Shown here piece by piece: positions 1 through 64,000 of a DNA stretch of 64,000 nt. The stretch lies in NCBI GenBank assembly GCA_052327205.1, contig CM126202.1, forward strand, positions 176,762,001-176,826,000. The letters run 5' to 3'. The first letter of the stretch is position 1. Each line of letters opens with the position of its first letter. Made by a program: the position numbers and the translations under genes. This stretch comes from Somniosus microcephalus (Eukaryota). The notes under the pieces are model-generated. The model had not been told where the DNA came from. It did no database searches and saw only the letters and a program-made list of their open reading frames with translations.

Positions 1-1180
1 TCAAAACGCCTTCGATAAGGTACCCCATAATAGACTGATGAACAAGGTCAGAGAATGTGGAGTCAGGGGACAAGTAGCAGAATGCATTGCTGGCTGGCTT
101 CAGGACAGAAAGCAGAGAGTGGGAATAAAATGTAGCTATTCACAGTGGAAGAAGGTGGGTAGTGGTGTTCCACAAAGATCAGTGCTGGGACCACTACTGT
201 TCACAATTTATATTAACAATTTAGACTTTGGAATCAAAACACAATTTCTAAATTTGCGGATGACACCAAATTGGGGGATAGTTAATACTGAGGAGGACTG
301 CAACAAATTACAGGAGGACATTAAAAAACTTGCAGAATGGGCATATAATTGGCAAATGAAGTCCAACACAGATAAATGTGAGGTATTACATTTTGGTAGG
401 AAGAATAGGGAGGTCACTTATTACTTGGAGGGTGCAAGTCTAGATGGGGTATAGGAGCAATGGGATCTCGGAGTACAAATACACAAATCACTAAAATTGC
501 AACACAGGTTAGCAAGGCCATAAAAAAAGCAAACCAAGCACTAGGGTTTATTTCTAGAGGTATAGAATTGAAAATTAGGGAAGTTATGCTAAACCTGTAT
601 CGAACCTTGGTTAGACCACACTTAAGTACTGTGTACAGTTCTGGTCGCCATATTATAAAAAGGATATAGAGGCACTGGAGAGGGTGCAGAGAAGATTTAC
701 AAGGATGATACCAGAAATGCGAGGGTATACATATCAGGAAAGGATGAACAGGCTGGGTCTCTTTTCTCTTGAAAAAAGAAGGCTGAGGGGTGACCCAATA
801 GAGGTCTTTAAAATTATGAAAGTTTTTGATGGATTGGATAGAGAGGGAATGTTTCCACTCGTGGGGAAGAGCATAACTAGAGGCCATCAATATAAGATAG
901 TCACCAAGAATTCCAATAGGGAATTCTGAAGAAACTTCTTTACCCAAAGAATGGTGAGAATGTGGAACTCGCTACCACAGGGAGTGGTTGAAGCAAATAG
1001 TATAGATGCAGTTAAGGGGAGGCTAGACAAGCATATGAGGGAAAAGGGTATAGAGGATTATGCTGATAGATTTAGATGAGGAAAGATGGGAGGAGGCTCG
1101 AGTGGAGCATAAATGCTGGCATGGACTGATTGGGCCGAATGGTCTGTTTCTGTGCCTTATATCCTATGTAATCCTATGCT
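1..1180 (+). mobile_element. Degenerate CR1 LINE, 3' part (RT C-terminus and 3' UTR)
   Basis: Frameshifted ORFs 38..454, 460..669 and 684..929 carry CR1 ORF2 motifs (SGVPQxSVLGP, WQMKxNxDKC, LYRTLVRPHL, QRRFTRMIP). The CR1 3' stem-loop GGGCCGAATGG and an ATCCTATGTA-type tail lie at about 1130-1178. Confidence 0.9.
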
Positions 1181-1383
1181 GTTCTGAAGTTTCTGGGCAT
1201 TGCTGTTCTTGAATATTTTTTGCATTCTGCTTGAGCCTTTTGATTTTCATAGTGTTGGGTCACTGGGGTTTGTGTACAAATGCATTGATGTCTACTTGTC
1301 TCTATTTGGTTAAGCTTTAAGCTTCTCAACCAGCTATTAGTCTTGGCTGTAGTTAAATCAGTTATGGGTCTTGGAGCAAAAAG

Positions 1384-1510
1384 CAAAATACAGCGGATGT
1401 GAGAAGTCTGAAATAAAAACAGAAAATGCTGGAAACGCTCAGCGGGTCAGGCAGCACATGTGGAGAGAAACAGAGTTAACGTTTCAGGTCGTTGACCTTT
1501 TATCAGAACG
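1384..1510 (-). mobile_element. Penelope pLTR/3'-end fragment with a degenerate hammerhead motif
   Basis: Similar to the Penelope termini at about 49750-49851 and 52930-53060. Minus strand reads GTT CTGATAA AAGGTCAACGACCT GAAA CG TT AAC (about 1475-1509). Confidence 0.8.
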
Positions 1511-1519
1511 AGAAGATGT

Positions 1520-3484
1520 TATATTTGAATGAGCTGCAGAGCCCATTAAAGGAGCCGCGCAGCCAAATAAAATGAATGGGAACATTGGCCTTCCAAGCAC
1601 ACATGATTGCAGAGAGAATGAAAGAGTCTGCCTCAGGCATGAGTGGAGTGTGTCACAGGGCATTGTGATGATGTCTTCTTGCGTGGATAGAGTGGCCAAC
1701 TCTGTGGAACATCTAACACAGTAATCGTTTGAATCCATGCACACCTTGATCACGGCTGTGCACACTCTGGATGCCAACATGTCTGCACCTTAAATAGAGT
1801 GACAGATACCTTAGACTTGGCCCTACAGCGCGCACTGATCTGCAGCAAGCTGCTATCCAACAGAATGGTAGCAGTGAAGTGCAGCTGGCCCATGAGAGAG
1901 ATGATGGAGAAAGGGGACATAGAAGTGGAGACCCCTCTCAAAGTGCTCCCACTTCTCATCCGTTGCCTCCCTCTCAGTCAATAAAGGTGGAGAAGCCTTT
2001 GGCCAGGCCTTTACGGAGTCCAAAACCCAGAGGTTGTCAGCCAATAGCATCTCAGCAGTCACAGCAGGGGTGTGAGCAGCCTGCCTCAACCTCTGCTCAA
2101 GCCACAGTGGTTGCACCATGTAGGAGCAGTCATAAAAGGAAGAGTAAAGCTTTGTGGTTCCAAAAGTGTATGCACATGAGTATATGACAAAATGTTATGT
2201 TATGAAGTTTCCGTTCTTTAGTAGAATTACATAAAAATTATATATTTTGCACCACTTTCCCCTCTAGCCCATTCTTGGTTGCTGAGTGCCAAGTCGCCTT
2301 TTAACTTGCTTGATAATGAATGGGAAGACATGAATTGATGGGGACCAATGGGGTGATGTGCAAGTGGTGGTTGGTTGTTTGCAGGATTGCTTTGTGTCAA
2401 TGGCATTGAGCAGGGCGGGAAGAGTGGCCATTGCATGTGGTTCTGACATCGGCCAACTCGGGTAACATAAGTGACCCTTGCATTAATAAGGGCATCCCTG
2501 GCATCCTGGCAACAATGTGAGCAGCTGGTGCTGCATTGCCCTTTAAACTTTCCTCTTCCTTGTCTTCCCCCTCCTCTTAATCGTCTGCTGGTGATGTGCA
2601 CTCTGCTCCTTGTTCCTCCTGTAGATCCAAACCTCGCTGCTGCACAATGTTGTGCAGAATGCAGCACACCATAACCATTCTGGAGACCCTGGCTGGTGTG
2701 TACTGAAGACACCTCTAGACCTGTCTAGGCACCTGAAGCACATCTTCAGCATGCCAATGGTTTGTTCGATCACACATCTGCTGGTCATATGTTATTCATT
2801 CGCTGTTGGGCTTTATTGGTTGGGTTTCTGACGAGTGTCATCAACCAAGTTTGAAGTGGGTATCCCTTGTCTCCTAGCAGCCACCCCTTAAATCTTCTTG
2901 CAGGTCCAAAGAGGTCGGGGAGCTTGGACTGCCACAGGGCGAAAGCATCATGGCAGCTCCCCAGGAATCTTGCGCACACCTTCTGAAATATCTTTCTGTG
3001 GTTGCACACCAGCTGCACATTGATGGAGTGGAAGCCCTGCAGTTCACAAATACTCCTGGTTGATCTGGGGTGTGCGGCTTGCTACAACTGTGCAGTCGAT
3101 GACACCCTGCCCCTGTGGGAAGTCAGCCAGAGGTGCAAACCCAAGCGCCTCACTCATTCTGGCTGGCGTCATCGCAGGCGAAGTTCACATAATTGCTGGT
3201 CCTGGTAAACAAGTCATCAGTAACCTGTGTTAGGCATTTGTCGGCCACCAATTGGGAGATGCTGGGAAACCCAGCCAACCACAGTTAAACTTGCAAAGCA
3301 GGTTAAATCAGAGGCTGACAGCCTCATTAAAATATTTCATTGGCCAACCCGCCTCCTGGGAGCCCCTTGTCTCATCTCCATTAAACCCAGAAGTGGGTGG
3401 GTTGGGGTTGGATATGGAAATTTTAAAGTTTTAACATCTCACCTGACCCCAACCCACCCATTTTGGGGGGTTAAGATTCAGTCC
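1520..3484 (-). mobile_element. Degenerate PIF/Harbinger transposon (transposase remnant on -, Myb-gene 3' remnant on +)
   Basis: ORFs 2543..2788 and 2785..3018 match HARBI1-type motifs (GSCHDAF, LLGDKGYPL, IEQTIGMLKMCFRCLD). A PRG-type C-terminal remnant of the Myb-like gene is near 2030. A TIR-like end AAGATTCAGTCC finishes at 3484. The left boundary is uncertain. Confidence 0.8.
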
Positions 3485-4564
3485 AATGTCTCTGAAATGT
3501 TACAGCATCAAAAGACAAAATTGTGGATCAAGGATTATCAAATTCTGGAGCAATTTAAAAATTGAGGTTCACGGAATTAAATATAATTAATAGTTTTCAG
3601 GCACAATGTAATTTTGGACCAGTTGCCTTCTAACACTGTGATTTATTTTAGTTTTACATTTGTGAAGTCAGCCTCAAAGGTTAGACGTCTATTTTCACCC
3701 CTGACTTGACAAAATTAGATTGATGAAAATCAGGGATGATGTATATGAATATAATTTTATCTTTTTAATTTTCCTCTTCTTTTGTCTTCTCCTAACTTAA
3801 CCCCATTTGTTACAAGTGCATTTGCTTTGTCAGTAGAGTAGGATTGTCCAGTCAAAGGCCATCCCCACAGATATATTAATGCAATTCCCTGGTTTAATTA
3901 TTTGTAGCACACTTGAGTGATGAAACTACTTGTTCCTCCATCTCACAAATAATCTGCTTAAAAATGGCAAGCCCTGGGGGAAACCCAAGTATTCATCAGT
4001 TGAGACTGAGACATGGGTTTCTTAGTTCAGTATTCAGTACAGTGTTGTGATTATTACTATATAAAGAATTGTGTACCTATAAATTAACTTCTGTGGATGA
4101 TAATTTTTCAGCAATTACCACAGCTATAAAATTGTACAATTCACATGAAAGGCCCTGATTAATAAGGAAAGAACAAGCATGATAGGCAAAATATATTTGT
4201 AATAGTTTGTTATACTAAAGATATACAGACCAACCAATTAGTTCAAAGTAGCTAATTGTTAGCAGTAAGAAACCAGCAGCACAATTAGTGCCACTGAAAG
4301 AGTGTATAGATTTACAACTAGAATTCCTTGCATGATAAATTCCAATTCTTAACTTCTGTTGAGAGGTGCAACGTGATAGTTATGCCCAGAAATCTAAGTA
4401 AAACTTACCTTAGGCCACACTTGCATATCTCCTCGTGGCTTGCTGTGGCTCTGGGAAGCTGCATAATAGGCTTATGATTCAAAGGCAGTGGAAGGAAACA
4501 AAAAAGAGAAAATAGTCAGAATACGAAATATTTTCTATAAATTTTCTCTGAAAAGGATAATAAA

Positions 4565-5864
4565 TGTAGGGTTCTCAAAATTTCTGCACAACCCCAGAAC
4601 AGAAGGAAAGGTCATTTTTAAAGTGATTTTGGAACATCACAGAAGAAATCTGTAAAAAGGACAGCAGTGTGGTTGGGCCAAATAGAAGGATTTCAAAGAG
4701 TTTAATTTAAGGAAGAGATTTTTGGACTGGTTTGAGTTATTGGGCAAAAAGGATTTAAATCAAAATCCCAGGAAGATTTGGCTGGTTTAAAAAGAAATGT
4801 TCAGACTTGTAGGAAAAGGCTGCGACAGGAATGTGGGATTGACCTCTGCAGAGGAAGTTTGTGTATTCGAAAGTAGCCAGACTGTCTGGGAGGAACAATA
4901 AATGAAACTCAGCCCCTATCTGGGAATTTGCATTCAATCAATAAATCAATGAAAACCCCAGCCTCACCTAAAGCCCAAAGCCCATTAAAACCCATGCATA
5001 AAAGAACCTGCACAGAATTTGAAGGCCTTACAGGAAATCTAAGATTAAAAGACTGTTTGAGACATCCAAAACCACTTCACACCTTCTTCAACTACTCAGG
5101 AAGCTATCCCAAAACCAGTTAACTAAATGGGGCCAATCAAGTGGCCCTTAACGAGCCAGCCAAAAATCTAACAAGATTAGCAAGTGTCGCTTTAGTATAA
5201 ACTAAAGACCTGTCTCCACAAGAAAGCAGTTCGTTTGAGGGTTCAAGCAGTTCAATCAGTACAGAGACAGTCATTCAGGCAGAGAATTGAAACAGCAGTC
5301 AGTGAATTGAAGTCAGCAGTACAGTTCGGACAGACACAGAAAAAGGCAAAGCACATTCGAAAGACATCAGCCTCGGGACAACAGAAGGAGAACAGAAGGA
5401 ATCGCAGCAACCAAGGGCCCCATGAAACAAACAACCAACAATATTACCAACAACTAGGTAATATTGGGCCACCGCGACCAACAAAAAACCAACCTGGAAG
5501 AAACCGAAGATCTGCAAGTTTTTCCCACTCTACAAACTATTCCTGCATTTGGTGAGCATTTCCTGGTCCTCTGGAACTCAATCTAGTTAGTATAGTGGGA
5601 TTGGGAGGGGTAAGGTATTTTTGTCTATTGTCATTCTCCCTCGCATATTCCAAAGTGTTCCCCCTTTTAGAGTGATAAGATTTATTGTGTTGTGTATATT
5701 TTCTTGTCTCAAATAAAATCCAAGTTCTTTTCACCAACTCAGTTGTCTGTTGCAATTTCATTACAACCCCCAAATACGTCCAGTTCTAGAACCAAGGAAG
5801 TGGGAGCGATTCAAACCGCTCAAAGGAGTCAGAGGTGAAACTGACACACACACCACCCCCTACA
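4565..5864 (+). mobile_element. Probable solo LTR (about 1.3 kb)
   Basis: Perfect 7-bp inverted ends TGTAGGG...CCCTACA. Flanks TAAA/GAAA match at 3 of 4 positions (possible 4-bp TSD). TATAAA at about 5196 and AATAAA at about 5712. No credible ORF. Confidence 0.55.
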
Positions 5865-5879
5865 GAAATATCCAATTTT

Positions 5880-6960
5880 GTAGTATTGAAAATATCCTAA
5901 ATAAATTTGTGACCACTGGACAAATTAAAGGAACTTAAGACAGAAGAATTGCTTGGGCCTCGTGATATATATCTAAGGGTGTTGCAAAAGACCAGGCTTG
6001 AGGCATGATGGCTATAATCGTGGGTCACTAGGCACTGGTGAGATACCACAGGATTAGAAATGGCAAATGTAATATCTATATTTAAAAAGGGTGACTATCT
6101 AATCCAGGAAACTACAGGTCTATTGACGTGAACTTGGTTCCTATTTAGTTCTTGGACGTCTTTTGTTTCTCATTTATATAAAAGAGCTGGAGCCTGAAAC
6201 TAAATGAACAAATGTCATACAGTAGACCTGAGGATGCAGCCAAGTATTTACAAAAAGATTTGGATCATTTATGCAAATGGCCTGATAGATAGAAAATTAA
6301 ATGCAATTTTGACAAATGTACAGAATTACACATTGGGTGAATGAATGTACAGCATGTGTACAAAATAAAGAGAGCAGAACTACCACAGGGAGAATCAGAA
6401 AGGGACCGGAAAGTAATAGTGCATTTGTCACTGTTACTGTCTAGACAATGTAGTGAGACAATTAAGAAAGCTAATAAAATGCTGGGATTTATAGTAAAAA
6501 TAGTAGAGGTTATGCTGAGGCATTATAATGCAGTAGTCAGACCACATCTAGCTACAAAAGGAATGTGCATGGATTGGTACAGTGAAGAACAACAGGAATG
6601 ATTTGAAGTGTAGGGGGAAGTGATATATGAATAAAACTCAACCTTTACAGTTTGGAGAGTACACAGTTAAGGGAGAGGGAAACTCTTTGAAGTAAATGGC
6701 GTAGATATGGTAAATCCAGAATATTACTTTAAAATAAAGCAGGCAAGTAGGATCAAAAGTCATAAAAATAGATTGATGAAAAGTAAATTCAGATCAGATA
6801 TTAGAAATAACTGTGTCTTGAGTAATCTGAGTGCAGTGAAAGCACAGACTTTCAGGGCATTCATAGTACAATTGTATGCTAGCCTGTGTGAGTTAGAATA
6901 GTTGAGTTTTGGTAGACTGAATAAAGTTTCTCATATTTGATTTTTCTTATGTTCTTATGA
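5880..6960 (+). mobile_element. Highly decayed CR1 LINE fragment
   Basis: Remnant motifs ANVISIFKKG-like (about 6062), KKANKMLGFI and YNAVVRPHL (ORF 6341..6601), with a TTCTTATG tail at about 6945. Confidence 0.75.
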
Positions 6961-8349
6961 AGGAAAAACAATTATAGCACAGATAGTGAAGTATTCTACA
7001 TTCCCACAGAAACAGCCAGTTGCAATTGCAGAATTCTATCCTCCTCATATTTATTTGGCTAAAAACCTAAGAAAATAAAAGGTCAGGAATCTAGAAAACA
7101 AATAGGGACTCTAAAAAAAAATAGAAAACTTCCTCATGGGAAGAATGCTGATTTAAGTTAAAAGGGATTAAAAGGATATATACAATCATTTCTGTAGGGA
7201 TAAGAATAGAAATTATACAAAGGACATCTAAGTACATCCTAAGGTTATCAGTATACAGTTTAAGCATAGACGTTTCTCCCTGGTACCCCATTGCAAAATA
7301 GCATACGTGTGTATATGTGTGATTGTCTGTGTGGGTTGGGAATAATAGTAACAATGACCTAAATACAATTGCTAGTATAACATTTTTGCTGGTGTGAGCA
7401 AACTCCAATAGAGATTTCCTTTCAGCATGTTTCATTGTTACTAAGGTTATTGTCTCACTGTCAATCTTGTATGTAACATCCAGTATATAGCATCTAATGG
7501 CTTTTGATACTTAGCTGTGTGTCATGATGGTGTAATAAAATCTGCACACTGCAATGTAAATTCTTTGCATATTAAAGTGGTCAAAGGTTGCCCATTAGAA
7601 TCATTTTTCATTGAATTCTGTTACTGTTAATGGCAGGACTTTGTGTAACACAGAGGCCAATTGTAACATGAAACAGTGTAGGGAATGCTTTTTAAAATTA
7701 GCCATACATGCTCCTTATTGAAAACACGTTTTGTTAACAGAAGAACTGTTAACATCTATATGAAATGTGCTAAAATACTATTCTCATCTGGGGGCTTGTC
7801 ACAATTTTAAATGAGTAATTATGCTTTGCTATTAGTTGCTTCTATAAGCAAGTCAGATTTCATATTAAAGCTTGCTGTCAGTAACAATAGCATCAGGGAA
7901 GGGCTCAGAGCTGCACCGTGGCTCTGTATCAACACATTGGTATGCATTGTAGGTGCGGGATCATGTACAGTGGTGAAAGTTTGTCCTCCAGTGAAAATCT
8001 GACAGTTTTCTTGACACCAAAATTCTCTGCTCTTTGAGGATTTTAAGGTCATGAGGATTTGAACATCCATTATTTGAACCTCTGTGAAATAGAAGTAAAT
8101 TATTCTGTAATCATCCAACCTGATCTTATTGTGCATATGTTATGATATTCTTACTTTACATGGCTTTACAAACCCATGGCCTTGATCATTCCAGTATAAT
8201 TAGCACGTCATCCTGAAATTGATAACAAGGTGGCCAAATATATATGCTATATATATAAAATCCAACAATTTCATTCTCCAAGGAATATTAGGCTATCAAA
8301 ACTGGAAAATTACTTACAATAAAAATGCCCTTTTCCTGACATTACTTGT

Positions 8350-8840
8350 GGGTAGAAATTCAACATTGTTACATCCGTTTTACACCCATAAAACAGACGC
8401 AAAATTCGACAGGGCCTTTTATTAGGTGGCACTGGCAGCTGCCTGAAATGGAACTGAGCAGGCACTGAGCCTGCTCCACTCAGCATTACCTAGTCTACAA
8501 GTAGCCTAACCACTAAAATTTGAAGTATTTTTTCATACTTATCTTGATGTGGAGCTGAGAGGAGCAGGAGTGTGGGCCATTGCTGCCCCCAACTTGGACG
8601 CCCTCCCATTTTCCTGCCCCATTGCCAATACCTACCTCAGGGTGGCTGCCAGCAAGGTTATTCAGCCACATGGGCGAGTTACTTCTGGAGTGGTCAACAG
8701 GTGCAGGCAGCTTGCCTAGGTTATGACAATAAGGCCCATGGATCAATTTAGCATGGTCCTCGGGCCTCGTGATTTGGGTGGATGATGGAAGCATATTGTT
8801 AGTTATGTGTCTGAAAATGGGTCATAATGAATTTAGCCCC
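8350..8840. mobile_element. Harbinger-derived MITE-like element
   Basis: GC-richer island bounded by GGGTAGAAATTC ... GAATTTAGCCCC, which resemble the Harbinger TIRs elsewhere in the window. Confidence 0.45.
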
Positions 8841-9899
8841 CTATGTGTCCACAGCCCTGTTTGGCTTGTTAACTTCATATTAAATTAGTCATTTATCTGT
8901 GGACAATGGGAAATCATCAGTTCTCATTACATGGGATTGTTTTTATGTTCATTTATCTTAATATATATATATGAAGAATTAGACAATTTAAAAACATACA
9001 TGTTCATGGTTTTGGATTTTTTAAATTTCTCTGAATAATTACCCATACAGTTCCACCAATTAGCACAAATGACCTAATCACCACCAACACACAATGCCAC
9101 TGTTTCAGAATATTTTGGTAGTTCTTAGATGTTATAAGTCACTAGTTACTACTGCAGTTGTGACCATTAGTCATGATTATAATGAAAAACAGTAGGGTTT
9201 GACTATAATTGGTGTTTTGCAAATACAGTATAATAAACTATGTGTGTCTTTCCTTGTAAAAACGCTATGTATGGAAAGCCTGATTTTTGAAACAGTAATT
9301 TTTGGTTTATGTCAAACAATAGTCATTCTTTCTTTGTTTGATTGCTAGCAAACAGTGACATTTCCTTGTGAAATTACAATATATTTTAGACGTCCATAAG
9401 TAGCAGTAGACATTTAGGGTGGTGATTACAGTTTGAAATGAATCAGAGTAAATTTTAGCAACAGTCAACACTTACGTCTGTTTTCATAGCTGAAAGCATT
9501 TAATGGTTATTAGAACACGACCTCGCCGGATAAATTTTGGCCTAGAAATTCATTATAGCCACTTTTGGGGCGGTAAAGTCGGGCGGCCGCTAAAGTTTGC
9601 GCCCGGCGCAAATTCGAGGCCACTTCTCCGATATTCATTAGCTTCGCCCTAAGAGTTTGCTCGAGCGCTAAAACTGGCGATGCACGCCTCTCCTTAGGCG
9701 CTAAGCCGGAGGTGCTGAGCGAGAGCGCCGAGGCCGGGCGCAGCGCAGGTGCGGCCATTTCTTGATTGACAGCAGACACCCTGGCGCCGGCCAGCTCTTA
9801 AGGGGGAAGGGTCGACTTGGTCTGCTGCCACGCCCTGGATAGTGGAGCCCTGCAGCTAGGCCTGAACACTGCTGTTGGACCCAAATAGCGCCTGAAACC

Positions 9900-11822
9900 A
9901 TGGAGAAGGCCCGTGAATGAGCGCAGCGCTTCTCAGAGCTTGATCTGAGGGTGCTGGTTGGTGCTGTGGAGAAGAGACGCCATATTTTGTTTCCGGACAA
10001 TGGCAGGAAGCCGCCGGCCCGCGACTACCGGAGAGCCTGGAGGCATGTCGCCACCAAGGTGTCATCCAACAGCAAGGTCCCCAGGAGCGGTGTCCAATGC
10101 CGCAAAAAGCTGAAAGACCTCGCCAGGATTGTCAGGGTGAGTACCCTTTCCAGTGTCCTCCTCATCCTTGCATGTGCACCTCACATTATGGGCAAAGGGA
10201 CCTGAAAGCCCTAATGGCCAGCCCTCATGCAGCAGCTATGGGACACTCATGAACATCAATTGCACATTGTGCACTTAACACACTGGCCAGGCTATTCGAC
10301 CATGGGAGGCAGTGAAAAAAAGATCAGGGCTACACACTGGCCAGGCTATTCGACCATGGGAGGCAGTGCACACAAGATCAGGGCTACACACTGTACTTAG
10401 AGGCCGTCCTTTCTCTTGCAGGCCAAGTTGGCCAATAATAAGAGGAGCCGGAATGCGACTGGGGGAGGCGGACCCCAGATCCAGCCGCTCACCGAGCTGC
10501 AACATTGCGTGGAGCGCATCATGGGTGCCCGGGTGATTGGCCCCGTTGCATCTGGAGATGCCGACCCTGTTCTGGGCACCAATGGTAAGGACATCACCTT
10601 TTGGACTTCTCTCGTCCCACTTGCGCATCAGATCTACATCCTTTGCCACTGTCCGACCAATGCGCTGAATGCCACCACTCATGCATCCCTCGCTGACGCC
10701 CTCTCCTCACTCTAAAGCTACTCTTGTGCCTTCCTGCTTTCAGATGGTGAGGAGGAGGTCCCTGAAGTTGCCAGTGACAGCCCCTCAGAAGAGGAGGAGA
10801 AGGAGGAGCAAGAGGAAGGCGGCCCATCAGGGGAACCCTCAGCCGCGGCAACCCATGCCAATGTAGGGGACACGTCTTCCCTGGAGGGGAGCGTGGGGGA
10901 GGTGTCGGAGGGGAGGGTAGCTCCTGGGACCAGCGGCCTGCAGAAACGCGGGAGGGGGTTGGAAGCTCAGCGGCCTTCTCCCCAGAGGGGGGAACGGTCG
11001 GAGGGGAGTCCAATTGCTGGGCCCAGCGGCGTCCAGCAACGCAGGAAGGGTCGGCCAGCTCGGCGGCCTTCTCCCCAGAGGGAGAGTCCGGCCTCCAGTC
11101 CGGAGACGGCGAACGCCGAGGAGATGCGCCGCCTCGAGGGCTTGTCCGCGGACTCGGAGCACCGGCACACGGAGCTCATGGGGGTAGTGGCACGGTTGCC
11201 TGAGGCCATCGAGTCCCTGTCTCGGAGTGTGACCGAGTTCGGGGCCTCACAGGCCACCAGTCGGGCGGAATTCGGGGCAGCTCAGGCAGCGAGTGGCCAG
11301 GTGATCAGTGGTGCCGTGCAGTCACTGGGTGCTCTGATGCGGTCACTGAACAGGTCAACACGGACACTCACTGCTGCCACACTCGCTGTGTCAGCCAGGC
11401 ATCGCCAGGGCACCCGGCGCGCTGCAGCAGCACAGCGGTCTGTCCCTCGGCAGATTGGTGCGCATGCTGCAGTGCTGGCCCGGCCGAGTGCCAGTGTCTC
11501 AGGCGACCAGCGAGCGCCTGCCATCCGCCAGCTTGCCCTCATTCCTCCAGCCGCCACTGCCACTCCCCCAGTGGAGCAGCCAGGAGCTGCTGCAGCGACT
11601 GATGCTGGCCAGCCACAGCTGCAGCATTCACCAGCCGGCCCCTCGACGGCCAGACCTCGTCTAGGCTGACCCCCAAGGGCATCTGCCGTCACGACATGTG
11701 CCCCTCAGGAGCCTGCCCCCAGCCTTGCAGCAGCCAATGGCCTCACTTTGAGGAGGAGCAGCAGGGCGTGCAGGGGCCGCCAAAGTTGGCAGAAGGCATC
11801 GCCCTCGCGGGCCACTAAGTAG
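9900..11822 (+). pseudogene. Harbinger Myb/SANT-like DNA-binding protein, 3 exons (9900-10136, 10422-10584, 10744-11822)
   Basis: Exon 1 reads ...RFSELDLRVLVGAV...AWRHVA...QCRKKLKDL. Canonical splice sites (GTGAGT at 10137, TTGCAG at 10421, GTAAGG at 10585, TTTCAG at 10743) join the exons in frame. Exon 2 has the TGGG motif. In-frame TGA at 9918 and 11667. Confidence 0.85.
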
Positions 11823-12006
11823 AGGGTGTGTCCAAATGTTGTGTTTTCTGGAATGTGTGTTTTGTGAAGGCCGAGGATGAAGGCCATTTTTGTTTACATC
11901 TTTTGTTAATGCTCCCCAGGTTGTGGGAGTGAGTCATGTGTGTGAGTGTTTTTTGGGGGTTCCGTCTGTTTTTGGTTTTCATGTGGGAAGGGCCCTGAGT
12001 TTGTAC

Positions 12007-12026
12007 AATAAACCATTTTATTTATT
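12007..12026. terminator. Back-to-back poly(A) signals of the two convergent Harbinger genes
   Basis: AATAAA on + at 12007-12012 and TTTATT (AATAAA on -) at 12017-12026, between the two stop codons. Confidence 0.6.
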
Positions 12027-12139
12027 CACATTGTCCATGTTTGATCTTTGAAGTGTTTGTTGCCTTAACCGGCTGACGGCTTGCGGAGCGGCTGCAATCA
12101 TGTTGTTTCATTGGCACAAGCCATTCCCTGACAGAGGGC

Positions 12140-13294
12140 CTAGAAGTGACGGTCAATAAGCCGCCGACGGGCGGCCCTTGGACCTTCTGCCTCCCTCCTG
12201 GGCTGGTACTCCTCGTCCTCCTCCTCCTCCTGCTCCTCCTGCTCCTCCTGCTCCTCCTCCTGAGGTGGTGGTCCAACGTGAGGTGGCAGTGCCTGAGTCC
12301 TGCGGATAGCCAGGTTGTGCAGCATGCAGCAAACGACGACGAATTGGGAGACTCACTCCTGCGAATACTGGAGGGCTCCCCCGGAGCGAACCAGACAGCG
12401 GAACCGTTGCTTGAGGACGCCGATTGTTTGTTCTATGATGTTCCTAGTCGCTTGATGGCTCTCGTTGTATGCCTCTTCAGCAGGGGTCATGGGCGCGCGG
12501 AGCGGGGTCATGAGCCAGGTACACAAAGGATAGCCTTTGTCCCCGATAAGCCATCCTCTTGGGTGAGGCTGTGCCTGGAACATGTCAGCCACAGTTGTCT
12601 GTCGCAGGATAAAGGCATCGTGGCTGCTGCCTGGAAAGCGGGCATTGACAGCTAGGATGCGCTGCCTGTGGTCACACATCAGCTGTACGTTGAGGGAATG
12701 GTAGCCCTTCCGGTTGCGGTAATCCTCGGCATGCTCCAGAGGTGCCCGCAAAGCCACATGCGTGCAGTCAATGGCGCCCTGCACCATGGGGAAGCCCGCT
12801 ATTCTTGCAAATCCCACTGCACGCTGCTGCTGCTTGTCCAGGGTCATGGGGAAGGAGATGAATTGACGTCTCCTTCTGAGAAGGGCACTGGTCACCTGGC
12901 GGATGCAGCAATGCACGGCGAACTGGGAGATGTTAGCGATGCCCCCAGCAGCGGATTGGAAGGAGCCGGTGGCATAGAAGTTGAGAGCCACCATCACCTT
13001 CACTGCCACCGACAGAGACGTCCTGCGCATCAGCTGTGGACGCAGATCTCTGTGCAGCAGCTGGCAGATGTCTGCAACCACCTCCCTTCTGAATCGCAGC
13101 CTCCTAACACACTGCGCGGCAGACATGGTCAGATAGGAGGACTGCTGGCGGTATACCCTGGGTGGGTAAGGCCTCACTTGGCGACGCCTGTTGCCCCCTC
13201 TGCATCTAGCCAGGGCTGCCACTCTCTCACGGCGTCTGTAAGCCCTTCCGGCATAAGGCTGAAACTCAGCGTTGGCACCCAATGCAGCCCCCAT
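12140..13294 (-). pseudogene. Harbinger DDE transposase (HARBI1-like) with one nonsense codon
   Basis: Motifs GAIDCTHV, NRKGYHSLNVQ, PGSSHDAFIL, IGDKGYP and IEQTIGVLKQRFRCL. After TGA at 12353-12355 the frame continues to CCMLHNLA and an acidic tail. Confidence 0.93.
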
Positions 13295-13870
13295 TATATG
13301 CTGGCAAACACTGAGATCTCAATGAAGGCAAAGATAATTGCTAAGCTCTGGCCTGAGCCAAAAATATCTGTCCTAGTGTTGGGCCAAAGCAGTAAGCTCT
13401 CCTCCTTGGTCTCTCTCCAAAAAACCGTTGCACAAGAGTGAATGCTGCAAAATGGCTGGCCTTTATAGTGCAGGGTAAGTGCCCTTTAATTTGCGCTCCC
13501 CGCGGCCCGCCTCGGCTGTGTAACGTTCCACTTCACAGTCGTTAGGGCCGCCCGGCGCACAATGGGGCGGCGCGAGTGAAGTTCCGGTTCCGGGCGCACA
13601 AAGGGCGTTGCACGACGAAATGACGTCATGATCTGCGCGCGCAGCAGGGCGCGCGCTAAGACTTTGCGCCGGCGCTAAATGTCTACTGAAGTTGGGGCGA
13701 GGCGCAGATCGCGCTGCGCCTGGGCGCTAAGCGCCTAGCGCTCGAGATCTACTCCTCCTAAGGCGCTAACGGCTGGCGCGCCCAACTGAATTTCTAGGCC
13801 TTTATCTTTTTATTCAAGACTACAGTCATTTTAATAGCTGTGTAACAACAACCATCTATAAACTAAGAAG

Positions 13871-13994
13871 TAAGGTTTGACTATAATTGGTGTTTTGCAA
13901 ATACAGTATAATACGGATGCTGCCTGGCCTGCTGAGTATTTCCAGCATTTTCTGTTGTTATTTCAGATTTCCAGTATCTGCAGTATTTTGCAAT
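13871..13994 (+). mobile_element. Very short 5'-truncated Penelope insertion with a 14-bp TSD
   Basis: Penelope 3' end at about 13914-13991. TATAAACTAAGAAG is duplicated at 13857-13870 and 13995-14008. Confidence 0.8.
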
Positions 13995-14039
13995 TATAAA
14001 CTAAGAAGCTAAGTTTGAAGGATCTATCCAAAACAATAT

Positions 14040-17000
14040 TGTAAAGTCTGTGGGTTGTGCAGTTAATAAATACACAGACTTCAGAAGTAACAAACAAACA
14101 GATCTTTACTATTCGAAGGTCAGGGCGAATCTGCCCCAGCAATCCTGCCACAACACTTATATACTGGTGTGGTCACTATCGCTATTACAGTATACAGAAG
14201 CCACAAAGTAGTGCCACCCCTAAAGTAGTTCTCTTAAAGGTGAACGGTTACATACAATGGTTTCCTTAAAGGTAAACGGGTACATACACTACAATCCTCC
14301 CTTTTTAGCTTTCAACATACGAAGTCCATAGTGAACATATATTCTAGCATATATACAGGTTTATGTAAGACAGTTCATAGATTCAGTCTTTCTGGGGGTT
14401 TCCGGATTCTGTCCGGATAACGTCGCAGTGGTGTCGTCATTTCAGGCGGGCTAGGAGGTGCTTCTGGCAAGGTCGATTCGGCTTGAAAAGCCGTGTCAGG
14501 TTCAGCTGACTCCAGTATTATTAGATCGGAAGTAGGTGTTCTGGGTATCTCAGTCTCAACCTTACCCGGATGAGGTGGTGAAGTCGGTTGCCCATTTGTG
14601 GCGGACCCTATGATTTGGTCAACATGGCGCCTTATTATATTGTCTCCAATGTCCACGGTGTACATCAACGGCCCCAGCCTTTTCCCAATAGTTCCAGGCT
14701 GCCATTTCTCAGTACGGTAGTCCCGGGCCAAAACTCGTTGACCGATCTGGAAAGATCTAGTGACCCTGTCGTTCATGCCCTGGAATTGTCGGTTCTCTAC
14801 GTCTCTTCTGACATTTGGTTTTAGTAAATCCAGCCGGCATCTATTACAAAACATCATTGCGGGAGTTTGATTTTTGACCGCATGTGTTGCATTTCGGTAT
14901 GCCAACAAAAAGCTAGCCACCTTATGTTGTAGACTTATGTTTTCATTACTCATGGCCTTTACGGCCTTCTTGAAGGTCTGGACAAACCTTTCAGCCAATC
15001 CATTGGAGGCGGGATGGTATGGGGCTGACGTGTAATGTTTAACCCCATTGCACTTTAAGAATTTTTTTAATTCTTCGGACACAAATTGTGGTCCATTATC
15101 AGAACAGATCTGTTCCGGCAGGCCATTCCGAGCAAACATAGTCCTTAACACTGTGATGGTTTTTTTCCGTCGTGGCGGTGGTCATGTTAATTACTTCCGG
15201 CCACTTGGAGTGGGCATCCACCGCTATTAGGAACATCGAGTCCATAAATGGACCAGCAAAGTCGATGTGTACTCTTTGCCAAGGTGATGAGGGCCACTCC
15301 CATGGATGCAGAGGAGCCTGGGGTGGTGCGTTCTGAACCCTCTGACATCCTAGGCAGTTCTTCGTGATCTCCTCTATGTCTCCATCAATGCCTGGCCACC
15401 ACACAAACGCTCTTGCTAGATTCTTCATCTTTACTCCACCCAGATGTCCTTCGTGCAGCTCCTCTAGCACTTTCTTTTGGAGTTTGGGTGGAATCACCAC
15501 TCTAGATCCACACATCAGGGTTCCTCGACACACTGACAGTTGTTCTTTCCTCTGTGCAAATGCTTGCAGTGTTGGTTCGCTCTGTGCTGGCCATCCCTCC
15601 ACCGTTACATCATAGACTCGTGAAAGAGTCGGGTCATTCCTTGTCTCATTCTCAATCATTGAGTTTGTTATCGGTAAACACTCCACTATGGATGAGTGGA
15701 ACAACTCTACTGGGTCCACTATACTCGCTTCTTCTACCATCGGCAATGGCAAGCGTGACAACCCATCAGCATTTCCATGCTGTTTAGACCTTTTGTACTC
15801 AATTTCGTATTGGTGTGCCCCAAGTAACACGGACCACCTTTGTAACCTTTGTGCTGTCATGGTGGAAACGGCCTTATTTGGGTTGAATATGGACACCAAC
15901 GGCTGGTGGTCTGTCAGCAATGTGAACTTTTTACATTGTAGGTAATGGTTGAATTTCTTCACGCCCCACACAAGACTGAGGGCCTCCCTATCTATTTGGG
16001 CGTAATTTCGCTCCGCGGGTGTCAATGATCAGGACGCGAAAGCCACTGGCCTTTCCGAGCCATTTGGTAGCCTGTGCGAGAGTACTGCCCCAATTCCGTA
16101 CGGGGAAGCATCGCAAGCTAGACGAAGGGGTAATGCTGGGTTGAAATGAGCCAGCACTTCTTCAGAGGTAATCAACTCCTTGCTTCTGCGAAAAGCCTTT
16201 TTGCATTCTTCACTCCACTTCCATGGTGTTTCTTTCCGCAACAGGTCATTCAGCGGATGCAGCACCGTGGATAAATTTGGCAGAAACTTGTGATAGTAAT
16301 TAATCAACCCCAAGAATGATCTTAACTGTGAGACGTTTCCTGGAGCGGGGGCCTTCACGACCGCTTCTATCTTTTCAGGTGACTTATGCAGTCCCTCTCG
16401 GTCAATGACATGACCGCAGTATGAGATCCGTTTTTGGAAGAACTCACACTTCTTGCGATTAACCCGAAGGCCATACTCCTTCAACCTGGTGAGTACCAGT
16501 TTCAAATTCGTGAGGTGTTCTTCCTCATCTTTTCCCGTGATTAAAATGTCATCTAAGTAGCACTGCGTGCTTGGAATTCCTTGTAACACCTGTTCCATGG
16601 CCCTCTGCCAAATTGCTGGCGCCGAAGCTACCCCAAAGACCAGTCTATTGTAGCGATACAAGCCTCTGTGAGTGTTGATGGTGAGGTACTGGCGTGACTC
16701 TTCCTCGACCTCCATCTGTAGATATGCTTGAGCCAGATCTATTTTCGTGAAATGCTTCCCTCCAGCCAACGAAGCAAAGATATCTTCAATCCGCGGAAGC
16801 GGGTATTGTACCGTGTGAAGCACCGGATTCACAGTAATCTTGAAATCTCCGCAGATACGGACCTTCCCCGGTCCCCCTGGCTTATTACTTGGTGAGGACT
16901 TCATGACGGGAACAATGGGCGTGGCCCACTCACTCCAGTCCACTTTTGACAGAACCCCTGATCGTTCAAGTTCTTCCAGTTCTGCCTCCACAGCTGGTCG

Positions 17001-19590
17001 TATTGCGTAAGGTACCGATCTGGCCTTAAAAAACTTTGGGCTTGCATTTTCTGCAATCTTAACCTTTGCTTTAATTCCTCGCAGTGTTCCCAGTCCTTGC
17101 TGGAATACCTCCTTAGCTTCGTCCAATATTCTGGACAACCGTTCAGGTTTGACATCCTCTTTTTCGGAATCCACCGTCATGGTGTTTGGTGACTGCCAGT
17201 CCAACTTTATTTTTCGGATCCACTCCCGCCCCAGAAGTGGTGGTCCTCCCTCAGGCAATACATACAGGTCCAACCGGTGATGATCTTTATCCTTGTATCT
17301 CACCTTGACTTCTATCTTTCCGATGGGGAATACTTTGTGCCCCGTATATGTCTGTAGTACTAGTTCCGTATCCCGTAGTGGAATATGCTTGAAAATGTTT
17401 TTGTAGTCATGCTTATTCATGACCGTCAACGCCGATCCGGTGTCCACTTCCATTTTTACTTGGACCTTTGCAATCTGTAGCGTTATCCAGATAGTTTGTC
17501 GGTCAGCTTCATTGCTCACGTTGTGAATTCTCAGACTGTCCAGTCCTTTGCATTTGGAGTGTGAGACCGACTTCTGTTCCCTCAGACTCTTCTTAGTCAC
17601 CTCTTGCACCTTTCCGTACCATTTTTGGGGTGACTCCTTATTGTTGTACGTTGCTCCTGACCGGCATACCTTAGCTATGTGCCCGATCTTGCCACATTTC
17701 CTGCATTCTTGGTTTTTAAACCAGCATTGATTCTGGTCGTGTGTTGTCTTCCCACAACGGTAGCATTTTATTGTGCTTGAAGTAATTTGGTCCACCCCTA
17801 GTGCCGCCGCCTTTAGCTGCATTTCCGCCGTTCCTTTCGCTGCGGCTTCGTGCGATGCAGCTATGAGGACAGCCCTGTCCCGTGTGAGGTCATTTTCTTC
17901 CAGTAGTCGCTTCTGCGTTCCTTCTTTGGACAATCCGCATACGAACTTGTCACGCAGTGCCTCTGTCAGATTCCCTCCGAACTGGCAGTATTTCGCTAGC
18001 CTACGCAGTTCGACCAAGTATTCCGCATTGCTTTCGTCTTTCCTCTGCGTTCTTGCGTAGAATTTGAATCGTTCAGCCAGCATCAACGGTGTGGGGTTCA
18101 AGTGATCCTTCAGCACTGCTACCATATCATCGAAAGTCTGATCTGCCGGTTTAGCTGGTGAGAGAAGACGCTTCAACAACCCGAATGTTTTCGCACCCAT
18201 CATGTTAAGTAAGGTTAAAGCTTTTTCATCCTTAGCTATTTTGTTAGCCTTACAATGTATCTCAATACGTTCTACGTACGTGGCCCAGTCTTCTATCCCC
18301 GAATTGAACTCGTTGATGTCCGCCCACTTAGGCATCTTCCTTTCCTTGGGTACAACAAAAGTATTTCTTTAAGTATTCTTATTTATTTGTTTATTTCTAA
18401 GATGGCGGTTTTCCCGCGAAAATGGCGGTTTCCCGCTCTTTCCTTCTCGCCCCGCCCACTTCAATGGCGGTTTCCCGCTTCTGTCGTCTTCTCCGCCTAA
18501 TGGCGGCTTCCCGCGTTTCTTCCCGGTGGAAGGGGTACGCATCCCCCACAGCGGACAGGTTCAGCCTCTGGGCTGGCTTCCGCACAGCTCCCCTTACTCG
18601 GCTCTGTCTTTTCCTCCCGCCCGCACGGCTCTACCGGCGCTGGGTACACCCCGTTAACGGAGGACAGTTCAGCCGCTGGACTGGCTCTCGCGCAGTCTCT
18701 CTCTCCGTACCCGGCTCTGTCGCTCTCTCTCCCGCACGTTCGGTTCCACCGGCTCTGGGTACCCCGTTGGTGGAGAACAGCTCAGCCGCTGGACTGGCTC
18801 TCGCGCAGTCTCTCTCCCCTTGCTCGGCTCTGTCTCTCTCTCCCACCCGCACGGTTCCTGTTCGCCTCCCAGCCCTCTCGCAGACCGGTGTTTCCCTCCC
18901 CGGCTGCGGCTGGGTTTCTCTTCCCGCGCCTACTCCCAGTCTCAGCGCTTCGTGGCTGCGGTCGCTGCCCGGCTTTTCCCGCCGATCGAGTTCCGACTGT
19001 CTCACGACGCCGTTGGACCCGACTTTCTGACCGGCTCCGTTCCCCCTCGACCGTGGTCGAGTGCACAGCCCGTATCCTCCGGATTTCGTTACACTTTCCC
19101 CTACTCACAGTCTCCGCGGCCGCCTTGTTTCCAGCTGATCGGCTCACTCCGCACCGTGATAGAAGGGTAGTCAGTGCCTGTTGCAGATGGAAGCTTTTGT
19201 TGCTAAAGTCTTCCTCCTTCCTCCTGCTGCAGCCCCGTGTTTTCTTTCAGCAGCACGACGAGGGCGGTTGCCTCTCTTCGACGCTCTTCGTTGCTTTGGT
19301 AGTCTTGCCGCAGGGTACGATCGGACTCGTCGCCACTGTAAAGTCTGTGGGTTGTGCAGTTAATAAATACACAGACTTCAGAAGTAACAAACAAACAGGT
19401 CTTTATTTTTCGAAGGTCAGGGCGAATCTGCCCCAGCAATCCTGCCACTACACTTATATACTGGTGTGGTCACTATCGGTATTACAGTATACAGAAGCCA
19501 CAAAGTAGTGCCGCCCCTAAAGTAGTTCTCTTAAAGGTGAACGGTTACATACAATGGTTTCCTTAAAGGTAAACGGGTACATACACTACA
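14040..19590 (-). mobile_element. Gypsy LTR retrotransposon A (Mag-like), full length
   Basis: 254-bp TG..CA LTRs at 14040-14293 and 19337-19590 (6 mismatches by eye). TSD AATAT. PBS TGGCGACGAG (tRNA-Ser(GCU)-like) at 19326-19335. PPT AAAAGGGAGGA next to the 3' LTR. Confidence 0.97.
14375..18335 (-). pseudogene. gag-pol of Gypsy A (CCHC knuckles, protease, RT, RNase H, integrase), disrupted
   Basis: Motifs VDTGS, YLDD, CDASPYG, HxxHxG..CxxC, IDFAG, SDNG and NGLAERFV. In-frame TGA at 16029 and a frameshift near 15160. Confidence 0.93.
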
Positions 19591-19801
19591 AATATATGCA
19601 AAGTAGACTTTATGTGCTCAGGCCTTTTATACAACTTAAGCTGGGAGATAATTTACATTTTACCAGCTGAGAGAGCTCAATGTGTAGAGTTTCAAAATGT
19701 TTATTTTCTTTGCTTGAGTGCCTTGGTCCAAGCTGCTAAGCTGCCTACTGAAGCTGGTGTAAGTAGGTCTGAGACAATCCAGAATGATAAGAGTATAGTG
19801 T

Positions 19802-19950
19802 ACATAGAAAAATAGGGACGAGAGTCGGCCATTCAGCCCTTCCGCCATTCAATTAGATCACGGCTGATCTGTACCTCAACTCTATTTACCCGCCTTTGCT
19901 CTGTATCCCTTGATACCCTTACCTACAAAAATCTATCTCAGTCCTGAAAG
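19802..19950 (-). mobile_element. Short CR1 3'-end fragment
   Basis: ACATAGAAAAATAGG...GGCCATTCAGCCC...CCCTTGATACCCTT resembles the 3' UTR of the CR1s at 22670 and 56066. Confidence 0.7.
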
Positions 19951-20076
19951 TGTCATATGTTTACATCTCATTCCTCTGCTGAATCCATTGAAATAGCATG
20001 ATTCCAAGAGTAAATGCTGAAGATTATCCTCTTGTAGCATCTTGACCCTATGTATCCTGCCTGTATTTATATTATA

Positions 20077-22048
20077 CTAGCTGAACTGCCCGGCGGTGCC
20101 GAGGCTTTTTCGAGGGAATGTTGTTGTTGGAAGAGAGAGAGAGAGCGACTGGGGGGAAGAGAGAGAGCGACTGGGGGGAAGAGAGAGAGCGACTGGGGGG
20201 GAAGAGGGGGGGGAAGGGGAGGGGGGGAAGGGGAGGGGGGGAAGGGGAGGGGGGAAGGGGGAAGGGGAGGGGGAGGGGGGTAGGGGAGGGGGGAGGGGAG
20301 GGGGGAGAGGATGGAGGGGATGGGGGGAAGGGGGGGAGGGGGGGAAGGGGGGAAGGGGAGGGGGAAGGGGGGAAAGGGGAGGGTGGAAGGGGGGGAAAGG
20401 GGAGCGGGAAGGGGGGGAGGGGGAAGGGGGGAAGGGGAGGTGGGGGANNNNNNNNNNNNNNNNNNNNNNNNNNNNNNNNNNNNNNNNNNNNNNNNNNNNN
20501 NNNNNNNNNNNNNNNNNNNNNNNNNNNNNNNNNNNNNNNNNNNNNNNNNNNNNNNNNNNNNNNNNNNNNNNNNNNNNNNNNNNNNNNNNNNNNNNNNNNN
20601 NNNNNNNNNNNNNNNNNNNNNNNNNNNNNNNNNNNNNNNNNNNNNNNNNNNNNNNNNNNNNNNNNNNNNCCGAGCCCCCTGATCCCCGAGGCTCACCCCC
20701 CGAACTCCCGAGCCCCCTGATCCCCGAGGCTCGCCCCCCCCGAACTCCCGAGCCTCCTGATCCCCGAGGCTCGCCCCCCCCCCCACCGAACTCCCGAGCC
20801 CCCTGATCCCTGCCCTCTGAGGCTCACCCTGGCACCCCCCACCAACCCCACCCCACCCCACCACCGAACCCCGGAGGCCCGATCTTCCGAGCACCGGCCC
20901 CCCGCCCTCCGGAGCCCCGCCCTCCCGAGCTGGCTTCAAGACCGCCGATTGCGGCTGTGAGAGACGGCCGGCGGGCCCGGTTGCCGGGGTAACCCTTCCC
21001 GCTCACCAAGCCCCGGCCGAGATCCGCACTCCCGAGAGCCCCGCCCGAGCCGAGCGGGGAACAGAGAGACGCCGCGTCTCAGCTGCTCCTGTTGCGCGCG
21101 CACCCTGACCCTCGTGGCTGACGCCGTTGCCCCGGCCGGCGGGCCCGGTTGCCGGGGTAACCCTTCCTGCTCACCAAGCCCCAGCCAAGATCCGCACTCC
21201 CGAGAGCCCCGCCGCCCCCCCCGCCCGAGCCGAGCGGGGAACAGAGAAACGCCGCGTCTCAGCTGCACCTGCTGCGCGCGCACCCTGACCCTCGTGGCTG
21301 ACGCCATTGCCCCGGGTAACGTGACACGGGGGGGGGCGGTGAGGAGCTTAGCAGAAGCCGTGGGACAATTACCTAGCTCGGGCCTGGCTGGGCAAGAAAG
21401 GCCCAGGCTTTCAGGCCTAACAAAAACGGGGAAAGGTAGGAAAAAGAATCTTCAGGTTAGAGAAAATATTTATAAATGAATCTAGTTTTTTTTAAAACAA
21501 TTTAATAAAAGCAATTTTATTTTGATGGAAATGTATATTTGAAAAGAAAGACGCAGAAAGCAGGAAAAAGAATGGAAGCAAGATGGCGGCTACTCACCTC
21601 GGTTCAGAACGATAAGGCCCGCCCACACACGCACCGATTGGTCGACCGTTAGGTCACCAAAGCGTAGGATTGGTCAATCGTCCCGTCACTCGACCGTAGG
21701 AGGGCCCGGCCGCACGCGCCAGCAACCCGGCGTGCGATTGGTCGACCTCGAGGTCACTCTGTCGCTAATGAGCGGATAATGAGATGCTAATGAGCGGAAT
21801 GTTGAAGGTTTTTCGGATACCGCGGGCGCAATTTTTGCCCGGCTGAAACGTAAATACGCTTAAGACCATTTTGGAAAGGTAAGCTTTCTTTCGACGTAAC
21901 GCACGCATAGGTACCCTCTATAACTTTCGAGCGCATACCAGACAGACGCACACGTGAGGACAGACAGAAGGACAGACAGACAGAAGGACAGACAGAAGGA
22001 CAGACAGAAGGACAGACAGAAAGAAGCATCCGTTTATATATATATAGA
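20077..22048 (-). mobile_element. Non-autonomous Helitron
   Basis: Minus strand starts 5'-TCTATATATATAT (22048), followed by a TCTG-type microsatellite. It ends CTAG-3' (20077-20080) after a GC hairpin GCCCGGCGGTGCCGAGGC (20088-20105). Inserted between A and T with no TSD. Confidence 0.8.
20131..20810. repeat. G/A-rich low-complexity tract, assembly gap (N 20448-20669) and about 36-bp C-rich tandem repeats
   Basis: Seen directly; the units read CCGAGCCCCCTGATCCCCGAGGCTC...CCGAACTC. Confidence 0.9.
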
Positions 22049-22244
22049 TGCTGTGGAGCTGAACATTTTGGGAAATATTTTAAATTCTTTGCATTTTGTC
22101 CCTCTGTTTTGGGTAATATATAAAATGCAATTTTTTGCGGCACTAGGTTACTTTGCGTAGATGTGATTCAGATGGAAATAAGAGAGAGATCTAAATGCTT
22201 CTAATTGAGGAAGTTCTGAGAAAAGCCGATCTGATCTTATAGTT

Positions 22245-22312
22245 ATTGGCTGTAAAGCACTTTGGGATGTCCTGAGGTCGTGCAAGGTGCTCTATAAATG
22301 CAAGTCTGTCTG
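22245..22312 (+). mobile_element. L2-tailed SINE (DeuSINE/SacSINE-like) 3' fragment
   Basis: GTAAAGCACTTTGGGATGTCCTGAGG...CTATAAATGCAAGTC; a reverse-orientation homologue lies at about 61440-61520. Confidence 0.55.
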
Positions 22313-22769
22313 TTCTCATTGAGTGTGACTATTGATGCCAAGACAATGATAGATGGTGCACTGAATTGTCATGAGTTCAGAACAGACCAGTAGGATCAAG
22401 AATACAGCCATAAGTCGTTTTATTTCATTACTGAGTGTGAAGCATTGTTGTCAACACCCGTGAAGAACAACATTCCAGCAGTAATAATCAGTAATGTTCA
22501 TCATGGGATATCTTCCAACCTCCGCTCGTTACCAAGAGCAAGACAGAAACTAACAACATACCAACTTAATATATGCAGAAAACATTTTTAAGACAGATAC
22601 AAGTAGGAGAAAGGTTAATGGACTGAAAATCGAGTGGGCGCTATATAAATAAAAGTTGTTGTTGTTAAACATAGAAACATAGAAACATAGAAGATAGGAG
22701 CAGGAGTAGGCCATTCGGCCCTTCGATCCTGCTCCGCCATTCAATGAGATCATGGCTGATCATCCAAAT

Positions 22770-25700
22770 TCAGTACCCTGTCCCTGCCTTCTCCCCATAT
22801 CCCTTGATCCCTTTAGCCTTAAGAAATATATCCAACTCTTTTTTGAATATATTTAATGAACTGGCCTCCACCGCCCTCTGTGGCAGAGAATTCCACAGGT
22901 TCACCACTCTCTGGGTGAAGAAATTCCTCCTCATTTCAGTCCTAAATGGCTTACCCCTTATCCTTAGACTATGACCCCTGGTTCTGGACTCCCCGGCCAT
23001 CATAAACATCCTTCCTGCATCTAGTCTGTTCAGGCCTGACAGAATTTTATAGGTATCGATGAGATCCCCTCTCAATCTTCTAAACTCCAGTGAGTATAAG
23101 CCCAATCGACACAATCTCTCCTCATACGTCATTCCTGCCATCCCAGGTATCAGCCTGGTGAATCTTCGCTGCACTCCTTCCATGGCAAGCACGTCCTTCC
23201 TCAGGTAAGGCGACCAAAACTGCACACAATACTCAAGGTGCGGTCTCACCAAGGCCCTGTACAACTGTAGCAAGACATCTTTGTTCCTGTACTCGAACCC
23301 TCTTGCTACGAAGGCCAACATACCGTTTACCTTCTTAACCGCCTGCTGCACCTGCATGCTTACCTTCAGTGACTGGTGCATAAGAACACCCAGGTCTCGT
23401 TGCACTTCCCCTTCTCCCAATGTATTGCCATTCAAATAATAATCTGCCTTCCTGTTTTTGCCACCAAAGTGGATAACCTCACATTTACCCACATTATAGT
23501 GCATTTGCCATGTTTCTGCCCAATCACCCAACCTGTCCAAATCGTACTGGAGTTTCACGACGTCCTCCTCACAGCATACCCTCCCACCCAGCTTTGTGTC
23601 GTCTGCAAATTTGGAGATATTACATCCAATTCCCTCGTCCAGATCATGAATATATATTGTGAACAGCTGGGGTCCTAGGACCAATCCATGCGGTACCCCA
23701 CTAGTCACTGCCTGCCACTCAGAAAATGACCCGTTTATTCCAACTCTTTGCTTTCTGTCCGCCAACCAGTTCTCTATCCAAGTCAATACCTTACCCCCAA
23801 TCCCATGTGCCTTAATTTTGCTTGCTAATCTCTTATGTGGGACCTTATCGAAAGCCTTCTGAAAGTCCAAATACACCACATCCACTGGTTCTCCCTTATC
23901 TATTTTACCAGTTGCATCCTCAAAAAATTCCAGTAGATTAATCAAGCTTGATTTACCTTTTATAAATCCATGTTGACTTTGTCCGATCCTGTCACTGCTT
24001 ACCAGGTGCTCTGCTATTACATCTTTTATAATAGATTCTAGCATTTTCCCCACTACCGATGTCAGGCTTACCGGTCTATAATTCCCTGCTTTTTCTCCAC
24101 CACCTTTTTTGAATAGTGGGGTAACATTAGCTACCCCCCAATGCATGGGTACTGTTCCAGAGTCTATCGAGTTCTGGAAGATGACCAGCAATGCATCTAC
24201 TATTTCTAGGGCCACGTCCTTAAGTACCCTGGGATGTAGATTATCAGGCCCTGAGGATTTATCGGCCTTCAGTCCTGATGCGCTATCAATTACTCATAAA
24301 AGACTGAGAGTTAGAAGAGTAACTAAAGGCTTTTATTAACAACAGAATGGAGGCCTGCCTCGCGTGGTCGACCGGTCCAGGGTACAAAGGGCTGGGGAGC
24401 AGTCACCTTTATACTAGGACCTGTGGGAGGAGTCAGCCGAGGCATGTCCAGGCATGTACACAGTGGAATACAAACAGGACAAACAGGAATACAAACAGTG
24501 GTTTACCACATTCACCCCTTGTTTAAAATTGAGTCCGGCGGGGTGAAGTGTATTAAAAGTTAGTGTATTGGAGCCTCTCCGGAGGTCTTGTCTGCCGCTG
24601 TGATCTGCGTGGCGACGGCAGGGGTAGTGAAGCTTCCGGCGTCGAGTCCAGCGTAGGCTGTGGCACAGGCGTGTCGTCCTCGTAGATGTCGAGCGGGTCG
24701 CGGGGCCCAGGCCTGCCGTCTGCTGGGGCTGGATATTGGATCGTGGGGGGGGGTGGTAGTGGGTAGTGGGTTACTGCGGCCCCCGAGGGTGCAAGGTCTC
24801 TTATGGAGACTGTGTCCTCCCGCCCGTCCGGGTATGCGATGTAAGCATACTGGGGGTTGGCGTGGAGGAGGTCGACCCTCTCGACCAGGGGGTCCGTTTT
24901 ATGGGTCCTCACGTGTCTTCTCAGTAGGACCGGCCCTGGGGACGTCAGCCATGGCGGTAGCGATGTCCCCGATGTGGACTTCCTTGGGAAGACAAACATT
25001 TTCTCATGAGGGGTGGCGTTAGTGGCAGTGCAGAGCAGTGACCGAATAGAGTGGAGCGCATCGGGGAGCACATCCTGCCAGCGGGAGGTTGGAAGGCCCC
25101 TAGACTTTAAGGCTAGCAGGACGGCCTTCCAAACTGTCGCATTTTCTCTTTCCACCTGTCCGTTCCCCCGGGGGTTGTAACTGGTGGTCCTGCTTGTGGC
25201 AATACCCCTAGTTAGCAGGTACTGACGGAGTTCGTCGCTCATAAACGATGAGCCCCGGTCGCTATGGATATAGCTCGGGAAGCCGAACAGGGTGAAGAGG
25301 TTGTTCAGACATTTAATGACCGTGGCACTGGTCATGTCCGGGCAGGGGAAGGCGAACGGGAAACGGGAGTACTCATCAATAATATTGAGGAAGTACACAT
25401 TGCGGTCGGAGGAGGGGAGAGGCCCTTTAAAATCGACGCTCAGGCGCTCGAAGGGGCGAGTGGCTTTTATCAGGTGGGCCCTGTCTGGTCTATAAAAGTG
25501 CGGTTTGCACTCAGCGCAGACTTGGCAGTTCCTGGTCATGGTCCTGACCTCCTCAATAGAGTAAGGCAGGTTGCGGGCCTTGATGAAGTGGAAGAACCTG
25601 GTGACCCCCGGGTGGCAGAGGTCATTGTGGAGGGCCCGCAGTCTATCGATCTGCGTGCTGGCGCAGGTGCCACGCGATAGCGCATCCGGGGGTTCATTTA

Positions 25701-28700
25701 GCTTCCCGGGCCGGTACAAGATCTCGTAGTTGTAGGTGGAAAGTTCGATTCTCCACCTCAAGATCTTGTCATTTTTGATTTTGCCCCTCTGCTTGTTGTT
25801 AAACATAAAAGCAACTGAACGCTGGTCAGTGAGCAGGGTAAATCGTTTTCCGGCCAGGTAGTGCCTCCAATGACGCACAGCCTCCACAATCGCCTGGGCC
25901 TCCTTCTCAACAGCGGAGTGTCTGGTCTCCGGGCCTTGGAGGGTTCGTGAAAAGAAGGCCACGGGTCTCCCCGCCTGATTGAGGGTAGCGGCCAGGGCAA
26001 AGTCAGACGCGTCGCTTTCCACCTGGAAGGGGATGGATTCGTCCACTGCGTGCATGGTGGCTTTGGCAATGTCCTCCTTGATACGGTGGAAGGCTAAGCG
26101 GGCCTCTGCCGTCAAGGGAAAAAAGGTGGACTTGATCAGCGGACGGGCCTTGTCCGCATAGTAGGGGACCCACTGGGCGTAATAGGAGAAAAACCCTAGG
26201 CACCTCTTCAGGGCCTTGAGGCAGTGGGGCAGTGGAAGTTCCATAAGGGGACGCATCCGGTCGGGGTCGGGGCCGATGACTCCGTGTTCCACAACACAGC
26301 CAAGGATGGCGAGGCGGTTTGTGCGGAATATGCACTTCTCCTTGTTATATGTCAGGTTTAGGAGTTGGGCGGTGCGGAGGAATTTTTCGAGGTTTGCGTC
26401 ATGGTCCTGCAAGTCACGGCCGCAGATGGTCACATTGTCCAGATATGGGAAAGTGGCCTGCAACGCATTTTGATCTACCATCCGGTCCATCTCCCTTTGG
26501 AAGACGGAGACCCCGTTGGTGACGCCAAAGGGAACCCTAAGGAAGTGATAGAGGCGGCCGTTTGCCTCAAAGGCAGTGTACTGGCGGTCCTCAGGGCGGA
26601 TGGGGAGCTGGTGGTACGCTGATTTCAGGTCAATGGTCGAGAAGACGCGGTACTGCGCGATCTGGTTGACCATATCAGCTATACGGGGGAGTGGGTAGGC
26701 GTCCAGCAGGGTGTAGCGATTTATTGTCTGGCTGTAGTCGATGACCAGGCGCTGCTTCTCGCCGGTCTTAACGACCACAACCTGGGCTCGCCAGGGGCTG
26801 GTGCTGCCCTCAATAATCCCTTCTTTCAGGAGCCGCTCCACTTCGGTTTTAATGAAAACCCTGTCCCCGGCACTGTATCGCCTGCTCTTTGTGGCGATGG
26901 GCTTACAGTCGGGGGTGAGGTTAGCAAACAGTGGGGGGGGGGTGACTCTGAGTGTGGAGAGGTTGCACCTGGTGCGCGGCGGGCAGTTTGGAAGCTGCTG
27001 GCTGCGGACTGTGAGTGGGGGTAGGGGTCCACCGTACGCCATCGTAACACTTTTAAGGTGGCACTGAAAATCTAACCCCAGCAGGACGGCAGCGCAGAGG
27101 TCAGGCAGGACCAGAAGTTTAAAATGATCGTACACGGTCCCGTCTACTACGAGTGTCACCACGCAGTAGCCGCCGATGTCCGCCGACTGGGACTCGGAGG
27201 CCATAGAAATCCGCTGTTGCGCAGGCAGGACTGGGAGAGAGCAACGCCACACCGTGTCGGGGTGGATGAAGCTCTCCGTGCTCCCAGAGTCAAAAAGGCA
27301 GATTGTATCGTGACCATTTACCTTAATGTCCATTGTGGAACTGGCCAGTTGGTGCGGTCTCGCTTGGTCCAGTGTAACGGATGCCAGCGTAGGGGTCGGT
27401 GTGTCGCTGCAGGTATCAGATGAGGCGGTGTCGGGGGCCTGCTGCGTCCCGGCTGTCGTCCAAGATGGCGGCGTCCATGATCCCCATGTGGCTGGAGGCG
27501 TCCAAAATGGCTGCTGTACCGATGATTCGCACATGGCCGGGGAGGTCCAAGATGGCGGCCCGCATGGCCCACACGCGGCGCTGCTGGGGTTCGGGGTGGC
27601 TTTGGCCCTGCAGATGCTAGCGTAGTGTCCCTTCTTCCCGCAGCCCGAGCAGATCGCGTTTTTCGCCGGGCAGCGCGCTCTGGGGTGTTTTGCCTGGCCA
27701 CAGAAGTAGCATTTCTGGCCTTGGGGCACTGCTGTCTGGCCTTGGGACACTGCTGCGGTAGTTGGGCCGTTGTTGGGGTGTGGCTGGGGTGGCACGGCGC
27801 TATGAGGCGGTCCTACCGTGTCCCAGGCTGTCATTCCCCGCGGCGTCCACGGTGCAGAGGAGTAGGCATCCATGCCCTGGTAGGCTGCATCCAACGATAG
27901 TGCGAGTTCAGAGGCCTTGTTGAGGTCGAGGTTACTCTGCTCCAACAGCCGCTGTCGGGTGTAATTGGATCTGTGGCCCGCTACAAAAGCGTCCCGGATA
28001 AGTTCCTCTGTGTACACGGCGGCCTTTACATCCTTACAACCACAGGCCCGGCCAAGCACAGACAGTGCCTGAAGGTATTCCACGGTCGATTCCCCAGGTT
28101 GTTGTTTACGACTCCCCAGGAGGTGCCTGGCGTACACTTCGTTCACTGGGCGCGTGTACTGGTCCTTGAGGAGCTTGATAGCGTCCGCGTACGAGGTCGC
28201 GTCTTGGATGACCGAGTACACTCGGTGGTTCACTTTGGAGGTCAGGACATCCAGTTTGTCCTTGTCCGATTTGATTGCTTCGGAGGCGGTCAGGAATTTT
28301 TCGAAACACTTAAGCCAGTGAGTAAACTTGGTGGATGAGTCCGCCTCCCGATGATCTAAGTCCAGGCATGCTGGTGTGAGGATCTTCTCCATTATAAAAA
28401 TGTTGTTAATAAAATTGATGCGCTATCAATTACTCATAAAAGACTGAGAGTTAGAAGAGTAACTAAAGGCTTTTATTAACAACAGAATGGAGGTCTGCCT
28501 CGCGTGGTCGACCGGTCCAGGGTACAAAGGGCTGGGGAGCAGTCACCTTTATACTAGGACCTGTGGGAGGAGTCAGCCGAGGCATGTCCAGGCATGTACA
28601 CAGTGGAATACAAACAGGACAAACAGGAATACAAACAGTGGTTTACCACAAGTCCCATCAATTTTCCTAACACCATTTCCCTACAAATACAGATTTCTTT

Positions 28701-30167
28701 CAGTTCCACCCTTTCATCAGACCCTATGTTCCCCGGCATCTCTGGGGGGTTATTTGTGTCCTCCTTTGTGAAGACAGAACCAAAGTATGAATTTAGTTGG
28801 TCTGCAATTTCTTTGTTTCCCATTGTAAATTCCCCTGATTCTGACTGCAAGGGACCTACGCTTGACTTCACCAATCTTTTTCTCTTCACATATCTATAAA
28901 AGCTTTTACAGTCAGTTTTTATGTTCCCTTCTAGCTTACTCTCATATTCTATTTTCCCTTTCTTAATTAATCCCTTTGTCCTCCTTTGTTGAATACTAAA
29001 CTGCTCCCAATCCTTAGGATTATTGCTTTTTCTGGCCAATTTATATGTCGTCTCCTTGGATCTTATGCTATCCCTAATTTCCCTTGTTAGCCACGGTTGA
29101 GTCACCTTTTTTGTTTTATTTTTATGCCAAACTGGGATGAACAAATTCTGTAGCTCATCCATTCGGTCTTTGAATGTTTGCCATTGCCTATCCACCGTCA
29201 TCCCTTTGAGTGCCATTCCCCAATCGATCCTACCCAACTCGCTCCTCAGACCATCGTAGTTTCCTTTATTTAATTTGAGGACCCTAGTCTCTGAGTCAAC
29301 TACTTCATTCTCCATCTTAATGAAGAATTCGATCATATTATGATCGCTCCGACCCAAGGGGCCTCGTACAACAAGATTGCTAATTAATCCTTTCTCGTTA
29401 CATAATACCCAGTCTAAGATGGCCTGATCTCTGGTTGGTTCCTCGACATATTGGTCCAGGAAACCATTCCGTAAACACTCCAGGAATTCCTCCTCCACAG
29501 TATTGTTACTAATTTGGTTGGCCCAATCTATATGTAGATTAAAGTCACCCATGATGACTGCTGTGCCCTTATTGCACGCTTCTTTAATTTCCCTTTTAAT
29601 GCCATCCCCAACCTCTGCCTTACTGTTGGGAGGTCTATATACCACTCCCACTAATGTTTTTTTCCCCTTAGTGTTTCTCAATTCTACCCATACAGATTGC
29701 ACATCCTCAGAGCTAATATGCTTCATTACAATTGTATTAATCCCTTCTTTAACCAGTAATGCTACCCCACCTCTCTTTCCTTTTTGCCTATCTTTCCTGA
29801 ATATTGAATACCCCTGGATGTTGAGTTCCCAGTCTTGGCCTTCCTTGAGCCACGTTTCCGTAATCCCAACCAAATCATATTCGTTTACCTCTATTTGCGC
29901 AGCCAATTCGTCCACCTTATTACAAATGCTTCTCGCATTAAGACACAAAGCCTTCAGGCTTGTTTTTTTAACGCTCTTAGACCTATTAGAATTATTATTT
30001 ACCGTGGCCACGTTTGATTTAACCCGTTGATTTCTCTGACTGCCACTTTTGTTTTTCTTCTTCCTATCTTTTGCTTTTATCCCTGTTTCCCTTTCCTCTG
30101 TCTCCCTGCTCATGTTCCCAACCCCCTGCCATTTTAGTTTAACCCCCCCCCCGAACAGTGCTAGCAA
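22770..30167 (-). CDS. CR1 ORF2 (APE endonuclease plus RT), interrupted at 24276-28655
   Basis: EN motifs NARSI, GITETW, GDFN and SDH; RT motifs YLDFQKAFD and FADD. Removing Gypsy B and one AGTCC copy restores the frame ...GKLMGL-KADKSSGPDNLHPRVLK.... Confidence 0.92.
24276..28650 (-). mobile_element. Gypsy LTR retrotransposon B, intact and very young
   Basis: 235-bp LTRs at 24276-24510 and 28416-28650 with 1 mismatch seen. TSD AGTCC. PPT AGGGGTGAA. No TGG-type tRNA PBS. Confidence 0.98.
24553..28392 (-). CDS. Single-ORF gag-pol polyprotein, 1279 aa
   Basis: Two Cys/His knuckles, protease FDSGS, RT YLDN, RNase H SDASD, integrase HHCC, VDFKG, HSDRG and NGQVER. No stop codons. Confidence 0.97.
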   Translation of the reverse strand: MEKILTPACLDLDHREADSSTKFTHWLKCFEKFLTASEAIKSDKDKLDVLTSKVNHRVYSVIQDATSYADAIKLLKDQYTRPVNEVYARHLLGSRKQQPGESTVEYLQALSVLGRACGCKDVKAAVYTEELIRDAFVAGHRSNYTRQRLLEQSNLDLNKASELALSLDAAYQGMDAYSSAPWTPRGMTAWDTVGPPHSAVPPQPHPNNGPTTAAVSQGQTAVPQGQKCYFCGQAKHPRARCPAKNAICSGCGKKGHYASICRAKATPNPSSAACGPCGPPSWTSPAMCESSVQQPFWTPPATWGSWTPPSWTTAGTQQAPDTASSDTCSDTPTPTLASVTLDQARPHQLASSTMDIKVNGHDTICLFDSGSTESFIHPDTVWRCSLPVLPAQQRISMASESQSADIGGYCVVTLVVDGTVYDHFKLLVLPDLCAAVLLGLDFQCHLKSVTMAYGGPLPPLTVRSQQLPNCPPRTRCNLSTLRVTPPPLFANLTPDCKPIATKSRRYSAGDRVFIKTEVERLLKEGIIEGSTSPWRAQVVVVKTGEKQRLVIDYSQTINRYTLLDAYPLPRIADMVNQIAQYRVFSTIDLKSAYHQLPIRPEDRQYTAFEANGRLYHFLRVPFGVTNGVSVFQREMDRMVDQNALQATFPYLDNVTICGRDLQDHDANLEKFLRTAQLLNLTYNKEKCIFRTNRLAILGCVVEHGVIGPDPDRMRPLMELPLPHCLKALKRCLGFFSYYAQWVPYYADKARPLIKSTFFPLTAEARLAFHRIKEDIAKATMHAVDESIPFQVESDASDFALAATLNQAGRPVAFFSRTLQGPETRHSAVEKEAQAIVEAVRHWRHYLAGKRFTLLTDQRSVAFMFNNKQRGKIKNDKILRWRIELSTYNYEILYRPGKLNEPPDALSRGTCASTQIDRLRALHNDLCHPGVTRFFHFIKARNLPYSIEEVRTMTRNCQVCAECKPHFYRPDRAHLIKATRPFERLSVDFKGPLPSSDRNVYFLNIIDEYSRFPFAFPCPDMTSATVIKCLNNLFTLFGFPSYIHSDRGSSFMSDELRQYLLTRGIATSRTTSYNPRGNGQVERENATVWKAVLLALKSRGLPTSRWQDVLPDALHSIRSLLCTATNATPHEKMFVFPRKSTSGTSLPPWLTSPGPVLLRRHVRTHKTDPLVERVDLLHANPQYAYIAYPDGREDTVSIRDLAPSGAAVTHYPLPPPPTIQYPAPADGRPGPRDPLDIYEDDTPVPQPTLDSTPEASLPLPSPRRSQRQTRPPERLQYTNF

Positions 30168-30862
30168 ACCTCCCCGTAAGGATATTTGTCCCGCACTGGT
30201 TCAGGTGCAACCCGTCCGACTTGTACAAGTCCCACCTTCCCCAGAAGCAGGCCCAGTGATCCAGGAAACTAAAGCCCTCCCTCCTGCACCAACTCTTTAG
30301 CCACGCATTCATCTGCTCTATCCTCCTATTCCTATACTCACTAGCACGTGGCACCGGGAGTAATCCAGAGATTACAACCTTTGAGGTCCTGCTCTTTAAT
30401 CTGCTACCTAGCTCCCTAAATTCTTGCTGCAGGACCTCATTCCTCTTCCTACCCATGTCATTGGTCCCAATGTGAACCACGACCGCTGACTGTTCACCCT
30501 CCCCCTTCAGAATGCCCTGCAGCCGTTCAGTGACATCCTTGACCCTGGCACCAGGGAGGCAACAAACCATCCTGGAGTCACGTCTATGGCCACAGAAACA
30601 CTTATCTGTTCCCCTTACGATAGAATCCCCTAACACTATTGCTCTCCCACTCTTTTTCCTCCCTTCCTGAGCAGCAGAAGCACCCCTGGTGCCGGGAAGT
30701 TGGCTGCTGCTGCCTTCCTCTGGTAAGTCATCACCCTCAACAGTATCCAAATCGGTATACCTGTTTGAGAGGGGGATGGCCACAGGGGTCCCCTGCACTA
30801 CCTGCCTGCCTCTACTGCTCTGCCTGATGGTCACCCTTTTCCCTTCTGCCTGTGCAGCCCTT
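30139..30862 (-). CDS. CR1 ORF1, SGNH esterase-like domain (5' truncated)
   Basis: Motifs LSNRY, GDSIVRG, CLPGA, HIGTND and DGLHLN. Confidence 0.9.
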
Positions 30863-31798
30863 ATATATAGAGAGATTGTGTGGTACAAATTACTTGCCAA
30901 TCACATTGATGATATTGGAAAACTTGCAGCAGTTCACAAAAAGTGTTATTGCATTTTTATTTTAAGAAACTTACCTGTTCAGTCCTGAAGTGATTCAATT
31001 TGGCTATTTGTGGATAAAATTCTCCGGTCCTGGCACAAGGGCTGTGGGATCGAAACGCGAGAACCTTCCACTTGCTCAAAATAGAATTGGTCGCAATTGA
31101 ATATGCAGAGGAACCTCCTAACCTAGACAATACCTCCCCCTGCAAATCTAAAGGAGAGGAGGGAATATTCAGCACAGCTACAGCCCTACAATTTAAAGAG
31201 ATATAGCCATTTAAAGATGAAAGGTTCAAAAATGTTTTGCAGCCTTTACAAAGATTGTGTGAGCTTGATAATTTTCAGTTGGCTATCCAAAGGCTGTGTT
31301 AGCAAGAAATTGGCTAACAAAAACCAGTGAAAGGCAGAACAAATGTGGAGGCAGGAAAGAGTTTATGAGTATGAGATAGAGTAACACAGCACCCTGTTTG
31401 ATTGATGGCAAAGTGGAAGTGTTTCTGCAGGAGGTGGTATGAGGTGGGTTGTCCCTTTTTGCTACTTGAGGGCACCCTCTTCACAGGCCAATAGTGTGGC
31501 ATGCCTGGCAGGAGGCGGCAGCTAGAGGTAATGGTGTGTACATTTCCTGCATAATCTGGGAACAGATGCGGAAGATGGCACACCTTATGAAAGCTGGAAA
31601 GATATATCTACACAGCTGTATCATATACCAGGTAGATGATTTAAGTATGTGTACTACAAAGTGATACCTATCAACTTGCTATATATTTACTGCAGGCCCA
31701 AACCAACCCCTCAAACAACCTTACTGCTCTTTCATTGCTTACCATGCCCATACTCCAGCTACAACTTACAACCAGAACCATTGGAATGCTGACATGAT

Positions 31799-34700
31799 TG
31801 TGATATCCGAGTGGTAAGGTCCGAAACTGAGAGAAGCGAGATATTAGGAACAAAACCCAACTGTTTATTTACACGGTGTAGCAGAGAGACATAGCTCTTA
31901 CAAGCTGGAAGCCAGGCACATCATTCTTACTGCACGAGCCAAGATGGAGGATGAACCTCTGAGTCATACCCATAATGCAATGCCACATTACCGTGTTAAC
32001 TGGTGTACCAGGATATTGAATACATGACCCATTACCTTAAATACTGGTGAATGTGAACCCTTAATATTTGGCCCCATCTGGTGGATAACTTAAACATTAC
32101 ATCCCAGATTACTATATCCCTCCCCTCTTAAGTTGAACATTAATTTCTTAACAACATTCTTAAAAAGTCCCATAAGGAAACTCCTTTAACGATAGTCCAT
32201 ACTGAACAAATCTAGCAGGTCGTTATCAATCTCTCTGGTGGCTTGTGAGACCTTGGTGAACGTCTTACAGTCAAGTCCCTGTTTGGTTGTGGTAGAGCTA
32301 CCTGCTGCTCCTGAGCAGTACTCAGAGTATCTGACTCTGCTACGCTGGTTTCCTCTTGACGAAGGGGTCCAGGTGGAACAAGCTCTGTTCGTGGTGGTGG
32401 TACCACTGATGCATTTGGATAACTGGGGCCCAACTTGTCCTCCAACATCTCCTCTGGAACCTCCATTTCGATCTCCCCTTGTCTGGTCAGTATCTGATCT
32501 ACATGTCTGCGTACTACCTGACCAGTTCCCACCATGACCGTGTATGATACTAGACCGGTCATTGAGTCTATGATGCCAGGAATCCATTTTGGACCATAAC
32601 TGAAATTCCTGGTAAGGACCGAATCTCCTTCTCCAAAACTGCGGCTCTTTGTCCTTCTGTCATGGTTCTCCTTTTGTTTGATTTGTCGGTTTTCTACCTT
32701 CCTTTTTAGGTCTGGGTGAACCAGGTCAAGAGTGGAGCGTAGTTGACATCCTAACAACAGCTCAGCAGGAGAGAGTCCTGTGGTAGATTGAGGTGTTATT
32801 CTGTAGCTGAACAGAACTCGTGACACCTTGGCTGCCAAACTCCCTTCCGCACTTTTTTTCATCATCTCCTTAAATGTTTGTACGGCTCTCTCCACAAGTC
32901 CATTTGAAGACGGATGATATGGAGCTGAGGTCACGTGCACTATGCCATTGTTTCTCATGAACTCTTTTGTTTCTGTACTCACAAAACACGTGGCATTGTC
33001 ACTTACTACGATCTCCGGTAGCCCTTGATTACTAAAACTCCTACACAGGCAGTCTATAGTAACAGTAGATGAAGCAGAATTTACAGGATAAACATCCATC
33101 CATTTGGAATGGGCATCAATGATTATGAGGAACATCTTTCCCATGAATGCACCCGCATAATCTACATGTAATCTTCTCCATGGTTTATCCGGCCACTCCC
33201 AGGGGTGGAGAGGAGCCGCTGCTGGTGCCTTCCTGTGTACTTGACAAGTTCTGCATGTCTTGACTAGATTTTCTATCTCCTCATCTAGCTTTGGCCACCA
33301 CAAGTAACTCCTTGCCAAAGCTTTCATATGTGAAACTTCAGGATGACACTGATGTAGTTGCCCTAGGAAAGACTGTCGTGCTGACTGTGGAATAATCACT
33401 CGTGCTCCCCACAACACGCAACCATCCTGCACACACAGCTCTGTCTTCCTGACACTGTAAGGTATGAAATCAGTCCCTTCCGGATGCTGTGGCCAACCCC
33501 TCATCACATATTCTCGGACTCTAGACAGTACTGGATCTTTACCGGTCCATGTCCTTACCTGTTCAGCGGTCACAATTGCCGTGTCCGTGTCCTCCAACAT
33601 CAAAACTCTGTCCTCTGGAGCTGCATGGATAGGTGTACCTGGCAGTGGAAGACGGCTCAAGGCATCTGCGTTCCCATGGTACTTGCCCGCCTTGTAAACG
33701 ATGACATACTCATATGCCCTCATCGTCACTGCCCACCTCTGGATCCGGGGTGACACCATCTGTGGTACTGCTTTCATTTCATTAAAAAGAGATAGAAGAG
33801 GTTTATGATCGGTGCATATGGTGAATTTCCTGCCATATATGTACTTGTGAAACCTCCGTAACCCAAACATTACTGCTAACCCCTCTTTATCTAACTGGGA
33901 ATAGTTTTTTTCTGCTGGTGTCAGAGTTCGAGACATAAACCCTATTGGTCTTCCTGTTCCATCTTCCAAGCTGTGTGAAAGAACCGCCCCCACCCCGTAA
34001 GGTGAAGCATCACAAGAGAGAATGATGGCTTTCTCTGCATTGTAGTGAACCAGCACATCCGAGGACAGCATCAGTTTCTTGGACTGCTCAAATGAAACCC
34101 TCTGTTCCTCTTCCCACTGCCACTGTGTCACCTTGTGCAGATGTTTGTGAAGAGGTGCTAACACTGTTGCCAAGTTTGGTAAAAATCTGTTATAATAGTT
34201 TAGCAGTCCCAGGTAAGCTTTTAACTCAGTCACATTGGTAGGAGCTGGGGCCTCCTGCAGTGCTTGTACCTTCTCCTTGATTGGAAGGAGCCCGGTGGTG
34301 TCCACTCTGTGTCCCAGGAACACAGCCTCATTCCCCAGGAAAGTGCACTTACTCCTCTTGAGCCGTAACCCAGCCTTATCCAATCTTCGTAGTACCTCTC
34401 TCAGAGTGCTCAGATGCTCCTGGTCGGTTCTTCCCATCACCAGAATGTCATCCAGATAGATTGAAACATGTGGGATCCCTTGCAGTACACCCTCGATAGT
34501 CCTCTGGAAAATAGCTGGACTAGATGAGACACCGAATGGTAAGCGGTTATAGGTGAACAAACCCTTGTGTGTATTTATGGTTACATACTTCTTGGATTCC
34601 TCATCTAGTGTAATCTGCAAGTATGCATGACTCATATCCAGCTTCGTGAATTTCTTCCCTCCAGCCAGGTTTGCAAAGAGATCCTCTGTTTTGGGAATAG

Positions 34701-36636
34701 GATACTGTTCTAGTTTAGACACCCTATTTACTGTCAATTTATAATCTCCACAGAGTCTTACCGAATTGTCCAGTTTTAAAACAGGTACAATGGGAGCTGC
34801 CCATTCTGAACATTTCACGGATTCCAGTATGTTCTCTCTCAAAAGACGGTCAAGCTCATCCTCTACCTTCGGTTTCATGGCATACGGCACAGGTCGTTGT
34901 GTAAAAAACCTTGGCAATGCCTCCTTGTCTACATAAATCTTAGCTGGGGGGCCATTAAATGTGCCAAGTTCTTCCTTGAACACGTTCTTATGTTCAATCA
35001 ACACTTCTTGCAAAGACAACTGTTTGCCTCCCTCTATTTGATTTATTGCTCCCCAATCTAATTTAAGTTCTTGTATCCAGCCCCGACCTAACAGGTTTGG
35101 TCCGGAACCTGATACTACAACTACAGGTAGCTGTTCCACGGTGTCCCTGTGTTGCACAGTTACAGTAGCTGTACCCAATGTCGCCACTCGTTCACCGGTA
35201 TATGTTTTAAGCTGCATAGAGCAAGACTTTAACTCTGGAACTTTTGCACGGTTCCACAACTTTGAGTACTCCTCCCTGTTCATTATGGTTACCCCGCATC
35301 CTGTATCCTCTTCAAAGTTGACCTTAGAGTCATTTACTATCAGTTGCAAAGTGATAGGATCCACTTTTGGAATGTTCTCTACCATACTATGCATTATGAA
35401 CATGTCATCTTCTTTCTCAGCTTCTCCGCTGATGTGATGAGCTCCCTGTTTTTTCACTTCTCTTCCTAGGTTTTGCTTTCCTCCCCCTTTTGGTTTATAT
35501 GCCTCCACGGTTGCTTTTGCCCTGCATGCACGTTTTATATGCCCTTTTTTCCCACACTTGTGGCACTTTTCCTCCAGAAACCTGCATTCCCTCGCCAGGT
35601 GATTGCCATTGCATCTATAACATGCCTCCACATGCTCATGTTGTGGTTTCTGACACATATTTAACTTGTACACAACAACCTGACCTGCAACTTGCTTTGT
35701 AGTAGCCCAGTCGGAACCTTGTATTTCTTTTACATCTCGGTTTGCTGTCTCTATGGCTTGAGCAAGTTCCAATGCTTTTTCATACGTAAGCCCAGTCTCA
35801 GACAATAATCTCTGCTGCATTCGATCATCCATTATCCCGCAAACTAGCCTATCTCTGAGCATGTCTTTCAGGTTGTTGCCGTAATTGCAATCGTGTGCCA
35901 ATTTCCTCAACACCGCTACATAATCCAATACAGTCTCTCCCGGCTTTCTGTTCCGTGAATTAAATTTGAAATGCTGTACCATCTCACTCAGTCTGGGATT
36001 GAAATGGTCCTTCAGCAAGGCCACTAAGTTAGCAAATGATCTGTCTCCAGGCTTTTCAGGACTGCATAAGTTTCTCATTAAACTATACGTCTGACTTCCC
36101 ACGGAAGTGAGCAAAATAGCTCTCCTTTTTCCGAGATCAATTATATCATTTGCTTCAAAGAAATGCATCAACACCTCGCAGTATTCATCCCAGGTCTGCG
36201 TCTGAACATCAAAAGCAGAGATCTTTCCTACCGTAGCAGCCATGATCTGTTATTCAGTGCTCTTTTTCCTTTTGTTTTCTTCGTCAAGATGTGATCTGTT
36301 TATCCTCGTCGCCAATATGTGATATCCGAGTGGTAAGGTCCGAAACTGAGAGAAGCGAGATATTAGGAACAAAACCCAACTGTTTATTTACACGGTGTAG
36401 CAGAGAGACATAGCTCTTACAAGCTGGAAGCCAGGCACATAATTCTTACTGCACGAGCCAAGATGGAGGATGAACCTCTGTGTCATACCCATAATGCAAT
36501 GCCACATTACCATGTTAACTGGTGTACCAGGACATTGAATACATGGCCCCATTACCTTAAATACTGGTGAATGTGAACCCTCAATATTTGGCTCCATCTG
36601 GTGGATAACTTAAACATTACATCCCAGATTACTATA
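31799..36636 (-). mobile_element. Gypsy LTR retrotransposon C (Mag-like), full length
   Basis: LTRs at 31799-32116 and 36318-36636 (about 7 substitutions and 1 indel). TSD ATGAT. PBS TGGCGACGAGGAT (tRNA-Ser(GCU)-like) at 36302-36314. PPT AGAGGGGAGGGA. Confidence 0.97.
32212..36243 (-). CDS. Uninterrupted gag-pol polyprotein, 1343 aa
   Basis: Motifs CYRC/CHKC knuckles, DTG, YLDD, CDASPYG, HHCC, VDYAG, SDN and NGLVERAV. Confidence 0.95.
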   Translation of the reverse strand: MAATVGKISAFDVQTQTWDEYCEVLMHFFEANDIIDLGKRRAILLTSVGSQTYSLMRNLCSPEKPGDRSFANLVALLKDHFNPRLSEMVQHFKFNSRNRKPGETVLDYVAVLRKLAHDCNYGNNLKDMLRDRLVCGIMDDRMQQRLLSETGLTYEKALELAQAIETANRDVKEIQGSDWATTKQVAGQVVVYKLNMCQKPQHEHVEACYRCNGNHLARECRFLEEKCHKCGKKGHIKRACRAKATVEAYKPKGGGKQNLGREVKKQGAHHISGEAEKEDDMFIMHSMVENIPKVDPITLQLIVNDSKVNFEEDTGCGVTIMNREEYSKLWNRAKVPELKSCSMQLKTYTGERVATLGTATVTVQHRDTVEQLPVVVVSGSGPNLLGRGWIQELKLDWGAINQIEGGKQLSLQEVLIEHKNVFKEELGTFNGPPAKIYVDKEALPRFFTQRPVPYAMKPKVEDELDRLLRENILESVKCSEWAAPIVPVLKLDNSVRLCGDYKLTVNRVSKLEQYPIPKTEDLFANLAGGKKFTKLDMSHAYLQITLDEESKKYVTINTHKGLFTYNRLPFGVSSSPAIFQRTIEGVLQGIPHVSIYLDDILVMGRTDQEHLSTLREVLRRLDKAGLRLKRSKCTFLGNEAVFLGHRVDTTGLLPIKEKVQALQEAPAPTNVTELKAYLGLLNYYNRFLPNLATVLAPLHKHLHKVTQWQWEEEQRVSFEQSKKLMLSSDVLVHYNAEKAIILSCDASPYGVGAVLSHSLEDGTGRPIGFMSRTLTPAEKNYSQLDKEGLAVMFGLRRFHKYIYGRKFTICTDHKPLLSLFNEMKAVPQMVSPRIQRWAVTMRAYEYVIVYKAGKYHGNADALSRLPLPGTPIHAAPEDRVLMLEDTDTAIVTAEQVRTWTGKDPVLSRVREYVMRGWPQHPEGTDFIPYSVRKTELCVQDGCVLWGARVIIPQSARQSFLGQLHQCHPEVSHMKALARSYLWWPKLDEEIENLVKTCRTCQVHRKAPAAAPLHPWEWPDKPWRRLHVDYAGAFMGKMFLIIIDAHSKWMDVYPVNSASSTVTIDCLCRSFSNQGLPEIVVSDNATCFVSTETKEFMRNNGIVHVTSAPYHPSSNGLVERAVQTFKEMMKKSAEGSLAAKVSRVLFSYRITPQSTTGLSPAELLLGCQLRSTLDLVHPDLKRKVENRQIKQKENHDRRTKSRSFGEGDSVLTRNFSYGPKWIPGIIDSMTGLVSYTVMVGTGQVVRRHVDQILTRQGEIEMEVPEEMLEDKLGPSYPNASVVPPPRTELVPPGPLRQEETSVAESDTLSTAQEQQVALPQPNRDLTVRRSPRSHKPPERLITTC

Positions 36637-38157
36637 ATGATAAAAAGGCAAATCATTGCGCCACTACCCAATTGCACGATGCATGATCAGCTACTGACAC
36701 ACAGATTGGCAACACATCTGTCACTGTGCATGTGCTCCTTGAACTTACAACACACCCAAACTATTTCTCAGTTTGCATGTCAACATGGCATATAACATAA
36801 GGAAAGAAACCCAAACTGGAGGAGTGGCCAGAAATGAAAAATCCTTGACTCCCTTTGAGGAGGCCATCCTGGACATTCTTGCCTGTAAGAAAATTGATGG
36901 TGTAGGGGATGGTGAGAGTATGGTTCCTGGTGCCCAAAGCACTGCTATACATCAGGCATTATTGGGTGTGGATGGTCAATACGCAGAGTGCCCCATAGTG
37001 CAGATCCCAAGCAGTTTCAGTGCTTTGAGACTTGGGCCACGAATTTAATTGAGGAGGGGGCTTGGAGTCGGGTTGCCTGGTGGGCGGGGTCCAGACCCAC
37101 TGCTGGCTGCATCCACTCCAGAGTTGAAATTTTAATTTAATTGGCCCCTTAAGTGACGTGGTGCACACTGGCCGGTCCAGTGACTGGGATCGAGTCTGTT
37201 AGCCGCCTCTGATGATGTCATTAGTGCAGATGTTTTTAAGGGTCCCATGATTCTGCTGGTGTCTTAATGTGGCAAGGCCACCATGAGTGCTTCCAAACCG
37301 AAGGCTGCTCCACGTTTCAATGAGGATTCCCTCCAAGCTCTTATGGAGGGAGTAGGAGGGCGCAGGGAGATTCTGTTCCCTCCCGATGGCCGGAGGAAGC
37401 CTCCTCAGCAAACCAAGGCAGCCTGGCTGCTCATTGCTGAGGAGGTCAGCACTAGGTCTATTTGTTCACGCACCTGGATCCAGTGCCGGAAAAGGTTTAA
37501 TGATCTTCTGCGATCATCAAAAGTGAGTATCACATCATACTTGCCTTCAATCTGCTTCCCTTCTCTTCTCATCACCAGCACTCTGCTTTGTAAGCCTGCT
37601 CCTCCACATCCCACCTTACCCTTACTTCCCTTGCACCCTTACCTATCCATCTCTCTCTCTGTACCGAATCACCTCACCATCTTACTATGCACCCCTCACA
37701 CTCGCTCTCACTGTTATGCAATGACAACAGCTAACAATGCACAGGGAGGCAGCTTCCTCTTGGCACCTCACTCCATCCTCGTCTCCCTCTAACCTTCTAT
37801 GTTATGGATTCTTCACAGTCAGTCCATCACTCTCACTGAAACTCCACTTGTGTCGCTCCTTGCAGTAAAAGATAGCCCACAATAAGATGGAGAGAGCACA
37901 GACAGGAGGAGGCACACAATCCCTCGCTATATTGACCAGTGCTGAGGAGGCTGCGCATGAGATAATTGGAGGTAGCGAGGAGCTGGGAGTGGGGGACAGA
38001 AAGACAGGAGCATTAGATGAAGCTGTTGACAGAGTAGAGTTTCATCCCTCTCATTTAGATTTAATGATTGACTGCAATGGCATATGATCATAGAAATTCA
38101 CTTTGTATCACCCGCACAAAAGGATGTGCCTGCTACCTAAAATTCAGATTTGTAACT

Positions 38158-41100
38158 TGACGTAATAAAACTCACTACGCACTTGGTTTGAGCATAAAGG
38201 AAGGCTTGAATCAACTTGTTTCAGAACATGGAGGTCTAGTTGTACTTCACTAGTTCCTTGTCTTACAAAATGTCCCTGGAAAGCTGGGCCCACGCCCGAG
38301 CATTTATACTCCTTGGACGGCGCCACCAGCTGGCCATCCAGCATTATTTCATGAGTAGTTTCTTGATGATGATGAGATTTAGAACATTCTTCCTGCCTAA
38401 AAGATTTGGAAGTCCAACGACTTCCTCTTAACGGATTAGGCAGACCACAAATAGCCGCAGTCTTTTAGATTTTTATTTATGGCTCGAAGGCATGTCTCTC
38501 CAGACCATGTCTTGGTCCCTGGGCCGCTTGATTCATACCAGTGGATCGACAGGGCCCGCGTTGCTCTGACCGACCCGAGGGAGGCCGGGGAGATCGTGAC
38601 TCTGAGCACGGGTCCCCACAGGCGCAGAACTAGCTTCATCCTGTTTGATAGCCAGGGATTGACCGGCGTCCTTGCTTCGGGTGGCCATCCCACGGGGAGT
38701 GCTCAGCTCCCTGAGTGGATCCGGTGGGGCAGCTGGCAGCTCTCTCGATGTCCCAGGTAGGGCATCATCTTCGGGGGAGTGCAGAGTGTCGGCATCATCC
38801 CCGTGGGTCCCTCTATCAGTTGGGTCCGTGGAACCAGCTGGACAGGGTGCCAGGTCCCGGAGCGAAACGGTGGACTCCCGGCCATCAGGGTACCGCACGT
38901 GCGCGTACGTGGGATTGATGTCCGTGAGTTCTACCTCGTCGACGAGAGGATCATTTTTAGACGATCGAACGAAACTTCGGAGTAGCGCGGGGCCGGGAGC
39001 TGCCAACCATGACGGTAGAGACGTCCCATGGGTGGAGCGACGCTGGAAGCTGAAGAATCGTTCGTGAGGCATGACATTGGTAGATGTAGAATGGAGAGAC
39101 CTGATGGAATGCAACACGTCAGGGAGCGTAGTTTCCCACTGCTGGTCTGTTAGGTTGCGTGACCTCAGCGCAAGACAAACAGCGTTCCAAATGATAGTGT
39201 TGTATCTCTCAACCTGTCCGTTACTGATGGGATGGTACGGTGTCATTTTACTTGTGGCGATTCCCCGTTGGGAGAGATAACTTTTGAGTTCGCTTGACAT
39301 GAAGGAGGGACCCCGATCAGAGTGGATGAAATTGGCCGTACCGCAAAGGGAAAAGACTTGATCAAGGCATTTGATCACTGTGGAAGTAAGCATATTGGGA
39401 CAGGGGAAAACAAAGGGAAAGCATGAATATTCATCCACCATATTCAGTAAGTAGGTGTTTTGCATTGAGGAAGGCAATGGCCCTTTAAAGTCAATGCTGA
39501 GTCGCTGCATAGGCTGCATTGCGTGTATGAGTGAGCCATCCGATGGATGGAAGAATTGCAGTTTTAATTCCGCACAAATTCTACAGGAGGAGCACGTTCT
39601 TTTCACATCTTCCATAGAAAATGGGAGATTTTTAGATCGCACAAAGTGCAACATACGGGTAACGCCAGGATGGCATAAGTCAGTATGAAGATCCGCAAGA
39701 GTCGAAGTTGATATGGAAGAGCAGAATGCCCGCGTGAGGGTATCCGGGCCCACACTCTCTTTGCCGGGTCATAGAATCATAGCATGGTTACAGCACAGAA
39801 GGAGGCCATTCGGCCCGTCGAGCCCGTGCCGGCTCTCTGCAAGAGCACTTCAGCTAGTCCCACTCCCCTTTCCCCGTAGCTCTGCAAATTTTTTTCCTTC
39901 AGGTACTTATCCAATTCCCTTTTGAAAGCCATGATTGAATCTGCCTCCACCACCCTTTCAGGCAACATATTCCAGATAATGTATGGTGTATCCAAAGGCG
40001 GCCAATTCCATCCTCCAGAGTTGTATTTTGTTATTCTTGATCTTAGTGCGTTTCCGGTTATCCAGCATAAAGGCCGGGGAGCGCTGATCGGTTATAAGTG
40101 TGAAATGGCGACGAGCGAGAAAATGACTCCATTTACATACAGCTTCGATGATGGCCGTAGCCTCCTTCTCGACAGGAGGATAATGGAGCTCGCTACCCTG
40201 CAAAGTTCTGGACAGAAATGCAACGGGTCGACCACCTTGATTCAATGTAGCAGAGATTGCCACATCCGATGCATCGTACTCGACCACGAAAGGAAGATTT
40301 TCATCAACGGAACGAAATGTGGCTTTTTCCAGTTGTCGCTTGAGGAGGTTGAAAGCTGAAATAGCCGTTGCCTCCAATGGAAATGACTTTGCGTGAAGCA
40401 GGGGCTGGATCTTGTCGGAGAAGTGGGGTATCCATTTCGCATAATAGGCGAAGATGCCGAGTGCCCGACGAAGAGAGACAAGATTCGTAGGGGGAGGGAG
40501 CTCCTGAAGCGAATGAAGTCGCTCCGGATCTGGTTTAATGACACCGTTGCCCACCCAGTAGCCAAGGATGTTGACTGATGGTACTGATTTCACAGATTTG
40601 GACTCATTTAAGGTTAAGTTGCGACGACGGAGAACATCAAAAAGTTTCTGGAGATTGGCATCATGCTCCTTCTGGTCATGCCCAGCAATGGTGATATTAT
40701 CCAGATATGGAAAAGTGTCCGTTAAGTTCTCCTGTTTGACTAGGCTATCCATTGCCCGTTGTAAGACGACCACCCCATTGGTGACCCGAAATTGAAGGCG
40801 ATAAAACTGGCAAAGCCGACTATTGGCCTCAAAGGCCGTATACATTTTGTCAGAGTGCTTTAATGGGTACTTGATGATATGCGCTCTTTAAATCAAAGGT
40901 TGAAAATACCTTGTAGTTAACAAAGTTATTGACCATGTCATCGATGCGTGGTAGTGGGTAGGCATCCAGGTCAGTATACTGGTTAATAGTCTGCGAGTAA
41001 TCGATGCAAAGATGTTTCTTGTGTTGCTTCAGATGATTTTTGACAACGACGACTTGAGCCCGCCAGGAAGATGAACATGGCTCAATGATACTGTCAGCTA

Positions 41101-42955
41101 GAAGGCGAGAGATTTCTGCCTCGATAAAGGACCGATCATCTTGGCTGAAACGTCATGATTTAGTGACTATGGCTTACATCGGGGGGAAAGATTGGCAAAC
41201 AAGGAGGGCTCGTCGAGCGAAGCCGCCGAAAGCGCACTAAACGGTACTTTGGAAATAGTAAGCTCCGGCTTTGACCCTCCAAACTCGAAAGTGAGTCTTT
41301 TGTGTTGTTTCTGGAAATCCTGTCCCAGGAACACATCACTACATAGGTTCTTGAGCACCCCAAGCCGGGTGGAGAAATAAGTGTGGCCATAGAGAATAAG
41401 GTCGACAAGACAAAACCTGGAAGAATTGGTGGTCAGTGTCGTCAGAGCCATTGCAATTTCCCTGTCTGAGGGGTAAATACGCAGTTTTAACTTCCTGACA
41501 GCCCGCTCACTAATGAAGCTGTCAGAGCTGCATGAGTCGATTAGTGCACTCAAAATGTGTCCATTTACTGAAACCTTTGTGGCTGCATGGGACAGACTTT
41601 GGGGAAAAACAGCTGTGATGGGAGGAGGGGCAGTTTTACCCTTGACAGCTGTAACCTTAGTAGTGCTTCTTGGGGGAGGAGAAGTTTTATAGATTGCAGC
41701 TGTAACCTTAGTTGTGGCTCTTGGGGGAGGAGCAGTTTTATAGATAGTAGCTGTAAAACTAACAGGAGCTCTCGACCGGTATACCTTAGAAAAGTGGCCT
41801 TTCTTACTAACAGCGGCTCTTGACTGGCATACCTTAGAAAAGTGACCTTTCTTGCTGCAATGATTGCAGGTTGCGTTATGAGCAGGACAACATTTCCTAT
41901 AATGGAATGCACCCCCACAGAAGAAACACTTCCTTCCAGATTGCCAAGATGCCGCTAGGGCAGGGTCATCATCAGTGTAGTTTTCTAGGGTAGGGTTGTC
42001 ATCAGCCAGGTTGGAGTCGTCATCCATGAGGGCTTCCGCCCGAGGCCTATCGAAGGAGTCACTAAAAGTGATAGCAGCAGCCCATGCATGTGGTGAAAGA
42101 TAGGTATCTGCATTTCTCTTTGCTAAGTCCAGAGAACATGCCTGGTCATAGGCAGCCTGTAACATAAGGGTTTTATTCTCCAATAGATGCTGATGTTTGA
42201 AGGGAGACGCAATTCCATTAATAAAGGAATCACGAATTAACTCCTCCTGGTACTGCTCAGCTGTAACAGCTTTAAGATTACAATCCTTGCTGAGCCTGCG
42301 AAGTTTCTGAAGGAATTCATCAAGTGATTCCCTGGGTTGTTGTTGAGTTGTGGCCAGTAGATGCCGAGCAAAAATTTAATTTGGGGACTTGACATATAGC
42401 TGCTGTAGTATTTGGATAGCGGCATCATAGTCTACACAGCCTTCGATATAATCAAACACATGAGGGGATACATAATTAGCAAGCATTCGTAAATTGTTAG
42501 GAACATTCTCACCACACTCCTCAAGGAAGTTGCTAAAGGTATGATACCAGTGTTTCCATACCTTAGCAGCTGTAATTGAATTCGGGTCCAGGTCGAGACG
42601 AGTGGGTCTGAGCAGTTTCTCCATGATGGATCGATTACTTGTCTGAGTTCCCTTCTATAGTTCGAGTCATAGCTGGCTGTTCCCGAAATCACCTAAAGCA
42701 TGGAGTCGATATCAAGTTGATTAAATTGACGTAATAAAACTCACTATGCACTTGGTTTCAGCATAAAGCAAGGCTTTAATCAACTTGTTTCAGAACATGG
42801 AGGTCTAGTTGTACTTCACTAGTTCCTTGTCTTACAAAATATCCCTGGCAAGCTGGGCCCACGCCCGAGTATTTATACTCCTTGGGCGGGGCCACCAGAT
42901 GGCCATCCAGCGTTATTTCATGAGTAGTTTCTTGATGATGATGAGATTTATAACG
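38158..42955 (-). mobile_element. Gypsy LTR retrotransposon D (same lineage as B), decayed
   Basis: 229-bp LTRs at 38158-38386 and 42727-42955 (about 13 mismatches). TSD TAACT. PPT AGGCAGGAAGAA. Gag start MEKLLRPTRLDLD, RT YLDN, integrase IDFKG/HSDRG. Frameshifted. No tRNA PBS. Confidence 0.95.
39770..39975 (-). mobile_element. 5'-truncated CR1 3' end inserted in the pol gene of Gypsy D
   Basis: Encodes WNMLPERVVEADSIMAFKRELDKYL and carries the CR1 3' stem-loop and tail. It splits the pol motif YTIHY|RPGK. Confidence 0.85.
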
Positions 42956-44297
42956 TAACTCATGCCTTTACTCTCCCACAGGACCATTGAGTGCCGCCCT
43001 CCTCACTGTCCAGGAGGAAGAGCCAGATGACTCCTCAGAGGAACCTGCGGCCTCTGGGGAAGCAGCATCACCAGGACTCAGTGCACCCAGAACCAACGGA
43101 CAGACGCACACCTCGGTGGGGCCATCGCGAGTTAGAGTAGTGTTGTCACCTGGTGTATCACAGCTCATAAGTAAGCATCAGCAGATGGTGGAGACAGCGA
43201 CAGCAGTGGAGAGTCTTCGTCAGAGGTCGCAGGACTCTCCTAGCTCTGCTCAGCTGCATGCAGACCCTGTGCCTCTGGGGCCATCCAGAAAGAGAGTGGT
43301 GCTGGAACTCCAGGAACAAGTGCAGGAGTTGCTGACAGGGTTTGCATCCAGGGTAACTGTGAGTGTGCAGAGAATGGAGGAGTCCATCTCTAACATGAGC
43401 ATTGCCTTTGTGGGGGCAATAGTGCATGAACGTTCTGCCATGGAGAGGGTGGCAACCTCCATGGAGGACATAAATCGCCAGACTAACGAAAACATGGTGA
43501 CTCTTCAAAATAGATTGTCTGCTAAGGAGGAGAGATGTACATCTATTGAAGAGAGACACCAGAGCTTCATGGACGTCCTTGTTATGAGGACTTCCAGTAC
43601 AGATAAGGGTCCTCATGAACCCCCTGATGTGCAGCAAGGTGCTCTCCAACCACTTGCTAGCACTGAAGTGCAGCTGATCCATGAAAGGGATGTTGGTGGC
43701 AGACAACAAGGAAGTGTGGGCTCCTCGCCAAGTGCTCACACGACCATGTCACTGTGGAGCCTTCGCTCAGAGACCCACATTGCACACCCAACTGAGATGG
43801 CCGTTTCAGCCCCTGAACAGCTGCAGGGAGAGTAGACTGTTTCAGAGACCTCTCATGCTCCCAAACCCAGAGGACGCCCACCAAAGGCATCTAAGTAGGC
43901 GCAGCATCAAAGTCAGCAAGGTGCCTCTACATCTGCTGAAGCCACAGGGGAAGCACCATGTAGAAGCATGCGTAAGAGGAAGATAAAGCACAAATAGTCA
44001 CAAGGGGAGTCACTTGGGTGTTTTGTTCTGTTGTCTTTGGTTCTGTTTAATATTTTGCAATGTCATCCTTTTGTGAATGTATTAAACAAAAGTGATGGCA
44101 AACAGTTGAAGTTCTAGCCTATGTGTTCTGGGAAATGGAAGTTGCACATTGAGGGCTCAGGGCGACTTGCATTTGTACTGAAGGTGGTGAAAGTGATAGG
44201 AAAGAACCGGTTATTGCAGAGATGATGTATGGCGTTGTAGGAAGATCGTCTACACATTCATAGCCATATGCTAGCCACCTGTGGTTGAAGAGTAAGC

Positions 44298-45560
44298 TTA
44301 CGTGAATCTGGCATGAATGAGTGCATCCCTTGCGTGACGGTCAGCAGTGAGCTCGAGGGCCACTGCATTGGTCACATCCGGACCCGCAAGGCGCGCCTCC
44401 TCCTCGTCCTCATCCCCGTCCTCATCCTCGTCCTCCTCATCATCTTCCTCCTCTTCTTCCAAGGATGCTCTGCATTGAGCCACTTGTTCCTCATGGAGCA
44501 CTAAGCCACGCTGCTGTGCCTTGTTGTGCAGGGCATAGTAGACGATGATGATTCTGGAGACCCTGACTGGTACATACTGCAGGGCTCCACCAGATCTGTC
44601 GAGGCATCTGAATCGCATTTTGAGAGAGCCGATGGTTTGTTCGCTGATGCTTCTGGTGGAAATGTGGCTCACATTGTACTGCTCCTCAGCCTCGTTTGAT
44701 GGCCTCCTCATCGATGTCATGAGCCACTTTTTCAGGGGATAGCTCTTGTCGCCAAGTAGCCATCCGGAAAGTTGGTTTGACGGATAGAAGAGCTAAGGCA
44801 CAGTAGACTGCCGCAGGATGAAGGAGTCATAGCAACTGCCAGGGTACTTGGCGCAAACAAGTATGATGATGTTCCTGTGGTTACACACCAGCTGGACGTG
44901 AAGGGAGTGGAAGCCCTTGTGGTTGATAAAATCAGCTGGGTTGTGATGGGGTGCCCTAATGGCCACATGTGTGCAGTCTATGGTGCCCTGCACCCTTGGG
45001 AAGCCTGCCATATTTGCAAAGCCAACCACACACGCGGTTACACTTGCTTCATCCATGGAGAAGTGGATGTAATTGTGCACCTTTGCAAAGAGGTCATCGG
45101 TAACCTGCGTGATGCAAGTGTGTGCAGCCGACTGGGAGATTCCGCTGATGTCTGCTGATGATCCCTGGAAGGAGCCCGAAGCAAAGAAGCTGATTGTGGT
45201 GGTGACTTTGACAGCCACTGGGAAGGACTGTGCACACGCTCCTCCGGGCTCCAGGTGTTGGTGCAGCATTGCGCAGATGTCAGCGACTACCTCTCACGAA
45301 AGTCTCAGCCTCCTTTGGCACTGCTGCTTACTCATGTTGAGGAAGCTCATCCTCTGCCTGTAAACCCTGTGTTGGGGGTATCTCCTGTGGTGAGGTGCAG
45401 GCCTGCGCTGACGCCCTCTGCCCTGTGCAGCATCAGGTGAATGAGGAGAAAGTTGGCGCTCCTGTTGTTGGTGCTGCTGCTGTGCCTGGTTGTGGTGCTG
45501 CTGCAGCTGCTTTTGTCTAAATCTGACGACCAGGATGAGAGGATACAAATGGTTCCCATA
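44298..45560 (-). pseudogene. Harbinger transposase, disrupted
   Basis: Motifs [27 protein letters not shown] and [15 protein letters not shown], with a Gln-rich N-terminus. Stop codons and frameshifts. Confidence 0.9.
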
Positions 45561-48367
45561 CCACTGGTATATATCTCATTCAAGGAATGGAGGTTGTGTG
45601 CGCTCAGACAAAGTGGCTAGAGGGTCTTCCAAGGAGGTCAGCAGATGGGTTTCAGACTCAACACTCAAGATTAGTTGAGCTGTAAAATGTCTCCCAAACC
45701 TCAAACCACTAAGTTGTGGCATGTGAAAGAATGAGAGATTGCAGGCCCGCTTTTAAGCTGCTCGAGCAGCTGGCAACAATTCAGGTCCTAGCTCAACCCA
45801 GCTCGATTCACCTGGCATGTTTGTATGAAGGCGGGCAGCATGTTGAAAAACCTCCAAAATCAGATCAGCCCTTTAAAATAGGATTATCCAGGCAGTTAAC
45901 GACCTGTTAACTGCCTTAACAACTTGTCCTGCCATTTGGTTTGGGAGCGGCTGACCCGAAACTTCCCAAAGTCGCATGGAGGTGGGTTCGCAGCCCACCC
46001 CAATTTCTCCAATTTTCGCTACAGACCCACCTCCAAGCCCACCCCCTCAGCGCAATTAAGTTTGCGGCCTTGGTGCCTGCCAACTGTGTGCAAGACTCAT
46101 TGAAGCTCACAGTTTTGTTTTTATTAGGGCAAAACCCAATAACACAACTGGAACAGCACTAAACATCCATTTAAAATGGACACTTCAAGATAAAAAATGG
46201 AAGCTCCATATTTGTAGGGCTTTGTTGTAAGACTTCCAGCACCATGGTCTTGAATGCCCAATTGGTGAATTGGATTCAATCTGATAAAAAATAGATTAAA
46301 AAAAAAGCACTTCTTTAAGTGCAACCGGCAGCCATTTCATAGCTGATACCACCCAGTAACTCCTCCTGTGACCTCCGTGCTCTCCCAGTGTATCATGACT
46401 TATACACTGGCAGCACCATCTAAATATTAAAATTAGCTGACTTCACATTATAAGGTAAGGTCAGCTTGGCGGTCTGCAGACAAAACCAGCCCCCAAAGCA
46501 CAGTGATGTCAGGACCACATTATTGGCCTCAGCATGTCAATACTGTATCAGGAACAATAACAGTAAAGGAAGAAATATATTGACATCAAGAAAGTCACCA
46601 CTGTTAGCGATTCCAATGGAAACCATACTTTGCAGTATAAAACATCATGAAAAGATTGCTCATTTTTGTTTAGCTGATAGAGTTAGAAGAGTCCTGTTGC
46701 TATAGCCACAACTGACAAATATGGCATATCTGAAGAAAAAAGGAGACTGAATCTGTCACCTCGCAGACATACCTTATAAAGACTTAGTTCAGTATTTATG
46801 AATGAAGGAGCAGACAAGCTATGGAAACCCGAAGCATGAAAGAGCTGAGCACTTTTTGCAAATATGTATTGATAAAATTGGGAGAGGCCAGCTAATCTTT
46901 TCATTCCAGAATAGTTTGTGCTGAATTCTAAGCAGCAAAATGGAACCACATGGTAAAATCACCAATCCTGCATTCTCATGCACTTTGGCGAGGTTAGTGG
47001 AAGAGGTTCTCTGCAGGTGTATCCTGGCATTTATGCTGGGCTTCAAGAGCCACCCCACCCCCACCCCACCACATATTTCTGGGGCCCATGAACTTTTAAT
47101 TAGAGTATGTTGCCTACTTAATAAACTTCTATGATGTGGGAGTTTCAAGTAAAGTGAGTACAGCACTCTGGGTGAAACCATTTTCAAAACATTTATGCAC
47201 ATCTAAAATATTTAATACGTCTTATCTGATATATTTTCCAATATTCCCAGGGACGTAACAGCAAACAGTCTATGTGAGCTACAATGAGACATATCTAAAA
47301 AAGAACAGGAATAAATTTGAACTACTAGTATAAACAGAAAGGATTAAGGTTTCAATGTGACAGTGGGGATGAGGTTTGCTGAAAAGAACAGTCAGGATTA
47401 ATTTTCATGTTTCCTCCAAGCAAACTATAATCAGACTTTTACAATGTATTGACACATAAAAATGCCAAAGCATGCTTAATACGATAATATTTTGTTTCCA
47501 TAAAAACATTTTTTTCTAAAGCACATCTGAATTATTCACAGGATTGTTGAAATGTTATACTTGAGTTATTTTTAAACAGTATGTATTTGCTGTGCTGACA
47601 CTTTAAAATCTCACCCATCCTCCGTGTAACTAACCCTCTTTCTGAATGGGAGCTCTAGGCTGGCCTTCCTGCTTTACCTGCCCCACTTCTTGTGGTTCTC
47701 GTAATTAATCTTTAACAAACAGATTTTTTTTCTGCTAATTTGCCTTACTGCGATTTTGAGATGGGAGACACATATGGGCAGAATTTTCCTTACTAAGTCG
47801 GGTCAGGTGCGCACGGGCCGGGTGGCGGGTCATAACCGCGTTGCTCTGATCATCCCACTCCTCAGAGCGACTTTCAGTTAATGGCGCCTATTAAGGCAGA
47901 CCTGCGTGTTTCCCGGCCCTATTAAATGGTGCAGGTCTGATGACATCATCGATGACACAATTCCAGTGGGGATATTTAAAACAGCCTTGGCCACATCGCA
48001 TTTGAAGGTTCATCTAGGAGTTTGCAGGGAGGTCATGGCACAATCTGCTTATTGCTCAGACTTGAAATCATGGCTTCACAAAGACAGAGGACAGCACCCA
48101 GGTTTTCAGATAACTTCCTATATATTCTTGTGGAGGGAGTGAGAGCATGCAGGGAGGTCCTCTTCCCTGCTGATAGGCAGAAGAGACCTCCCCAAGAGAA
48201 AAAAGAGCCTGGCTTCAAATAGTTGAGGAGGTGAACAGCAGGGATGTGGTGAGGCGGACCTGGGTGTAGTGCCGAAAGCGCTTCAATGCTCTGATGAGCC
48301 ACACTCACCTTCATCCTGCTGTGCCTGTCATTATATCCCCATCACTCTGCCTTCCCAAGCCTACTCC

Positions 48368-49853
48368 AGTCCTCCTCGGGTCCCCTCCCTCACCTCTTTT
48401 TCCAATACATTGATTGGTGCCATTTCCTGCTCTCGCACTGAACTAGAAAATTTCATTCATTCTGCCTCCAATTTCCACCCTTCCCTCACCTTCACATTGT
48501 TCATCTCCTACTCTTCCCTTCCTCGACTTCTCAGTCTCCATCTCCGGGGATAGGTTATTGACCAACATTCACTGCAAGCCCACTGACTCCCACAGCTACC
48601 TAGACTACACTTCCTCCCACCCCGCCTCCTGAAAGGACTTTATTCCATTCGCCCAGTTTCTCCGTCTCTGCCACATCTGCTCCGACGATGCCACCTTCCA
48701 CACCAGTGCTTCCAACATGTCTTCCTTTTTCCTCAACCGAGGATTCCCCTCTACCATGGTGGACACGGCCCTCGACCATGTCCGTTCTATCTCCCGCACT
48801 TCTGCCCTCACCCCTGCCCCTCCCTCCCGGAACCACGATAGGGTTCCCCTTGTCCTCACCTTTCACCCCACTAGCCTTCACATTCAACGGATCATCCTCT
48901 ACCATTTCTGCCACCTCCAACGTGATCCTACCACCAAATGCATCTTCCCCTCCCCTCTCAGCATTCCGTAGGGACCACTCCCTCCGAGACACCCTAGTCC
49001 ACTCCTCTATCACACCCAGCAACCCTACCCCTTCGCCCGGCACCTTCCCGTGCAAGCGCAGGAGATGCAACACCTGCCCTTATACCTCCCCGCTTCCCAC
49101 TGTCCAGGGCTCCAAACACCCCTTCCAGGTGAAACAGCGATTTACTTGTACTTCTTGCAATTTAGTATACTGTATTCACTGCTCACGATGTGGTCTCCTC
49201 TACATTGGGGAGACCAAATGCAGATTGGGTGACCGCTTTGCGGAACACCTCTGTTCAGTCCGTAAGGGTAACCCCGAGCTTCCGGTCGCCTGTCATTTTA
49301 ATTCACCGCCCCATTCCCACTCAGACCTCACTGTTCGCGGCCTCTTGCATTTTTCCATGGAAGCTCAGTGTAAGCTCGAGGAACAGCACCTCATCTTCTG
49401 ATTAGGCACTTTACAGCCTTCCGGACTCAATATCGAGTTCAACAATTTCAAATCATAACCTCGGCCCCTATTATATTTTTATATATTTTTTATCCACACC
49501 TTTGGTTTGTGCCTTTTCCTTTTTTCTCTCCCACATGGCAGCTGTCTCTCATTCTGCCAGCGCATTTCACACTTCATTAAGAGCCATCTTTTGTCTCTTT
49601 ACCTGTCCTATTACTATCTTGTCTCATCTTGAATATCTCTTAATGTCTCTTCACCTCCCAGACCTTCCCCTTTGCTCTTTCATCCCCTCCCCCATTTCCC
49701 AGCCCCCAAACTGGCCTTTTAATCTGTTTCATTTCCTGCTTTTTATTTCTCAGTTCTGAAGAAGGGTTTCGACCTGAAACGTTAACTCTGTTTCTCTCTC
49801 CACCAATGTTGCCTGGCCTGTTGAGTTTTTCCAGCATTTTCTGTTGTTATTTT
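48368..49853 (+). mobile_element. Penelope-like element 1 (5' truncated; RT C-terminus, GIY-YIG endonuclease, pLTR)
   Basis: Motifs KPTDSHSYLDY and NLVYCIHCSRCGLLYIGETK. Apparent TSD CTACTCC (48361-48367 and 49854-49860). Confidence 0.9.
49752..49787 (+). ncRNA. Minimal type I hammerhead ribozyme motif
   Basis: AGTT-CTGAAGA-AGGGTTTCGACCT-GAAA-CG-TT-AACT: stem I AGUU/AACU, intact CUGAnGA and GAAA cores, GUU cleavage triplet and a palindromic ACGU in place of stem III. Confidence 0.8.
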
Positions 49854-50419
49854 CTACTCCTGCACATCCTTACCTTGCATGTCCACCCATCCCTCTCTCT
49901 CTATCTACATACTCACACCCCCTCTGACTAACCACCCCTCACACTCACCCTCATCATACTGCAATCATACCAACTAACACCCCACAAGGAGGCCACTTGG
50001 CATTGGCACTTTGCCATTGGCACCACACTCCCTCATAGTCACGCTCTACAGATGTAACTCACACATCCTTTACACTCATGCCATCACTCTCACTCAAACT
50101 TCTCTTCTTTCCCTCCTTGCAGGAGAAATGAGCACCCAACAAGGAGAGGGAGAGAAGGGAAGGTGGGCCTCCATCCTTCTCCATTTTGACTCCAGCAGAG
50201 GAGGTCGCCCTGGAGGTGTCAAGAGTTGCGGAGCAGCTGGAGGTGGGAGACGGAGAGAGGGGGACCTCTCAGCAACCTGGTGACAGAATTACATCTCATA
50301 CATCCACAAGACACTGATATGGGGACTGGTGTCAGCAGTGTGCATAATGGCATTGTTGCCCATTCTTAATATAACATTTCTAAATAGATCAATTTCTAAT
50401 TTGATGTAATAGGACCCCA

Positions 50420-51134
50420 ATTTGTATAAATGTATAAAGCTCCCACCAGGCTCATGCCAACGTCTCATACACCTGAAAAATTAGGTGTTTTAAAATTGCA
50501 GCCGAGGGGAGTGTAATGGGTATTTCTCCCAATTCATATTAATTGTCCCCCGCAGCTCGGTTTTCACAGGGCAGGGGCAATTAAAAACCCTACCAATGTT
50601 ATTCCTGTATTGCAGCCACCCTGCTGGAAACTGCATCATGCAAAAAAGAGGTGGAGACATCATGTTATAAGTCTCCACTCCTTTTCCTCACAGCGCCAGG
50701 GACCCGGGTTCGAATCCGGCCTCGGGCGACTGTCTGTGTGGAGTTTGCACATTCTCCCCGTGTTTGTGTGGGTTTCCTCCGGGTGCTCCGGTTTCCTCCC
50801 ACAGTCCAAAGATGTGCGAGTTAGGTTGATTGGCTATGATAAATTGACCCTTAATGTTAGGGGGATTAAATACGTGGGGTTACGGGGATAGGGTGGGATA
50901 TGTGTTGGTGTAGGGGTTACGGGGATCGGGTGGGATATGTGTCGGTGCAGGCACGATGGGCCGAAATGGCCTCTATCTGCACTGTGGGGTTTCTGTGATT
51001 CTGTGATTCTGTGAATGAACTGGCACACGCAGAGTGGTAATGGTAACCAATATTGCTCACTTACCTCAAACACTTCTCACATATAGTTAGTACAGGATAC
51101 CAGACAAAGTTTGTTCTTTGGCCTCCAACCCTCT
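50420..51134 (+). repeat. 715-bp direct duplication, copy 1
   Basis: Near-identical to 53245-53959. Confidence 0.95.
50685..51014 (+). mobile_element. tRNA-derived SINE (HE1/V-SINE-like), 5' truncated; second copy at about 53510-53839
   Basis: B box GGTTCGAATCC, V-SINE-type core GGGTTTCCTCCGGGTGCTCCGGTTTCCTCCCACAGTCCAAAGA, CR1-like 3' end and (TTCTGTGA)n tail. Confidence 0.85.
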
Positions 51135-51335
51135 CTCTATTACAAACTTTCACATCTATCTCTATTTTATTGGCATTATTTTCAGTGCTCTTCTTAATGT
51201 TTCTCTCTTTTTTTTCGAAGGTGCAGCCACACATCTTTCTATAATTGGACAGCCTTTATAGAAAGCCACAGAGAATCTATAGAGTAGATTTGCCAGGATG
51301 ATAACTGGAGATGTCAAACTATCAAGAAAGCTTAA

Positions 51336-53062
51336 ACAACAACAGAAAATGCTGGAAAAACTCAGCAGGCCAGGCAACATCCGTGGAGAGAAAATAGAGT
51401 CAACGTTTCGGGTGAAAACCCTTTGTCAAGACTAAAGAAGCACAGGAAATGAAATCATTTCCTCCAAATCAAAGGTGTTGCTATGGGTATCCGCATGGGT
51501 CCTAGCTATGGCTGCCTTTTCGTGGGATATGTGGAACACTCTTTGTTCCAGTCCTACTCAGGTCCCCTCCCTCACCTCTTTTTCCGATACATTGATGACT
51601 GTATCGGTGCTGTTTCCTGCTCTCGCCCTGAACTAGACAATTTCATTCACTTTGCCTCCAATTTCCACCCTTCCCTCACCTTCACATGGTCCATTTCTGA
51701 CTCTTCCCTTCCCTTCTTCTACTTCTCCATCTCCATCTCTGGGGATAGGTTATTGACCAACATTCACTACAAGCCCACTGACTCCCACAGCTACCTGGAC
51801 TACACTTCCTCCCACCCCGCCTCCTGTAAGGACTCTATTCCATTCTCCCAGTTTCTCCATCTCCGCCGCATCTGCTCCGACGATGTCACCTTCCACACCA
51901 GTGCTTCCGACATGTCTTCCTTTTTCCTCAACAAAGGATTCCCCTCTACCATGGTTGACACGGCCCTCGACCGTGTCCGTTCTATCTCCCGCACTTCTGC
52001 TCTCACCCCTGCCCCTCCCTCCCGGAACCTCGATAGGGTTCCCCTTGTCCTCACCTTTCACCCCACCAGCTTCCACGTTCAACGGATCATCCTCCGCCAT
52101 TTCCGCCACCTCCAAAGTGATCCCACCACCAAACACATCTTCCCCTCCCCTCCCCTTTCAGCATTCCATAGGGACTGCTCCCTCCGAGACACCCTAGTCC
52201 ACTCCTCTATCACCCCCAGCACCTCTTCCCCTTCGCCTGGCAACTTCTGGTGCAAGCACAGGAGATGTAACACCTGCCCTTATACCTCCCCCCCTTCCCA
52301 CTGCCCAGGGCCCCAAACACCCCTTCCAGGTGAAACAGCGATTTACTTGTACTTCTTGCAATCTAGTATACTGTATTCGCTGCTCACGATGTGGTCTCCT
52401 CTACATTGGGGAGACCAAATGCAGATTGGGTGACCGCTTTGCGGAACACCTCCGTTCAGTCTGTAAGGGTGACCTCGAGCTTCCGGTCGCCTGTCATTTT
52501 AATTCACCGCCCCATTCCCACTTGGACCTCACCGTCCTCGGCCTCTTGCATTGTTCCACGGAAGTTCAACGTAAACTCGAGGAACAGCATCTCATCTTCC
52601 GATTAGACACTTTACAGCCTTCCGGACTCAATATCGAGTTCAACAATTTCAGATCATAACCTCGGCCCCTATTACATTTTTACTTATATTTTTTATCCAC
52701 ATCTTTGTTTTGGCCTTTCCCACCCCCCCTTTCTTTTTTTTTCTCTCTCCCACATGGCAGCTGTCTCCCATTTTACCAGCACATTTCACACCTAATCTAG
52801 AGCCGTCTTTTGTCTGCACTAGTCCCATCACCATCTCGTCTCGTTTTGAATACTTCTTAATGTCTCTTCACTTCTCTTTTGTTCTCTTCCAGCCTGGCCT
52901 TTCAATCTATTTCATTTCCTGTGCTTCTTTAGTCTTGACAAAGGGTTTTCACCCGAAATGTTGACTCTATTTTCTCTCCGCGGATGTTGCCTGGCCTGCT
53001 GAGTTTTTCTCGCATTTTCTGTTGTTATTTCGGATTTCCATCATCTGCAGTATTTTGTTATC
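51336..53062 (+). mobile_element. Penelope-like element 2 with a 5' inverted pLTR segment
   Basis: RT motifs AMGIRMGPSY and RYIDD (51483..), frameshift into GIY-YIG (52330..52659). 51336-51455 is an inverted copy of about 52909-53026. 17-bp TSD CTATCAAGAAAGCTTAA (51319-51335 and 53063-53079). Confidence 0.95.
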
Positions 53063-53244
53063 CTATCAAGAAAGCTTAAGCTGGTTGGGGCTCTTTTTGC
53101 TTGAAAAGAGAAAACTATAGGGGATCTAATTGAGGTCTTTAAAATTATGAAGGGGTTCGATAGGGTGGATGTGGAGAAACTGTTTCCACTTGTAGGTGAG
53201 TCCAGAACAAGGGGGCATAAATATAAGCTAGCAACTAACAGGAC

Positions 53245-53959
53245 ATTTGTATAAATGTATAAAGCTCCCACCAGGCTCATGCCAACGTCTCATACACCTG
53301 AAAAATTAGGCGTTTTAAAATTGCAGCCGAGGGGAGTGTAATGGGTATTTCTCCCAATTCATATTAATTGTCCCCCGCAGCTCGGTTTTCACAGGGCAGG
53401 GGCAATTAAAAATCCTACCAATGTTATTCCTGTATTGCAGCCACCCTGCTGGAAACTGCATCATGCAAAAAAGAGGTGGAGACATCATGTTATAAGTCTC
53501 CATTCCTTTTCCTCACAGCGCCAGGGACCCGGGTTCGAATCCGGCCTCGGGCGACTGTCTGTGTGGAGTTTGCACATTCTCCCCGTGTTTGCGTGGGTTT
53601 CCTCCGGGTGCTCCGGTTTCCTCCCACAGTCCAAAGATGTGCGAGTTAGGTTGATTGGCTATGATAAATTGACCCTTAGTGTTAGGGGGATTAAATACGT
53701 GGGGTTACAGGGATAGGGTGGGATATGTGTTGGTGTAGGGGTTACGGGGATCGGGTGGAATATGTGTCGGTGCAGGCACGATGGGCCGAAATGGCCTCTA
53801 TCTGCACTGTGGGGTTTCTGTGATTCTGTGATTCTGTGAATGAACTGGCACACGCAGAGTGGTAATGGTAACCAATATTGCTCACTTACCTCAAACACTT
53901 CTCACATATAGTTAGTACAGGATACCAGACAAAGTTTGTTCTTTGGCCTCCAACCCTCT
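53245..53959 (+). repeat. 715-bp direct duplication, copy 2
   Basis: Constant offset of 2825 from copy 1. Confidence 0.95.
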
Positions 53960-54189
53960 TTACAAAGAGTGGTAAGAATGTAGAACTCGCCATCACATGG
54001 AGTGAAGGAAGCAGATAGGATGGATACATTTAAGGGGAGGCTTGGTGCACACGAGGGAGATAGTAATAGAGGGCATGGGGAAAAGTGGATAGACGTAATT
54101 AGAGTGGGTGATGGCTCATGCGGAGTATAAACCCCACCAGTTGGGCCAAATGGTCTGTTTATGTGCTGTCGATTTTATGTAGTTACAAG

Positions 54190-54610
54190 GAGAGACTTGA
54201 GACTATTTCCACTGGAGCGGAGAATGCTAAGAGAAGATTTACTTGGGTTTTTAAAAAATTATGAAGCTATTGATAAGACAAATAAGGAATGACTATTTCC
54301 TCTGGTTGGGGATTCAGTGAGAAAAGGTATTCAATTTAAAGTGATCACTGAGGGAGTAAGGAGAGAGGTTAGGAGAAATATCTTTACACAGATGGTTACT
54401 GGAGCATGGAATGTTTTCCTAAATAGAGTGGTCAAGACAGAGACCATTACATCTTTTAAAGGGAAAAGGATAAATATTTGAAACAGAGAAATATAAAGGG
54501 CTACGGGGAGAGCGCGAAGCAGTGGGATTAATTTGGATTGCTCGAGCAAAGAACCAGCACAGGCAAGATGGGTTGAATGGCCTTCTTCCGTGCTGTAAAC
54601 TCCTGTATTG
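54190..54610 (+). mobile_element. Decayed CR1 3' end
   Basis: Remnants of the RRNxFTQ/WN-type ORF2 C-terminus and the GATGGGTTGAATGGCCT stem-loop. Confidence 0.7.
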
Positions 54611-56062
54611 CTAGTGACTTAGCAAAGTTAGATTTATATTTAAATGAGGGAAGGCTAAGGATAAAAATGTAAATTGGCTTGCCAGATTTCATAACTTATG
54701 TCCAATTTAAATAGTATATTAATTATAGAGTAACTGCTACTATTTAATTACCAGCCAATTAAAAGAAAAGTAATTGTCATATCCATTCCTATTACCTCTC
54801 ATTCCATCTACTGCCTATTTTTGATACTATTCCCTGTAGTTTCCAAACCATACTTTTAATTACCTGTGAGGTGATGGTCACGCATAGTGATGCTGCTGTA
54901 ATTACACAGGTACATGCAAAAACTAGTGCGATTTGACATGATTAATTGATGAAAAGATAGCTGGAAATAAAAGTTAATAGTGTTAAAACAGGTCATTAAT
55001 AATACAAATATTATTTGATTTAAAAGGTGACATCTCTTCCAGTCAGTAATAATAGCTGAGTAGTGAAATCACTCTTGCACACTGCTAGCTCAGTTTGTAA
55101 TATGGCACGTGCCATTGTAGAATCATGAATAGCTCAGTAATTTGCTTCCCTAATAACTGTTCATGTCCTTAGTGCTTATTCTGTAGATGTGTGTTGACTG
55201 ACTATCTTGTTCATGTCAAAGAAGTTGAGGAGAAAAGCCATGAGTAAATATTCATGCAGAACAGCATCTCAAATACTTGGAGTTACACTATGTTAAAGGA
55301 AACAGGTGAAATTCTACCGTTAATATGAGGTCAATTGGATGATTGAATTCTCCAAAGGCCATGGTGTGTTTTCTTAAAATATATGCAAATAGGTATCTCA
55401 GATTGTTGAAGTTTGAAAGAAAAAACTAATTTTCATAAGAACTGGTGCGCTATAACCATTTGTTCTCTTTCTTAACATCAGTGCAGTTTCCCAGGGCTGT
55501 TGAAGAATGAGAACTCTGATGGTTCTTTTGAATGCTTGCGTGAATACTCTTTTACAAATCATCTTTTAACCTTGCATACTGAATTGTCCAGTATATAAGA
55601 AAGTATTCTCCCTTTAAACAACCTAAATAGTTGAGGCAATCCTCAAAAGCAACTAAAGTTTGATAAGCAACTTGTTTATATGCTGCAGTCGTGTAAGTTA
55701 AAATCTTGGCTTTAACTTCAAACAAATATTTAAAAGCAAAAGTGCTGGTTTCATAAAATCGTGATAGAACGCTTCCATGGGGTAGAGAGATGGTAATGTA
55801 AAGGGCAAAAATTTAAGACAAGCACAAAAAGAATTAATGGAGAGGTCATAATAAATGTCTTTACACAAAGGGTGGTTAGAATGTGGACATTTTCTGCCGC
55901 AAATCATTGTGAAGCAGAGCCCATAAATTCAGTTAAAAGGAAATTAGATAATTGCCTGAAAAAAAGGAATATTAGTGACTCTCTTGTGAGACCTATCACA
56001 GTAAATTAGAAGATAGTGTCAGTTAATAAAAGGATTGAAGTTTGGGGTGGAAAAAAGGAATT

Positions 56063-58035
56063 TACATAGATACATAGATACATAGAAGATAGGAGCAGGA
56101 GTAGGCCATTCGGCCCTTCGTGCCTGCTCCGCCATTCGATGAGATCATGGCTGATCCTTTAATTCAGTATCCCGTCCCCGCCTTCTCTCCGTAACCCTTA
56201 ACCCCTTTTGCCCGTAGAAATATATCTAATTCCCTCTTAAATATATTTAATGAGCTGGCGTACACTGCCCTCTGTGGCAATGAGTTCCACAGGTTCACCA
56301 CTCTCTGAGTGAAGAAATTCCCCCTCATCTCTGTCCTAAATGGTTTAGCCCTTATCCTTAAATTATGTCCTCTAGTTCTGTTCTCACCCGCCAAGGGAAA
56401 CATTCCTTCTGCATCCAGTCTGTCTAGACCTGTCAGAATTTTATACACTTCTATGAGGTCCCCTCTCAATCTTCTAAACTCCAGTGTGTACATCCCTAAA
56501 CTACATAGTCTCTCCTCATAGGTCATTCCCGCCATTCCTGGCATCAGCCTGGTGAATCGCCGCTGCACCCCCTCCATGGCAAGAACATCCTTCCTCAGAT
56601 GAGGCGACCAAAACTGTACACAGTACTCGAGGTGTGGTCTCACCAGTGCCCTGTACAGCTGCAGCAAGGTATCCCTGTTCCTGTATTCTAACCCTTTTGC
56701 TATGAAGGCCAGCATACCGTTTGCCTTCTTGACCGCCTGTTGCACCTGCATGCTCGCCTTCAGTGACTGGTGTACAAGAACACCCAGGTCTCTCTGTACT
56801 TCCCCCTCTCCCAATCTATTGCCATTTAAATAATAATTTGCCCTCCCGTTCCTGCACCCAAGGTGGATAACTTCGCACTTGTCCACATTATAGTGCATCT
56901 GCCATTTATCCGCCCAATCGCCCAGTCTGTCCAAATCGCTCTGGAGCTTCCTGGTCTCTTCCTCTGAGCCCACCCCCCCTCCTAGTTTAGTGTCGTCTGC
57001 AAATTTGGAAATGCTGCATCCGACTCCCTGATCCAGGTCATTAATGTAAATTGTGAACAGCTGGGGGCCCAGGACAGATCCCTGTGGTACCCCACTTGTT
57101 ACTGCCTGCCATTCAGAAAATGAGCCGTTTATTCCAACTCTCTGTTTTCTATCTGACAGCCAGTTCCCTATCCACGCCAAAACTTTCCCCTTTATCCCAT
57201 GAGCCTCAATTTTCCATGCTAATCTTTTATGTGGGACCTTATCGAAGGCCTTTTGGAAGTCCAGGTACACCACATCTACTGGCTCTCCCCCATCTATTCT
57301 ACCAGTTACTCCCTCAAAAAATTCCAATAGATTAGTCAAGCACGATTTACCCTTTGTAAATCCATGTTGACTCTGTCCTATCCTGTCCCCATTTGCTAAG
57401 TGCTCCGCTATTTCATCCTTAATGATGGACTCCAGCATTTTGCCCACAACTGATGTAAGGCTTACAGGTCTGTAATTACCTGCTTTTTCCCTACCCCCCT
57501 TTTTGAATAGTGGGGTAACGTTAGCTACCCTCCAATCCATCGGCACTGTTCCCGAGTCTAATGAATTCTGAAAAATCATCCTTAGTGCATCCGCTATCTC
57601 TAGGGCCACCTCCTTCAGTACCCTAGGATGCATGTTATCAGGCCCTGGGGATTTGTCCACCTTCAATCCCCTTAGCTTCCTTAACACCATATCCTTAGAG
57701 ATATTGATTTGCGTCAGTTCCTCCTTTGCCAATGTCCCTATTTTTCCCGATATCCCAGGGAGGTTTTTTGTGTCTTCCTTCGTAAAGACTGACCCAAAGT
57801 ATGCATTTAGTTGATCTGCCATTTCCTTATTTCCCATTATATATTCCCCCGTATCTGACTGCAATGGACCAACTTTGGTTTTCACCAGTCTTTTCCTTTT
57901 GATATATTTATAAAAGCTTTTGGAGTTAGTTTTTATATTTTCCGCCAGCTTGTTTTCGTAAGCTATTTTGCCCCTCTTGATCATGCCCTTTGCCCTCCTT
58001 TGCTCTATCTTAAACTGTTCCCAATCTTCCGCTCT
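56063..58035 (-). mobile_element. 5'-truncated young CR1 LINE
   Basis: (CTATGTAT)n tail at about 56063-56085. Sister subfamily of the 22667-30862 element. Confidence 0.95.
56164..57984 (-). CDS. CR1 ORF2 fragment with an intact RT domain (606 aa open)
   Basis: Motifs NYRPVSLTS, YLDFQKAFD, GVPQGSVLGP and FADD. Confidence 0.92.
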   Translation of the reverse strand: MIKRGKIAYENKLAENIKTNSKSFYKYIKRKRLVKTKVGPLQSDTGEYIMGNKEMADQLNAYFGSVFTKEDTKNLPGISGKIGTLAKEELTQINISKDMVLRKLRGLKVDKSPGPDNMHPRVLKEVALEIADALRMIFQNSLDSGTVPMDWRVANVTPLFKKGGREKAGNYRPVSLTSVVGKMLESIIKDEIAEHLANGDRIGQSQHGFTKGKSCLTNLLEFFEGVTGRIDGGEPVDVVYLDFQKAFDKVPHKRLAWKIEAHGIKGKVLAWIGNWLSDRKQRVGINGSFSEWQAVTSGVPQGSVLGPQLFTIYINDLDQGVGCSISKFADDTKLGGGVGSEEETRKLQSDLDRLGDWADKWQMHYNVDKCEVIHLGCRNGRANYYLNGNRLGEGEVQRDLGVLVHQSLKASMQVQQAVKKANGMLAFIAKGLEYRNRDTLLQLYRALVRPHLEYCVQFWSPHLRKDVLAMEGVQRRFTRLMPGMAGMTYEERLCSLGMYTLEFRRLRGDLIEVYKILTGLDRLDAEGMFPLAGENRTRGHNLRIRAKPFRTEMRGNFFTQRVVNLWNSLPQRAVYASSLNIFKRELDIFLRAKGVKGYGEKAGTGY

Positions 58036-59103
58036 GGCGCTTTTTTTGTGACAGGGAGGGTAGTGAGTTTATAATATTAATAACTAAAGAGGTGGAAATC
58101 TGCAGGGGAGGGGAACATCTCAGAATAAGTCCAGAATGCGCCCACCTGGGACCGCCATTGTTGTCCTTACCAAAGGTTGCCAAGTCATGGGGAGGGCCTT
58201 TAATTCCAATGCCAATGGTGGGTTTCAACCCCACTAGGGGCACATCTAAGGCACCTGCCTTGCTCCAGGGCTGCAAATTGCAGTGCAAGTTGCCAGTTCT
58301 GGGGATGTGAAGGGGGCTGCATCTCCCTCCCACCCCCACCACCAGGAAATAATGGAGAAACTGCCTCTCAGCCCCCTCTCCCTTTGAAATAAATGTTAGG
58401 AAAAAAATGTCCTCCTCTTTGGGGATTCAGGCTACAGTTCCCCACAACCACCAGTCGGCGGTGTGGTATACCTGGTCTCTTCAGGCATACTGCCACCAAT
58501 CATACGCCCAGCTGATGCGAGGCTGGAGACAAAGGAACTCACAGTGTCGAGAGTTCCTGTCTCCACACCCGCTTCTCTGGGCTGTACGCTAGAGCCGGGA
58601 GCAATGCATTGGTGGTTTTGGATGGTGGGAAATGAAGGAGGTGACTATAGCAGATGACTGAGGAGCATGGTAGGGCAGGAGAGGTACAACAGGTGGAATC
58701 GGAGTGCAAGTGGAGAGCTCTTGTGTGGCGGGAGGCTCAATCAAAGCATGTACTTTGCTGATAGTAGCAGGGTGTGGACCATTCTTCAAAACAGTAGTGT
58801 CTGCACCCAAACTGTTAACTCACTTGTCTCTCTACAGATACTGCTTGAGCTGCAGAGTGTTTCCAGCATTTTCTATTTTTGTTGCAGTTCTTGGAGTTAA
58901 GGAACAGGCTGAGTAGAAGTACAACAGTGCCATGGATGGAGGAAGTGTATATTGCAGGCATGGCTTGTGACTGTGTCACCTATCACATGAAAATTAATGT
59001 TGGAGTATCACACAGGAGTGACTGAAATATGATCAGTTGTGATAAAAACTCAAGGATTTAATATTATATATAGGAAGCGAGCAGGGGAGTAGAAATAGAC
59101 TAT

Positions 59104-60855
59104 GACCATGATTTCACCGACCGAGGTGGGTCCGGGGCGGCCGGGGTCGGTGTCGCGGACCCAGCCCGCTGTCTACTGCAGCCCGCACTATCCAAGTGAT
59201 TTTCTGTTGATTGGGCTTGTTAAGCTCGCCCTGTGACTTTCCCGGCCAATTAATAGGAAGCAGGTCTGATCGCGTCATCAGCCGGTTTCCTTAAAGGGGC
59301 CATGTCCACATTTATTTTTACAATAGTTCTGTCAGTGTTCTGCAGCATTGAGGAGCTGCAAACACTGACAAGCACTGTGCAAAGGTGCACGGCTGCATCC
59401 AGGCTCTGCCATGACTCCCTCCATATGCTTATGGAGGGAGTCATAGCCGCTGGGAGGTCCTCTTCCCTTCCAAGGGCGGAAGCGACCTCCCCAGGAGACC
59501 AATGCAGCCTGTTGCACATTGCGCAGGAGGACACAAGCAGGGATGTGGTCAGGAGCACAAGGCTGCAGTGGCACAAACCTTTCAATTATCTCAGTAGATC
59601 ACGAAACGTTACAGCAAAGCCACACTCAACCTCATCCTGCTGTGCCACTCATCACATCCATATCACTCTGCCTTCCCTATCTTACTCCTGTACATCCTAA
59701 CTCACACCAACTTACCTTGCACCTCCACCCATCCCTCTCTATCTACATTATCACATCCCCATCTCACTAGCCACCACTAACACCCACCCTCATCCTACTG
59801 CAAGCATACAAACTAACAACTCACAAGGGTAGGCACTTGGGTGTTTTATGCAATGTTCATATACATTTTCTGTTAATGTGTTATCAAACATTGAAATCTT
59901 TATTTTCAACACTTTGCCTTATTGGACAGATCAGTGCGCACCTTTGGAAGTGTCTTAGTGAGTTTCAGTGAATGTTGAGACATAACGGTACCCCCGCAAT
60001 GGTGATGAGTGTGAAAGGAATGGCTTGCCCATAGTAGGGATGCTTTATGGTGCTGCTGTGGGTTGGTGTCAACCTGGCGCATCATGTGGCATCCAGGGTG
60101 TATAGCATCAAGTGAAGTAAATCTGGCTATGGTGATGCCATCGCTGACCTCCCGGGCAACAATGTTGTCGGGTGCTGATGCCCTGTGTCCCCTGCAGCAT
60201 CAGGTGATTCCGGAGAAGGTTGGTGTTGTTGTTGGTGATATTGGTGTGCCTGGTGATGCTGGTGTTGGGGCTGATCGTGGAAGGATTCAGAAGACCAAGG
60301 GCACCGATGTTGCTGGGATAGATGGCAGCTGAAGTTGAGATGACAGAAGCGATCTGTCAATGGTGAGAGATCTTGCTCCAAGGAGGTGACAGTGGATAGA
60401 AGTTTACTCCAAACACTTCCAAACTGCATACAGCTCAAAAGTGTCTTCTAAGTCCTGAAGGCTCAAGTTTCTGACATTGGACAGTGACCAGCTGTGAAAT
60501 GGTAGCTTTCATACCACTTTTGCAGCTGTCGCCTATTCACAGCAATGGGGAGACAGAGAACCCGACCTACTTACCTGACGTGATCTCTGGACGACGTGAA
60601 CCTTGTTAAAAAAGTGGTAAAATAGAAGTAGGCTAGCAAAATAGTAGTTAAGAAGCATTTAACAAGCATTTAACTATCTTAAATGCCTCCCCCGCCGCTT
60701 GGTGTCGGTTCTGTTCTGAAATTGCAGACCTGACACTTTGGAAACTTACATGGAGGCAGTTTCAGAGCAGATTCCCAACCTGCTGTCAATCATTTTGATT
60801 TTGACAGCGGACCCACCTCCAAACCCGTACTCTGAAGGCTGGCAAAATTCAGCCC
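59104..60855. mobile_element. Internally deleted, decayed Harbinger
   Basis: Myb exon-1 remnant (SRLCHDSLHMLMEGV) near 59400, Gln/His-rich transposase N-terminal remnant on - near 60100-60300, and a right end AAAATTCAGCCC. Similar to the element starting at 47776. Confidence 0.65.
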
Positions 60856-61439
60856 TTTGTGACTCATGTGGAGAGAAGACCCAGAGCACATTTGATGGGC
60901 CAAATGGCCTGTTTCTGGATTGTAGCATTCTAGGATTCTATGAAAATGTTAATTTCTGGACAGGAACCAAGAATTTCCTCAATGATCTCAATACTAAACC
61001 TCTTTAGAATTCCTCGGTTTCCATTATGTTATATTAGTGCAGTTACAATTATGATGTAATCACCTATCTCAGGATATGAAGCTACAGCCTTTTAAGATTT
61101 AAGTTATGGTCAGTGTCAGTTTTCTTTAAAGCTGCATGACCCAATCATTTTTATCACTGACATCATTATGACTTCCAACGATATCAGAAACAATGCATAA
61201 ATTAAGCTTGGTTTGAAAGATATAGCTGCTTTTAAAACGTTCAGTTGAATAAAATGTGCTTTCTCCTCTCAGACCTCCACATTTTATTTTGGGGAAATTT
61301 GACAGGATACAAGATAATGGGCACCACATGTGTCATAGAGGTGACGACTCCACTTTAAGTCACGGCAGGTAAACCACTAGTTTTATAAATAGGCATGAAA
61401 GGTGGGGGGAACAAAAGGGTGACACTAAAGAAAGAAAAG

Positions 61440-61520
61440 AAAGACTTGCATTTATATAGCACCTCAGGATGCCCCAAAGCGCTTTACAGCCAATGACGTA
61501 CTTTTGAAGTGTAGTCACTT
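61440..61520 (-). mobile_element. L2-tailed SINE fragment
   Basis: GACTTGCATTTATATAGCACC...CAAAGCGCTTTACAGCCAAT...TTTGAAGTGTAGTCACT. Confidence 0.55.
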
Positions 61521-61936
61521 TTGCTACGGCCTAAGCTGACTGAGCAAACACCAGCAGTAAGGTAGCTTGCATGCCGCCAGCACGTATCAGAAAATTGCTG
61601 GCAGCTGCACATAATTTACCATCCATTGACAGAAAATTGCACCAACACACCTGGGACTTTCTGGTACATTCCGACAGTGTGGAGCAACCTTGCCGCTGAC
61701 ATGCACTTAGAAAATGTACCCACCCCTCAAAGCAAAAAGAAGATATAAACAATCTCTGTGGAATATAAGATTAGATCATTTTAAGGAAATACTTGAAGGA
61801 TTAGTTTAAATACGTTGCTATTAATGCGAAAAGCATCAGGGAAAACCATTGGAATTCAATGCATCCATTGAAACAAAAACTTGGCTCTGAGCTGAACTGG
61901 AGAAGAGTTAGTGCAAAGACAGTAATAGAATGCTTT

Positions 61937-63271
61937 TACGATAGCAAAATACTGCAGATGTTGGAAATCCGAAATAACAACAGAAAATGCTGGAAAAACT
62001 CAGCAGGTCAGGCAACATCCGTGGAGAGAAATTTGAGTTGACGTTTCGGGTTGGACCCTTCTTCAAAACTGGAAAGAAAAGAAACTAGATCGGAGGCAGG
62101 GCTGCGATCGGACAAAAGAATAAAAGAAACAAAAGAAGTAAAAGAGATTAGAAGCTAGACGAGATAGTAATAGGCTGGGATTAGGTGTAAAGTGTACTGG
62201 CAGGGCAAAAGATAGCTGCCAGGTGTGAGAGAGAAACAAAAGGAAAGGGGGGTGGGGAAAGGAGTGGAACAATTACAAGAGAAAATGAAATGGGGGCCGA
62301 GCTTATGATCTGAAATTGTTGAACTCGATATTGAGTCCGGAAGGCTGCAGACTGTCTAATCGGAAGATGAGGTGCTGTTCCTCGAGTTTACGTTGAGCTT
62401 CCGTGGAACAATACAAGAGGCCAAGGACGGTGAGGTCCGAGTGGGAATGGAGCGGTGAATTAAAATGACAGGCGACCGGAAGCTCGGGGTCACCCTTACG
62501 GACTGAACGGAGGTGTTCCGCAAAGCGGTCACCCAATCTGCGTTTGGTCTCCCCAATGTAGAGGAGACCGCATCGTGAGCAGCGAATACAGTATACTAGA
62601 TTGCGAGAAGTACAAGTAAATCGCTGTTTCACCTGGAAGGGGTGTTTGGGGCCCTGGACAGTGGGAAGGGGGGAGGTATAGGGGCAGGTGTTACATCTCC
62701 TCCGCTTGCACGGGAAGGTGCCAGGCGAAGAGGAAGGGCTGTTTGGGGTGATAGAGGAGTGGACTAGGGTGTCTCGGAGGGAGCGGTCCCTGCGGAATGC
62801 TGAAAGGGGAGGGGAGGGGAAGATACATTTGGTGGTGGGATTACTTTGGAGGTAGCGGAAATGCCGGAGGATGATCCGTTGAATGTGAAGGCTGGTGGGG
62901 TGAAAGGTGAGGACAAGGGGAACCCTATCGTGGTTTCGGGAGGGAGGGGCAGGGGTGAGGGCAGAAGTGTTCCACTCCTTTCCCCCCCCCCCCTTTCCTT
63001 TTGTTTCTCTCTCACACCTGGCAGCTATCTTTTGCCCTGCCAGTACACTTTACACCTAATCCCAGCCTATTACTATCTCGTCTAGCTTCTAATCTCTTTT
63101 ACTTCTTTTGTTTCTTTTATTCTTTTGTCCGATCGCAGTCCTGCCTCCGATCTAGTTTCTTTTCTTTCCAGTTTTGAAGAAGGGTCCAACCCGAAACGTC
63201 AACTCAAATTTCTCTCCACGGATGTTGCCTGACCTGCTGAGTTTTTCCAGCATTTTCTGTTGTTATTATAT
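61937..63271 (-). mobile_element. Penelope-like element 3 with an inverted terminal segment of about 300 bp
   Basis: GIY-YIG ORF 62303..62632. About 61973-62271 is inverted at about 62968-63267. 14-bp TSD TAATAGAATGCTTT (61923-61936 and 63272-63285). Hammerhead-like motifs at 62036-62070 (-) and 63170-63204 (+). Confidence 0.95.
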
Positions 63272-64000
63272 TAATAGAATGCTTTGGTAGGATAATAAGC
63301 TGAGCTTATGTGTGACAAAATGATGCATTTATGTTTGTGAGGAATTATTTATTGATTTTATTCTTGCTGATCACAGCACACACAGGGTTTAAATTGGTTA
63401 CTGCTAGTTATATCTGCAGGCAGCATGGAATAAACATACCAGTCTTGTAAGCCATCAGCATCACTGTGGGTCTGAAGATAATTACTGTGGAACAAAAAGG
63501 TGGTTTAGTATTATGTTAATATATGTTGCCTACAGAGCCATTAGTGTCATTCTGTGTCTGTTCTGTCTGGGCAAGTGTTAATTTCCCGCAATCACAGGTT
63601 AATCAAAGTGGTTTGAACAGATCAATGGGTTTTTCAGGAAGGAGTCAAATCATTCCATTCAATTACAAGCATCCTGTGGGACGGTTACAGTACATGTTTA
63701 TTTGGCAGAGATATTTTGGTTGGGCAAACAATGTTTTGAGTGCTGTGCATATTTGATCACCTAAATGGTGTAATTAGAAATACCTGTTTTTAATTTTCTT
63801 TATTCTGGGCTATCTTCACAGGAACTTGGAGCAGCGTTTTGGTTTCTGCAACAAAAAGTCAGTTAGTCGGAGGACATCTGTGAATGCTGAAGTGAACCAG
63901 TGGGCTCTGTGGTGGTGCATAGCCATGCGTTTTCTGTTCGATTAACGTGTTTAACATCTTATAGCCTTAGTGGTAGTCTAACGGTGTTATTCTTCAACCT

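Follow-up and report, generated by a model that had tools for sequence, protein, structure and literature searches.

To our knowledge, self-priming, in which a retrotransposon starts reverse transcription with its own RNA and not with a tRNA, has been proven only for Tf1 of fission yeast, and it is assumed for the chromovirus kin of Tf1 and a few plant groups. In Tf1, the RNA's first 11 bases pair with the primer site and are cut by RNase H (PMC7175516), and the cDNA contains a copy of the self-primer (PMC11042837). Tj1 of S. japonicus, a relative of Tf1, is likewise described as self-priming (PMC4600332), and a chromodomain together with a three-duplex 'pretzel' are given as features of the Tf1/sushi group (bioRxiv 2022.12.06.519325). 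Self-priming has also been predicted from complementarity between LTR and primer site for the plant elements Tcn1 (Gypsy) and TAR/Houba (Copia) (PMC6317226), and Skipper is reported to have neither a tRNA site nor LTR complementarity (PMC5006619). In retroviruses (HIV-1, MLV, mouse ETn/MusD) one strand of the site receives a copy of the primer, so that both versions are inherited 50:50 and variants scatter over the tree, and in Ty1 and Ty3 the site is passed on strictly as it was in the parent (PMC7472051); primer copying is therefore not general among retrotransposons.

The window (the whole 64-kb stretch of DNA analysed) contains four Gypsy elements, A to D, all on the minus strand; each of them is bounded by two LTRs and has a target duplication of 5 bp. 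The Ty3/Gypsy hallmarks TG...CA ends, target duplication and polypurine tract were found, with the exception of the D 5' LTR, which opens with CG (copies of the D family open with TG), and the domain order protease-RT-RNase H-integrase is that of Ty3/Gypsy elements, Ty3 being the nearest solved relative. Element D is laid out as follows:

42956-42960 and 38153-38157: target duplication AGTTA (42960-42956 and 38157-38153)
42727..42955, minus strand: 5' LTR of D, 229 bp, ending CA, first base C (T in family copies)
42870..42877, minus strand: TATA-like box, some 90 nt upstream of the arm, a candidate promoter element by sequence
42775..42787, minus strand: LTR arm CAAGTTGATTAAA, its last six bases being the poly(A)-signal variant ATTAAA; putative self-primer
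42727..42774, minus strand: loop from the arm to the LTR end, 48 nt, beginning GCCT
42713..42725, minus strand: primer-binding position TTTAATCAACTTG, 1 nt (42726) past the LTR end, without TGG
38533..42624, minus strand: gag-pro-RT-RNaseH-IN region, in pieces
41167-42375, 39958-40887 and 38533-39768, minus strand: coding pieces for Gag/protease, RT/RNase H and integrase, respectively
38387..38398, minus strand: polypurine tract
38158..38386, minus strand: 3' LTR of D, with an arm copy at 38218-38206 that carries one change (ATTCAA)

The two LTRs of D (42955-42727 and 38386-38158) are identical at 216 of 229 positions. As an initial annotation of this DNA had claimed, TTTAATCAACTTG (42725-42713), which follows the LTR after a 1-nt spacer, is the perfect 13-base complement of CAAGTTGATTAAA (42787-42775) on the minus strand; a match of this length was reached in 0 of 3000 dinucleotide shuffles of the LTR, and both primer site and arm were kept in all 20 D-family loci fetched. 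The helix is present in the predicted minimum-energy and centroid folds (whole-region z -1.7), and a domain search of the D coding pieces gave no match to a chromodomain. On sequence grounds, we judge the pairing in D to be real and functional. The elements with which D was compared are the following:

28416..28650, minus strand: 5' LTR of B, 235 bp, of which 234 are identical to the 3' LTR (24510-24276); target duplication GGACT
28471..28484, minus strand: LTR arm of B, TGTTGTTAATAAAA, containing AATAAA
28401..28414, minus strand: primer-binding position of B, TTTTATTAACAACA, the 13th base being the subfamily-switching site
24553..28392, minus strand: Gag-Pol of B, one frame of 1279 codons with protease, RT, RNase H and integrase
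14040..19590, minus strand: A, control Gypsy element with a TGG-type site at 19335-19326, outside the B/D clade
31799..36636, minus strand: C, control Gypsy element with a TGG-type site at 36314-36304, outside the B/D clade

The pairing of B spans 14 bp in the layout seen in D, again 1 nt past the LTR end, in agreement with the shared geometry previously proposed; it was matched in 0 of 3000 dinucleotide shuffles and is present in the predicted minimum-energy and centroid folds (whole-region z -3.6). The B Gag-Pol matched neither a chromodomain nor an envelope domain in the domain search. A and C, which had been put forward as internal controls with ordinary sites, served as such: their primer sites begin with TGGCGACGAG, which we take to be of the tRNA-Ser type, and their best LTR/site matches are only 5 bp, at chance level (805/3000 and 2129/3000 shuffles). 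The statement that the LTRs of B and D share little sequence needs an amendment, as short motifs are common to both, namely AGACCTCCA before the arm, AAAGCCTT after it and GTATAAA upstream. No tRNA genes were found within the 64-kb window, and the Rfam search gave just three sub-threshold snoRNA matches, which is chance level. In the B fold, CTCCAT upstream of the arm also formed a helix with the start of Gag, and the two stretches are complementary in D; we make no claim for this helix, as it was not evident in the other families inspected and was absent from the wider fold.

Among the best 7998 candidates scored against the B polyprotein, about 97 relatives showed 36-72% identity, followed by a drop to mostly ≤33%; the hosts of these relatives include rays, a catshark, cnidarians, a ctenophore, an isopod, moths and a sea cucumber. 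Judged by the closest named proteins, the host of the window is likely a cartilaginous fish. No chromodomain was found among the clade proteins listed (P0002-P0098), and chromodomain-bearing matches share ≤33% identity with the B/D clade. In a quick, unrooted IQ-TREE analysis of RT-RNase H with SH-aLRT support only (78 of 136 rows used), B, D and 14 other self-pairing loci formed one side of a branch with a support of 100 and a length of 2.04 changes per column. The RT phylogeny that had been suggested as a check thus groups B and D against A and C, which group together (99) apart from the B/D clade. Six rows bearing a chromodomain or Tf2-SH3 domain also fall outside the clade; these six matches are the chromovirus references in the tree, which holds no named Tf1, sushi or Cigr-1 sequence. 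Within the clade, B and D are not sisters and share 54% identity over RT-RNase H. By its sequence, D belongs, in decayed form, to a Gypsy clade that extends across animals and lacks a chromodomain. The host genome contains more than 50,000 first-look Gag candidates for this clade; in IMG/VR, no relative was found. Cigr-1 is a compact single-frame element of a size similar to B. The Cigr-1/Tor2 groups (RepeatMasker class Gypsy-Cigr) are reported from tunicates and molluscs (PMC6238403), and would be a candidate placement for the B/D clade. The name Saci2 was considered for the clade and rejected, since Saci2 is described as tRNA-primed (PMC12471100).

Outside the window, a metagenome set of 80 loci was kept, of which 27 had junctions with a Gag anchor and enough upstream DNA. 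Twenty-three of these 27 junctions showed 11-19 perfect pairs in the same register, and of the four non-pairing ones, two were copies of pairing families that had decayed and two had doubtful anchors. For the counts that follow, 22 representatives were picked after the pairing had been seen, so that 23/27 is the unselected figure. The arm of the clade is 12-19 bases long, ends in AAA and, across all lineages examined, complements a site 1 nt past the 5' LTR in the same register; in nearly all cases it is followed by (G/A)CC, and the LTR ends in CA, followed by one base and then the site. A TGG or other primer site was found in 0/22 representatives. The overlap of the arm with a poly(A) signal, which the initial annotation had pointed out, is common and not universal, with AATAAA or ATTAAA lying within the arm in 14/22 representatives and absent from it in 8/22, two of which have a signal downstream. 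The distance from arm to site is 20-67 nt for the 5' copy. Three families of the shark genome have a TATA-like box 70-90 nt upstream of the arm, which makes it unlikely that the RNA begins with the arm, as it does in Tf1. The folds of the loop vary by family, with a variable hairpin often directly after the arm; a shared second and third duplex, as in the 'pretzel', was not seen.

Among 19 distinct 13-base arms, taken from the metagenome families and the families of the host genome, the 3' end of the arm lies opposite the site's first base. Watson-Crick pairs are formed at pairs 1-12 in 18-19 arms, at pair 13 in 18 and at pairs 14-16 in 11-14, and chance level is reached by pair 17. Pairs 1-3 are always A-T and pair 10 is always G-C, and the remaining pairs vary, with up to four pair types. 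Arms paired with their own partners at 8.9 of 9 variable positions and with the partners of other families at 5.0, and none of 342 cross-family combinations of arm and site was complete. The two strands therefore covary, as had been claimed; the further claim that such covariation marks a selected RNA structure is supported with a refinement, since selection on structure alone is not required if the site is rewritten from the arm (see below). A distant family of another host (L044, L045, L062 and L086) has a 13-base arm and site identical to those of D and an RT on a different branch from D, and one copy of this family (L056) carries a compensated change on both strands.

Family B comprises two subfamilies, B1 and B2. 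Over 1.7 kb they are told apart by 20 scored sites, including arm pair 13, where the difference is compensatory (arm G/site C in B1, arm T/site A in B2). Counted genome-wide by exact sequence patterns, the host genome contains 1785 B2-type sites, 5099 B2-type arms and at most 1635 B1 junctions. The B2 LTR pattern had 132 genome matches, and the site carried the B1 base in 97 of the 100 matches listed (about 128 copies in all). The opposite class, B1 LTRs followed by the B2 base, comprises 11 copies, nine of them clean and two being tandem neighbours with a different gag marker. The background per site is 0.069% for C>A and 0.044% for A>C, which would yield about one copy in each discordant class. 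Ten of 117 junctions were dropped because they were poorly aligned, truncated or carried a third base; in 37 of the 39 well-aligned discordant copies, the flanking markers 52 nt upstream and 122 nt downstream were unchanged. Site and gag were swapped together in 1/39, and template switching, which predicts many such joint swaps, was rejected as the cause of the site-only swaps. Sub-lineage markers of B1 straddling the site are linked to each other (r2 0.55, one class absent) and the site to neither (r2 0.00 with both), and in B2 the downstream markers are linked at r2 0.56-0.80 and the site at 0.00-0.01. On trees, the state of the site showed no clustering (in B2, 18 changes compared with 17.3 after shuffling; in B1, 7 compared with 8.2), the within-subfamily trees being weakly resolved and the samples enriched in discordant copies by design.

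The site of B has thus been rewritten independently of its neighbours and between the two arm-matching bases, as primer copying predicts. These patterns, seen at one variable position in one family (B), indicate that the arm serves as the primer and that its sequence is written into the site in the course of reverse transcription. C>A at pair 13 lengthens an A run and could be a mutational hot spot, which would weaken the B1 class but leave the A>C class untouched. Uncompensated parents, with templating in cis, also account for the B2 class, so the case for trans priming rests on the 9-11 B1 copies. Half of the B1 copies that carry a B2-type U5 would be expected to switch at the site; in a tiny sample, three of three retained the B1 base. 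Site discordances in the D family were rejected as a templating signal and attributed to CpG decay; the D family is uninformative in this respect because its variable pair is a CpG. Rare B1/B2 mosaics were also found, in three of which (L153, L334, L335) only a short patch at and just before the arm was swapped and in three others (L332, L333, L336) only U5. In all six mosaics the break point falls after arm pair 13 and before U5 base 15, at the predicted primer cut, which is suggestive, though the copies are too few. A third B sub-lineage (L237, L240, L255) combines a B2-type arm and site with a B1-type U5 and has its own gag markers. Some B elements are arranged in tandem (L338-L340 on G000 C175; other pairs 4.14 kb apart) at a spacing of one element minus one LTR; integrase-independent tandem insertions have been described for Tf1/Tf2 (PMC11042837).

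The reading that we favour, with a probability of about 0.68, is that the D clade primes reverse transcription with its own RNA and not with a tRNA, in a Tf1-like manner but as a non-chromovirus. The arm in the 5' R region would fold onto the primer site and be cut directly after AAA, before the conserved (G/A)CC, presumably by the element's own RNase H by analogy with Tf1, and its 3'-OH would be extended through the 1-nt spacer and then U5. Plus-strand synthesis would copy the primer back into the site, so that a mismatch between primer and site would be inherited as either base, and at low frequency the primer may be supplied by another RNA, packaged together with the first and belonging to a sister subfamily. 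In most families the unpaired arm in the 3' LTR would provide the poly(A) signal, while pairing may mask the 5' copy. A wider version, which we hold only tentatively and would not bet on as a whole, is that tRNA-free priming arose in a large and ancient Gypsy clade of animals, separately from Tf1, when a poly(A) signal was turned into a primer. The released arm would then be an exchangeable primer RNA that trans-primes sister subfamilies and rewrites their site, arm and site would coevolve by templating and not by paired mutation, and the helix would silence the 5' poly(A) signal.

Self-priming could alternatively involve the 3' copy of the arm, if the 3' R end were cut after AAA and annealed to the site, circularising the RNA, with the 3' end of the genomic RNA itself as the primer. 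A poly(A) signal within the arm (14/22) would put the arm close to the RNA's 3' end, where it is free, the TATA-like box 70-90 nt upstream places it within R and not at the cap, and the site-only swaps in B fit either copy; the 5' copy, however, is separated from the site by just 20-67 nt and is predicted to fold onto it, and the Tf1 precedent is a 5' copy (PMC7175516), so that we regard priming by the 3' copy as unlikely. A purely regulatory helix, which would hide the poly(A) signal of the 5' LTR or join two RNAs while another RNA primes, seems similarly improbable. Its attraction is that the partner strand is present only behind the 5' LTR, which would make silencing selective, and that 14/22 arms hold the hexamer, but 8/22 arms lack AATAAA/ATTAAA (two of them with a signal downstream), the representatives have no alternative primer site, a primer would require the fixed 1-nt register at the LTR end and an occluder would not, and site-only swaps with unchanged flanks would be left unexplained. 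Regulation may nevertheless be a second role of the helix beside priming.

That the site binds a host RNA, such as a tRNA half or another small RNA, with an incidental LTR match and with site-only changes produced at a mutation hot spot, we consider very improbable. Half-tRNA priming does occur in some Copia groups (PMC6317226) and the sites are AT-rich; against this, 19 site sequences match their own arms with 0/342 full cross matches, the LTR match was reached in 0/3000 shuffles, and the B site switches both ways between exactly the two subfamily bases. The covariation in particular largely refutes priming by a host RNA.

Compared with the described systems, the B/D clade resembles Tf1/Tf2, Tj1 and the Tf1/sushi group in that it has no tRNA site and a site complementary to its own 5' LTR (PMC7175516, PMC4600332, bioRxiv 2022.12.06.519325). 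It would work like Tf1 but falls outside the Tf1/sushi group, as it has no chromodomain and forms an RT clade separate from the six chromodomain- or Tf2-SH3-bearing rows in the quick tree (SH-aLRT 100). Whereas the Tf1 primer consists of the first 11 bases, the arm of the B/D clade is 13-16 nt long, ends in AAA and usually holds a poly(A) signal, and it is probably internal to R and not at the RNA start. Plant Tcn1 and TAR/Houba belong to other hosts and lineages, and the accessible text of PMC6317226 mentions neither a poly(A)-signal overlap nor templating evidence for them. The tRNA-primed Gypsy groups (the Mag-like A and C, Saci2, CsRn1) differ in their TGG-type site, which is present in 0/22 representatives of the B/D clade. 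The site variants of B scatter like those of retroviruses, in which the template is a host tRNA; by analogy, the template here would be the element's own arm or that of a sister subfamily.

If the favoured reading is correct, a separate and very successful animal clade is added to the self-priming elements, and these would be independent of the tRNA supply and without a tRNA-type site that tRNA fragments could target. Primer copying into the site would also explain how perfect complementarity was kept across deep time. New here is the use of site-only swaps as evidence that the arm is probably the primer, which offers a means of identifying an element's priming RNA by genome sequence alone. 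No description of self-priming in this animal Gypsy clade was found in the literature searched, which mostly excluded subscription journals, so that an earlier notice is possible there and in Repbase too.

GC-rich inserts were found in U5, at the same position and independently, in 9/30 loci of the L035 family (L183, L185, L189, L197, L199, L202, L204, L207 and L210) and 1/30 B loci (L162). Those seen with both ends have the inverted ends GGCCTAGAAATT and GGGCTAGATTTT and are accompanied by a 3-bp duplication; the inserts push arm and site apart. The inserts are likely target-specific PIF/Harbinger elements, and their insertion site presumably resembles the zebrafish Harbinger target. Within the window, Harbinger-type DDE_Tnp_4 transposase frames lie at 12353-13318 and 44298-45293 on the minus strand, and related short repeats at 51326-51455, 61964-62078, 63160-63267 and elsewhere. 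Element B sits inside a CR1-type LINE (22669-24275 and 28554-30900, minus strand), which it splits; frame 1 of this LINE encodes a GDSL lipase/esterase domain and frame 2, the one split by B, an endonuclease and an RT. GC-rich tandem repeats at 18401-21479, partly within element A, flank an N stretch at 20448-20669.
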